Source of the DNA: Marsupella aquatica
Lineage: Eukaryota; Plantae; Marchantiophyta
Assembly: GCA_973895155.1 (NCBI GenBank)
Contig: OZ316892.1
Span: 29,518,932 to 29,582,931, forward strand
Reading direction: 5' to 3'
DNA length: 64,000 nt
The notes beneath the pieces are model-generated. The model made no database searches. It had not been told where the DNA came from and saw nothing but the letters and a program-made list of their open reading frames with translations. This document shows positions 1-64,000 of this stretch, in pieces; the stretch's first letter is position 1; every line of letters starts with the position of its first letter. Position numbers and translations under genes: made by a program.

Positions 1-89
1 AGCTGAATGGAAGCATTGGTCATCTCCATCAGGAGATATGCAGAAGGTCATCTCAGAAATCCCCATAGCAAGCGAGATTTCTAACAAGT

Positions 90-2648
90 ATGGTAAATGC
101 AGCAATCGTCCGATCCGGTGTCAGCTCGGATGAAGGGAAGAAGAGTCGCAGGGCTACGAAGAATACCGCAACATCGCTGAACCAAATGAGGAATGCTGCC
201 ATGCAGCAAAAGATCAGGAAGGCTGATCCCCTCCATAAGTACAGAGTGGCAGTATCGTCCGATGGTCCTGCAAAGAGACACAGTGCTGCTGGCAACAGGA
301 AGGAAGTTCTCTACCCCAAGTCAAAACAGCCGATCCCGGAACGTTCAAGACTTGAAGATGAGAATGAAGTCACGCTATCCACAGTGAAGAAAATGCAATC
401 GCGCAGATCACTTCGTGCAGCAGTCAAGGAAATGAGACATCAGGAGGATTTGTGGTCAGCCAAAGATATCACTAATGGCAAGTCTCAACAACCGCAAGCG
501 GATGTGAGGGTGGCTACAGATATCACAAACAGCCAGTCTCATCAAAATCAAGCAGATCTGAGGGCCGCCGCTCAGGATATCACCGAAAAGCATTATCAAT
601 TTCAAGCAAATGTTGGGGTAGCCAATGACATTACCGACGTCAAGTCTCATGAATCTCAAACAAACATGAGGGCAGCCAAAGATACTACCGAGAGCAATTC
701 AAATCAAAGTCATGCACATTTGACGGCAGCGAACGAGAAGATCAACAAGAGCAAGTCTCAAGAACCTCAAGTAGATCTGTGGGCCGCCGAGGAGATCAGC
801 AAGACAAATCAACCTCAAGCAGACAACTGGCCTGCGGAGGGTGTCACCAGTAGCAGGTCTCAACCTCGTGTACCACCAGGTCCGCAAACCCTGGAGGTCG
901 TCGTTCCTGTGATTCAGAAGCTAGCGCCCCATACACTGGGACGAGCTAGGAGCACTAAATCTCCAACTAAGACGCTAGTGGCAAAGCCTCAATTAAGCAA
1001 CACATCCAGTCAGCCGCTCAAGCCTTCTTTCACAATTAAGCAAGGCAGCACAGGACTACACCATACATGCTTCGAACCTAGGGTGACCACCTACTCCACT
1101 GCAATCGTCACAGCTGATGCTTCCACATCGACAATCAAGCGCACTCGCCAACCATCATTGCGAGCTGACACTGCGGCCCTGTCGTCGAGAGGCAAACAGT
1201 TGGTGGATGTCAACTTAGAAAGTGCCCCAGGATCTCCCTTCTCCTCAGCAACTACTTCGGAATTTGAGATGTGCAATCCCTGCCCATCTCCATTGCCAGT
1301 GGAGATATTGGTCCTATCTCCTCGACCCGACGGCCCAGTACATGTCAAGCAAGTAAGTGCCACCTGGGCAGCGAGTCAAGAAACTACGAAGAGCAATCCA
1401 TCCCCGGATGAGTTGTTTGAAGGATTCAACATCTTCAGCTCTTCAATCCCAGAAACTAGAACTTGTAGTGTTTCGACGTCTCCTCAGGTGAAGACACCAG
1501 TGCAGGATTCTCATCGACAGTTCCGGTCAAATTCTTCAATTGGTAGTCTCAGGCATCAGTTCGTGATGGAAGCTACGGAGATCAAGGGTCCCAACAAGCC
1601 CTGGCATTTCATGCATAGGTCCGGATCACACAAAGCTGTGTTGTTCTCCAATCCTGCATTCGCTCCAGCATCGCCTGATGGAGCACGGCCTGCATCAGAG
1701 AAACTGCAACGGCCAGTTGCTGCTACTCCGCCGCAGTCACCCTCTCGCTCAATATCAGCAAGTCGAAGCGTCATGGACCGAATTGGACGGTCAATTAGTG
1801 CGGGTCGTCGCTCCATGTCACCTGACATCACAAGACGGCTTAATTGCACTCGACAGAAGTTTGCGTATATATCACCCGTGAAGTCTCTACCATCTCTCAT
1901 CTCAAGGTTGCCCTCAAGAGGGAAGAGGAAGCCATCACCGGTACCGAGAGCGAGCGTACTTAAATCCAATTCTTGTACTAGACCATCTCCCCAATCTAAG
2001 GAGTTTTCCTTACGACCAGGGCCTAAACATCATCAGCGAGAGGTAGTAGCAGCTCAAGCGAACGAGAGAATGACTTTCCACGCTTCACGTAGCCCTGCAG
2101 CTGCCTCAACCGATTCTTCATCCTGTTTTTCTTTGAGAATGTTGGAACAGCCAACTAGTAATGCACAGCAGTTCCCATTCGATAACTGCCTCCAAGGGCT
2201 CCACGGGAACGAAGCCAGACATTGCTCGAAGGGCAAGCAGATCTCAACGAGTAGTAATGCCGACCAACTCAAGTGGCACACGAGTTTGGACTGGGAGAAG
2301 GAAATGGGAATCATCGGGGTGTTGTCTTCATGCCGAAAGTGGGTTGAGGAGAGTGCACCTCCTCTTCCTGGTGGGTATTGCGGATATGAGACGGGGAATG
2401 TAGTAGCCACAGACTGGGAGGATGAGCTTGTTGCCCCTCATATCTTGTCTACAAGCAGAAGAAGGAAGGTTGAAGACAGAGACGTTCATTCTGGTGATGG
2501 TAGTTGTATCAACCCTGAAGAGTTGAATAGCAATTTCTCTGGAGTTCGTAGCTCATTCAACAAGGGAAGAATTCGCACAGGTCAGCAAACACTTCAACCT
2601 CTCCATTTATTCCCTCATCCTGTCATCTCACAAATTCTCTTGCAATAA
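90..2648 (+). CDS. Large exon/ORF of an uncharacterised Ser/Pro/Gln-rich, probably disordered protein; may splice onward from a donor at ~2581
   Basis: 852-codon open frame; low-complexity S/P/R composition; CAG|GTCAGC donor-like site at 2578-2586 shortly before the stop. No recognisable domain. Confidence 0.6.
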   Translation: MVNAAIVRSGVSSDEGKKSRRATKNTATSLNQMRNAAMQQKIRKADPLHKYRVAVSSDGPAKRHSAAGNRKEVLYPKSKQPIPERSRLEDENEVTLSTVKKMQSRRSLRAAVKEMRHQEDLWSAKDITNGKSQQPQADVRVATDITNSQSHQNQADLRAAAQDITEKHYQFQANVGVANDITDVKSHESQTNMRAAKDTTESNSNQSHAHLTAANEKINKSKSQEPQVDLWAAEEISKTNQPQADNWPAEGVTSSRSQPRVPPGPQTLEVVVPVIQKLAPHTLGRARSTKSPTKTLVAKPQLSNTSSQPLKPSFTIKQGSTGLHHTCFEPRVTTYSTAIVTADASTSTIKRTRQPSLRADTAALSSRGKQLVDVNLESAPGSPFSSATTSEFEMCNPCPSPLPVEILVLSPRPDGPVHVKQVSATWAASQETTKSNPSPDELFEGFNIFSSSIPETRTCSVSTSPQVKTPVQDSHRQFRSNSSIGSLRHQFVMEATEIKGPNKPWHFMHRSGSHKAVLFSNPAFAPASPDGARPASEKLQRPVAATPPQSPSRSISASRSVMDRIGRSISAGRRSMSPDITRRLNCTRQKFAYISPVKSLPSLISRLPSRGKRKPSPVPRASVLKSNSCTRPSPQSKEFSLRPGPKHHQREVVAAQANERMTFHASRSPAAASTDSSSCFSLRMLEQPTSNAQQFPFDNCLQGLHGNEARHCSKGKQISTSSNADQLKWHTSLDWEKEMGIIGVLSSCRKWVEESAPPLPGGYCGYETGNVVATDWEDELVAPHILSTSRRRKVEDRDVHSGDGSCINPEELNSNFSGVRSSFNKGRIRTGQQTLQPLHLFPHPVISQILLQ
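441..866 (+). repeat. About 8 imperfect in-frame ~54-bp (18-aa) coding repeats
   Basis: Units QEDLWSAKDITNGKSQQP / QADVRVATDITNSQSHQN / QADLRAAAQDITEKHYQF / QANVGVANDITDVKSHES / ... / QADNWPAEGVTSSRSQP in the 852-aa ORF. Confidence 0.8.
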
Positions 2649-5600
2649 AAACATGCGGATCATTTGAAATAACAATTCAAGGCATCATGCAAAAATCGAC
2701 TGAGTTGAACCAGGGTCTAGAGAATGGACAGTATACAGTGACGAGGGATGTCGTTTTCAGACGCATGGTAAAAACTCATGACAGTGTCTAGAATTCAAAT
2801 TCATCACAGAAGGTGACTGCGAATATAGTGTGACAGAATTATTTGAGAGACCTAATAATGAATGGCCATCAAGGACTTTGCACCGAGGGGCTTTGATTCA
2901 GGATGGGGAAGACTTTAATCAATACGGGACTAGATCTAGACAATTAGCATTCGATTCTGAACTTTCAAGTTCAGGGAAACATGTCACAAAACGTAGGCTA
3001 ATGTGAGGAGGGAAATGTGCAGCAATTGCTTACAAATGGCTTTTTGATTATAAGTGTGCATTTTAATTTCCGTCATCATATGCTGAGGTTGCTCTTATTA
3101 TCTCTTTCTTATTCAAGCACTTCCTGTTTGTAGACGGCAGGGGTTCAAATTGAGGTGAACTGGCTTAGCGAATGCCTTACTCGATGAAGTAAATTGGAGC
3201 TCGAAAGCTTGATTAGTGCGTAAAGGGCAGGCAATCGATTCGTGGTCAAATATTTCACGTCTATCCAGGTTCAATGCAAATCGCTAACTGGAATAAGATA
3301 TAGCATTGCAGGAGCATCATTCCTGACGAGAGCAGGGACTTGCTACGGCAAAAGTCGTCTAATCATGTGTTTCCTTCACTCATTGGCATCGTAGTCAATT
3401 GCCGCCGTTAGTCAGTTTAAGCTTGGTACTTTCATTGTTTTCCTACAATGATTCGAAGCATCAACCGAAGTGCTGCTTGTGTAGCGAGCAGAAACATTAG
3501 GTAGATGTAAACTTTAGAAGTCATCCTACGATTTGTTGCAGGTAGCATGTAAACTGCTGACTGCCGCGATACCTCTTCACGTCATCTGTACAGATTTATT
3601 GGCCCCAACGATTCTTCTCTCATTGAGGTCACAATCCACCATTTTCCTTTTGCGGAAATCTTTTGTACCTTGATTTGTACAGATAGTCGCTGTATCTTGC
3701 TCCTAAGAGGCAGCGACTATTGTAACTTCATAATGACTGTTATTCTTCTTCCCAAAAAATGGAACTGTGGAAGGAGGCAGTGCTAAATGTATGCTAGCTT
3801 CAAGACGGTTGCATTCCTATTAATCGAATTCAATTCTGTGCTCTCTGTGAGCTGCAGACAAGTCTTCGGTTCTCGAGTGTGGAAAAATGAGAGGGGTCCC
3901 AAGGGTGTTTGGTGTGTACAAATCGAAATTAGATGCATAATAAATCCAGGCACCTAAAAGATTTTTTGGTTTCAAGCTAGGACGAGTGGTTGATAACTGT
4001 TTCGTGGTCAGTGATAGCAAAAGCAAGCCGGATAAATTTCTGGAACAAAACCTGAAGTAGCCATCACATTTGATGCAAGATGAGTTTTTTCTACAAACAG
4101 TCCATCGTTGTCACTCAGGACACAACTGAGTGCGAAGCAATCTTCAACGGGAAACGCTTATGATCTCAGTAATCCAGAACGAGAGTAAGCAAGCAATAAT
4201 ACCCAGCCATGATCATCTGATTTGTTGCCCAATATAGATCCTTGGTGGGAATCTTGGTGTGAGTGTTAACGTTCCTGGCAGTCTAGGGTACCTCAACTCT
4301 ACCCCAGCCCTTGGCCCCTTCGTAATTGGCCAACCTACCCCGACTATTAACAACGAGCAGTAAAGTGATTCCTTGCTCCAACTTGTTCACAGGAAATGAG
4401 GCCCATAAGATGCAACTCCGTTGAGAGTCGTTGGTACTGTTGTTCTCTGGTATATGTTTTCGGTGTGGTCTCGGTGTGGGTACGAACATTCCTTCCACTC
4501 CTGGCACCCCAACTCTCTCACCCACCCCGCTACCTTTGCATGGAGAGAACCTTCATCGCTGAGAAGAGCAGCTTAGGGTATCTTTGCTACAATGCGTCAC
4601 AGGACATGAGCCCCTTCGGATTGCATTAAAATTCTGAACCAAATCATTTGGTGTGCTTGGAAATTTGTGCAATGGATCCCTTGCACCAATGTCTTTTGGT
4701 GTGCACAGATTCCAGCAAGCGAGAGAACTGCCATAAAGTAGCTACGATATGAAAAGCAATGCACTCTAAAATTCAAAACTATGTCTAGAGTAGACCCTCC
4801 AGACCGTGACTCACGAAGTAGGTGCAAGATTCGACTAGGATTCAAAACAAATGTCTAGAGTGAAACCGCAAGACCGCCGTGACAATGTGAGAGCAGGGCG
4901 CAGTATGAGTGGGGGCCAATATGAGACCAGCGTTTAGTATTTATATTTACCGCTTGTGTGACCTTCAAAACTGGTAAAATTTTATATCCACCACTCGTGT
5001 TACTTGCAAACTGGCACCTATCATGACGATTCATCAAATCAATACAGCATAAAGTAGTTGTTTGCCTCTGGAGTCAATAGTGATGACGATAATTATCCGT
5101 GCCTGTCACGATCTCTCTGTAGGTTCCCATCGATGCGCTGTAAACACATGGACAGCAGATGGACAGGAATACCAGAGCTACTCCATCGACGGCAACCTTT
5201 GGAAACAACTATCCTGCCTTATCAATGATGCGACTCGAAGAGCTCGTAGATCCAGAACGATCGAAACGTACAGACTAGAGAGCCAGTCTCACCTGCCTAT
5301 CTAGCTATGGTCCCTTTCAGTTGAGGCTAATTCCTTTCAATCGATACATTTTCTGTTTTCCCAAACACAAACTTTCAAGTTGTGAGCTCCAGAGCATCGA
5401 ATTCGGTAGACCAAGAAACCTGCAATTGATGTTTCTCATATTTTTCCATCTTCTTATGTTCTTGACAAGTCTCTCCACCTACCCAGAGAATATGAGGAGA
5501 TTCTTGAAGATAAAATTGCAGGTGGATTGTAGCCCGGGTCAACTTACAATTTATAGATTATTCCCCTGCAATTGTACATCAATTGCACCCAGAGTCAAAA

Positions 5601-5974
5601 GTGGGGTCTCATTGCAAACGAATCAGACGGACAGACTTGAAATGGCATCTCGATCCTGCGCTCTCGAGGATAGTGAATCCCCTTTTGGCCTCAACACATT
5701 TTGAAGTTGAGCTCCAGTACCTGGAATTCATTTGGAAGAAACCTGCAGACACTCTTCCTGGACTCCAGACAATCACATTGCACAACGCTGGTCAGGCAGA
5801 CGAAATCACCTTCACCCCTACATCGATCACTGGAGCCTTGACAGGTAACCCACTTGTCCAAGAGCCTTCCAGAATTCAGCCTTCCTGGAAGAGCTATGTT
5901 GCATAGTGTGCCCTCAGTTATTGCCCTGCCTGTAAAATCACACATGAAAATGTGGTCATCAAAAGAAATGTGGT

Positions 5975-6284
5975 CAAACCAATTGGCTAGGGGATATGCC
6001 CGGAACTGAGAGGTCCCAGGTTCAATCCCCCCTCCACACACTCGGGTGTGAAGGGTATATGTGTGTGGGTGGGATGGGTTTTGTGGGTGTGGATTGGAGT
6101 TCTGATTATCTGCTCGGCCCCTGGTCGTCCACTTTGTGGTCCTGATTTAATCCTCTCTCCTTCCTGGTGCGGGTCCCTGTCGGATCCATTGGGGCTCACC
6201 CTGGTCTGGGTTCCTTACAGAAAAACTGTCACATTGGGATGGGGGGAGTCTAATTGTATTTCCTCCCCATTTCCGTTCAAGACA
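5975..6284 (+). mobile_element. tRNA-derived SINE with 14-bp target-site duplication
   Basis: Direct repeat AAAAGAAATGTGGT at 5961-5974 and 6285-6298; B-box GGTTCAATCCC at ~6019; related minus-strand copies at ~27010-27535 and ~55500-55730. Confidence 0.8.
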
Positions 6285-6344
6285 AAAAGAAATGTGGTAA
6301 TATAAGGTGTGCACTCTTTGATTTAAAGAAATAAGGAGGTTTAT

Positions 6345-6506
6345 CATGGTATTGAGTGATGTAGTACACCCTATATGTCATATTTTGATATGGTATCAAG
6401 TGATGTTGTACACCATACATGTCATATTTTGATGTGCAGTTTGTCATATTTTGATATGGTATCGAGTGATGTTGTACACCAAATATGTCATATTTTGATG
6501 TGCAGT
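6345..6506. repeat. ~42-bp tandem repeat, 3-4 imperfect copies
   Basis: Recurring ATGGTATC(A/G)AGTGATGTTGTACACC...TGTCATATTTTG. Confidence 0.8.
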
Positions 6507-9500
6507 TCCGAAGACCCCAGTAAACTGAAATCCTAGCATCATGTTATAGTTTTCCCTAAAGTGGTAAATCCCGGGTACACCCGTCCACCATGATATTCAC
6601 TTGAATTCAGGGTGACTTACCATTTGAACCCACCTTCAAGGACTCGCATTTAGAGTACAGGCTCAAACTGCAAGAAGGCCTCTTGGAGGTGGCTCACCCT
6701 AAGTCATGAACAGTTCCTAACTTCCTGATCAAGAGAGTTGCTCTAACGGTCAGAAATTAATTTAAGGAAATAATCTTGCCACCCTAACAAAATAGGAAAC
6801 CCCTCAAAAATTACCCTGGTGTAGGCACTGAAAGCTTCCAGCCTTTCCAACTTGTCCTCTTTATCCTACAGCACTCTCAGGAGTATCTTCTTATTAAACA
6901 TTGGTGCATCCAATGGCCGGCACATTTGCAATGGGTGAACAATGATGAGTTGTGCTCCCCCAGTACTTGTTAAGCCCCTCTAATTTTGCTCAACCTGCTC
7001 TGTACTGCCATGGTTAATGTCTACCACTAGGGTGATTTACTCAGGTCTACCACAATGCAAGCCCAAGTACCTATGTGTATGCACACAAACTAAGGGCTCC
7101 CAAAACCCAAAACCCCCATACCCATCCTTACTCACTAGCATAATCTAAACATCCACACACACAAAATGTGATCTGAGAAACCTGTTGACTTTACGGAGTA
7201 GGTCATGAGAGATTGGTTTAGAATTCACCTGGATAGTGAGTTATAGTGTAGCTTTCCCACTGACTGGATTCCATCCAAGTTGGACCTTTGTTTTGGCCAC
7301 CCAAGAGTGGCTGGTAATCATTCCGTTTCTATTGCCTATCCAACGGCCCCCCTTTGTACCGTATTGAGAGTATTTGCCGTTTCTGGTGGGGAAGCCCTTA
7401 AAGTAGAAGATTTTGACGTATTTATAGGAATCTCAAAATTATAAATAAAAACCCAAACAATTTTAATGATGGGAAAGAGCAACCCACAAAATATTGTATT
7501 GTCTGATAATTCAGTGAGTAGAGTTTGTTACAAAAAGCAATAGGCTCTAAATCCCCATGATCATAAACTTTTTGCTTATTGTGTGGGATTTGTGCTAGAA
7601 TATATATATGATGATGTGGAGTAAACAAAACTTTACTTTCATACAAAGACTATTTGGGGATCCCATCCGAGCCTTTTGAGATCCCGTTGGGCTAACTTGG
7701 ATGGAGAATAAATGGTACAATTCAATTTTATGCTCCCATGGACCGTATACAGGACTGTAAATAGATTCACACAGCTGGGGTGGACCAGTACATCCGGGTT
7801 GGAAGTCCATGGGAACATTTAAGCAACCCAGAGGTCAGTCCACCCTTTATTTGGCAAAAGAAAAGAAAAGAAAGAAAGAAAAAAGATTAATGATGCCTCA
7901 TGCAAACAATTGTGTAGGGGTCCTCTCCTGTGCTTGTATTAGAGGCTACATGATCTATTGATCTAAGTAAAATACAGTAGGGCTGTAGAATTCAAGACCA
8001 GACTGCCAATCTAATGTACAGGCTCATTAATGAGCCCCAAGCCCTCCTGCCCACCTTACTCTCCTTTGCTCACCCCACTATTAGCCCATCTCGTGAGTTT
8101 TTGAAGTGTGCAAGGGGGCTTGTGTACTTGACGGGGGGGGGGGAGGCGGGGGCAGCTTCAACAAAAAATAACTACTTGCAGTGGGTTTATTTTTCCAACT
8201 CTCTTTTTGGTTGCCATTCCATGACACTAATTCTGCCTGGTACAATTCTCTTCTGGCCTAGAAAAAATCAAATGAATCCCATTCAAATAGTCAGCATACT
8301 CTGCCAGGTACAATTCTTTAGAGTTACTAGTGTCTTCCCTCCTAGATTGTTTCAATTGGTTCTAGTTTGGGCCCATCTCAAGCTCCCAATAGTGTTATGG
8401 GCAATAATTCCAGAATGAAACTGCTATATATGGTGAATCTATCTTCCAGTATTTTGTCTTATTCAAACTTTTTTTCTTGTGTATTTTAATTCAATGTGTC
8501 TTACCAAGGTGCATCCCTTGTATACTTTAGATTTTGAATTTAATCTGGCACCCCTCTAAATTTTTCAATCTTTGGTATACTTTTGATCATCCACCCTTTA
8601 ACAAAGCTCACAGAAGTTCTAGCCCTTAGTGAAGAAGAAATGATCTAATTAAAGTGCACTCCTCATGTCTTTAAGTTCTACTCATAATTTGTGTCCTAAA
8701 TTTATGGTTTTAATTCATTTGAGTGTCATTACCTAAGATAAGTACATAAGTATCTTTACTGGTGTATAGTATGTGCATAACCCAATACCATAGACTTAAA
8801 TTTTTCGGGTTCATTATTATTTTTATTTACATGTGTATTTTTACTCTTGTACCTTATGTGCACAACTTTTCAATGTCACCCTTCCTAATCAATGTCCTAT
8901 TTATATTTGCCACAAAAAATTAGATCACCTCTATTTCACTAAAAAAAACTTGAACTTTTTGCTAGAGGACAAAATAACTTTTCATGTTCCAAGATGAGTA
9001 TGCTATATATGGGGCAAACAAAATTAGGATTAATGTTATTTAATGCACATAATCTTAGCGCTAGACTTATGCAACTCACATACTTAACTTTAATCAAAGC
9101 AAACTTCACCTGAAATTTTGAGCTAGGCAAATAGTGATCCCAAGACTACTGTGAACGGATAGAAGTGCAATGACAACTGTACAGGCATGACTGTCATGTG
9201 TAAGGAGAATAGGAGGAGATACTCCACCTCCAGTAGCCTTTCTGCACGTGCTTAGCACACCTGGCCAGGTGGAAAGTGCAGATTTCGTATCAGATTTTAT
9301 ATTTGTCTGGACTTTTATGTCTGTACCTGTTTAGAACCTTTCGCTGACTCTGTCAAACATATAAAACAAAGAGGATATCCAAGAAAGTAAGCAACTCACA
9401 AAACTCACTTTGTGGAAGTTAAGGGTGCTTAATCTTACTAATAAAACACTATGTAAAACTATTTTCCAGGGCCATAGTCTAGACTGAAGCCTCTAGATTT

Positions 9501-9859
9501 TAACTCTCAATTTTACTAATAAAAAGTGATTCACAACTTTTTTCAGGGCTATGGTCTAGAATGAAACCTCTAACTCTCAATAAGGACAAAGCTGAAAATG
9601 ATAGTGGACAAAAGATAGGGGCAAAGTTGAATCGGAAATAGGGTAGAACTCTGCTTTGTGCAGGATGTTTTTGTCTTCATCTCAATTAATGTTCAATGAA
9701 TTGGTAATCAAGCTAGTTATTACTAATTCACTTGTAGAATTCAATAATGAACTTTGTGTCTGAATTTCAAACAAGCAAGTCTGGGAAAATGACAAATTAC
9801 CCTGCTAAAATTATCAAATTCTCCCCAATGGTATATATTAAAAAAATAACATGAAAGTG

Positions 9860-10955
9860 AGAAATTCACATGAGCCAACAAGAAAGTTTTCAGAGATGGT
9901 GAGAATAAAGACGAAAACTAAAACGATACAAGTCGGAATTAAAGGGAAATTCACAACTCTGGTCTCAGATTAAAAAGTGAACGTTTTCTTCAGAAAGGTA
10001 TCAATCAGGACAAAAATAAAAACGAAACGATACAAGTCTGAAAAGAGAAATTCACAACCCTTGTCTCAGATTAAAAAGACAAAGTTTTCTTCAGAAATAA
10101 TATGAAGAAGGACAAGAATCAAAAGGCAACGATACAAGTCAAGAAGAAAAATTCACAACCCTTGTCTCAGATTAAAAAGGAGTTTCCTTCACTCAGAGAT
10201 GGTATGCAGAAGGATAAGAAATAAAAGGCAAAGATTCGAGTCTGAATTAAAGGAAAATTCACAAGTCTAGTCTCAGATTACAAAGCGAAAGTTTTATTCT
10301 GAAAGGTATGAATACGAACCCAAATACAAGTCTGAAACAAAAATTCACAACCCTTCTCTCAGATTATAAAGAGAGCTTTGTTCAGAGATGGTATGAAGGA
10401 CAAAAGAAAAGGCAACTATACAGGTCAAAATTAAAGGAAAATTCACAACTCTTGTCTCATACTAAAAAAAGAAAGTTTCTTCAGAGATGGTGTGAAGAAG
10501 GACAAAAATGAAAGCCAACGATACAAGTTTGAATTAAAGAGCCACTAGCCATGACATAAACATTGTTACACAGATTTCATCATTTTAAGTAACTTTTTAA
10601 AAAATTGTGGAGCAAAGTCTCAGGGTAGAGGGGAAGAATATGAAAAAGGAATAAATCTTGGACACTTCTCCCTTGTATGTGGCCAGTGGTGGCTTAAAGA
10701 GAAATTCACAGCTCTCATTGCGCATTAGAGAGAGAGAGAGAGAGAAAGAGTTTTCTAGAGATATGTGAAAAAGGACAAAAAATAAAAGCCAACTATACAA
10801 GTCTGAATTAAAGAGATAAAGAGAAATTCACAGCTCGATATCATTGCGGATTAAAAAGAGAGTTTTCTAGAGATATGTGAAGAAGGACGAAAATAAAAGC
10901 CAACGATTCAAGTCTGAATTAAAGATAAATTCACAACTCTCATCTCAGATCAAAA
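9860..10955. repeat. Diverged purine-rich ~85-90-bp minisatellite, roughly 10 copies, with a (GA)n microsatellite
   Basis: Recurring AAATTCACAAC(T/C)CTTGTCTCAGATTAAAAAG...TTCAGAGATGGTATGAAGAAGGACAAAA...CGATACAAGTCTGAATTAAAG. Confidence 0.85.
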
Positions 10956-11212
10956 AGAAAAATCAAATCAACAGAACCCAACCCAACATTCTCTCATGGA
11001 CTCATTGGATGGAACCTTGCCGGGACCTGATCACTGGCCCATTTGTACGAGTGTGTTGCTCCTAGTGTACTTTCTGAATTCCTCATTTAGTTGCCTTTTA
11101 GGGCGCCCATCTTCTCCCCTGGTTCCGGACCCACTCATTTGTAGCACCTCTACCTTTGATCCACTTGGGTTTTGCCTGTTGGGGCTTGCACTTTTATGTA
11201 TGCTGACTTTAT

Positions 11213-11455
11213 CAATGGAATTCATTTGGTTTTTCCAAGCCAAAATAAATAAAATACAATCACTAAAGTTCCAAACTCTAGAGGATTCACCATTTATGTA
11301 TGAGAACTTTATGAATGGAATTCATTTGGTTTTTTGAAGCCCAAATAAATAAATAAAATAAAATCACGAAAGTTCTAAACTCTAGAGGATTCATTGATTT
11401 TGCAGAGAGAGAGTCAGAGAGACTCTCTGCAGAATCAATGAAAATCAATGAATCC
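11213..11455. repeat. ~80-bp direct duplication followed by an inverted-repeat hairpin
   Basis: AATGGAATTCATTTGGTTTTT...AAACTCTAGAGGATTCA occurs twice; GATTCATTGATTTTGCAGAGA pairs with TCTCTGCAGAATCAATGAA. Confidence 0.65.
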
Positions 11456-13058
11456 TGTATAGGAAGAAACGGTAGAGTAGAGCACTAATACGAAGATAGC
11501 CCGTGAATTATTTTCTTCAGACGAAACGATTGCTGAACTTACTGTCGACGAATCCGAAGGAATGAATGTACGCAGACCGGATTCCTCTCAAGTCAGAGGA
11601 GCCGTGTGATTTACGCACGACTTTTTAGAAAAAGAGAAAAAGGAGGGAAAGAAATGATGAGTAGAGTGATGGTGATGATGAGTAGAGTGAGTTTCGTCGG
11701 CTTTTGTAACGAGATTAGCACTGAAGTCTGGTGATGCATCTCACGCGGCCCAAACGCGAGGGAGGGGAAGAATCATGGTGGGAATCTGGAGGACCACTCC
11801 TCCTGCTGTTGTTCCTGCTGTTAATTGATCCCTATGCGGGCTGGAGTGGATCCTGCTGGAGTGGATCCTGTTGCTGTGCACTGTGCAAGGATTGTGTGAA
11901 GAAGGAGTAGTCGTAGATACACCAGTCAACAACTGTGGCAGTCGCCCCCTCAGAAGCCACGCAGGCACCCCGAGAGCCTGAAAGGAAGGACAAGATGGCC
12001 GCTCATTCCTCGTTCCTACCACCCCCTCGACCGCCATTCACAGCTTTTCCGCCTGCCTCATCTTCCTCTTCTTCTTGCTCTTCCTCCCACGCCCTCTCCA
12101 TCCAGAGGAAATCCCACCACGGTCCCCTGCTTCTGTGGGCTGGATGGGCTTTGCCTCTCTGCATTCGTTCACATCTTTACACGGCTCTCAACGACTACTG
12201 CTTGTGATGTGACGATGATGATGGCGGAGGTGGTGATGATTGCGTAGATGATGCATGCCTCGAGTATCTGCATCACCCACCTTCGAATTTGGGTGTACCT
12301 CAATAAATCAGGGCCTCCGTTTGGGAATTGTCGGAGACTCAGGGCAGGGCGTGATCTTTGAGGCTAGATCAGGGTCTGTGTATATTTTCTAATATGGAAT
12401 TTTGCAATTGGACTTGGAAGATGTCTGTCCGTCCAACGAACAAGCAAGGAACTATCATGACATCTATCAAGGTCCCTGTTTTCGTAGGTTTGGCATGAAA
12501 TATGGGGAGAATTCATCCATGCTCACCGGAATAAGTTCGATGTCCTGCTCAATCAGGAGGTGGGGTGGTGCATCGTAGGTATTTCGAATCTCGCTGCCCA
12601 TTTTGCTGTTCAGCTCCAGTCCTTGTGTGCAGATCGGCTTGATGACAGAGTGAGGTGGGCTTTTGCTATCATTTTTGCAATCTTCCAGTTGTAGATCTGA
12701 TTTCATCCTATTTTCCGTTTGACATCCCGAAAGTTGCAGCTGAAGAGTCCGGGTGGACTGAAGGCTTGGGATTACCATACGACATGAGAGGATAGCAGAG
12801 AGTGATGGGAAAGAGTGAAACAGAATTTTCATAGGTTGACGGACGGTGCACAGTATATTTCACAAGGGATTGAAAGCCGTGCCCTTGAGGATACTCATCT
12901 TTGTTTATCTGAAATGCAGTTCTCGGGCAAATTCGAGGAATTGGAGACTGCGGAGACTTGCAGATCACACGTGCAACGGCCTTGTTTCAAATACCAGCAG
13001 GGAGGAGAAGAAACTGTAATTAGCCAATTGTAATGGTGGCAGAAGGCGTGCAGGTGCG

Positions 13059-16000
13059 ATGGCGACAACAAATAAGAACTTAAACTATCCGTCCAACAGC
13101 TCTGGGATCTCGGAAACAGCTACAAGAACAATTCCAGCGCCATCGCCGGCGTTGAACCCTCAGTCTCCACCGGCACGGACTCGATCACCACCATCTAGTT
13201 GGATTAGGTCAGAGAATGGCATTCCCATACCATCAGCATTGAGGAGTAACGAGTACTCCTACTACATACCAGGATGTGATTCTCAACGTACCGCATTTAC
13301 CGCTCCTAGCTCGTGGCAAACAATCCAGACCCCCTCGAGCTGGAGTGGAACCTCGGTGATCAACAATGACGATGCGGTCTCCGCTCATGGGGCGGATGAT
13401 AGATCAAGCGTGGGAACTGATGCGGGTTCTGTGGCAGGGCTCAGCTATGCACGGAAGAGGAGGTTGTTGAGGCACATGAGTAGAGCCTCCCTCTCTAATG
13501 CTACTAATCGGAAAGGCTTACACAAAAAGAAGGAGAGATGGACCAAAAAGTTGGAAGATTTTCGTGAATATGAGGATGGAATTTTCAAGTCTCTGCTCTG
13601 GCTTAAGGCAGGCGTTGGAGCAAGTCTCGCTGCCTGCTTGTCCTTTGCTCCCTTTGTCCCTTCGTTTTTTAGACAATACGCATGTGTAGCAGTTCTCGGT
13701 GTGGGCATGTCACTTGAGAGCAATGTTGGGCTCACTCTCCAAAAGGGCTACAATCTCATGCTTGGATCAGCTTTGGCAGGGGTATGTGCATTGATAGTGA
13801 GTCTCATTGAGCCACATACAGGAATCTTTAAGCCTTACTATCTCATCACGTGTGTATTTCTTGGTGGGTATTTGCCACGGTGTATCTCCCTTCCACAAGT
13901 CATCAGGAGTCGTTGGGCCCAAACAACAACCTTTTACATTTCAATCTTCCACGGTTTGATACTCAACCAACAGATCAAAATGGAATACACCGGCCAATTT
14001 CTGTTGAATTGCTTGTACTATGCGACTGGGTTTGTGATCGTCTTATTTTTTACGTTGTGGGTCAAGCCCGAGTATGCTGGAGATGCCTTGCTCGTGCTAC
14101 TGGTGAGTGATTTCCATACTACAGGTGTAGTGTTGGAGAGGATAGTGGAAGACTACAGGGGTGGCGTGGTATTGACGAAAATTCAAGAGCTCCTTTCTGG
14201 AGTTGTCACGGAGGACCACATTCACCATGATCTCCAGTACATCATAAAATCTACAGATGAGGTGGAAAAGCTGGTAAGGTTGCCTGGAACCCGATTTTCG
14301 ATAGCATTCTCCGCATATCTAGCACCTCCACTACTATTCACTACTATTCAACACCGTAGAGCAAAACTGAGTGGCTTCAAAGAACTCTCTGTACTCGTAC
14401 CGAATTTATGTACTTTCGAACGGTTACAAGTTATGGAAGTCCAACCTTAGGGATTATCATCCTATCCGTTGTTTGTTCGCGAAGATAGGATTGGGACAAC
14501 ATCCTACCTTGCTTTGGTTTGTAGAACAGTTTTTCGTGTATTGGCCTCTTGGATCCTCTCATTGGACAAATTCTGCCATGTTAGTATGACTTTAATTTCG
14601 GAGGACTTTATGTTTGTTTTTATTTTTTAATTCAAGACTGACGTGGAGGTGTCCATTGTGGGCCTGTTTTTAGTTAATCTCCAACAATGCTAACACTTCA
14701 ATCAGGTCTTATAAAAACAATTCTATGCATTTGCGTCCAGACATGATGGTGAGTGAGTCCTCTATTTTGAAAACCCTAATTAGGATAATTTTCTGGTTGG
14801 TGCAGATGGCTGCTGTGAAATGGGAACCTTCTCATGGGAAATTTTGCAAGGGCTATCCGTGGGACCTGTATCCTACACTACTAGACATGTTACTACAAGT
14901 GATGTATGATCTAATTGCTTTGGACTCGGCCTTGCGAGCGGAAATTCAAGCACCATTGGACGTTCGAGTATTTTTTGCGGAGGACATGGAGATAGTTGCA
15001 AGAGAATGCTCTATGTACGTCGAGTTACAACCCCTGTGAGCACTTCGAAGTTTATGAATGTCTTATGAAACATGAGGTACTTTGTTGCTGCTTTCTGCAT
15101 TTGACAGAATGAAGAGACAATCTGTTAAATCAACAGGTTTAAGGGTTCCAATCTGATGGCACTTCTCGTGCCGAGAATGCTATTGCTCTTGTCTTTAAGA
15201 AAGTTTCAGAGAGATGGAGTTTTGGTCTAAAGTATGTAGTACAGCAAAGAAGAGAATATTGCTTGGGTGTTCACTTCTCTTCAATGTCCTTTGTTAGCTG
15301 ATCACGACACTGAAAGATTGCCATCCTCATTACAGCATTGATCCGAACGACACTTTCTCTGTGGAGGTGATGCAGGTTGTTTCACAAAGTAGGTGATGCA
15401 CTTCTGGAGCACAAAAAAATTGACTACCATAGCTATGTCCAACGCGCACAACTAGCTACTCTCAATTTGAGAACGAAGTTGAGCAAGCATTCAGCAGCTG
15501 TTCTTGCCCAGGATGACCCGCCTCGCTCATGTGGGATGACGAGAGATCCATCACGGCAGTCCATCCAGGAGGTTTACGAGGAGCTGCCTGAACCAATTAT
15601 GAGCCCAGTCCCAACACCCCCACCATCACCAAAGAACGCGGACAGGTGATTCTGCTCCTGACATGTGTTTTGAAAGATTTGGGGTTTAAATAATTTTGTC
15701 GAAGAGTGTTTCTTTTACTTAAGAAGTCATGGAGTCCTTCAGTCAGGAAAGATGAGAAAGTATTTCGTCCCCTGTAAAGACCTCAACCGATTAAACGATT
15801 TGGGAATGATCGACCTGTTTCACGCAAACGCTACACAATTAGGGTAGTTAACTCCGATGTACAATAGTTGCAATATAACGCTCTCAAATTGGTCGTTTAG
15901 TGGCAAGATCCTTCAGCAAGAGAACACACTGCATGTAACAGAAAATCCTTCCTGCAAGCTGAAATAGGCCAATTGAAACCGTTGCTTGGTAGCACTGTCA

Positions 16001-16602
16001 TATTCTACCAAGTTTGTGTAAGTTCTGGTTGTTGTTTTGGTTACTGTACCATTGTTTTGCGTAATGTACTGGAATTTTTATGGTTAACACTTCCAGACTA
16101 TGAAGTTTTTAAGTTTGGCCAATTCTTGCACTGAGTCAAGCGGTAAAATGGGTTCTTATTGCCAAGACAACTTATGTCGGGCTGTCAGTTTTGGCCTAGT
16201 CGAATAAGCAACGATTTCTCTATATCAGAGTCTCAGACCTTGAACGTAGTGTCGATTGGCCATGAAGTTCTTAGATCTTAAATTGGTCTGTTGTACGTTT
16301 CAATGAATGCTGATAGTTTGAAGAACTTGTGTCGTGTTTACTCTTACAGAGACACTATTATAGGACAGGACTTTGCGACGGCTCGGAGGCTGAGCATGGC
16401 AGAGGAAGATTGGCGGGCGCGTCTTTTTTCAAGAAGGCAATCTGTTTGTGAACACTGGGAAGAAACTCAACAGCAGATATCTTCACTCTCTTTTATAAAA
16501 TTCGCCTCTATTCTCATTGAACTCATGGGTAAAGTGAAGGGTTTGGTGAACATGGTAGACCAGATTTCGGAAAAAGCTCAATTTAGCGAGGTAACTTTAT
16601 AA
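13059..16602 (+). CDS. ALMT: Aluminium-activated malate transporter (ALMT) family anion channel; exons 13059-14273, 14806-15014, 15376-15645, 16350-16602
   Basis: Hydrophobic N-terminal half (LKAGVGASLA..., NVGLTLQKGYN.LGS.LAG); diagnostic WEPSHGKF..GYPW..Y motif; C-terminal SLSFIKFASILIE; GT-AG boundaries with consistent phases. Confidence 0.9.
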
Positions 16603-17569
16603 TATATATAATCCCCTAAAAATCCTGTAGACACCAATCCTTGTCTTTATAATAATATAATAGGGTCGATTTGTTTACTCTTTTACAATAGAAAGTTTCA
16701 GAAGTGCCCCAGGGGACCTTGTAGCATCCCATTACAACACAAATCATTTACGAGGTATCATTTAGGTTGGTGGCAAGTCACACTATGGTAAGATTCTGTG
16801 CCAAAATTGATTTGGATTGCTACTCTGCAATCCCAGAAATCTTAGGTTAATCCATTACGTAAACTCATTATAGGTTTTGCATAACCTGCAGTGCTGAAAT
16901 GCGGGTTGTTCTCTGGAACATTCTGCCAGAAATCTGCTGGGTTGCCAACCATTTAGGCTATAATGTTCTAGGTGACATATGCTGGCCACCGAGGACACCA
17001 TTCATGGCTCAGATATTCGAAGACTTGTTCTGGTTGTCCACAGGAATTGGAATCAATATTTCGTTGTTCGAGCAAAACTATTTGAGGGGAGGTTGCGGTT
17101 ACGAAACCCTGAGGAACACGATTTCCATCAATACAACTGCCTAATTAAAAACCTTCAGAGTTCCCCTGCTTACATTTTGAGTGAGGGACAACAAAAACTC
17201 ATCTTCATTCTGCATTTTAGACAGCACAATCTCGCAATGTTCTGCCATAATTTGTGTAGTGGTGCATTTCGTCTGCCCCGTGGAAAAATCCACGATTTTC
17301 AGATGGCCCAAATTCTGCATGCGTATTGATGGAAGACCATGAACACTAAACGTTAACCCTAAACTATCAACTCAGCCATGACCATGATGTCCAAATTCTG
17401 GGTGCGTGTGGATGGAAGATCATGAACCCTAAACCTAAAGTGTCCATTTGGGGGCCTCAAAGGTACAGTTACAGATGATGGCCATCCCTTCCTTTCTTTC
17501 ACAATCTTAGCCTTAGCTTTCTCACAGGGTTGTGTAAAATTGTCCATTCTCCTCTATAGTGACTTCATG

Positions 17570-18100
17570 TCATGGTATATGATCCCTTCTGATCATGGCA
17601 CATGAACAATCTTTATATGATCCCTTCTGATCATGGCATATGAACAATCTTTATGGCAAAAAGTAATGGATTATGAATTTAATAGTACATAATGTTTTTG
17701 TAAGTGATTAAGGCCATGACTTTTGAAGTTCTGATCATAGTTGATCATGGCATATGAACAATATTCATGGCAAAAAGCTATGGATTATGAATAGTCCATA
17801 ACTTTTTGTCAGTGGTTAAGGCCATCAAGTTTTAAGGTTTGAGACCCCCTCATAACCTTGTTGTCTGTGGTTAAGGCCATCAGTTTTTGAGGGTTGAGAC
17901 CCCCTCATAAGCCATGGTTGATCATGGCATGTGAACAATCTTCATGGCAAAAAGTTATGGATTGTGAATTTAACAGTCGATAACTTTTTGTCAGTGGTTA
18001 TGGCCATGGAGTTTTCAGGTTTGAGACCCCCTCATAAGCCTTTTCGTCAGTGGTTAAGGCCATCGAGTTTGAGGTTTGATACCTCCCTCATAAGCCATGA
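17570..18100. repeat. Complex imperfect tandem repeat array
   Basis: Repeated GATCATGGCATATGAACAATCTT(T/C)ATGGCAAAAAG and GTGGTTAAGGCCATC...GGTTTGAGACCCCCTCATAA modules. Confidence 0.75.
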
Positions 18101-18727
18101 CAATGACTGCCATCGTTGGTAAATCCCTCTGATCCTCAAAGTGGAGGAAAACGACCACCTGCGGGATTCTTCTGAGACTCAAACTTGCACTGACATCCCA
18201 GCTTGACAATACTTCCATTTTTCTTTTGGTTTGGATGTGAGATCTATCCTGGAATTTTCTTTTGCTTTTTCTTTCCGTGAGCAACTATTTGATGGCCAAG
18301 AAGGGAATAAAGTGAGGAGCTCTACCATGTCCACGATTCATTCCTGTTAGACAAGGGCTTTTTCTGTGTGAATCATTCTTTGTAACCGTAACCATCAAGT
18401 CAACCTGACAACGTCTACAATATATCCGAGTTACTATTGATAGACTTGGGACTAAGACAACTTCTGCCACCGTGCACTTACATTGGCTGTTTCCTTTCAG
18501 GAAATCTTAACATGTTGCGAAGAGTTTGTGATCTGCAGGTTATACATAATTCATGAACAATTTGCGAAGGGTGTGATGCTTTGTGGTAGTTTTGCCTACT
18601 CGTTTCATAGGGGTGCTAAAATCCTTGCTAACCTGTTGGATTTGCACAGTTTCAGCTTGGACGGAAGTAATCATTCCAATGCTCAGTAACGTGGAAATGA
18701 GCATAGCATTAGACATCCCATGCGTGC

Positions 18728-18890
18728 AAAGGTCCATTCGATCCACAATCCAAAATAGGAAAGAACACACAAGAAACCACGTAAAGAAAGATAAATTCCA
18801 TATTTGAGATGCAATGGTCCATTCGCAAGCCACAATCCGAAACAGGAAAGAACACGCAAGAAACCACGTAAAGAAAGATAAATTCCATAC
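18728..18890. repeat. ~80-bp tandem duplication
   Basis: GGTCCATTCG...CCACAATCC...AGGAAAGAACAC...AAGAAACCACGTAAAGAAAGATAAATTCCATA present twice. Confidence 0.75.
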
Positions 18891-19228
18891 TTCAGAAACA
18901 AGGAGGCGTCCCGACGTCAAAATTCTTTTCTTAAAAGCGGCTATGTACAAATCCTTGAATGTAACAGTCACGAGTAAGACCTCGCAATTCCATGATATGG
19001 GCAGAGCACAGACTGCTGAATTTTCTCTGCATCTACTCTGGAAATCCATCTTGCAATCGTTTGCCCTGTGAGAAGACTGTACAACCAAATACGCACTGAC
19101 GCTAGCGATGCTCACCACGTTGTCTCCTGTGCTAAATTGGCATGGGAAGGCTAATTTTAATCACAGTTACACGTGCAGTACTCCAGGCATCGAGGCGCTA
19201 CTTTGATAGTAAAGATGTGTACTTGGCC

Positions 19229-22200
19229 TCACAAACTTGTGTAGATGTTTTTAGGCACTAGGTCGAAGTCATCAGGCTCGTATCGGGGCCGATCTCTTCC
19301 AATCTGCAACAGCAGCCTTACTAAACTTTACTGGTACTGTTAAGTATGTAAAAACCACAAATAGCATTACCTCACTTCTACGGTTAACATGAACTGCATG
19401 CATCGTGGACATTTATTTGATAATTAAATTTCGACTCATAGCCATGACGCAGCCCGGACCTCAAAAAATGAATAATTCAACGTTATTCAAACAAATCTAA
19501 TTTCTACCAATTTCAAACAAGAGCTGGCCAAAGGTTGTTATGTAATAAGAACATGATTTGAGCCAAGATCAACATGCAAATAGAATGCTACTTCAAAGGA
19601 TTGAACCCAAACAAATGGGCACATCTGCCCCACGGCTTGACCAAGAACGTTACAGAATACAAAGAACTGAGGGGTGAAAGGAGGACAATCTCACCTTCGT
19701 CAGATAGTTTTGATCACAAAGTACTTGTTCATCTACGGACGTGAGTTTTTTGGCCAGTTGTATGATACTGCAATCAATACAGTGCAGAGAAGTCAATGCT
19801 GCAAAGTTAAAACTTGACCACAAGTCCCAACACGCTTTCTCAGTCACTGTCGAAATGATCACAGTAGACGGAGGGCAAACAAACGTGACTCGATTGTGAT
19901 TAAACGTCAGCAAATGGTTCTCACTTGACAGATGTGACACTGGGTCCAAAAAAAGCTTATGGCACTTACTGCTGAATTTCCGAATCAAGAAGGTTCGCCA
20001 TTTTTCTGGTGTTGTATTGTTCAGGATCCTCGAGAAAGCTCACCATTCCATCTTTCTGATTTATGGTGGCAAAGATTTCCCCCTCTTGGATCTGCAAAGC
20101 ATTTTGAATTGAAGCCCGTCACGAAGTAGAAAGAGTTTCAAGATTTAGGACTATATTTGAAATATACTTCTAATGATCATACCTCTAATGATTGATTGGA
20201 AGACCATGGACTAGTCTAAACACTAAGAAATGCTCTAACAAAACCAAAACAAAACAACAAGGCCGCACACACTTAGATTTCTGTAGTTTCTAAATAAGAG
20301 AAAACCACTCGCCGTCCAAATCCATTTCAAGAATCGTATATCCAAAAATGTCAAAAGACGGCCAACCATTTGAAGAATATGCAGTTCAGCTTCCTTTGGT
20401 CCGTTTAGTTGTACAGTCTCTGCAATATCTTGGAGGGAAAGTGTCAAGTATGTCTGCGTTAGCCGTTGAATGTTCCGCTTGTAGAGAGATGATATAACTT
20501 GCTTTGCTAGTCCCAGATTGTTATCCTGTGATTTAACAACAAGTACAACTTCAGCTCCCAGTATTGCAACAAATACTCCAGGTACATCAAATATGTTCGT
20601 TGCCCGTGAGTCTGGACACTCTTTAACAACAAGCTCAGAGAAATCGTACTGGTCATAAGCATACATTTTTGAACACGTCCTCGTGGGCGTTTATGCATCG
20701 TCTCACGTCCAATATATTTCGACTACTGTATAAGTTTGCGAGATCAAAATAGTCCTGCGCAAGAACAGGTACTTATGAGCATAGAGGTCTCGAACAAAGA
20801 TGTCCTCTTTAAATTCAATCCTTTAGTTCCGTCCCGGAACAAAGCTACAAAATCTCCAAGGGTAGAGTATTGACTTTCAAAACGCAGTCGGTTGTACCTG
20901 AGCACAAGACTTCATATTTCGTTGAACAACTGAAGGCGTGTATTTCGGAAACGGAGGAACCTGCATCAGGCAGAGAATTGCTGATGTTCAGATATTGAGG
21001 TTTTGTGGCGAACATCAGACATTGTAACTTTGGCAGACCCCTACATCTCTCACGTACAGAGCGCCATATTTGAAGTCCACTCACAACTGACGCTAAGAAC
21101 AAGCTTTGCGCGATAATAAAGTAAAAAATAAACGACCACATTGCCTCTCCTATCATCATACTATAAGCTCTTCTGGATATAATGATCAAAGCTCATCTTT
21201 TCTACGCAACTCTCTAGCAGTATGCTCAACGGTTCGATACTAACGTCCCTCAGTCATTGCTGGAAGCGCTGTGAAAGTCAGCTCGATGGTGAATATTCTA
21301 CCTAGGTGATTCCAGGCAGACCGGCTTTGAAGACCAAGACAAAAGCATAACTCACAGGAAATTACCAAATTTCTCACGACATTCCTAATCGGTTTTTTAG
21401 GCTTTAGGGCTTATTTATGAGAAGACTACAGACAACGGTTTACCGCTTCTCGCGCATTTTGGCAGTGACAGGTCCCTGTACAATTCTAAGGAACAAGTGG
21501 CAAAAGGAGACTTGAAGAAATCTGAAGAAATCTACTCCTCTTGATGAAGACGTAAAAATTCTTAAAAGACAACTCAATGTTTAAGAGGCTCGAGTAGCTT
21601 AACATTACGTCTTCAGTAACTTAAGGCAGAAATAAGGCGCAAAGGGCAAGGATTAGATGTGACGTACTATAAATTCTTTGAAAACTACAAGGCTCCAAGT
21701 GCCGATCTTGTGACTATTCCGCACCTCAAGTATCTTGTCCAGAAGACAAAACATCATGATGATTTCAAAAAGAGATCAATCTAATCATTGTCCACTTCCG
21801 GAGAGCGGCTAGTACGGAAAGAAACCTCACCTGACCATTGTGAATTAGGCACACAAGTACAAATTTCTTGTAGGAGGCAATAGTTATAGCGTTGAGAACT
21901 ATTGCGGGTGCTGTGATTGCCTGCTTGATCATGAACAATGACATAAAAATTAGGTGAAAACCCACCATTTCTGTACTCTTTTGAGATGGCCCGCAAATTG
22001 TGAGACCTTCACTAATTTGCAAGATACTGAATAATAATATGTATTTAGGCATCAAGTACACCTTCACCCATTGGATACCACACTGAATTCGAAATCTACA
22101 GGACCTCTTTAAACTGTAGACATCAAGAGAGTCCAACCTATGTGACAATCTCTAGGTTCAAAGCAACCACGTGGCATTCTCCTCAGTCCCCTCATTGTCG

Positions 22201-24417
22201 TTCGGCTACGTTTACACAAGTTAATGATTAGGGAAACAATAGAGGCAAGCTACCCACAAAGTTAAGTACGGCTGGGAACCACCGCACAAAGTATGTGTAT
22301 AAAGATACTTACTTGCTGCAATAACTCCAAAGCCTTTCCAAAACGTTTCAAACCAATACAGACCATTCCCCTGCACCAGAGCAAAGTTCATCAAATTTTA
22401 GCCACAATCATTTCTCCGACTTCCGACAACGATTTGGTCAGGCCAAGGGCAAATCCACCATATTCACAGGATGTTAATTTTGATATCGACGTAACCCACA
22501 GTTAAGTAAGTACACAACGGATTAATTAAAGAGAAGGGAAGATTCCGTCTTATGAGAAAATAATTTCTGGATGTTCCATTTGTCCGCAGCCAGGTAAGGT
22601 TACCCAGGAAGCTTTCTTGTCCTTCCCAAGAGTTTCCACCAAACACCGGTAGTCTGCAGACAAATTGAATGAAAATTCGAGCTCATACGGTATTTACCGT
22701 ACAGAACTGACGCAATTGGATATAACATCTACATGCTTAGATATCTCACCAATTTCATGAGTTGAGTTGGTGTCCGCATTAGGGTTACCTTACTTCTTGC
22801 CTACAAACCCTAAAGCCAACTTACCAAGCACAGAGCACCACCTGCCCTTCAGGAAACTCATACTACAGTCTTCACTGACCGTTTTCAGAAGGAAATCTAT
22901 CGTGACCTGCTGGCCACAGACCCTGTGCCAGAGTAAAATAAAAACCTATGGACAGCAATGCAGCAAGAAGATCAAAGGAGCCTATAGTTTATATGTAAGC
23001 TGTTAGCATTGACTTGCCGGATATTGGCCAAACGAATGTAAATTGAAAGACAATTACTCAAACTCAGAATGTTCCCCAAACGGCAGTTGAAGTTGTAAAA
23101 TTCTTTCTGCCGCTATCAGTAGTACAATGAAGCCCTGGAATGTAGCTAGACGAATGCAAATTTGGATTTCAAAGGTTCTGAGGGTACCCATAATAGCAAT
23201 ACAGGAGGAAATCCCGGGGTGTAAGACCAGTCCTTTTCTGATCGATTTCAAAAATGTCTTCCTCCAAGATTAGTAGGCCCGCCTTGTAAGTCTTCGCCAG
23301 TACACAGAGAAGGAGGTAATCAGCGTGGAGAGGGGTCAAATGCTCGGTGGAAGGCTGCAGCTTACGTATGGCTGCCAAGAGTGGAAGAATAGCAGAGCTG
23401 GGCTGCACGATATGTATCGCCTGATCTTTCAATCTCCGACATATAACAATGACTGCAAATAAAACGATCCTTCATCAGCTAATGAATAAACGGACGTGGA
23501 ATTCAAAAGCACAATTACGTACCAAGTACGAACAGAAGGCCATGTCAATCAATAAGCTCATAAAGATGATAGAAACTACGGTTGATCCAGCCTGTCTACG
23601 AAATCTGCTATTCTTCAAATCGCCAGAGCAATATACATTTTTCAATGGAAAGTCGTATTTGATCTGCTGAACAAACACGTAAGAACGTCGACGCTAAACC
23701 GACAAAACTCCTCGCCTGGTCTGGTGTCAGAGATCCTGCCGAATGTGCTTCCCTGCGATGTCGTAAGCTTGACAAATTAGAAATGAACAATCCGGGACAC
23801 AGAAAGCTTCTCGAATGAAACCCCGTTGAACAGACAGCAAATACACTAGAAAAAAAAGTCAGTCGCTTGCTCTCAGTCAAAATCATCACCAAAATCACTC
23901 AATATATGACTAATCCAAACACAGCACAGAAGGCAGTGAAACTATAATTCGAGAGGGTCATCAACCAAAGGAAAAAAGAAAAAGCAATTATCCAACAAAA
24001 TAGTGGAAACCTAGAGAAATATCGAAAGGGAACACATGCACCCTCAACAAGGAGAGGACAGGAAGGAAAGCAGGAGCAATCCGGAGAAGGTGAAATTTCC
24101 GAATCCAAGTCGCAATCGAATGACGACCCGCTACTTAATGTGGCAGAAGACAAGCCAAGAGCCCAACGGACTGACTATTGAAAACGAGGAGACGATGGGC
24201 ACGATGCGCATTAGGGTGACGAGACAACTCACAGGAGGTAGAGATAGCCGAGAGAATGCTTGGCGGGATCCAAGGCTGCCAGAGCGTAGGACAGCCGTGG
24301 CGCATGCGCTGATAACACATTGTCCGACTGCTTGAGTAAGCTCGCGAGGTGAGCGCAGTCATCCGGGTTCCCACTTAGTGCCTGCACCTGCGCAACTATT
24401 GCATCCAGAGAATCCAT
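19229..24417 (-). CDS. CSN3: COP9 signalosome subunit 3; 11 exons: 24417-24233, 23752-23637, 23452-23188, 22370-22313, 21920-21831, 20960-20898, 20754-20665, 20525-20367, 20091-19970, 19767-19695, 19303-19229
   Basis: Motifs [97 protein letters not shown] (PCI domain); all introns GT-AG and in phase. Confidence 0.95.
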
Positions 24418-24983
24418 ACTCTCCAGCTCGCCCGTCAGCATCAACCACTCTTCTTGCTAGAGTCCACCTGAGAGAAATAATTCCTCCTCGCTCGATAACA
24501 GAAGAGAACCTCCACAGTTCCCTGGCAAACAAACACCTCGTCGTCTCGCCGCTCACAAGAATTCCCGAATTCCCGTCAACACTCACCACTCTGTTGCCCT
24601 TTGCGTGATCCCGTCGAGTACCCAGAAAAATTCTGGTGTCGATCAATCGAGCGAAGAGAAATCCGCGTAATGGATCATCAGCCTCGTCCTACAGTTGACA
24701 CAATGTACTGGACCTCTTGGTGTACTTTCTTCCTTGAATTCTGTCCTGAAAATTTGTTCATTGAAGACTTCAAAGCAAAAGAGATCAGGAGCAGAATTTT
24801 GATTGGGGACTAAACTCCAAAGAGGGGTTCCAGGTTTCGTGTGGGGTTAAGTTAACCCATCCCGCCAAGGAGACTATGGGGTGTAATCCATGGGGGTGGT
24901 CAGCCCGAGGGTTAGCGCATGTCCGAAGCGTAGCCGCCCCAAGTAGCAAAAATCCCTGTTCATGGCCATCGTGAGGCTCCAAT

Positions 24984-25151
24984 AGGGCGTCTCAAACGTT
25001 GCACTGCTGCCTCTGGTCGCGGTCAGCAATGGAGTCTTGGGGAAAAAGTAGCGGACACAAAAATCCGTGTCCGCAAACTGCTGAACCGTAACCAAAACTG
25101 ATAGTTTCGGGCGCCATTTTTTTCCCGCAACTCCAAGGTTTGAGACGCCCT
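24984..25151. mobile_element. MITE of the same TIR family as the 33005-38406 Harbinger-group element
   Basis: Perfect 14-bp TIR AGGGCGTCTCAAAC / GTTTGAGACGCCCT; AAT TSD on both sides. Confidence 0.9.
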
Positions 25152-25154
25152 AAT

Positions 25155-25321
25155 AGGGGAGTCTCAAACCTCTGGGTTTTGGCTCAAGGTCAGAGTCACA
25201 CAGGTTTTCCAGGAAGTAAAGTGGACTTGCAAAACCTTGTTCTACCACTTGTGACCACACTCCATAACTCACACTTTTGGACTAGGGATCTTTATGCGGC
25301 CCTTCAGGTTTTAGATGCCCT
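25155..25321. mobile_element. Second, adjacent MITE with degenerate TIRs of the same family
   Basis: AGGGGAGTCTCAAAC ... GTTTTAGATGCCCT flanked by AAT; 167 bp. Confidence 0.75.
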
Positions 25322-25518
25322 AATAGAGTGGCTGCAAATGCAAAACTCGCTGAAGTCCGCCGGTCATGCATCAATTTGACCACCATCCCCAAACCCTTCC
25401 ACAAGTTTGCTAAATAGTCGCAAAACTCAACTACCCTACATCTTAGCTCCAGCATCATTGCCCTACTTACTAGCAAAGCTTGGGACACTCTATCTGTTGA
25501 CCTACTTACTAACAATGG

Positions 25519-25850
25519 TGTTAAGGATTGCTCTTAGTCTTGTGACTCAAAGGTTACGGCACTTAGGCTAACCACAATTAGGGTCTTAGCTGAGGTTAGG
25601 TTAGTCGTGTGTGACCTTGTATATACCAGGGCTAGTGTAAGCCGCTGGTGAGTGGTGCTTACTCATTGTAACGGAGCAACTTGAGGAAGAGGGAGAGCAT
25701 GTGTGTTCGTTTACTCTTGAAGTAAAGCTTGAGTGTTCGTGTGGACGTAGCCTTGGAGAAGAGGTGAACCACGTAGAGATCGTGTCGACTACGTGTGCTT
25801 GGAATAAGTCATGGTTGTATGGTCGTTGCGAATGATGTCTTAGTTCAACA
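25519..25850. mobile_element. Solo LTR
   Basis: TGTTAAG...TTCAACA termini with 5-bp TSD AATGG (25514-25518 and 25851-25855). Confidence 0.85.
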
Positions 25851-25968
25851 AATGGTCTCGGGATCCAAGATCAAGGCGGGTTACTTATCATTGAGGTTGG
25901 TTGCTTGTGCATACAATAGGGGGCGTTCAGCGACAGTTGTGTAGAGGACCAAACCTCAAACATGAAAC

Positions 25969-26271
25969 TGTGATACCATTTGTAAGAAACCATCGCCTCA
26001 TATTAGATAGCAAATCCTGAATATAAGAGCACACTCAATCAGATGCTACACCAACGACACACCACAAGTGGAGAAACTCCTGAAAGATCCATAGCTTATG
26101 AGAGTACATGTGAAAAATGCGGGAGAGAATGTTCTCCCTTCAACCTATACTCCCAAGTGGGCTGAGATGTGTAAGTCTAAACTAAGCTGATTTTATTGTA
26201 ATATAATCAAGGGTTAATTAACCCTACTAAGGCCAAACTAACTGAAGTAAACTCAAGTCAATTCCTAATAC
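25969..26271 (-). mobile_element. Truncated LTR retrotransposon remnant (5' LTR plus PBS)
   Basis: TGATACCA (reverse complement of tRNA-iMet PBS TGGTATCA) immediately beside a TGTAAG terminus at 25981; far end approximate. Confidence 0.5.
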
Positions 26272-27233
26272 TTTTTGTCCTATGTGGAGGGAGAAGGGGC
26301 TTGCTGAATTTTTGGGAGGTGAAGGAGCTTGGGAGACGTGTCAGGGAGTACAACCTTTGAAGGTCAGCAACAAGAAGATGCTTCAGAGGGGCCATGTTGA
26401 GGATTCAGAAGTTCACAACTAGGTCGTGCAGGAAATAATGACGCAGGTTCTGGAGACTTGACAACAAGGTGCTTGCCATAGATTTTATATCTGCCGTCAA
26501 AATCATAAACTCCCACAATGCGAACTTAGACCTAGGGCTAGGTTCCATGGGGCTAGGAGTGAGGAGTACACATATGTGCAGGACAGAATGTTTAAGCCAA
26601 TCAGAATTGCAGCTTTTCTAAGGACTAAGGAATGTACAAATAGTAGGGAGTATGATTTTCCATCAAACTCCCTCTTGAACTTCAAGGGTACCCCCTGGTG
26701 CTGTATACTAATAGTACCAGGCCTTTTCATTGGCTTCTATGTCAAAACTCCTACATTAAAATATTGTGTATACCTTGGGCATATGATATATTTGGGCCCC
26801 GAGGGGTGTGATCTTACTCCCTCCCCCTGGCCCATGGAACCTAGCCCCTAGAGTCCCATCCAACAACTCATCCTACCAGAACTCCAACTGTCAGGTTGCA
26901 AATATCAGAATTTTGTATGGCCATCAAGTCAATTATTTTTGGCCTTGAAAGCCAAAAATAGACCCATCCAGCATAGGATAGATGTTCTAGTTTAGAATAT
27001 GCACCATTGTAGGGTAGTCCACAAGGGATCCAACAGGGACACTCACCAGGAAGGAGAGAGGGTTGAACCAAGGCCCAGCCAGAGGTTCACGAGAAACAAG
27101 ACTCCCACCACTATACCCTGCCCACACCACACCCCTTGTGTGTGGAGGGGGGAATTACACCTGGGACCTCTTCCTCTAAGCTCATCCTCGAGGTGTGTGG
27201 AAGGGAGGATTGAACATGGGACCTGCCATTCTA

Positions 27234-27502
27234 GGCTCGTAAATCCTGTCAGGAGAAGAGGTTACCGGTGTGTAACCATTTCTGCAGGGGCCTCCTATAA
27301 TCATAATCTGGTGTCCTGAAAAGTTGAGCCGGTAACCTCTTTCCGGGCAGGAGTTACGTACCCTAATGCAGGGCTGGGGTTATAGTGTAACCCGCTCCCG
27401 GAATATTCAAAGAAGCTTCCCGGCTGCCGCCAGTCAATTTCTTTTCATATTCCGGACGCAAGGTTACAGCCTAGTAACCCTTCCCCCAGACCTGCATTAC
27501 CC
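27234..27502. mobile_element. Two small abutting inverted-repeat elements (MITE-like) inside the SINE copy
   Basis: CGTAAATCCTG..GAAGAGGTTACCGG pairs with CCGGTAACCTCTTC..CAGGAGTTACG; TAATGCAGGGCTGGGG pairs with CCCCAGACCTGCATTA; absent from the copy-B counterpart. Confidence 0.55.
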
Positions 27503-27537
27503 TATACATCCCCTGGCCAACTAACCAAAACCACTAG

Positions 27538-30500
27538 TCAAGCCATTTCCCAACCATCCTTTGCATTTGCCTTTGCAAACTCCTCGTTCATCATCTTCAC
27601 CATCCCTATTCCCCCTACTCTCGCTGCCTCCATCACAGGCGTGCGCCCGGTTTTATTGCCCGCCCAAATATCCGCCCCGCCTTCAATCAGTCGTCTGACT
27701 ATCTCCTCCTGTCTGTTGCACACCGCAAGTAACAGCGGCGTCCATCCATGGATACTGCTTTTCGCCTCCACATTCGCTCCTCTTCTTAGCAAGCACTCGG
27801 TGGCAGCAAGGTGTCGCTCAGCCGCGCGCATCAGTGGAGTGAAGTTGCCTTCGTCTTTAGAATCGAATTTCTGGCTCGGTGCCTCAATGTTCGCGCCGTG
27901 GTCCAAGAGCAGCTCAATCATCTCCACTCCTCCGTAGAAAGCCGCTTCCGTCAAACTCGTCCAGTCGTCTTTGTTACCCGCTTCGATGTATGCCCCTTTC
28001 TCAAGAAGCACCCGTGCCACGGCCACTCTTTGGGCCCATGCGGCTTTGCAGAGCGGCGTGTAACCACTCTTATCGGGGATGTTAGGATCTGCACCGGCGG
28101 AAAGTAGAAGGGACGCTATTTCGTCGAATCCGTTCCATGCTGCTACTTCGAGTGGAGTCCAGCCTTCGATCTCTTGGGTGGATGGGTTCGCACCCGCGGC
28201 GAGAAGCTGGGAGACTATGGCGGTGTGGCCGGTTTTGGCTGCGAGGTAGAGTGGGGTGGCGAGGCCATGGTCTTGACTGTCGATAGCTGTGCCGCGAGAC
28301 AGGAGGAGGGCGACGATTTCAGGGTAGCCGAGATAGCATGCTTCTGTTAATGCGCTCCAACCGTGTCTGTTTTGGGCATTGATATCTGCGCCTTTGTCGA
28401 GGATGAGTTTCACGTCATCGACATAGCCGTCCATTGCTGCTCGATTTAGGGGCGTGTATAGAAAGCAGTCTCTGGCATGGATGTCTGCACCGCTGTTGAG
28501 GAGCAGTCGTGCGATTTCCCAATGACGTTGCCAGAGAGCCTCACACAGAGCAGTGTGCCCTATATGCTTCGACTTGGTTTCCATGTTTGCTCCGGCCGCG
28601 ATCATCAGCTGTACCACCTCTATTTGGCGGTGAACGACTCCAAGCAGAAGTGGTGTCCAGCCTTCATCACCAACGCGAGCCTCTTTGTCAGCCCCGTGCT
28701 TCAGGAGCAGCTTGACAACTTCTATTCGGCCATTTTGACATGCTCCCATCAAGGCTGTGTATTGGTGTCCGTTTCGTGCCTCTACGTTTGCTCCCTGTTC
28801 GAGAAGACGGCCCACCGCTTCAGCATTACCAGCCCAGGCTGCGAAGCCAAGAGCTGTATCGTTCTTTTCCGGATTCCTATCCTCGAGGGAGTGGCCAAAC
28901 CTTAGCATCCATGATATAATGAAGTCATCTTTGGCGTAGTCCAGCGCAGTCTTCCCTTTGTCGTCTTCAACACGTTTATCAGCTCCTTCAGAAAGCAAGA
29001 AGCGAACAAGAGGCTCCCGTAACTGTATCGAAGCGCAATGCAAGGGCGTTTGGCCATTATTATCATCCGCGTTCAGCTTTGCACCCCCTCGGCGAAGATA
29101 TTTTGCCAAGTCAAGATTGCCACAAGATGCTGCAACATGCATGGCTGTTTGACCATGTTCGTTGAGTGAATTAATCATATGCGGGTTTATGCGAAGGAAG
29201 CCTCGAAGGCTCGGCATGTTCCCTTCCGCTGCTAGCTGATGTATCGATTGAGCTTCCCCGTTAAAACCAGTAGACGCTGTCTCAGGTTTGTTCTACCCTC
29301 GCATCCACAACAACAATTAGTTTTAACCAATTCATTTGTTTGAGTTTCTTGAATGGAGAAACTTCAGGAAAACTACAAATGAATCCACGCACTCTCATTC
29401 CAAAAGACTTGAACACCTTCATACTGATACTCTTACAAATGTTGCAAGGTAGGGTATTCATAGAACAAAACGCAAGTATCAGCTCAGGACAAAGGAATGT
29501 TGCTTCGACCAACTTGGGATTTACCTGTTTTTGAGATTTATTCGTGCCTCTCATCCTCAAATAAAAACTTGTGACAGTCCTGAGCATCTCTTTGACGTCT
29601 TGTAATGGAGTATCAATACCCTGAATTTGCTCCGGGACATACTGCAAATTTCTGGGGCAAGGATCTTCCTGAAATTTCAACAACAATGTCCTGAGCAACT
29701 CTTAGACCTGAGCATGACAATGGAGGTTTGGACAAAAGGTAACAACTCTTAGACCTGAGCATGACAATGGAGGTTTGGACAAAAGGTAACAGTCTAAGTA
29801 GGCAATAGATGGAAATGTCAAACTTCAAGTGGATGGACATATAATAATCTGAACATATAAAACAGCCTTTTGGTTTAGGGTTTAGGGTGGACGAAATCTA
29901 CCTTCGCGCTGTCGATTGCGTTGTGAAGGAGTCCTGTGACAGCATTGAATCTTCGTGAGGTTTTAGAGGGTGGTTTCGATATGGAGAAGTGGTCTGCTGT
30001 CTCCACATTCAACTCTCCTTCCCTGGCAGATGCTTCTGGGACTACAACAATATCTCTAAACACACCCTGCCAACAAACCAAGGACAGTCCGCTTGGTAAT
30101 TGAGAAAGTTGAGACGATTCCTTGAGAAGGTTCAGACGATTCCGTCAGACCGATCTACATGTGTGAGCAAGCCAACGAAAGAAAATTCTATCTGTAGATT
30201 TGACAGGCGCTTTGCATACAGAGAAAAAATTTCATATTGCGAAAAAGGATAATTCCACAAAATAAATCAAATCAGATAACTGCTCCACTGAACAAGCTAA
30301 GCATTGTAGTTTTGAGTGTATGAACTACTAGCAAGCTCATCGTTTCATGGATCAAATGATTGTCGGACTTCATGCAATAGACTAATTCCATTTTGTTAAA
30401 CAGAAGGAAAGATAGATCGGCAACAATCAGATGAGGAGGAAATTGAATTTGTACCGATTGTACTGAACGATTTTCTGCGAGTCCTTTGATTTGCCATTCC

Positions 30501-31502
30501 GAATTTTGAGTACACAAAAACCTGAAATTGTTATTTAGCCGCTCTCCCTCCGTACTTAGGGTGTGAAAGTACTTGAATAAAGGGCTGTCCAGAAGGTCTG
30601 CTGCTTTATCTATGTGAGGGATACCATGGTGAGGTGTGGCGTAGTAAAAAATCCCTCTAATTCTATTTAGAAAGTTCTCAAGTTGAACCCTGCCATTCCT
30701 GGACCCGCTACGCAGACTGAGTGTCTCATGTGCTTCCCAGCATAATTGCTTGATTACCAGCCCCCCCACAGAGTGGCCTACCAACACAACTGGGCAACCT
30801 TTCACCTGCCCAATCTTTCCTTGCATCAGATCTGATAGCAGGTTTTCCCCAATTATTTTCATGTCAAACGTCCTCCGAGAATCTTTGCTCAGGCCCTCGC
30901 TGTACCGAACGACAAACACATGAGCGCCTGGAAACTCTTCCACCAACCAGGTTTGGGGCCAAAGATTGGAGGATCCATCCCCGCACTCCCACGTCGATAA
31001 GTGCACCCTTGACGACTTCGCAAATGGGAGCCCATGGAAAAACAACACTTGAACTCTGGGAATTCCCGATGGCCTGTGCAACTCGATTAGGGAGTCATTC
31101 ACCTTATAAGACAACCAATCACAAATACAGTAAGGCAATCGATGTATCCAACTCTGTTGCACCTACTGTAGCTGAATTTCGGTGGGAGAGGTGCCTGTAA
31201 GATTCCGGAAGAAACTGACAAGCAAATAGAGAAGCTATGCATATAGAGAGAACCCTCCTGGCAAAGTGTTAAAAAGGTCACTATGCATTGGGGATTATGC
31301 AGTCTAGAGAAATTACCTCAAGAACATCCACTTTGACTCCTGAGGGCCGAGAAATGTTTCGGCGACATCGTACTACGAACCCGGTCAAAGCACTGCCGAC
31401 CATGAAGCACCAGACAACAAGGACATCGCGTGCCTTTTCTCTGACCACTAGGGTCGAAGCTATGATGGCAAGGGTTAGAACAACCCAATGGGGTAGATCC
31501 AT
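27538..31502 (-). CDS. Predicted chimeric TM + SesB-like alpha/beta-hydrolase + ankyrin-repeat protein (965 aa); exons 31502-31317, 31102-30455, 30066-29902, 29668-29525, 29292-27538
   Basis: Hydrophobic first exon; hydrolase motifs FFHGL, WPQTWL, GHSVGGL, ATPHHG, DHFSISKP; intact ANK ORF of about 16 repeats. All junctions are GT-AG and phase 0. The last acceptor (GGTAG|AAC) is the weakest part of the model. Confidence 0.6.
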
Positions 31503-31695
31503 CCGTAGCTGGAGGAGGAGACGGAAGCTCGTCTGTGGCTTGCTGTCACAATCTGGTGCTCCAAATCTAAACCCTGCAAATGGCCCTAGTATTACTCAAC
31601 TGTTCAGTTTCATCCTCCACATGGTTGCCGCTCGGAGGAAACGAGTGCCTGGAAATTTAGTGGAAATCGCTCGTCTTGCACCGTTGGACATTCTA

Positions 31696-31897
31696 GCCTG
31701 GCCTGATAGAGTGATTGCGAGAGCTTGACATTTAACATTTGTAGATCGATTGCTACTGCTTCGGTGTCACTATTTTCTAGTAACGCTCCTTCCTTGCTTT
31801 TGTAGATGTGGTACCCTACGTCGACAAGCTTGATGGAGAAGTCCACCACTTGGACGACGGTGCCAGCCAGGTCGAAGGCTGTGATGGGGTCGATCAT
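31696..31897 (-). pseudogene. Stranded 5' end (~67 codons) of the ancestral HeLo-like-ANK gene
   Basis: MIDPITAFDLAGTVVQVVDFSIKL...QSLYQAR is nearly identical to the start of the 55909-58419 ORF; homology ends abruptly at ~31696. Confidence 0.85.
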
Positions 31898-32279
31898 GGT
31901 GAGAAAGTCGAAATCAATTCGCAAATATTAAAGAGATGAAGATGATCAACTCATCGACTGTGGCAATTGATGAAAATTTAAAGTTACGCGATGAATGCAA
32001 GGTGAACAAGCATCCACGACTGATTCAACGCAGTTTAATCGATGGAGATGTCGCTCGTTTGGGGCTGAAGCCTCGGACGAACAGAGATTAGGAGATTCTT
32101 GGCTTCAAGCTGCCGCTGTCGTTCGGGTGATCGATTACTTCCGGCAATTCAGGCTCGAATGCGACCCTCTTTCTGTCACTCATGCGTTCGCTCTCTTGGA
32201 AGGGGCCAAACCCGTTCTCTACGCATCAGTCGCTTTAACAGACCAAGAGCCAAAGAAGTCCCTCCTGGCCTCTTGAGCT

Positions 32280-32945
32280 CAACCTCCCCCATAAGAACGC
32301 TCGGCCTGTCGATAACACTCGTATTGTTTCGGAGCCTCGAGACTCTCCTGAAATCCGCAATAGCCATACGCTCCTCACGCAATACACCCACGCCCATTCC
32401 CGTCAGCAACTGACTCTAGCTTCGGAATTCTTCATCAAAGGCAATCCCCGTGTCTTGTTCACCACCGCGCACCCCAAATTGACAGCTTAGCCCCAGAGAT
32501 CGCGTCCTTGGGCCGCTCGAATGTAGGCAAGAGCAGTCTGTTGAATGCTGGTCTTCGGAGTCGACGGGCTAGCAAGGACGAGCAGCAAGCGAGAGAAGAC
32601 GAAAATAATGTGCGGCTTTGTCGTGGAGAATAACTCTACGGGGAGAAAAGAGGAGGAGAACGGGATCAATGGCGAGCTCGTAGTGCTGGATATGCCTGGC
32701 AGTGGGCATGGCAGTGGGCATGGCAGTCGAGAGGCTTGGGGTAAAGACATTGTCAAATATCTGGTTGCACGCAAAGTGAGTCTTCCTACTCTCCAGTTGC
32801 AGCGTTATTTTTCCAGTTGCAGCGTTATTCTCCAATTGCAGCGTTAAACGGATTCACTCCATTATCCCGTGGCCCTCACTAATTCTTCCTCCAACCCCAG
32901 ACTCGCCGCGCGTTGGTCCTCATAGACGCGGTCCACGGCCCGTCG
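32280..32945 (+). pseudogene. Decayed EngB/YihA-type GTPase, copy A; a partially duplicated continuation lies at 38410-38680, beyond the transposon
   Basis: G1-like GRSNVGKS across frameshifts, LARTSSK, LVVLDMPG (G3), GSREAWGKDIVKYL; intron GTGAGT(32777)...CTAAT...CCAG(32900). Confidence 0.8.
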
Positions 32946-33276
32946 CTTTGGTCCTCAAAGACCCGGTCCATGGCCAAGCAATCCACGTCTTCCTACTCTC
33001 CAGTAGGGCGTCTCAAACTTGGTGGTCCAAGTCTTTTCCGGGACGGCCGTCCCCCCAAGTTGAGGTCCGAAACGGTGACTGGAACCGCAGTTCCGGGTGA
33101 GTTTAAGCCTGGGGGTACTAACTTTGAGAGGGGTCAATAAGTGCCCCCCCCCCCCCCCGCGGATTACACAGACTTCCAAACCAGCCCCCGCCCATGTGTA
33201 GTTCAAAATGCAAACTTGCCACGGCGTGACGGAGTGCTTCCACTCCTCACAATGAGCACGTCAATTCGCGCATATT

Positions 33277-34762
33277 TTGACAAAGAGCCATGAATGTGCA
33301 GCCGTTTTGGCTGAGAGATTTGAAAGTTGTCGTTCCCCCTCAGAATTTCTCAAAAATTTGGGTAGTGCGAGTGAGGCTCCTCATATGGACTATACGATGG
33401 ACCACGATGGTGTTAACTTTGCAGGTGAACGTGTTGAAGCAGAGCACTTTCAGTTTTTGGATTCGCCCCCTCTGATTGTGAGCGATTCTCAGACAGTCGA
33501 AGCGATGGTGGTTGCTGGTGCATCAGCTGGAGCACAAGGAAGACCTGCACCACGTCCGGCCGTGAACATTCCTACTGAGAACAAGAAGTTGTCTAGGGAG
33601 GACCTATCAAAGATCGTTGATTGGCTTGAAAAAGCTGATAACTATGCGATGCTTCATGGGACACAATCCAGGCTATCGGTTGGCGATAAGCATCTGTCGA
33701 AGAAAACTGTGTTTAAGCTTATGCTTATTATGCTGCATTCCAACGGATTTGCAAAGTTTGTCCAAACAGGAGAGAATTTGGGCAAGAGATTTGGCAGATA
33801 CACGAGCAAGTTTAAGGAGGCGTTGGCAATGAAGAATGATTCGGGTGCTGGGCTCACCCTGGCGAGCTAAGAGTGGGGATTACACTTGACGATAAGCTTG
33901 ACAAGATATGCCCGCACTTTGAAAGGATGAATGCACTTTATGGGGAGTGTGCTAATGTGGCTCCTCCTGCACTAGGGCAATGCGGTATCCCTGGACAGCT
34001 TGAGCTCATATATGATCCAGGATCTGATGAAGACGAGCCCTATGGTGACAGTGTTGGCCCGCAACAGGATGAATCTGAGATGGCTGGCGACAACGGACCA
34101 CAGACGCAGCACGAACGGGAGCACGAAGGCGTGACCAATGCTGGTGTTGAAACCGAGGCCCAACCTTGCGCCACTGAGCAGGGTACTGCTAATACTGGGA
34201 CACCAGGATATGTTGAGGAGGATCACAAGCTAGGCCAATCCCAACTCCAACTCCGGTCGGGAATGGGCAAAGGCGGGTTCCTAATAAGAGATCAGCTCCA
34301 CCATCATCACAGGCACAGTCAAGGACAAGTATGGCTGATCTTTATTTAGATAAGCTTAGTGACAAATCGTTGTACAAACGAGAGATGATCCAGACCAAGG
34401 ATAAGTGGAGAACCCAAGAATTGGTTGATAGGCGAGAGGCGAGAAAAGTTGTTGCAGCTCAGCTAGACAAAAACAACCGATTGCAGAGGATGCAAGTAGA
34501 CAAAAACAATCAAATGCAAAGGAGACATGAGGAGAAGAGGGCACGGTTGGAGCACAAACACCAGGTGGATTTGATTGATCGCCAGCAGCACACAGCATTA
34601 CTTACCGAGCTTGTTAGGAGCAACAGATCAAAAGATGAGTTGGTAGCGCTATTGAGTATTTTCCCCCCTGGTCCTCTCAATGTCAATCCACCCGGAAGGA
34701 CTCGTCCTCCTACTACTGCAATGCCATGTGCTCCCAACAATCCAATTGACTTAGATGAATAG
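33277..34762 (+). pseudogene. Second (Myb/SANT-like DNA-binding plus coiled-coil) ORF of the Harbinger-group element, frameshifted
   Basis: IVDWLE...KRFGRY..KFKEA...SGAGLT...LDKICPHFERMNALYG; frame changes at ~33865 and ~34330; charged coiled-coil C-terminus. Confidence 0.65.
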
Positions 34763-35376
34763 TTTTTTTACATACACTTAGCTGCACATTACCCAATGTT
34801 GATGCAGCCTTCCAAACATTGCTCTGTTGCAGGGCTCAAATTTTGAATAAAGGTTCTCTTTTGTGAAACGGATGTGTTTTCAATGAAGTCCTCTTGAACT
34901 GATTTGTTTGCAATTCTCAAGTGGATCCTATTTGTTCTTCTCTCTGGACATTGACAGTCTGGGTATATAAGCATGCATCTCCACTGCTCTTTGCAACACT
35001 GGGCTAATTTCTGAAGATCTCCATTGTAGACTGGATCGTGCATTGAAAACTTCCTTCATTCCAAGACAATAGAAGCTTTACAAATCACAATTGTATGTCT
35101 TCAAGTGCTCACAATGCAAGCACATATTTTAGAAGTGGAGAGATTACAAAAATGCAGAGCCAAGCTTTTAAATGCTCAAGGCATTTGACTAAGTTGGTAC
35201 CAAACTTCAACTTGTAACTAATTAAACTACAGCCGATCATTGGCTTTAATCATCTGCTACCTCCTACCACCAAGTAACTCCTACCAGCTACGCTTAAGTC
35301 CTCCCAGTTATGTTTGAACAAGGAAGCCGATCATTGGCTGTTAAACAAACAGATCCTATGAGCTATGTTTGAACAA

Positions 35377-36925
35377 TCAAGCTTCACGGTGTCGAGCACG
35401 GTGTAAAAATTGCCCCGGTTGACGATAGTATTCCAAAGCAGTATCCATAACTCGAACTAGTAGTGCATTGCCAGCTCGCACCAGAGCACGTCGCGAAACT
35501 ACCCCAGGATCTCGCTCTGCATCAGCCGGTCCACCAACATTGGGCTCTGGATAGAAGTCCTCCTGGGTTTCACCATCTTGCTCTCTCTGCAGCGCAATAT
35601 CCTCGGGTGTCCATGCATCCTGCCTGTGAAGCACATAGTTATGCAATTTCCCACACAAATTGATCCACCTTACCATCTATAGGCTGTCCTTCTTTGAATT
35701 CAATTGAGTTCGAACTTCTTTTAAAGAATGCCATCTGCTCTTCAAAACTCCAATGCAATGCTCATTGGTTACCCTGCACTTGGCAACACAAGTATTGAAG
35801 TTCTCTTTATCTGGTACCATGTCAGTCCTTTTAAATGCGGAAACCATGTGTGGAAGGGCCTGATAGCCTGAATCTCCTAAAATGTACTGGTCAGATTCAA
35901 ATAGAGCATTCCTTCTGACATCAGTCAGAAAGGAAAAGAGTGGAGACTTTTGCACACAAGTCAGGTCGGAGCATGATCCAGGCATTCCTGCAGCAAGGCA
36001 CAAATAGCAGCAGTCATTGGTTGATACTGGATACTGCTGCCTCATGCAACATATTCAACGTTGAAAATAACTGCTCACCTAAGAACAAGAACATGATTAT
36101 TCTGCGGTGGTCACAGACCACCTGAACATTTATGGAGTATCGACTCTTGCGATCATAGTAGCACTCTCCATGAACGCCAGGACTTTGAGCCAAGGGGCAC
36201 AGGCTTCCATCAATCAGACCGATACAGCCTAGAAATCCCAACCTTGCAAATGCCTCCAAACTTGCAGCTCGTTCCCTGTTGGTAGGCCACTGGATATAGT
36301 CGCTTAAAACATCATCCAAAGCCTCAAAGGCACGTTTTGAGTAGTTGACAATTGAACCACAACTCACACCCCATGTGGGGATCATATGATTTAAGCAAGC
36401 ACCATTCCCATCATGACCAAGCCTGTCTAGGCAGACAGCTAATTGGGCCTCAATAGGTGCTTGCTGACAATTAGATTCATTCTTGAAGACAGGGTGTCCT
36501 TCAATCAAGCCTAGAAGGTGATAGAAAGAGGACTTGTCCATCCTAGTGAGCTGCCTAAACAAAGGATCTGCCAAGCAATGAAAGAACTGTTGTGCAAATT
36601 CCTTAGATTTCAGGCTCACATGACGATGAACAAAATAACAACGAGTATTATACAACACAAAATATAGCTCTAAGAGGTCTGTTGGATTCTCATCATTCTC
36701 TAAATCCTCTTCCCTGTTTTGATCCTCAAATGAGCTATCCAAAGGCAAGTCTGAATCACTGTCAGTCCTCTCAGAAATATGAGAGTCAACTTCAGAGAAT
36801 CCATGGAGGTCGAGATCTTCAGATCCAGTATCTTGAGAACTCTTCAAACTCTGAACAACAATGGCTAGTTCAAGTTGCTGTTTGACTCGTTTCAAGCCTC
36901 TCTGCTTGTCTGAAAACCCAGGCAT
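35377..36925 (-). pseudogene. Harbinger/HARBI1-type DDE transposase; exons 36925-36079 and 35987-35377; one premature TAG at 35677
   Basis: FRQLTRMDKSSF, CIGLIDGS (D), YYDRKSRYSINVQVVCD, GMPGSCSD, LGDSGY (D), NEHCIGVLKSRW (E), LHNY. Confidence 0.92.
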
Positions 36926-37087
36926 GTTCGACCCTAACAGTTGTGAAGAAGTGATAAAGTCAGTTTATACCAAAATGAGCCAAATTTTATTCAATAAGTA
37001 TAAATTTCATTCTAAGCTTGCAACATTGCGCATCCTGAAAGTGTATACATCCTGAATATGAGGGTCGAGTGCATACAATTGTAATCC

Positions 37088-37720
37088 CTAATCCGAGTCC
37101 TCTAAATCTGCATTCTTCAATTGCAACACGAGGTCTGCTAGGATTTTCTTGGCACTCTTAGGTTTCCCAAGACTGGACTTTGGTTTGACAAGGGTTTTTG
37201 TAGGTGTCCTGGGAATTCCAGGATCCACAAAACTCAATCTCTGAATGTGCATCTCGAGTCCCTTCACTTCAAGAGAGAATTGTAGCTTGGGCGAATGCTT
37301 TAGAATGTCATAAACAATCTGAATTTGCTCAAATTCAGGTAGAATGTTGAATTCAAGTGCTGTATAATTCAAGAGAATGGTAGCGCAATTCCACAGTAGG
37401 ACTGTCACAGGCTGCACACCACCATGAATGGCATCAAACAAGACCAGTTGGAATTGAAAGGCAGGTTCTCTAGGTAAGTGATGTCCACATTTATCGCCCC
37501 ATTCTAAAGATTTTTTACATCGATGGCCATCATTGTCCCTATGAGGGCAAGAGGAGTAAACAAATTTTCGAGGGTAGGGATTTCGAGCTGTGTAGTTTGC
37601 TGCCCAAACTAAAGACGGTGCAAACTGCGTACTCATTCCTCTAGCCCTCTTCTCCTCCACGTCTGACAAAGAAATCCAATGAGCCATGGCCTCCTGGCAA
37701 ACGATGAAGCATTCAGCCAT
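37088..37720 (-). CDS. Transposon-borne ORF resembling the RPA70 C-terminal zinc-ribbon OB-fold
   Basis: FVYSSCP-x7-CKKSL-x5-CGHH...FQFQLVLFD...VLLWNCATILLNYTALEF parallels the RPA1-C pattern WYxACPxxCxKKV...C...YxLxxxxxD...FdxxAxxLLGxxAxEL; intact ORF inside the TIRs. Confidence 0.55.
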   Translation of the reverse strand: MAECFIVCQEAMAHWISLSDVEEKRARGMSTQFAPSLVWAANYTARNPYPRKFVYSSCPHRDNDGHRCKKSLEWGDKCGHHLPREPAFQFQLVLFDAIHGGVQPVTVLLWNCATILLNYTALEFNILPEFEQIQIVYDILKHSPKLQFSLEVKGLEMHIQRLSFVDPGIPRTPTKTLVKPKSSLGKPKSAKKILADLVLQLKNADLEDSD

Positions 37721-38870
37721 TTCAACATCCCTTGTCCTGGTTGTGAGCATTGCAGGAAACAAAAGCGGAAAAACATTGAGGTGATCTTTAACTTACAATC
37801 AGGTGTGAGCCGAGTGCCAAACAATCGGGGTCGTCCTGCAAGTATGCTCAGTTGTAGCCTCTCAGGATGTCGAAGGTGGGTCCTTTCCACTCAGCCGTAG
37901 TTTTGTTTACACTCACTTGCAGCTCCTCACTGGCAGCTCCTCACTTGTAGCTGCTCACAAAATCGAGCATCAACATGCAGCTCTAGCATGTCAGCCTAAA
38001 GCGATCTAGTGTACTCTAAATGACTTGCTTAAGTGGGAGCCCAAAACCATAACAAACTTACAGGAAAAAAGTGTCAATCGCTATGAGTTGACAGCCTTGC
38101 GATCATGGGCGCCTTGCATGTAGTCGCACAAACACGCACAGTGCGAGAAGGAATAGTCAGCCTCAACAGTTTCTCTCTCGCGTGCATCCCCGGCTTCTTT
38201 GTCGCGCACAACTAGGTTCTCTGTCACTGCGTCCCTCAGACGATAGGGTTAGTCATGGACCCACTCGGGTCACGGTAATGGTAATGTGACCGTCCGAGTT
38301 ATTGATGGTCACCAATTTTGGGCACCGCCCACTTTCCGGTCACGGCCCTGCCCGGGCAATTTTGGACAGTAAAACGACCCGGGAAATTGATAGTTTGAGA
38401 CACCCTAGTTGCAGCGTTATTTTTCCAGTTGCAGCGTTATTTCTCCAGTTGCAGCGTTAATCTCCAATTGCAGCGTTAAACCGATTCACTTTATTATCCC
38501 GTCGCCCTCACTAATTCTTCCTCCAACCCCAGACTCGTCGCGCATTGGCCCTCATAGCCACGGTCCACGGCCAAGCAATCTGATCGTTTCCTTCTCAACC
38601 TTCTCCGTGAGAGTGCAATCCCACATCAAATTCTCCTATTAAAGGTCGACCGCTTGATCACTCTCGACCTCAAGAAGGACAAGAACCCCGAATTCAAGGT
38701 TTTATATAACTTTTTTTGTATAAGAGATTGGAGATTGAGTTGAATAAATGTTTTTTTAAATAATAGTTTTAATTTGAGCAGGTGTTGATTCCAAATCTAG
38801 TTAACAGAAACGATAGTCAGGAAAGATCGCCAGGAGAAACTTATACGGTTAAGGGAGGCACCCGTCGCAC

Positions 38871-38917
38871 TATGAGGTATTATAATCGACCTATATGGTC
38901 GACTATAATACCTCATA
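38871..38917. other. 47-bp palindrome (21-bp arms, 1 mismatch, 5-bp spacer)
   Basis: TATGAGGTATTATAATCGACC-TATAT-GGTCGACTATAATACCTCATA. Confidence 0.9.
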
Positions 38918-40182
38918 ATGAGACCAGTGTCATCCTTAGCATTACGTTAATGAAGAGGGGATGTCTTTTCAATCGTCAGATCACATCCAGCTCTATCTGG
39001 ATCGTTAATTCAAATTAGACGTCAAGTGATCACTATTGGCAGGAATATTACTATATTAGGTGAAGCCGGCCCTACCTAAAACGATTCCTTGGACACTGCA
39101 TGCGCTCATTTCTGATTCGCTCATTTCTGATTTGCTCATTTCTTTGCACTCATGGTCTGCAGGGGATCGTTGCCTTGGGAAGTCAGTGGTTCTGTCTGCA
39201 GTCTGCTCAACGGATTTTGCTTTGGACATTCGAGGCACATTGGTTTCTGTCACCTATCAGTCACTGAGGTGAGGTGAGGTGGATCGATGCTTTCTTCTAT
39301 AGTGGTAGCGGTAGTCGTTGCAGGTTGTGGAGCAGTTTCTCGTCCATAGGAATATTGCTAATTGTCACATTTGGACGAGACTAAACGTCGGGAAGGCAGG
39401 TCATCGTAAGCGGTCATCTCATCGCATTTGATTCAATGAGGGAGCTCTCGCCCAAATGGTGATCTCTCGGATTGCTTTTTGAGTCTTTTACGTTCTGTTG
39501 GATTTTAGTCATACTAGCCGGTGTACGTTCAGAGATTGAGCATTCTGCCCTCGCGCTTTGCTTTTGTTCCTGTCCCTCTGCCTGTGCGCACACTGATGGA
39601 TTATGTGTATTCCATCGATGCTTTCTCAATGTTTGACTGATTTATTTGCCAATCGCAAGCAATGTTTGACATCAAATGTGAAGGCATTCAAGACAATCAG
39701 TGTGCGTATTGTTTTAGTTATCATTTCTGCTAAGACAAGTCTATCTCAAATGCTTGGACGTCCGTAGGTATGCATGGATGCCCGGAGGTGATTGACGTTC
39801 TTCTTGACAGATGTGACGAGAGGACGAGGCAACTTTTAGAATACTGTTGTTGAGGAGTAAGCGGCTGACTGACTACACAGATCAAAATTGAGGTAAGTGC
39901 TCTTACCTTGCTTACTGTTCTTTACATTCAATCTCGCTCAGTGGTCAAACCAGTGAATACAAGATGGCACTTCGCTCGCCTACTCCATTTGCCTCGCTCT
40001 TTATTTCACTCGCCTGTACTCGCTCATCAGTTCGCTTGCCGTCAGCGATCGGTCTCGCTCACCTTTTGGCATCGGCCTCACTGATTGTTTCGCTTGCCTG
40101 CTGCCATCGGTCTCGCTCACCATTTTGCATTCCTGTTGCCATGGGCCTAGCATTTTCTGAGTATCGTCTAATGGGGCCAGCG

Positions 40183-40467
40183 CTCGGGGGGTTGAGTATC
40201 AACAATCTTAGGAACCACGTGCGATCCAAAATAGGTATTTTTCATATAAATTAGCTAAATTTTTAAAAAGTATAGAAAGCAAAAGAAGGTATTATAAACC
40301 TATATTTGTAGAATATTCTCTAATATATACCTTTTATAAAGTAAAATAGGTCATTAATATTGAAAATAGAGAATTTTTTAGAATATTCCCATTATAAAAT
40401 AGGTGTGTTTATATTAGGCTAGGATCGCACATGGTACCCCAAAATATACACTAAGTTAACCCCCCAG
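40183..40467. mobile_element. AT-rich MITE with 8-bp TSD, nested in the Crypton-like element
   Basis: TSD GGCCAGCG (40175-40182 and 40468-40475); ends CTCGGGGGGTT / AACCCCCCAG; sub-terminal IR GGAACCACGTGCGATCC / GGATCGCACATGGTACC. Confidence 0.75.
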
Positions 40468-40482
40468 GGCCAGCGAAGCAAT

Positions 40483-42382
40483 ATGGCCACTCCACCACCA
40501 AGAACAATGGCCAATCCATCATTCAGCATTGGCATGTCTGTTCTGCACAACTCTATGATCGACAATGACTCTAGGACAAAGGGTGCTGAACCTGCGTATT
40601 CTGAAGCCACTTTAGAGCCAGCAAGTGTGGTATTATTCAATCCGTTATCGTGTGACTTCAATGATCTCAGTCTGGACAAAAACACGCTGAAGTTGTTTGA
40701 TGCGTTGAATGCTGATGTTGATAAAATCAAAGTAGAAGCACCTGTTAGCCAATAGGTCCGTGTCACCGTCGAAGGTCAAACTCCCTTTGAGTTCCTTGCT
40801 GAGGATGAAGCTTTCCAGCAAACCATTGTTGCTGGCGGAGCAAATCCATCTGCTGCTGTTGACAAATGGGCTTGAAATCATCTTGACAAGTATCGTAGGT
40901 TCAAGGGTTGGGAACCATTGTTACCTTCAAGGATCTGAGTCCAGCAGACTGTAGCCTCTTGCTCACGAAGGTCTTTGAGCAGGTAACTAAGAAGGACGGT
41001 TGTCTGTATCCTAGCCAGACCCTCATGGGGCTCTATCGTGCATCCCATCGAATGCTACGTCGGAAACAAGAGAGCCGATGTAGCTAACTGGTGTTGATGA
41101 GCCTACATTTTGCATGAGAACAAGTCCCTTGTTTAAGAAAGTAGGCATTTCTTGTGTCTTAGCGATGGAGAGATCGAGGCGTGCTGGAGCAAACCTGCCG
41201 CGCAAGAAAGCTACTATGATTTCGCTTTCAAATGAACAGACAATACTTACTCACCCTTGCACTAGTCGCAGCCATCCTAGAGGATTGCAAAGAAGATGTG
41301 TTTATTACTTGTTATGCAGGTTTGCTATTCGTGGTGGGCAAGAGCTTTACAAAACCAAATTGACGACGCTGGTCAGTTTGTGAGATATGATGAACATTTG
41401 TCGAAGAATTATCGTGTTAGCCTGGACCAATATCAGGAGGAACACTTTCGACCTGCTGAGACAGAGCATGACTTGGACATGGTGCAAACAGTAGCTGAGT
41501 TGATTAGCCATCTCCCTCTATCTAGAACATTTTTGTTTTCTCAGTGCATAGATAACCCACGCACTATGGCTTGGTATTCTACATTGCGTGTGTCTACCAA
41601 GAAATTGACTGGATGTTTAAAAGAAGTGCACAAGGAATTATGTGGATTGGATGTGGATGCCATTTCTAACAAGTCAGGGAGAACTACATGTGTCACACGG
41701 ATGGCTTCGGAGGGTGTACCACCTGCAATTGGAATGAGGATCACAGGGCACAAGTCACAAGGTGCCTACAGTAGATATGACAGGTCAGTGGAGGCTCAAG
41801 TTTGTGCTGCCCAACGATCTGCTGGTGAGTGCAGTGCATATAACTCAAATGTGCAGGAAGAGACAGACCTCTTCAAGAACAATGTGATTTCAGGTTCAGA
41901 TGAACATGAACCTCCTGTTTTGAAGAAGGCACGTTCAGAGAGTGGAGGTAAGGATTGTAATCTTTGAGTGCTTGTATTCTTGAGTATTGTTTCACTATTT
42001 TATCCTCATTTGTTAACTGTTTGTCTAAAACTTTGTTGGATGTTTGTTGCAGATATATACTTCTGCTAATGACAGCAGTGATGTCTCGATGTCTACTCCT
42101 ACAATGGAGCCTCCAGTGAAGCCAGTATCTATGGAGGAGTTGACTCTGGCAGCACTGAGTCCTGAGCAGAATCGTGTGGAAGGTGGCAAGAAGGCTGGCG
42201 ACGAAGAGCAGTGGATGGATATGTATGACTGGGATAATTACATGTCCCCCTGGGACCGTGGTAGCAATGTTCAAAATGTGAACCCAATCAATGTTGTTCT
42301 TGGTAAAATATCGTCAATGACCAATTGCACTATTAATTTCAACATCAAATCTCTGGGATCAGTGCCAGGTTTAGATCAGTAA
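40483..42382 (+). pseudogene. Frameshifted Crypton/DUF3504-type tyrosine recombinase
   Basis: VTKKDGCLYPSQTL, RKKATMISLSNEQTIL, FAIRGGQEL (R), EHLSKNY (K), SNKSGRTTCVTRM (R), ITGHKSQGAYSRY (H, Y), C-terminal NCTINFN tail. Confidence 0.8.
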
Positions 42383-44689
42383 GCTAGAGTAGATATTTTC
42401 CAGGCCTGTGTGGCAAAGTTCAGTGCCAGGTTTAGATCACTAAGCTAGTCAAAGTAGATATTTTCCAGGCTTGTGTGGCAAAGGAGGATACAAATATTAC
42501 TTAGGATTGATAGATCATCCATAGTATACTCAGGAATCTTCATTTTCACTATCGGACTATAGATGATTATTGGACTCTTAAAATTGATATTCCATGACCA
42601 TTATACTCACATGGTCGCAATTGTATAGTGATTTTTTTCAATCTGAAAATAAAGTTTCAACTCTCTGCCGTGGGAGTTTTTCTCTATTCCACTTGTTATT
42701 TTCTGTTTGAATTTTTTGGAGGTCGTTGGCATCCCGCGGATCTACTCTGACATGCCCAGCTGGTTAGCGCCCCTCCAGCTGGTTAGCGCCTCCTGGTCTG
42801 ACACTTGCAGTCTGTTGGTCGTATTTAATGAGATATAATCTTCCCTAAACTACCTTACGTGTCAACAAATGGATGGCTCAAAAGTTGAAAAGATAGACAC
42901 TCTTCCTTAACGCTTCGTTCCAGCGCGAAGCAGGAAAGATGCTATCCTCGGTGAGAGGGGGTAACGCTTTGTTCCAGCGCGAAGCTGGAAAGATGCTATC
43001 CTTGGTGAGAGGCTCGCGGGAGAAGGCCCTGGGCCACTAGCAGATGTGATTGGTGTAGCATGTGAAGGGAAGAGTGGGTTGCTAGGAATTGCGAGTATAC
43101 AATGAGTAAAAACTCTGGGCAGGTATAAATTCGGTAGAAATGAAATTCAGGGTCTTCCAAACCATGGACCTAAATGGACAACTGCCTAATCAGATCAAAC
43201 TATCTGCAAACAGATTCAGTTCGACAACATTTTCATTGTTAACACATTTTCAAAGCTGAAACTTGGCAATCAAATCATCCATCACAAAATATGTATTTGT
43301 AACATTTTGCAGAAACGGTGAGTACGTGACCAATGTCCGAATACTTTTTCCAGGTCAGGTGACTGAGTCAGGTTGATTGCTCAACAGTCCACTAGGAATT
43401 CAAGACTAAGTATGTTAGTTCGTATGATTCATAGTTTCGAACTACCATAGTTTGGACCTCATCTTTGGTGACATTCTCACATAGAAATCAAGGATGTGTC
43501 GGATGTTGTGAACTCTGAACTTCAAACAGGACTTCCATACTTCTGACCACCAAGAAACAGTACCGACTCGAGACCCCCCCCCCCCAAATGGATAACATCA
43601 CGTGGAGATTGTAGACTAAACAACTGTGTGTGGCTGTCTGGGAACTGAATTGCAAGACTAATTACTAGCTCCACTGTCACTGCCTCCGACTTCCCAAGCC
43701 AAATCGACTTCGGTGGGTAGTACTTGCTCTTATTGCTACCCACTGACTTCCCAAGCCAAATCGTGTAACAACAAATGGTGGCACTTTGGTGGTCTCCCCT
43801 TGATGATGGGGTCTGGGTCTTTGGGTGTGATATTCTGTCTCCCAGTTGGGCGCCTTTTGTCTTTTGGCCTTCTCTAAGTATGAATCTATAATGTCAAATT
43901 TAATGCTCTCTAGTTTTCTTCGGCCCCTATACTGCCCATCCCAGTCCTCTATTAATGCTGCCCTTTTCGGCCCCATCCACTTTGGTTTGTGTCCTGGCAT
44001 CAATTCATCCCAGTCCCCTATTAGTGCTGCCCGTTCCGACCCGATCCACTTTGGTTTGTGTCATGACATCAATTTTTGGTCACGTTGCATTCTGGCACCC
44101 TTCACTTTTTGTCGCTCTCGCTCCATTGACACTGAAGCTTCAACCATGTACCATGTCCATTGTGAAGGGTGAACTTAAGACTTTAGATAATTATTAATAA
44201 ACAAACTCCAGCTATAGATTTTCACTGTCAGAGCAACCATTGCCACTCAATCATGTCAAGGAACAATGAGTTTTACATATTGAACCAACTGTAGATTCTC
44301 TTACACTAGGCAAAGTACGTATCAGGCTTTGCTTGAACACTTAGACTTTGTTAGTCAAGTGGTCACGGTTGCTTGGATTTGTCATGCTTAAAATTAGGCA
44401 AGGATAAGCCACCTTGTTCTTCTGCATTGGCTTCGGTTGGTGTCTATTGTGATGTACTTAATGTTAGGCATTTACTCCTTAGGTCTAGAGTTACTATGTA
44501 ACCATAGTTATTCCAACCATAGTCAAGTGCTTGCTTACAATGAGATGTGCAAAAACTACTGTCTTACACTAGCAAAGCTTAGTTTGTGAGTGGAACTTAG
44601 GCTCATTGTTAGGGAGCCCTGGTAGGGAGCCAGTCGGGAAAAAGGAAGAGCTAAGACTGTGAGACTTGGTATGACTTAAAGTTATCACG

Positions 44690-44960
44690 GAAATGGGATT
44701 GTCACATGGGAATGTGAATCCAGCTCCATTGTGATAGTCATAGTACTTTGACTCTTGCTATGGACCAGGTGATGGAAAGTAAGGTGAAACATATTAATGT
44801 CAAGTATCACTTTATTAGACAAATTGTGTTTGATATGATGTTTAAACTAGTCGAGATTGACGATAAACTCAATCCAACTAATGCCTTTACTGAAGCAATT
44901 TTTTTGAAGAAATTTAGGGACATCATGCCACAATGTTGCAAGTTATGTAATTGCGACACA
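44690..44960 (+). mobile_element. Degenerate Ty1/copia RNase H remnant
   Basis: DQVMESKVKHINVKYHFIRQ...LVEIDDKLNPTNAFT, similar to the RNase H at 48220-48657. Confidence 0.8.
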
Positions 44961-47837
44961 CAAGTAGAATAACTTAGTATTTTGAAATGTCTGATATGTG
45001 CTCTTATTCATTCTCATACACGCTACAACTTAGGTTACTCTGACTTTAAAGGAAGTCTAATATAGATTTTTGTCCAAAATGTCTCATTGAATAATCATAT
45101 AGGTAGCATCAATTATGATTAATTGGGATGTCATAGCGGGCATGTCATTGTTGCAAAAGTCTTGTCATTCTAGCAGCCAATGCCATGTGTGTAGTCATGT
45201 TATAGTTGTAGAAGTGTAGTTCAGGTACATAGTTGTTGGTGCAACGATGTTGTCATATTAGGTGATGTTGTTGTTGTTGTAAAAGTGATGTTGTTGGGGA
45301 GGGCAACGCGGCACAAGATAGCTAAGAATGCCTGAGGCATAAAGCAAGTGGTTGCATGATGCTACATGGAGAGAGAAAAATTTTGCTTTTTTGGCCATTC
45401 TATTTGTTTCCCCTTCACCATGCCACCCTTTCATTCCTCCCGCTCTCCCTCCCTTGGGAGCTCCCTCCCTTGCCCTCCCAGTGCCTTCAACCCTCCCGTC
45501 CCATCCCCCTCCCCCTTTTCTAACCTCCAACACCATTAAAAAGCGAGAAAAACTAGGAAGAAACTTAAGATAAACTAAACTTCGGTCCGAATATGAAAAT
45601 TCCGGTCCTAAGAGAAAAGTCAATATATTTTCTCATGTCAATCTACCTCCCTTTTACTCACTCCATGCCCACAACCCAGCCTGAATCTCAACCCAATCTC
45701 TTCTAGTAATACAGTACATTAGTTAGAAATGATGGAAATTTTATAAATTTTGAACTTTTTCTAACTCAAAGGTGTAATATAGTTACCTTTTGTAGCAATT
45801 TAGATCAACTGAACACTTTATCTAATGCTATGCTTCATCAGAGGCTATTGCTTGTATTGGACAAGGATCGGACGCTTTCTGAAGCGTCCACAAAAGTTCC
45901 TTTGTATTTTGGACGCCTCGTGAAGCGTCCACCAAAATCCTGACACTTATTAAACTTTTTGGTTTTCCGCTTTTTATAACACAGTGACACTTTTACTAAT
46001 TTATTTGAAGCACTTAGAGATCTCGTAAAAGTCTGAAACTTTGCGAGCATAGAGATTATACTTAGTTGAGTATCCTGGAAAAGTTTCAACTCATTCTGAA
46101 TTTTATTTTAGAAGTTAAAATTAGATTAATATCACTGTTTATTAGTTTTATCACAAACACTGACGCTTTGCAAAGCGTCCGTTCAAACCTCGACGCTTTG
46201 AGAAGCGTCCCCTGCATTTTGGACACTTTCAGCAGTGTCCATTCACTGTTCAAGGATGACCGTCATTAAGTTTATTCAAGACCCTTTAGATATGAAAGGG
46301 CATGTCCTTGCAGTATCTCAGTCTCCTTGGGTTCTTGCTAGCCTATATGAAGTAAAATTTGTGTCATTTTCAAGTGTGAAGAAATAAAGTAAGTGCCTAT
46401 GGCATGTGTTGCAGCACTGGAATCACCTTTGCAAAGCTTTCGTGTGTTTTCTTATGTATGGAGCTTGCAAATGCAAAGGAATTCTTCTCCCTTCCCTGGT
46501 CTAAATGATTGAGAGTTTAGATCATTGAAGTAAAATTACCTGTATGAAGTTGAATCTCAGAAGTATGAGGGAATAGATTCCTTAAGTGGTGACAACCCAT
46601 CTTCTTGAGTTCTTATGCATAGTTTTTGGCGTGACATTGCTTGTGCACGGGATACAGAGATTGTTACTCACCAATTATTTATGACTTCTATTTGAGCATG
46701 ATGGTGTAATTATTCGTGACTCAGAGTATCGATTGGATGCAGAAGTGATTGATTACTAGTTTCTTCTGAGTACCTTTGGAAGGAAAAGTTGAGACGTGTT
46801 GATGACATTTTAGTAATCATCCTAGTACAATAATCCATTCCAAAAATGTTCTTGCGGATTTACCACCCAAATCACATCAAATGAAGTATTGATGAGAAGT
46901 TACCTTGGTGTTTTCCAGACTCCCTCATCATACCTCAATGATTTCATTATGGTGTTTCCATTTTATTAATTGTATTTACAATGTTAAGCAAACATTCAAA
47001 TCTATGCCTTCCTGAGCAACCATAGTAAAAGGCTCAAACTTGTGTTTTTGTTACCTTAGTCATTCATAAGTGTTAAATGATAGAAAATCATTTCTATCTT
47101 GTTCTTCCATGGGATCGAATATCGAGTTTTGGATATTAAATGTTGATTTATGTCCTTAGTGCAATACTACACTTCCTTTAATGCTCCATGCCAAAAAGTA
47201 CTCTACGCACTAGTTATAGCTAGCATCGTTATGACTATACCCTAGCACATGTCCTATACTTTGTATTCTACTACAAAAACAATCTTTTGTACCACTTTTA
47301 GTCAATCCAAGAGTCTCAAAAAACCCTCTTAAACAGTTGATGGCAGAGTACAATTTCCTCCTCTTTCAAGTTTGTAACCCGATAATGGGTGAGATTTGGC
47401 AGAATCCCATATAATAGTAGTTGATTAATGCTCACAAGAAGTCTACATTTTCCTCTCTGAATAATTCTCGTCTGCATTTAGAACTGCCAACCAGTTTCCT
47501 TTTCAGGTGCCGGCCCATGTTTTGGCTAATTCTTCCCAGTAGAAAATGCCTTGGGTCACAATTCATGTTTGTCCAGACTGCTGCAAAATTGTTGAGCATA
47601 GACGACGATCGCAACGGCAAGCCCAGGAACCATCCAACGCACAATAGTCGACACAAGAGATACGTGGTTCACCTCCTTGAGGCTACGTCCACGGGAACAC
47701 ACAAGAGAGCTTTACTGAACTCTAAGCCCGTCGGCTATACCGAGTCTCCACAGTGTAAGCTCTCCCTATCTCTCAAGTGGCTCCATAACAATGAGCCTTG
47801 GTTCTACCTCTCCAAGCACACATGCCTCTTATGATAT

Positions 47838-47990
47838 AGTGTGCAACTTAGTTGTACCTAACCACATAGTTGTACCTAACCACATAGTTGTACCTAATCA
47901 CGTAGTTGTACCTAACCACATAGTTGTACCTAATCACGTAGTTGTACCTAACCACGTAGTTGTACCAACCCACGTTGTTGTACCAACCAC
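47838..47990. repeat. 18-bp tandem array inside the LTR (also at ~52942-53094)
   Basis: About 8 copies of TAGTTGTACCTAA(C/T)CAC(A/G). Confidence 0.9.
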
Positions 47991-48219
47991 GTCATACCTA
48001 ACCTAGACGTAAGAGTAAATACCCAACAATCTTCCCCTTGACTCTGGTCTAGGGGAGAGTAATACTGCCAATGTATATGATCCCTCAGCGGGAAGTTCTG
48101 GACAGAAACCAAACCGGTTTCCCTCTCTAACTAGAGCAAACCAGAACTAAGCCGTAGCCTAATACATAGGAATGAGGAAGAGCATATATCAGTAATTACA
48201 ATGAATGTTTAAGAAAACT

Positions 48220-51200
48220 CTACTTGTGATGCAATTGCAAAACCTGCAATACGTCACGGTGTCTAGAGAAACTCTCCAAAGGAATCACTTTGGTAAATGC
48301 GTCAGCCGGGTTGAGTTTACCATCAATCTTGACTAGCTCAAACAAATTATCAGACACAGCCTGCCTGATAAAATGGTACCTGACGTCAATGTGCTTCACT
48401 CTACTGTCCATCACCTGGTTCACAGCAAGGTGGAGCGCACTTTGACTATCACAATGGAGCTTCACATTCCCCTGTGGCAATCCCATTTCAGTGATAAGTC
48501 TATCCAACCAAATCGCTTCCTTTGCTGCTTCCGCAGCTGCAACATACTCCGCTTCTGTAGTAGACTGAGCAATACACTTCTGCAAAATAGACCTCCAACT
48601 TATGCATCCACCGCCAAGTGTGAACACGTATCCTGTTGTTGATCTCCTTCGGTCCAATCTTGTCCATAGTCAGAATCTACATAGCCAATCAATGATCTAG
48701 CATTCTTTGCATTCGCATCAAATAAAAGACCATGATCCACGGTACCCTTCAAGTACCTGATAATCCACTTCACTGCTTCTCCTTTGAAGCACTTGCCTCA
48801 TGAAATGAAGAAGGTTCTCCTTCTTCCAAAATTAACGCATCACCCTCATCATCAGCTGTAAAATCATCCTCTTGCAGTTGAGATGAATCAACCCACTGTC
48901 CATACCTTGGTGGAGCGCGTACAGTGCGACCAGATGTTCTTCTAGCCGATGACTCCGGTTGATCTGCGTGTGCTGGTACAATTTGAAGCTCAACAGCATC
49001 CACTTGCTGCTCACCAGCATCAACAAACTCCTCTGGTTCCTTTGGCACAGGAACCAGCTCCATAATTGGAGCAACTCCTTCTCTCCGGTCATGCACCTCA
49101 TAACCAATCTCCCCCTCAACGAGATCCGGGATAGGAGATTTTCCTTTGTCAGTACGGGAGACCTGAGTATTCTCCCCCTCCTTCAATAATCTGGATTCAT
49201 TGAAGGAAACATCCCTACTGACAACGAGCTTACAGGCAATAGGATCCCATAGCCTATAGGCTTTCACACCACTCTGGTACCCAAGAAAAACACATTTCCT
49301 GGAGGTAGGATCCAACTTGGTCCTATTCTGCTTTGGTGTGAGAGCATATGCATCACTTCCAAAAATTACCAAGCCATGATAGTCTGCTTGCCGCTTATAG
49401 CGCATCTCAAACGGCGTTTTGAAATTGATAGCACTAGAAGGAGAAAGATTTACCAAATAAGCTGCGGTATTGACAGCTTCTGCCCAAAATTCTTGTGGTA
49501 AACCTGATTGGCTCAACATACTCCGTGACCGCTCCAACAGTGTCCGATTGAGCCTCTCAGCGACACCATTCTGCTGCGGAGTATAAACTATGGTGAGATG
49601 GCGAGTTATCCCCTGTTCTGAACAGTACTCTTCAAATTCCATTGAAGTGTACTCCCCGCCGTTGTCTGACCTCAGACTCTTCACCCTTGTATCCAAACAC
49701 TTGATCGTGTTTCCAGTCTGATTCTCCACCTGGGCCTTCCACTTCTTAAAAATGGACAAGACATCAGACTTATGCGTCATGAAATAAATCCACACAAATC
49801 TTGAGTAATCATCAATAAATGATACATAGTACAACTTTCCAGAGTGTGAGGGAGTCGGGGATGGACCCCACACGTCACTATGTATGTACTCAAGAACCGC
49901 TTTGGAACGATGAGTTCAAATACCAAAAGCACGATGATGCTGCTTTCCAAGAATGCAATGCTCACAAAACTCTAATTTACAAGATTGCAAATCAGAAATG
50001 AGTCCATTCTTCCGTAAGATAGCCAAACCCTTCTCACTCATGTGGCCTAGCCGTGAATGCCACAGTTGAGTCATCTCCTCGTGAGACTTGGTTACATTGG
50101 CCTCTCCACATACAGTATTGCCCTGTAACACATACAAATTCTTTTGTCTACTCCCCTTCAAAATCACTGTCTCTCCCGACCTGACTTGAAGTTCACCATC
50201 AATAACGCTCCATTGATGACCATTTGAATCCAACACACCGAGTGAAATCAGATTCTTACGCATGTCAGGTACATACCTGACTCCGGACACTGTGCGCACA
50301 GCGCCATCAAACATTTGAATCTTCACAGACCCAATTCCCTCAATTTGACAGGAGTGATCATTTCCCATCAGAACTGAACCGTTTGAAACAGAGTAAGAAC
50401 TGAAAAACTCACGAATGTAACAAATATGAAAAGAGCAAGCACAATCAAGAATCCACACATCATCTGCTCTCCTAGATGACGTGCACAGGGCATACCCCCG
50501 GCTTCATAAAACATACTCATCATTGAGTAAATCAGTTTCTCCATCAGTCCTAGCCACATTTGCCGATGAAGTTTCCGCTACCTTTCCCTTACAGTCTCGC
50601 TTGAAGTGTCCAACTTGGTTGCACTTCCAACATGTCACCTGCCTCCTCTGAGGGGATTTACCCTTGGACTTAGATCTGGATTTAGATCTAAACTGGGTTC
50701 TACGGTCCCCAGTTGGTCGCTGCATACTCCTCCCACGGTTAACATTGAGGGCAGCACCAAATGATGAAGGCTGTGACGTGATGTGCATCTTCTGCTGAAG
50801 ATCATCACTAAGCAGAGAACTTACCACGTCATTGTATGAAATGTTATCCCTATCACGATGCAACAACACTCGTGATAGGGACTGGTAAGATGGAGGCAAT
50901 GAACTAAGAAGCTGCAGAGCCTTCGTCTCATCATTCAAAGTCTCCCCAAGGTTTTCCAAGTCAACGACCATGTCGTTGAAAGCATCCACATGGTCTTGCA
51001 ACTTCATACCAGATTTCTTCATCCTGAAACTCATCAGTTTGTAGGAAGTGTAGAGCCGGTTCGACAACTCCTTGCGGTGATACTTGCTCTACAATTCCGC
51101 AAACAAGGACATGCAATCCTTATGTGCACCCAACTGCTTGATGATGGGAGGCATGAGATAGAGTGTAACACACCACACTCCCTGCTCCTGCATGCGGTCC

Positions 51201-51362
51201 CATTGTTTCTCATCAACATCGTCTTCACGAGGGCTCAGCAGTTGGCCCATCCCTGACGCATAAAGCACTCCCTTCACCTGCTTCTCCCATAGCAAGTAGT
51301 CAGAGCGCCCATCATACTTTGTCACTTCATACTTGGGTCCCCCAAGCTTGAAAGTCCCCATC
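48220..51362 (-). pseudogene. Disrupted copia gag-pol: gag with CCHC knuckle, protease, integrase, RNase H; RT missing
   Basis: CWKCNQVGHFKRDC, WILDCACSFH, LWHSRLGH/CEHC, FIDDYSR..LRSDNGGEY..PQQNGVAER, RRSTTGYVF..STTEAEY..KHIDVRYHF; stops at 51089 and 50504, frameshifts near 49916 and 48660. Confidence 0.93.
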
Positions 51363-53944
51363 TTCTTCTTTACCGTGAGCTCCAGTAGTAGTACTGCTTC
51401 CTCCACCACACGCCGCACCGGTGATGGTATTGGTGTCACGTGCTCTTCCTCCTGCTCCTCTCTCTGCCCCTGAAACCTCCGCGGTGATCCTCATGCTTCA
51501 AGTTCCACGTCTTCGAAAAACTTCTCCGAATCACTCATATGAGAAAGTCACAAAAAATGTTATTTTTCACAACTTCTCAAAAAACTCGAAACTCAACACC
51601 GCCGCGTAGCCCACAAAGCTAGGAGTCCAATACTGAAAACCGAAATCAAAATTGAAATTTGACGGAAAAGTTATTCAAATTTCGGTCGAGGTGGGTAAAA
51701 CCTTGGAAAACTCCCCCGTTTTGACCACCTCAGGGAATAACCGAAATACCAAGTACAACCCGTTGTCGGAATTGCGATGTGATTGGTGCGCTGCATTGCC
51801 AACTTCAATGGCTACGACCTCGCCGAAAAATAACCAAAAAAATTACCGTTCGGCGGATGAAATCTTTGTCGGACGGTCAAAAAATAGCTCTCTGGTTTTT
51901 TTGGAATATTCTATGACCCTTGTACAGGCCCTGTGGGAATTTTGGAAGAACAATCGAGGGGCTGACATGTGTCCTCGAACCCCCAAAACCCCCTACCACC
52001 CTTCGTCGTCGAAATCTGGTCGCGCGCGCAGAAAATACACACGGCAGAATGTACCCCTCGACACCAAACGCAAGATATCTCACTCGGGTTTTGACGAAAT
52101 CAAGATCCGATTTCAGATTTGGAAACTAGACTCCGAGGCGATGAAGATCGATATAAGAAGCACCCAAAACGAGGAAAGAACGAGGGAGAAAAAAATTGGT
52201 AAAGATGACAGATTTCTCTCAATTGCCATAGCCAATTTCGAATCAGTTTTTCAAAGAGAAAAAAATGGTACCTTGTCAACAACGAATGTTGATCAATTGC
52301 ACTTGGTGCCGTCACCAAGTCCAACAAGGTAATTGATTTTGCTTAGCCTTCCTCTTTGCATCAAAGAGCCAATCCCGGACTCAAAAACAATCGTCTTGCC
52401 TCAATCTCTCCGTTGAGTCAAAACACTTGACGCTTCTCCCTCCGAGTCGATTGCCAACTTTCTTCACAAAATCCAGAATGACGAAAACTTAGATCTCTCT
52501 GCACCACGAGCTCCGTTCAACGATTTCTTCACACCGTTAGAAAGCTCTTGCCCTGATCTATCCGTTGAGCCCATAAACTCCAAGTTCCATGCGATGGAAC
52601 TCTGGAAAATCCACCAATACTCAACGCTGGAAAAACCGTCATGAAATCCCGTCACGAACACACGTCACCTCCCAAGCATGCTCTGATACCAATTGTTGAG
52701 CATAGACGACGATCGCAACGGCAAGCCCAGGAACCATCCAACGCACAATAGTCGACACAAGAGATACGTGGTTCACCTCCTTGAGGCTACGTCCACGGGA
52801 ACACACAAGAGAGCTTTACTGAACTCTAAGCCCGTCGGCTATACCGAGTCTCCACAGTGTAAGCTCTCCCTATCTCTCAAGTGGCTCCATAACAATGAGC
52901 CTTGGTTCTACCTCTCCAAGCACACATGCCTCTTATGATATAGTGTGCAACTTAGTTGTACCTAACCACATAGTTGTACCTAACCACATAGTTGTACCTA
53001 ATCACGTAGTTGTACCTAACCACATAGTTGTACCTAATCACGTAGTTGTACCTAACCACGTAGTTGTACCAACCCACGTTGTTGTACCAACCACGTCATA
53101 CCTAACCTAGACGTAAGAGTAAATACCCAACAAAAATAATGTACAATGTACTCCTGACATTGGATAAATTTTGTCTTGAAATATTTTATCAAACAACTTA
53201 TAAGTACTTTGTCACTAAAGATGTTCTAATTGACAATACTCCCACTGTTTTTTCTTGACATTTATAAAATCGTCACGGTTTCATACATGGATGACAAATT
53301 TACCAAGGTGACCAGGGGAACTATATACAAAAACTGTGACATTTTTGTAAATTTAAGAAAAACAGGGGCAATATTGTAAATTCAAACATCTTTAGTGGCA
53401 ATGTACTCAAAAGTTGTTTCATCAAATGATTCCATTCTTTGAATTTGTAAAATAGAAGTTCTTTTTTTCTTTCTTTAGTGAAGGTGTTGTCTTCACTCCC
53501 CATTCTGGTGGCTAAGTCATCAACTTTATGGTGTTTGTTCGCAGATTGATTGTCTTTGGCTCGGGGGTTTCACTTCCACAAAAATGGCACATCACGTGTT
53601 ACGAAGAATAGGGCCATTTTATTGGTTCAAAGAGAAGACTTCAAAATTTTCTCAGGAGAACAATAGTCTTTTAAATCCAATTTTGAGACTTATAAGAGAA
53701 GTAGTGTCTTCTTAACCAAATTTTGGAATATTCCAACTTTATAGGGGTTAAAAATATATATCAGATTACATAACTAGTCCACTCTTTTTGTTTGGACGTC
53801 CTTTGGTTTGTGAGTTAGGAAACATCCAAACCTGTGTTAAATCTACGTCAAATTCATGTTGCCCAAGTTTCTTGTGGCCGTGTACACTGCTTGTCCAAAT
53901 CCCCAATGCATGCTGCCCCCCAACCCAATTGTGTTCTGGCACTG

Positions 53945-54240
53945 ACTTTGGGTTTGTTTTCTAGCACCCTTCACTTTTCATCACTCCGGCTTTGTTGATG
54001 TAAGCTTCAACCATGGTACCACCCGCAATGTGAAGGGTGAACTTAAGAGTTTTCACAAATTATAGATAAAAACATTTGAGCTTTAATTAAAGTTTCACTA
54101 TTAGACCAACAATTGCAACTCATGTCCGGGAACCATGGGTTGGCCATAACATATTAAACCAACTGAAGATTGTTTTAGGCAAAGTATCAGGCTTTGCTTG
54201 ACACTTTGTTAGCCAAGCAGTCATGGTTGTTTGGATCGGT
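53945..54240. repeat. Dispersed or duplicated segment similar to 44048-44380
   Basis: Shared GCACCCTTCACTTTT, AAGCTTCAACCATG, TGTGAAGGGTGAACTTAAGA and ATCAGGCTTTGCTTGA. Confidence 0.7.
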
Positions 54241-55699
54241 CCCCATCAATTTCAACTCCGTCAGCTCACCCCTTGCAAGCGAGTCAAGTTTGACACAATA
54301 GTAAGTTCAAAGGGACCCGCACACTTCTCTCCACATCAAACCATTTGAAAAGGAAATTTCTGATTGACCCATCCTTCCAAACCTCAAGATATCCTCCCAT
54401 GCCCCCGCCCCTGCCATGATCCTCTCTCTCTCTCCCCACCAAAATCCACTTACCATCTTGACCAACCTCAAAAAGGACATCTACAAGATCAGCCTAGCTA
54501 GGCCTCACCTGCAAGGCCTTTGCCACCAGCTCTCTGCCACCGATCTCCAAGTCACAAATGCGACAAACCTACCCTCAAAACTAGCAATAGGGCCTCGCAC
54601 CTCCTGCCACTTTGAACTGATGCTCCACTTGGAAGGCTGGATGGGGGTGGGCTATTAGCTTTGCCACAAATTTGTAATGTTGGTGGCTTGGACATAAACA
54701 CATCTCCCGAACGTGGCTGTGGTGGACACATCCATAAGCACCAGTCAGAGGGCTTTTTGTCCAACATGTAGGGAGTAGGGGCTTGCTGAATTTTGAGAGT
54801 TGAAGGAGTGTGGGAGACGTGATAGAGAATACAACTTCTGAAGGTCAATAACTGGAAGGCACTCCAAAGGGACCATGTTGAGGGTTCAAAGGTAGGTCTT
54901 GCATGAAATAATGATGCAGGCTCAGGGGGCTTCAATGCACAGTGCTTGCCATAGAATTGATACCTGCTGTTGAATCATAAACTTAATGCAAACCTGGACC
55001 TAGGGCTAGGTTCAATGGGCTAGGAGTGAGGAGTACAAATATGTGTCATACATGATGTTTAAGCCAAATAAGATTGTAGCTTGTCTAGGGATTGAGGGAT
55101 GTACAAATACTGTTGTAGGGGATATGATTTTCTCTCACACTCCCTCTCAAACTTTAGGGGTACCCCTTGCCGGTGTATAGTAATAGTACAAGCCATTCTC
55201 ATTGGCTCCTAAGTCAAAACTCATACACTTAGGATATTGTGTATACCTTGGCAGATAGTGTATACTTTGGCAGACAGCATATTTGGGCCCCAGGGGGTGT
55301 CAGAGGGAGTGATCGTACTCCTTGCCCCTCGCCCATGCAACCTAGTCCCATCCAATGTCTTATCCTGCAAGACATCCAACTGTCAGGTCACAAATATCAG
55401 AATTTAATATCATTGTCAAACCATTTCTTTCTGCCTTGAAAGCAAAAAGTAGACCCATCCAACAGAGGATAGATGTTTTTCGTTGGAATATGCACCACTG
55501 TGGGGTAGCCCACAAGGGGGGACAATATGCAGGGATCCAAGAGGGGCCCAAACCAAGAGGAAGAGAGGATTGAACAAAGGCCCCAAAGTGGGCTAGTAAG
55601 GGGCTGAGGAGAAACCAAGGCTCCCACCATTACACCCCCACCCACATGTACCCTCCAAACCCCTTGCATGTGGAGGGGGGATTGAAACTGAAACCTCTT

Positions 55700-56051
55700 G
55701 GTTCTAGGCTTATCCCCTGGCCAACCATCCCTCAAGCCATTTCCCACCCATCTCTCCTCTCCTTTACCTTCTCAAACTTCCCGGTCATCATCTTCACCAT
55801 CCAATGTCCCCCTACTCTTGCCGCCTCCATCACACGCGTGCACCTGGCTTTATTGCCCGCCCAAATATTCGCACGAGGTTTTAGGCTCATCCCCTGGTCA
55901 ACCAGCCTTCAAGCTATTTCCCACCCATCTCTCCTCGCCTTTGCCTTCTCAAACTCCTCAGTCATCATTTTCACCATCCCATGTCCCCCTACTCTCGCCG
56001 CCTCCATCACAGGCGTGCACCCGGTTTTATTGCCCACCCAAATATCCGCAC
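55700..56051. repeat. ~177-bp tandem duplication of the ANK gene 3' end plus the SINE head
   Basis: AGGCT(T/C)ATCCCCTGG..AACCA..TCAAGC(C/T)ATTTCCCACCCATC...CCCAAATAT(T/C)CGCAC occurs twice. Confidence 0.85.
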
Positions 56052-58419
56052 CGCCTTGAATCAACCGTCTAACTATCTCCTTGTGTCTCTTGCACACCGC
56101 ACGTAATAGCGGAGTCCATCCCTCGATATTGCTTTTCGCCTCCACATTCGCTCCTCTACTCAGAAAGCACTCCGTAGCAGCAAGATGACCTCTCTCAGCC
56201 GCGCGCATAAGCGGAGTAATGCCGCTTTCGTCGTTCAATCGCCACTGTCCATCAACGAAATCTTGTTGATGGCTCTGCCCCTCAATGTTTGCGCCGTGGT
56301 CCAAGAGCAGCTCAATCATCTCAACTCCGCCGTAGAAAGCTGCTTCCGTCAAACACGTCCAGTCGTCTTTATTACCCGCTTCGATGTATGCCCCTTTCTC
56401 AAGAAGCACTCGTGCCACGGCCACTTTTTGGGCCCATGCGGCTTTGCAGAGCGGCGTGTAACCACACTTATCGGGGATGTTGGGATCTGCACCGGCGGAA
56501 AGTAGAAGGGACGCTATTTCGTCGAATCCGTTCCAGGCCGCTATTTCGAGTGGAGTCCAGCCTTCGATCTCTTGGGCGGATGGGTTCGCACCCGCGGCGA
56601 GAAGCTGGGAGACTATGGCGGTATGGCCGGCTTTGGCTGCGACGTAGAGTGGGGTGGCGCGGTTATGGTCTTTAACGTCGATAATTGTGCCGCGAGACAG
56701 GAGGAGGGCGACGACGTCAGAAAATCCGAGATGGCTAGCTTCTGTTAGGGCGCTCCAACCGTCCTTGTTTTTGGCATCGATATCTGCGCCTTTGTCGAGG
56801 ATGAGTTTTGCGTCATCGACAGAGCCGTCTATTGCTGCTCGATGTAGGGGCGTGTAGAAAAGGCAGTCTCTGGCATGGATGTCTGCACCGCTGTTGAGGA
56901 GCAGCCGTGCGATTTCCCAATGGCGTTGCCAAAGAGCCTCACACAGAGAAGTGTGTCCTGTATGCTTCGACTTCGTTTCCATGTTTCCTCCGGCCGCGAT
57001 CATCAGCTTTACCACTTCTATTTGGCAGTAAACGACGCCAAGCAGAAGTGGTGTCCAGCCTTCATTACCAACGCGAGCCTCTTTATCAGCGCCTTGCTGC
57101 AAAAGCAGCTTGACCACTTCTATTTGGCCATTTCGACATGCATTCATCAAGGCTGTGTATTGGTATCCGTTTCGTGCCTCTACGTTTGCTCCCTGTTCGA
57201 GAAGACGGGCCACCGCTCCGGCATTACCAGCCCAGGCTGCGTAGCCAAGAGCTGTATCGTTCTTTTCCGGATTCCTATCCTCGAGGGAGTGGCCAAACCT
57301 TAGCATCCATGATATAACGAAGTCATCTTTTGCGTAGTCCAGAGCAGTCTTCCCTTTGTCATCTTCAACACGTTTATCGGCTCCCGCAGAAAGCAAGAAG
57401 CGAACAAGAGGCTCCCGTAACTGTATCGAAGCACAATGCAATGGCGTTTGGCCATTATCATCATCCGCGTTTAGCCCTGCACCCTTTCGGCGAAGATATT
57501 TTGCCAAGTCAAGATTGCCACAAGATGCTGCAACATGCATGGCTGTCTGACCATGTTCGTTGAGTGAATTAATCATATGCAGGTTCATGCGAAGGAAGCC
57601 TCGAAGGCTCGACACATTCCCTTCCGCTGCTAGCTGATGTATCGATTGAGCTTCCCCGTTACATCTAGTAGACGCTGTTGAAGGTACCTGAGGCTGAGCT
57701 TGACCTGTCGAGCCAGGCTCTGGAGGGACCGAACGAAGCGTAATGAAAGTATTCAGCATCTGCCTCGTCTGCTCATTCTGGGTGATCATTATCGTGGACA
57801 GCAACTGTGTCTGAATCTCTAGATTGTTCGTGAATACACTCCGATTGTCATTCAGCGCATCCATCACCTTCCTCGTCTGCAGATCCAAGCCATTAAAGCG
57901 TTCCGTCTGGTGATCATCCATCAATTTCAGCCGCTCCCTCAATGACACCAAGATCCTCGTATTTAACTGGTCTCGATAAGTCTTCAACCTCGCCGCCGTC
58001 GCATTCAACTCATCCTTACTCCACACCGTCTTCAGTGCTTGACGTATGCTTTTCCACTCCCGATGCTTCCCTCCCTGGCTGACCTTCAACGTCCGCAATC
58101 TCGAAATCAGCTTCTCGGCGATATCATTGCATGCATTGCATAGAGATTCAAGTGCTTTGTCATCCTCATCTAGGTCACTGGATGTGCTGGGTAGTGTCTG
58201 CCTAACGGCGATACTCTGCCTGGCCTGATACAGTGATTGCGAGAGCTTGGCATTTAACATTTGTAGATCGATTGTTACTGCTTCGGTGTCACTGTTTTCG
58301 AGTAACGCTCCTTCCTTGCTTGTGTAGATGTGGTAGCCTACGTCGACAAGCTTGATGGAGAAGTCCACCACTTGGACGACATTGCCAGCCAGGCCGAAGG
58401 CCGTGATGGGGTCGATCAT
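55909..58419 (-). CDS. Intronless fungal-type HeLo-like N-terminal domain + ankyrin repeat protein (836 aa)
   Basis: N-terminus MIDPITAFGLAGNVVQVVDFSIKL...EN...CNDIAEKL...WKSIRQALKTVWSK...RLKTYRDQL matches the pattern of ascomycete STAND N-terminal (HeLo-like) domains; about 16 ANK repeats (GWTPL..A). Confidence 0.85.
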   Translation of the reverse strand: MIDPITAFGLAGNVVQVVDFSIKLVDVGYHIYTSKEGALLENSDTEAVTIDLQMLNAKLSQSLYQARQSIAVRQTLPSTSSDLDEDDKALESLCNACNDIAEKLISRLRTLKVSQGGKHREWKSIRQALKTVWSKDELNATAARLKTYRDQLNTRILVSLRERLKLMDDHQTERFNGLDLQTRKVMDALNDNRSVFTNNLEIQTQLLSTIMITQNEQTRQMLNTFITLRSVPPEPGSTGQAQPQVPSTASTRCNGEAQSIHQLAAEGNVSSLRGFLRMNLHMINSLNEHGQTAMHVAASCGNLDLAKYLRRKGAGLNADDDNGQTPLHCASIQLREPLVRFLLSAGADKRVEDDKGKTALDYAKDDFVISWMLRFGHSLEDRNPEKNDTALGYAAWAGNAGAVARLLEQGANVEARNGYQYTALMNACRNGQIEVVKLLLQQGADKEARVGNEGWTPLLLGVVYCQIEVVKLMIAAGGNMETKSKHTGHTSLCEALWQRHWEIARLLLNSGADIHARDCLFYTPLHRAAIDGSVDDAKLILDKGADIDAKNKDGWSALTEASHLGFSDVVALLLSRGTIIDVKDHNRATPLYVAAKAGHTAIVSQLLAAGANPSAQEIEGWTPLEIAAWNGFDEIASLLLSAGADPNIPDKCGYTPLCKAAWAQKVAVARVLLEKGAYIEAGNKDDWTCLTEAAFYGGVEMIELLLDHGANIEGQSHQQDFVDGQWRLNDESGITPLMRAAERGHLAATECFLSRGANVEAKSNIEGWTPLLRAVCKRHKEIVRRLIQGGADIWVGNKTGCTPVMEAARVGGHGMVKMMTEEFEKAKARRDGWEIA

Positions 58420-58829
58420 GGTGAGAAAGTCGAAATCAATTCAGAAATACTAAAGAAATGAAGATGACCAACTCATCGACTATGGCAATTGATGAGAATT
58501 TAAAGTTACGCGATGAATGTAAGATGAACAAGCATCCACGACTGATTCAACGCAGTTTAATCGATGGAGATGTCGCTCGTTGGGGGCTGAAGCCTAGGAC
58601 GAACGGAGATTTGGAGATTCTTGGCTTCAAGCTGCCGCCTCCCTTCAATAAGGGCAGCAAATTTCATCCGAATGTTCACGACGCTGTCATTCTGGTGATC
58701 GATTCTTCCGGCAATTCAGGCTCGATTGCGACCCTATTTCTGTCACTCATGCGTTCGCTCTCTTGGAAGGGGCCAAACCCGTTCTCTACGCATTAGTCGC
58801 TTTAACAGACCAAGACCCAAGAAGTCCCC

Positions 58830-59660
58830 TCCTGGCCTTCCTGAGCCCAACCTCCCCCCTAAGAACGCTCGGCTTGTCGATAACACTCCTCCTATTGTTT
58901 CGGAGCCTCGAGACTCTGGTGCTCCATATATCCGCCATAGACCTACGCTCCTCACGCAATACACCCATGCCCACTCCCCAACTCGTCACCAATTGACTCT
59001 AGCCTCGGAATTCTTCATCAAGGCAACTCCTGTGTCTTGTTCACCACCCGGCACTTCCATGCGGCCCTAATTGACAGGTCAGCCCCAGAGATCGCCGTCT
59101 TGGGCTGCTCGAATGTAGGCAAGAGCCGTCTGTTGAATGCTGTCTTCGGAGTCCACGGGCTAGCAAGGACGAGCAGCAAGCCAGGGAAGACGAAGCTAAT
59201 GTGCGGCTTTGTCGTGGAGAATAACTCTACGGGGAGAAAAGATGAGAACAGGATCAATGGCGAACTCGTAGTGCTGGATATGCCTGGCGGGGCATGGCAG
59301 TCGAGAGGCTTGGGGTAAATAGATTGTCAATGATCTGGTTGTACGCAATGTGAGCCTGCCTACTCTCCAGTTGGAGCGTTATTTCTCCAGTTGCAGCGTT
59401 AAACCGATTCACTCCTGTTTCCTTGGCCCTCACTTTTTCTTCCTCCAACCCCAGACTCGCCGCGCTTTGGTCCTCAGAGACGAGTCCACGGATGCCGGTT
59501 TGGTCCTCATAGATTCGGCCCACGGCCTCAAGCAATCCGATCGTTTCCTTCTCAACCTTCTCCGTGGGAGTTCAATCCCACATCAAATTCTCCTATTCAA
59601 GGTCGACCGTTTGATCAATCTCGACCTCAAGAATAGACAACAGAAGCGATTGCCAGGATG
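58830..59660 (+). pseudogene. Decayed fungal-type EngB/YihA GTPase, copy B, divergent from the ANK gene
   Basis: QLTLASEFF, PEIAVLGCSNVGKSRLLNA, LARTSSKPGKTKLM, LVVLDMPG, VLIDSAHGLKQSD, IPHQILLFKVDR; frameshifts; intron GTGAG(~59351)...CCAG(~59454). Confidence 0.85.
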
Positions 59661-61116
59661 CTTCTCCTTCCCGCCGGGCTTTGTAAGTCCTCTCAATCAG
59701 GCCCGTGTTAAGGTTCTCACCTACTTTGAACCATTCTGGACCATCCAAAGTTTTCGCATTAGACCCCAGGGTCCCTGGCGTAGCTCGGATGGATTCATGT
59801 AGGGTCTGATGTAACATGAATCATCTAATTGTATCTATTGTCCGGGCCAATCGGAATGTGTCATGTCATCACTTTAGATCTCACAATGTGGCTATACAGT
59901 TTTGAGATATTAGTATGTCAAAATGCAAAGAAGGTAATTTTGGGGGAATGTGCAAAGTAGATACAGTCATGGTGTGTGAGACTACATAGGTTCTGTCTAT
60001 GCCAGAACATTTATGGCCTGTTTGTGGCAGGCATGCCTTTAGCCTTGGCTAATGGGCTTGTGGTGGACCATTACACCTATATGATCTCCCATATGTAGGT
60101 TTGTGATGGACCATTATGCATATATGGTTTCCTACATGTCTCCCAGTATAGGCAGGTTGACATACAGTCGACCTTTATACTCACTAATGGTCCATTCCAG
60201 GACCATTACCCTATACCTTGGTGAGAGGCCATGCGGGAGTGGGCCCTGGGCCACTAGAAGATGTGATTGGTGTAGCATGTGAAGGGTAGAGTGGGTATAC
60301 AATGAGGAAGAACTATGGCCTGATTTTTGTAGAAATGGAAATTCAGTGTCTTTCAAACCATGGACGTAAATTGACAACTGCCTCAGATCAAACTATCTGC
60401 AAACAGATTCCGTTCGACAACATTTTCATTGTTAACGTTTCTTTGAAGCTGAAACTTAGAATCAAATCATCCATCACAAAAATTGTATATGTAACATTTT
60501 GCAGAAACGGTAAGTAGGTGACCAATGTCCGGGTAACTTTTCCAGAACTAGTCAGCTTGATTGCTCGACAGGTTGTCCACTACGGTAGTTCGCAAGATCA
60601 ATCCGATTCTAATCAGACCCACCTGTGGTGGTCATGTGTTGTTAACCCTTCGAGACCTCGAAAAGGTTACAAACTAGAATCACCGCCATCGGTTGTCCAG
60701 AGAAGTTCTTACTGCTTATCGCCCGACTCGTCAAGACTTGGAGCTACCTTGGTGGTCCTCTGCCTATCTACACTTGAATACCTTAGCAACGTTACAATCT
60801 ACAGCACTAGAAAAGTAGGATCACCGAAATCTGTTACCAAGACAAAGGTCTGACTACTTCTCGCCTCACTCTCAAAACTGGTGGACATTGTCGACCTTGG
60901 TGCACGTTGAGAACCTATCATTCAACCTTCTCTAATTGCTGAGTAAGATTATTGAGTGTGGCAGTACTGTTATTTGATCGATTGATTTATCGCGTCAACA
61001 ACAGTAAGGTTTCCCATTTTTCGTGACAGCGTTTTGGAATCAAGAACGCTTCAAGTGGAGAAGAAAATAGGCAGAAGAGAAACATATCTACATAAATTTA
61101 CACGACCAACCACTGT

Positions 61117-63098
61117 CTATTGAGGCTGGGCATTAGGCCAGCTTTTACCCTCCAACCATGCAAAAACCTCTTTGTCGTGACGACCTGTGAGAGTGTGATT
61201 TCCTTGAGCAACTTTCAGCTGGTTGGAAACTGCTTTGGCTAATGGATGGCAAGGAGGTCCTTCATATTCCACGTGCGGACCACCACCTCGTCCGCCGGCT
61301 GGTGGTCCTCGGCCACCTGCTCGTCCTCCACCACGTCCTGCTTGCGGAGGCCCCCGAGGACCCCGAACACCATCAGCTTGCCTTACTTTTAGCTTCTTTG
61401 CCTCGTTCAGTTTCTCCTGCACCATGATTCCAAAGTAAATGAAGGAACTTGCAAGCTAGTGAACATTTGGATGGGAGAGAATTTGATACTCTATGGAGTG
61501 GAATACTTCAAGAGTTTCCACTAGACTGTTGAGCGGAACTAACAGATCCCTCCGGTGCACTGGACTGATCAATACTCCCATTCAAACGTTCTGCGATTGT
61601 AAGGTTACTCTCAATTAATCCTTTTCTTCCAGGCTACTTAGGGAGCAGATCATTGTGGCTAGCTTGGCTTCTTGACTAGATTTCTAATTTAATTTACAGT
61701 TCCCACATCTGGTTGATGCTAGCTTTGCTTTCGTCCCTAACAGTTTCCTTCCCTTGGTTTTTTTGCCTCTTGCCCCCTTTGCTCTCTTAAAGAGTTTCAC
61801 ATCATCTCTACAGAAAGGCTGAGCTAGCTAATACTTGCATACAGAATGGTAAGCGATAAGATTAGTACCTCATCTTGCTGGCGTTGCGAGTCGTCCACTG
61901 TCGGCAAAATTGCTGCTTTCCTAAGATATGGTTCTACATCATCGTTCACGAGATGTTTGTTCAATGAATTGTCCTCAGCAACGATACCATGCTCCACGAA
62001 GAGCGAGTGCAGCTTGGTTGCCTGCTCCTCGTCTAGTTCATCAATAAATTCGGCTAAGAAATGAGGGTCAACGTCAAGAGGCGGAGCTTCCTGAAGGGCA
62101 CACGGAATTCCTTTCGATTTCAAAATCTCAATATCCTCCTTGACCAACGGCATTGTCCTGGCATCCACGGTCATAGCTACAAACATCGTAGGAGGATATT
62201 CCCCAGGAACAGCACTTTCGAAGGCCTCACGACGGCCTGGGCTTATCATGACAACGATCGAGTGAAACGTGACCTACATATCAGCAATCATCCAGTGAGA
62301 AGTGAAATTTGTATGACGTACACACATTATGGTGAATTACCCATCACACTCTGGCAAATATTCCTTGAAACAGCATGTATGGCACTCGAGTCATTCAAAG
62401 AAGCAGCTAAAGAGCCATGAACTGTTGCCTGCTGGCCGTGGAACAATCAATCTGGTTAAACAATAGCTTGGAATATGCCATGCAGACATTCAGTCAACCA
62501 CTTCCGGAGTCAAAGCATGGTGCCACGGTCCTGGGAATGTAACAAGCGTCCGACAAAGAAACCTACGGAACTGCAACCAAGGCAATTGACTATTCAAGTA
62601 GCTATAAAGGGCTCATGAACGTGTGCCGCTTCGCCATGGAACCAAAGTTCGTTTCATAACTAGTAAACCGTTCCCGAAATTCTGTACAGAAGAGAGCGTT
62701 AGACTTACCACAGTTGCCAGAGAGGACATAAAAGTTCCTCCACTAGATGATCCCAAACCGGACAGGGGCAAATCTTGCAATCCATGCTCACTAGTCCACT
62801 CTTTCAATATCTTTTCAAAATTTTCGGAATCCACAGTTGGGAGAGGCCAACTTCGCCATCCGACGTCGACACTTTTGCCAGCAATCACTGCAAATCCCCG
62901 CTCCAGCGCATCTTTGGTCAACACCTTGTGTTCTGGAGTTCCTGTGCATTTTGGAGCATTTGGGTGTGGTGGCCAGAAGCTAAAGGGAGTGCCACCTGCG
63001 CTGTGGGCGATGAAAAGAACTGCCTTCGGCTTGGGAGGAATCTGCCACACCACATCAACGCCTTCCCGAACCTCGTGCATAGGGTTGAATTCTACCAT
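61117..63098 (-). CDS. Conserved plant alpha/beta-hydrolase-fold protein with RGG-rich insert; exons 63098-62709, 62273-61869, 61455-61117 (377 aa)
   Basis: VVWQIPPKPKAVLFIAH, nucleophile elbow GSSSGG, YPPTMFVAM.VD, C-terminal GNHTLT; phase-0 GT-AG introns. Confidence 0.8.
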
Positions 63099-64000
63099 CC
63101 TGATCCGTCACCGGTATTAGCTTAATAGCTCAGCCAAGCTACTTCAGAAAGCCTTGCAAAATTTACAAAAATTGAATCACTAGCAACTCGGTGTATGACA
63201 CAAACAACTTGTAGCATGAAATCACATTGCCACAAAATCACCTAAATCGTTGACAAGCGAACTGAGAGCGTGAAACTACGGGAAGTATTAGTACTCGCAA
63301 AAACTGAGCTCAATTGACAATCCGTGTGCGCTAGGGCAGGAACCAAATCTGCTTGAACTCAGAAACTGCGGAATACGCTCATGAACTAGACAATACCTGG
63401 AAGAATAAATGAAATGCAATTCACGTTGAAGCTCAGCTCAGCTCAGCTCAGCTCAGAGTGAAGAAAGATGCAAGCTTCCAATGTACTTATAGGTAGCCTA
63501 GCTCAATAAAGCTGCATTCATAATTGTCCTGACTGGTGCCAAATTAACTGACTGAACAATTGGCAATCATGATTCAGCTTCAAGTACCAAGCCAAAGAAG
63601 AACAAATAGTCTCGTAGTGTAGAACAGAGATTGCATTTGAAGGTAGTGCCAAATCATCCTCTTAAGTTCCAAACTTTGCTGCAAAGCCTGCGCATGGAGA
63701 ACACGTGTTCGAGTCTGATTGGACCCCATCTTTGGTGCACTTCTCACACAGAAATCAACGATCGGTCTGAAGTAACGAACTCTGAACTTCAAACAGGACT
63801 TCCACACTGCTGACTCATAACTTTATTGCCAAGAAACAGTACCGACACGAGACCCCCCAAAATGGATAACAACACGTGGAGATCGTAGAAGCAACTGTGT
63901 GTGGCTGTCTGGGAACTGATTTGCAAGATTAATTACTAGCTCCAGTGTCACTGCCTCTCTGCAATAAGAACAAGTACTACCCACCGACTTCCCAAGCCAA

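Follow-up and report, generated by a model that had tools for sequence, protein, structure and literature searches.

The window, a 64,000-nucleotide stretch of DNA from the liverwort Marsupella aquatica, contains two tandem duplicates, about 28 kb apart, of a HeLo-like/SesA-class ankyrin (ANK) gene, and in one of them, copy A, 539 bp have been replaced by 2,415 bp of a liverwort hydrolase–NB-ARC–LRR (Hyd-NLR) gene. The rearrangement in copy A is real, and we are highly confident of the anatomy and of the two origins of the resulting chimera. Our account, to which we give an even chance, is that this is a young chimera in which part of a Hyd-NLR came to lie in a duplicated, likely fungal HeLo-like–ankyrin gene, with a predicted membrane-anchored, lipase-like hydrolase joined to an ankyrin array as its product. 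NLR domain swaps are known inside fungi and inside plants, and fungus-to-bryophyte transfers are also known; judged from its sequence, the locus is a new, cross-kingdom case of Hyd-NLR shuffling with a putative function.

Anatomy of the Replacement in Copy A

On one side of the insert, copy A (31696–32984) is homologous to copy B (58218–59538), and on the other, 27538–29280 is homologous to B 55909–57678 (89.6%). Between these flanks, B 58217–57679 (539 bp) gives way to 31695–29281 (2,415 bp), in agreement with an earlier note on this DNA that described the exchange of an ~540-bp HeLo-like stretch for an ~2.4-kb insert on the same strand. The insert matches a Calypogeia protein at 58%. The same note placed a gene at 27538–31897; the chimeric ORF does lie there, but it starts at the ATG at 31502 rather than at 31897. 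A PIF/Harbinger-like element is found 1 kb upstream of the chimera and a copia element between copies A and B, a transposon-rich setting. The features are as follows.

55909..58419, minus strand: copy B, intact intronless HeLo-like/SesA-class plus ankyrin gene, the unrearranged paralogue (836 aa)
29281..31695, minus strand: insert of 2,415 bp from a liverwort hydrolase–NB-ARC–LRR gene, standing where copy B has 539 bp of its own
31610..31897, minus strand: HeLo-like/SesA-class N-terminal remnant, an upstream ORF of 95 codons, of which 67 are homologous to B and 28 come from insert sequence
31317..31502, minus strand: predicted exon 1 (186 nt, 62 aa), hydrophobic (19-residue hydropathy peaks of 1.75 and 1.99), the least certain exon
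30455..31102, minus strand: exon 2 (648 nt), α/β-hydrolase core, nucleophile elbow with Ser173, conserved Glu272
29902..30066, minus strand: exon 3 (165 nt), C-terminal part of the hydrolase with Asp303-His304; 65% over 51 aa to the Calypogeia fissa Hyd-NLR P0013
29525..29668, minus strand: exon 4 (144 nt), NB-ARC lead-in followed by the first half of Walker A in altered form, fused in frame to the final seven codons of the NB-ARC exon
29293..29524, minus strand: intron 4, probably the native NB-ARC/LRR intron of the parent, with a CTAAT branch-like site and a TAG acceptor at 29292
27538..29292, minus strand: last exon (1,755 nt, 584 aa), 4–12 nt of the parent's LRR exon followed by a fungal-type ankyrin array

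Predicted Gene Structure

As had been proposed, phase-0 GT-AG splicing is predicted to join the insert to the ANK exon. The predicted gene has five exons, all in phase 0, with 965 open codons and one terminal stop, and its four GT-AG introns measure 214, 388, 233, and 232 nt (AT 58–62%). Both new junctions are in frame, against a chance expectation of 1 in 9. Homology searches of the spliced chimera were run exon by exon; for exon 1 they returned no significant homologue, the best being a weak likeness to a TM-hydrolase N terminus (E = 0.081). Six ATGs lie upstream of the ATG at 31502, the first of which is in strong context and opens 95 codons; these would lower translation if the transcript begins at the B-type promoter. 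We consider it slightly better than an even bet that the chimera is spliced and translated.

Liverwort Origin of the Hydrolase

Exons 2 to 4 align as a single block to P0013 (58% over 315 aa), with an N-terminal α/β-hydrolase of the bryophyte NLR type (E = 6.6e-77 to P0013), and in a 36-row tree the chimera hydrolase is sister to P0013 with a support of 0.915. Search and tree both place these exons closest to liverwort Hyd-NLRs, which bears out the plant origin expected for this half, and the GHSVGG, DHFSISKP, and NB-ARC lead-in peptides reported earlier are all present. By itself, exon 2 scores under the curated cut-offs of DUF676, Abhydrolase_6, or PGAP1 (20.3 vs. 26.3; 18.3 vs. 20.3); its relatives pass them, and its first match in the Atlas (0.97) has DUF676 on 50% of its members. 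No solved structure similar to exon 2 by sequence was found. The catalytic Ser173 and His304 are retained, the histidine being present in all 36 aligned rows, and Glu272, Glu289, or Asp303 are candidates for the acid residue. Because cysteine replaces the catalytic serine in 41 of 150 relatives (the best 150 of 1,275), catalysis may not be what this hydrolase family needs.

Probable Deletion of the NB-ARC Domain, with ANK in the LRR Slot

The insert had been thought to carry a fragment that ends before any P-loop. Instead, exon 4 contains an altered half Walker A and the tail of the NB-ARC exon. Comparison with paralogue contigs, the ends of which were read by hand from a table, places the break near 29548–29557. 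At 29565/29557 paralogue contigs part from the window and go on to encode a complete Walker A, G-M-G-G-L-G-K-T, and one X4 contig joins the window at 29547, coming from K-A-L-E-L-L-Q, which P0013 has at 633–639; the spacing of eight residues from this motif to the exon end is identical in the X4 contig and in P0013. From these contig ends we infer that ~300 NB-ARC codons were deleted in frame. The chimera has no match to Pfam NB-ARC, and an NB-ARC profile built from 42 relatives matches the lead-in alone.

In the paralogue contigs, the intron 4 region shows many 1-nt indels and then an LRR-start continuation, and contigs that diverge at 29289/29290 follow the TAG frame, resembling the LRR start of P0013 at 648. 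The paralogues continue in frame past the TAG to where the LRRs begin, which favors 29292 (TAG) as the acceptor, as the earlier reading required, rather than the GAG lying 5 nt upstream. The TAG-frame pattern matched 3 of 150 proteins, including P0013 at the corresponding place, and the GAG-frame pattern matched none of the 150. The C terminus of the chimera is devoid of LRRs and consists of ANK, the LRR exon being reduced to a few nucleotides. The swap went in the direction first suggested, but its meaning needs correcting: the NB-ARC was lost internally, and ANK stands where the LRRs would be, behind an intron that belonged to the parent.

We also considered intron 4 as decayed NB-ARC coding sequence behind a cryptic donor and dropped this idea, as the paralogue ends give another account of exon 4. 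No NB-ARC remnant stood out in intron 4 by profile search (best frame −1.5 bits vs. a median of −2.1 for 300 shuffles) or by frameshift-aware alignment (13.5, a score reached by 6 of 60 shuffles). Between samples, 8 of 104 nt of exon 4 differ, and among the changes listed 5 of 5 alter amino acids. Because each run has essentially a single version across the deletion (X1, 26.8/26.8; X4, 38/38 at 29553), the eight-change version (X4/X5) is more likely an allele than a second donor gene that had lost its NB-ARC.

Copy B and the Fungal-Type Parts

Copy B has the architecture of ascomycete HeLo-like/SesA plus ankyrin proteins that lack a NOD, and its first 165 residues are 44% identical to Bogoriella megaspora KAI9708018.1 and 55% to Toensbergia leucococca MCJ1231860.1. 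In contrast to these proteins, it resides in a plant genome and has been duplicated, with one copy rebuilt. All named relatives of copy B are ascomycete proteins, with no named plant match, and its N-terminal domain and ANK are closest to fungal or unnamed metagenome proteins. The fungal origin claimed for the ANK half therefore holds to the extent that the nearest named relatives of both parts are fungal. In a 15-row set, mostly of unnamed rows and with no plant row, copy B groups with both named fungi (89/89, not starred). Its closest full-length relative, P0001 (55%), could be a plant copy; a metagenome scan for the P0001 locus gave one unrelated ANK locus among 184 stretches. Copy B is likely a fungus-derived gene kept intact in the plant.

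The C-terminal array matches Ank_2 (E = 1.8e-122), the ANK parts of A and B are 86% identical in protein, and Pfam NACHT or NB-ARC is found in neither copy. The N-terminal domain is harder to classify. Copy B itself does not match the Pfam HeLo-like/SesA families (PF17111, PF17107); SesA is matched by 9 of 23 aligned rows of this domain at E ≤ 0.1, with 5.4e-5 the best value, and PF17111 by one. In the Atlas, the copy B N terminus matches at 0.94 clusters with HeLo-like/SesA families on 11–27% of their members. Its model is all-helical (pLDDT 77.7), and fold searches returned general helical bundles, below the bundle-specific level (best Z 11.0, rmsd 3.7, 156 aligned); the rows listed included neither an MLKL nor a HET-s chain. 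The function of HeLo-like is given as unknown in the part of PMC4986451 available to us, and a "death domain" or pore-forming identity of the lost domain would rest on a weak family link.

Junction Support, Selection, and Alternative Readings

Since contigs of three studies bridge the 3′ insert/ANK junction (X1 29234–29318, X3 29042–29318, X5 29236–29343), this junction is no assembly error; X1 could derive from the source sample itself. In X1 and X2, contigs also run from the ANK stop into a repeat of high copy number (27452–27922), and the window holds a plant ALMT gene beside the copia element. Against this, bryophyte assemblies often carry fungal contaminants, according to the accessible part of PMC11228847, and at the 5′ junction (31695/31696) no bridging contig appears among the pieces listed. 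An assembly chimera of plant DNA and a fungal contaminant is nevertheless largely refuted and, in our view, extremely improbable. A real and possible alternative, though a lesser one, is that the rearrangement is recent and the locus silent or poorly translated, a pseudogene in the making: the insert would have disabled one duplicate of a foreign gene that may be toxic, and the frame would be open only because the event is young. The 95-codon upstream ORF with its five further upstream ATGs, the destroyed NB-ARC, and the transposon-rich surroundings fit such a locus, and a stop-free frame is not improbable at 1–2% divergence: under drift alone, with indels excluded, it persisted in 36% of runs at 1% and in 5% at 3%. 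Five sequencing runs cover the introns, with no splice joints, and behave as DNA. The A vs. B dN/dS is 0.41 for ANK and 0.23 (p = 0.019) for the 5′ remnant, and A/B identity is patchy (86–97%), which points to gene conversion between the copies; because the remnant is also low and identity is patchy, the ANK value cannot be credited to the chimera and is uninformative here. Derived ANK residues number 16 in A and 13 in B (53 unpolarised), with no excess change in copy A. What speaks against silence is that two independent junctions are in frame, that the native splice sites are intact, and that the arrangement is common to three studies. In addition, among 12 indels listed of 34, all 3 in the predicted CDS are multiples of three and 7 of 9 outside it are not, with the reservation that 2 of the 3 may stem from paralogues.

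Expression could also begin at the B-type start, giving either the HeLo-like remnant spliced to the hydrolase, a protein of at most 1,039 aa, or, as main product, the remnant peptide of 95 aa. Donors at 31681 or 31819 and an acceptor at 31508 are in frame for the former, and no pyrimidine tract in the region is richer than that of this acceptor (16/20), which lies two codons ahead of the ATG at 31502. The remnant is open, with the low dN/dS given above, and retains predicted helix 1 and most of helix 2. However, the in-frame donors match the plant consensus, AG/GTAAGT, poorly, and the low dN/dS may date from before the insert or reflect conversion, so we regard these products as quite unlikely. 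Less probable still is that the chimera holds copy B in check or acts as its decoy, binding B or its trigger through the same ankyrin array without a death domain and without killing. The close likeness of the ANK parts, the presence of both copies in the runs, and the signs of conversion would suit this role; a plain truncation would suffice for it, though, and the hydrolase residues have nevertheless been kept.

Comparison with Known Systems

The chimera resembles bryophyte Hyd-NLRs/HNLs (e.g., C. fissa CAM6118605.1) in its hydrolase N terminus (59% in exon 2), its NB-ARC lead-in, its exon-end motif, and the position of the intron ahead of the repeats, but its NB-ARC is deleted and its LRRs are replaced by fungal-type ANK. 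A hydrolase with another domain and no NB-ARC is also seen in liverwort-type fusions (hydrolase-LRR, -B-lectin, -U-box, -DnaJ, -caspase, -NAM, and -PP2). Such fusions, with partners that are gene predictions, are frequent in the plant family (found among the 76 of 150 matches that were scanned), which makes the chimera less surprising. It differs from them in having a partner likely drawn from another kingdom; its two parents and its breakpoints are also still recognizable. No hydrolase-ANK protein was present among the best 150 of 1,275 hydrolase matches, nor in the ANK search (2 matches at E up to 1e-100; 7,996 scored; lengths 319–1015).

In fungi, as described in the part of PMC4986451 available to us, SesB-like NLRs combine an N-terminal DUF676/Abhydrolase_6-class hydrolase with C-terminal ANK, and HeLo-like domains are traded for hydrolases. 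Those receptors retain a NACHT or NB-ARC, however, and the chimera has neither; moreover, its hydrolase is of plant lineage and the swap took place in a plant genome. The proposed convergence on fungal SesB–ANK architectures is thus a loose one. Fungus-derived defense-type genes in mosses, a truncated HET domain and KP4 (as cited in PMC11228847), are likewise fungal non-self or cell-death modules transferred to a bryophyte. The present case involves another domain, and fusion with a host NLR is not mentioned in the accessible part of that paper.

A Possible Origin and Mechanism

An ascomycete HeLo-like–ANK gene probably came into the plant genome and was then tandemly duplicated. The middle of one copy was then taken by a piece of a Hyd-NLR gene that runs from the 5′ flank of that gene to shortly beyond the NB-ARC/LRR intron, and the NB-ARC codons would have been lost in frame before or after this insertion. 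The parent's own splice sites are predicted to link its exons to ANK in frame. Lacking an ATP switch, the protein would most likely work through its ankyrin array, which would bind a partner and so cluster or free the Ser-His hydrolase at the membrane. The output would be lipid hydrolysis or cell death, as with other liverwort hydrolase N termini; two from M. polymorpha cause HR-like death in N. benthamiana, according to the available part of PMC11218826. An immune or cell-death role for the chimera is tentative, and we think it somewhat unlikely. More doubtful is the fuller reading in which the LRR exon of a Hyd-NLR was swapped at its native intron for acquired fungal ANK, possibly by way of a hydrolase–NB-ARC–ANK stage with the layout of fungal receptors, to give a working switch-less receptor acting with or on copy B.

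One locus here combines NLR domain shuffling with probable cross-kingdom transfer, with both parents and three breakpoints legible, and a plant exon border has taken a foreign repeat array in frame. Copy B alone is of note, being a probably fungal gene of the HeLo-like class that a plant has kept whole. A silent locus would still document clearly, though with modest interest, how liverwort hydrolase fusions originate. Were it expressed, it would mean that immune components acquired by transfer can become part of host receptors, and the chimera would offer a natural NB-free construct for probing the role of the hydrolase of bryophyte NLRs and its dependence, if any, on the ATP switch.

Architecture of the Chimeric Locus

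The chimera of a liverwort hydrolase-NB-ARC-LRR receptor (Hyd-NLR) and a likely fungal gene is real and well resolved. It arose in copy A, a tandem duplicate of copy B, an intact intronless gene with a putative HeLo-like/SesA-class domain and an ankyrin array (ANK).

58419-55909, minus strand: copy B, a single 836-aa ORF encoding a helical domain at the N terminus, followed by an ankyrin array
31696-32984 and 27538-29280: B-homologous blocks of copy A
31695-29281: insert between these blocks, 2,415 bp of non-B sequence in place of 539 bp of B

As the earlier note had claimed, hydrolase exons replace copy B sequence within a 965-aa frame; the predicted gene has five exons, 965 codons, and four introns, all phase-0 GT-AG. 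Because B-like sequence flanks the insert on both sides, the plant piece entered the duplicated gene and not the reverse. The tandem duplication unit, ~28 kb, is far larger than the gene (matching scattered blocks at 26271-43686 and 54753-63957), and its copies carry different later insertions. DNA contigs from sequencing runs X1-X5 were compared with the window. Near-exact contigs cross the insert/ANK junction in X1, X3, and X5 (three studies; X1 is possibly the source sample), and contigs of X1 and X2 run from the ANK stop into a high-copy repeat; no contig among the pieces listed bridges the 5′ junction.

The window is plant DNA, containing an ALMT gene (13020-15039), a copia element, and a PIF/Harbinger-like transposase. 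The copia element (47587-53133) has 443-nt LTRs that are 100% identical, and its gag-protease-integrase frame contains three single in-frame stops. It has no detectable reverse transcriptase and is, judging from its sequence, a very recent non-autonomous insertion. The PIF/Harbinger-like element, with repeated ends, lies ~1 kb upstream of copy A (32792-38676; DDE_Tnp_4 pieces at 35677-36964, opposite-strand ORFs at 33256-34762), and copy B has a related end in its upstream flank (59346-59633). The last 175 nt of the copy B CDS are duplicated head to tail just past the stop (55700-56051; 89%). Elsewhere are an 859-codon, Ser/Pro-rich open frame with no Pfam match (69-2648), degenerate tandem arrays (9880-10980 and 17620-18100; units of ~100 nt and 55-60 nt), and an ORF (41281-41967) that weakly resembles tyrosine recombinases (Phage_integrase at E 0.0024, short of the cut-off) and may be a DIRS- or Crypton-like remnant.

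The Insert Derives from a Liverwort Hydrolase-NB-ARC-LRR Gene

A search with exon 2 returned 1,275 proteins at E ≤0.001, headed by P0013, a Calypogeia fissa hydrolase-NB-ARC-LRR protein (CAM6118605.1); of the 12 nearest relatives looked up, 9 are from C. fissa and 1 is from Marchantia paleacea, which makes a leafy liverwort or a near relative the likely host. In a 36-row tree of the window hydrolase and the 35 best full-length matches out of 150, the window sequence is sister to P0013 (support 0.915), in agreement with the plant origin proposed earlier for this half. The alignment of exons 2-4 to P0013 is continuous (58% across 315 aa), in support of introns 2 and 3. The catalytic-type residues Ser173 and His304 are both present. 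The equivalent His is found in 36/36 aligned rows and the Glu272 position is acidic in 92%; the Ser elbow is kept in 68/150 best relatives, with Cys there in 41/150. Exon 1 is hydrophobic, as is the N-terminal extension in 8 of the 83 relatives with a comparable one, and shows no significant sequence match.

Exon 4 had been described as an NB-ARC lead-in that stops before the P-loop, but paralogues indicate otherwise. Four runs were compared over 29200-29760, with contig ends translated by hand, and three kinds of paralogue contig end occur among those listed. In 4/4 runs, paralogue contigs track exon 4 as far as 29565 or 29557, beyond which they encode an intact Walker A, G-M-G-G-L-G-K-T, against R-M-R-G-T-N-K-S in the window. 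One X4 contig enters the window at 29547 from K-A-L-E-L-L-Q, located at 633-639 in P0013, after the VHE motif (607); eight residues separate it from the P0013 LRR start (648), and eight from the exon 4 end. The paralogue ends and P0013 spacing thus suggest that exon 4 consists of both ends of an NB-ARC exon, joined by a putative in-frame deletion of about 300 codons (P0013 about 338-640). Contigs span the deletion point in 4/4 runs; those of X1 and X3 match the window exactly, and those of X4 and X5 carry 8 changes/104 nt. At 29289/29290, X1, X4, and X5 contigs diverge and, in the TAG-acceptor frame, encode N-I-H-S-L-R-L or N-L-H-T-F-R-L, resembling D-V-H-A-L-R-L at P0013 648. That paralogues continue into the LRR start in this frame removes the concern over a GAG acceptor. 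Intron 4 is probably the parent gene's NB-ARC/LRR intron, since a native intron fits the many 1-nt indels among paralogues and no NB-ARC remnant lies inside it; ANK starts 4-12 nt into the former LRR exon. These readings of exon 4 and intron 4 are based on 30-nt ends, and the K-A-L-E-L-L-Q join comes from one contig.

Copy B Is Likely of Ascomycete Origin

The first 260 residues of B gave 6 matches out of 2,017 candidates; the first 235, with shorter lengths allowed, gave 15 out of 442; and the copy A ANK gave 2 out of 7,996 at E ≤1e-100. The fungal origin proposed for the ANK half agrees with the sole named relatives of B, from Bogoriella megaspora and Toensbergia leucococca, both lichen-associated ascomycetes; the closest match, P0001 (55% across full length), is a metagenome cluster. 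Both named relatives combine the N-domain with ANK and lack a NOD, as in B. No plant is among the named relatives, though proteins of C. fissa and M. paleacea belong to the searched collection. Among the 15 short matches, nine end at an identical residue, which we read as a putative shared fungal intron. Copy B was likely transferred from an ascomycete.

In the Atlas, the N-domain lies at 0.94 beside the PF17111 and SesA clusters (commonest taxon, Ascomycota; the fungal NLR preprint names PF17111 Helo_like_N, the Pfam used here PigL_N), and a SesA match occurs in 9/23 rows aligned with it. Copy B itself has no Pfam match to PF17111 or SesA, and its N-domain model is a predicted helical bundle with unspecific structure matches, leaving the "death domain" identity as a lead. 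Copy B has no match in one supplementary file of PMC12513842, a study whose HGT/NLR data could list it.

Evidence Bearing on a Working Gene

In favor of a working gene, both new junctions keep the reading frame, the splice sites are native to the parent, and the catalytic Ser and His are retained. Counting against a working gene are six upstream ATGs, the first of which opens 95 codons; this remnant (31610-31897), in which helix 1 predicted for the HeLo-like-class domain survives, could be translated separately. The ANK dN/dS is 0.41 (p 4e-7), but that of the 5′ remnant is also low (0.23), so the former is no evidence for the chimera, and most A/B divergence may be older than the insert. Also in favor, ANK in copy A is not sped up (16 derived residues vs. 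13 in B, 53 unpolarised), and among the 12/34 indels listed, 3/3 inside the CDS are in frame and 2/9 outside. The listed ANK differences are copy-B bases in 13/13 cases, with only the B base at three sites in X3 and X4, which suggests gene conversion between the arrays; A/B identity is patchy across 27988-28473 (97% beside 86-90%). Allele divergence in the insert is ~1-2%, against ~6% plus indels for the closest intron paralogue listed, indicating a young locus. Under simulated drift alone, the frame stays stop-free in 36% at 1% divergence and in 5% at 3%.

Proposed Mechanism and Relation to Known Receptors

The predicted product would comprise a hydrophobic anchor, a Ser-His alpha/beta-hydrolase, a 48-aa linker, and the ankyrin array. 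As NB-ARC is absent, a nucleotide-switched resistosome mode would be excluded; in the simplest model, ANK would bind a partner and so cluster or free the hydrolase at a membrane. Two M. polymorpha hydrolase domains expressed alone are described as causing HR-like death in N. benthamiana (PMC11218826), so the domain may be able to act without NB-ARC; the biochemistry of the bryophyte NLR-type domain is described as still unknown (PMC10952240).

The chimera derives from a Hyd-NLR but, having no NB, falls outside that class, and the proposed likeness to fungal SesB...ANK proteins holds for layout but not for membership among fungal NLRs, for the same reason. As described in the respective sources, HeLo-like/SesB-like swaps are known from fungi (PMC4986451, Table 2), fungus-to-bryophyte gene transfer is common (PMC12513842, PMC11228847), and Marchantia hydrolase-NLRs are confirmed (PMC7145615). 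A literature search, mostly of titles and abstract beginnings, returned no hydrolase-ANK chimera and no HeLo-like gene in a liverwort, and ANK occurs in 0/150 best hydrolase relatives. Among the 76 of the 150 best matches scanned, NB-ARC-less hydrolase fusions involve B-lectin, U-box, DnaJ, caspase, NAM, PP2, and LRR (all but the LRR type predicted in P0014, P0027, P0033, P0039, P0041, P0090, and P0141). The chimera is a variant of known domain shuffling, with an NLR of a liverwort as one parent and a gene likely from a fungus as the other, and the bryophyte NLR-type hydrolase appears from these protein sequences to be a promiscuous, broad, and little-described module.
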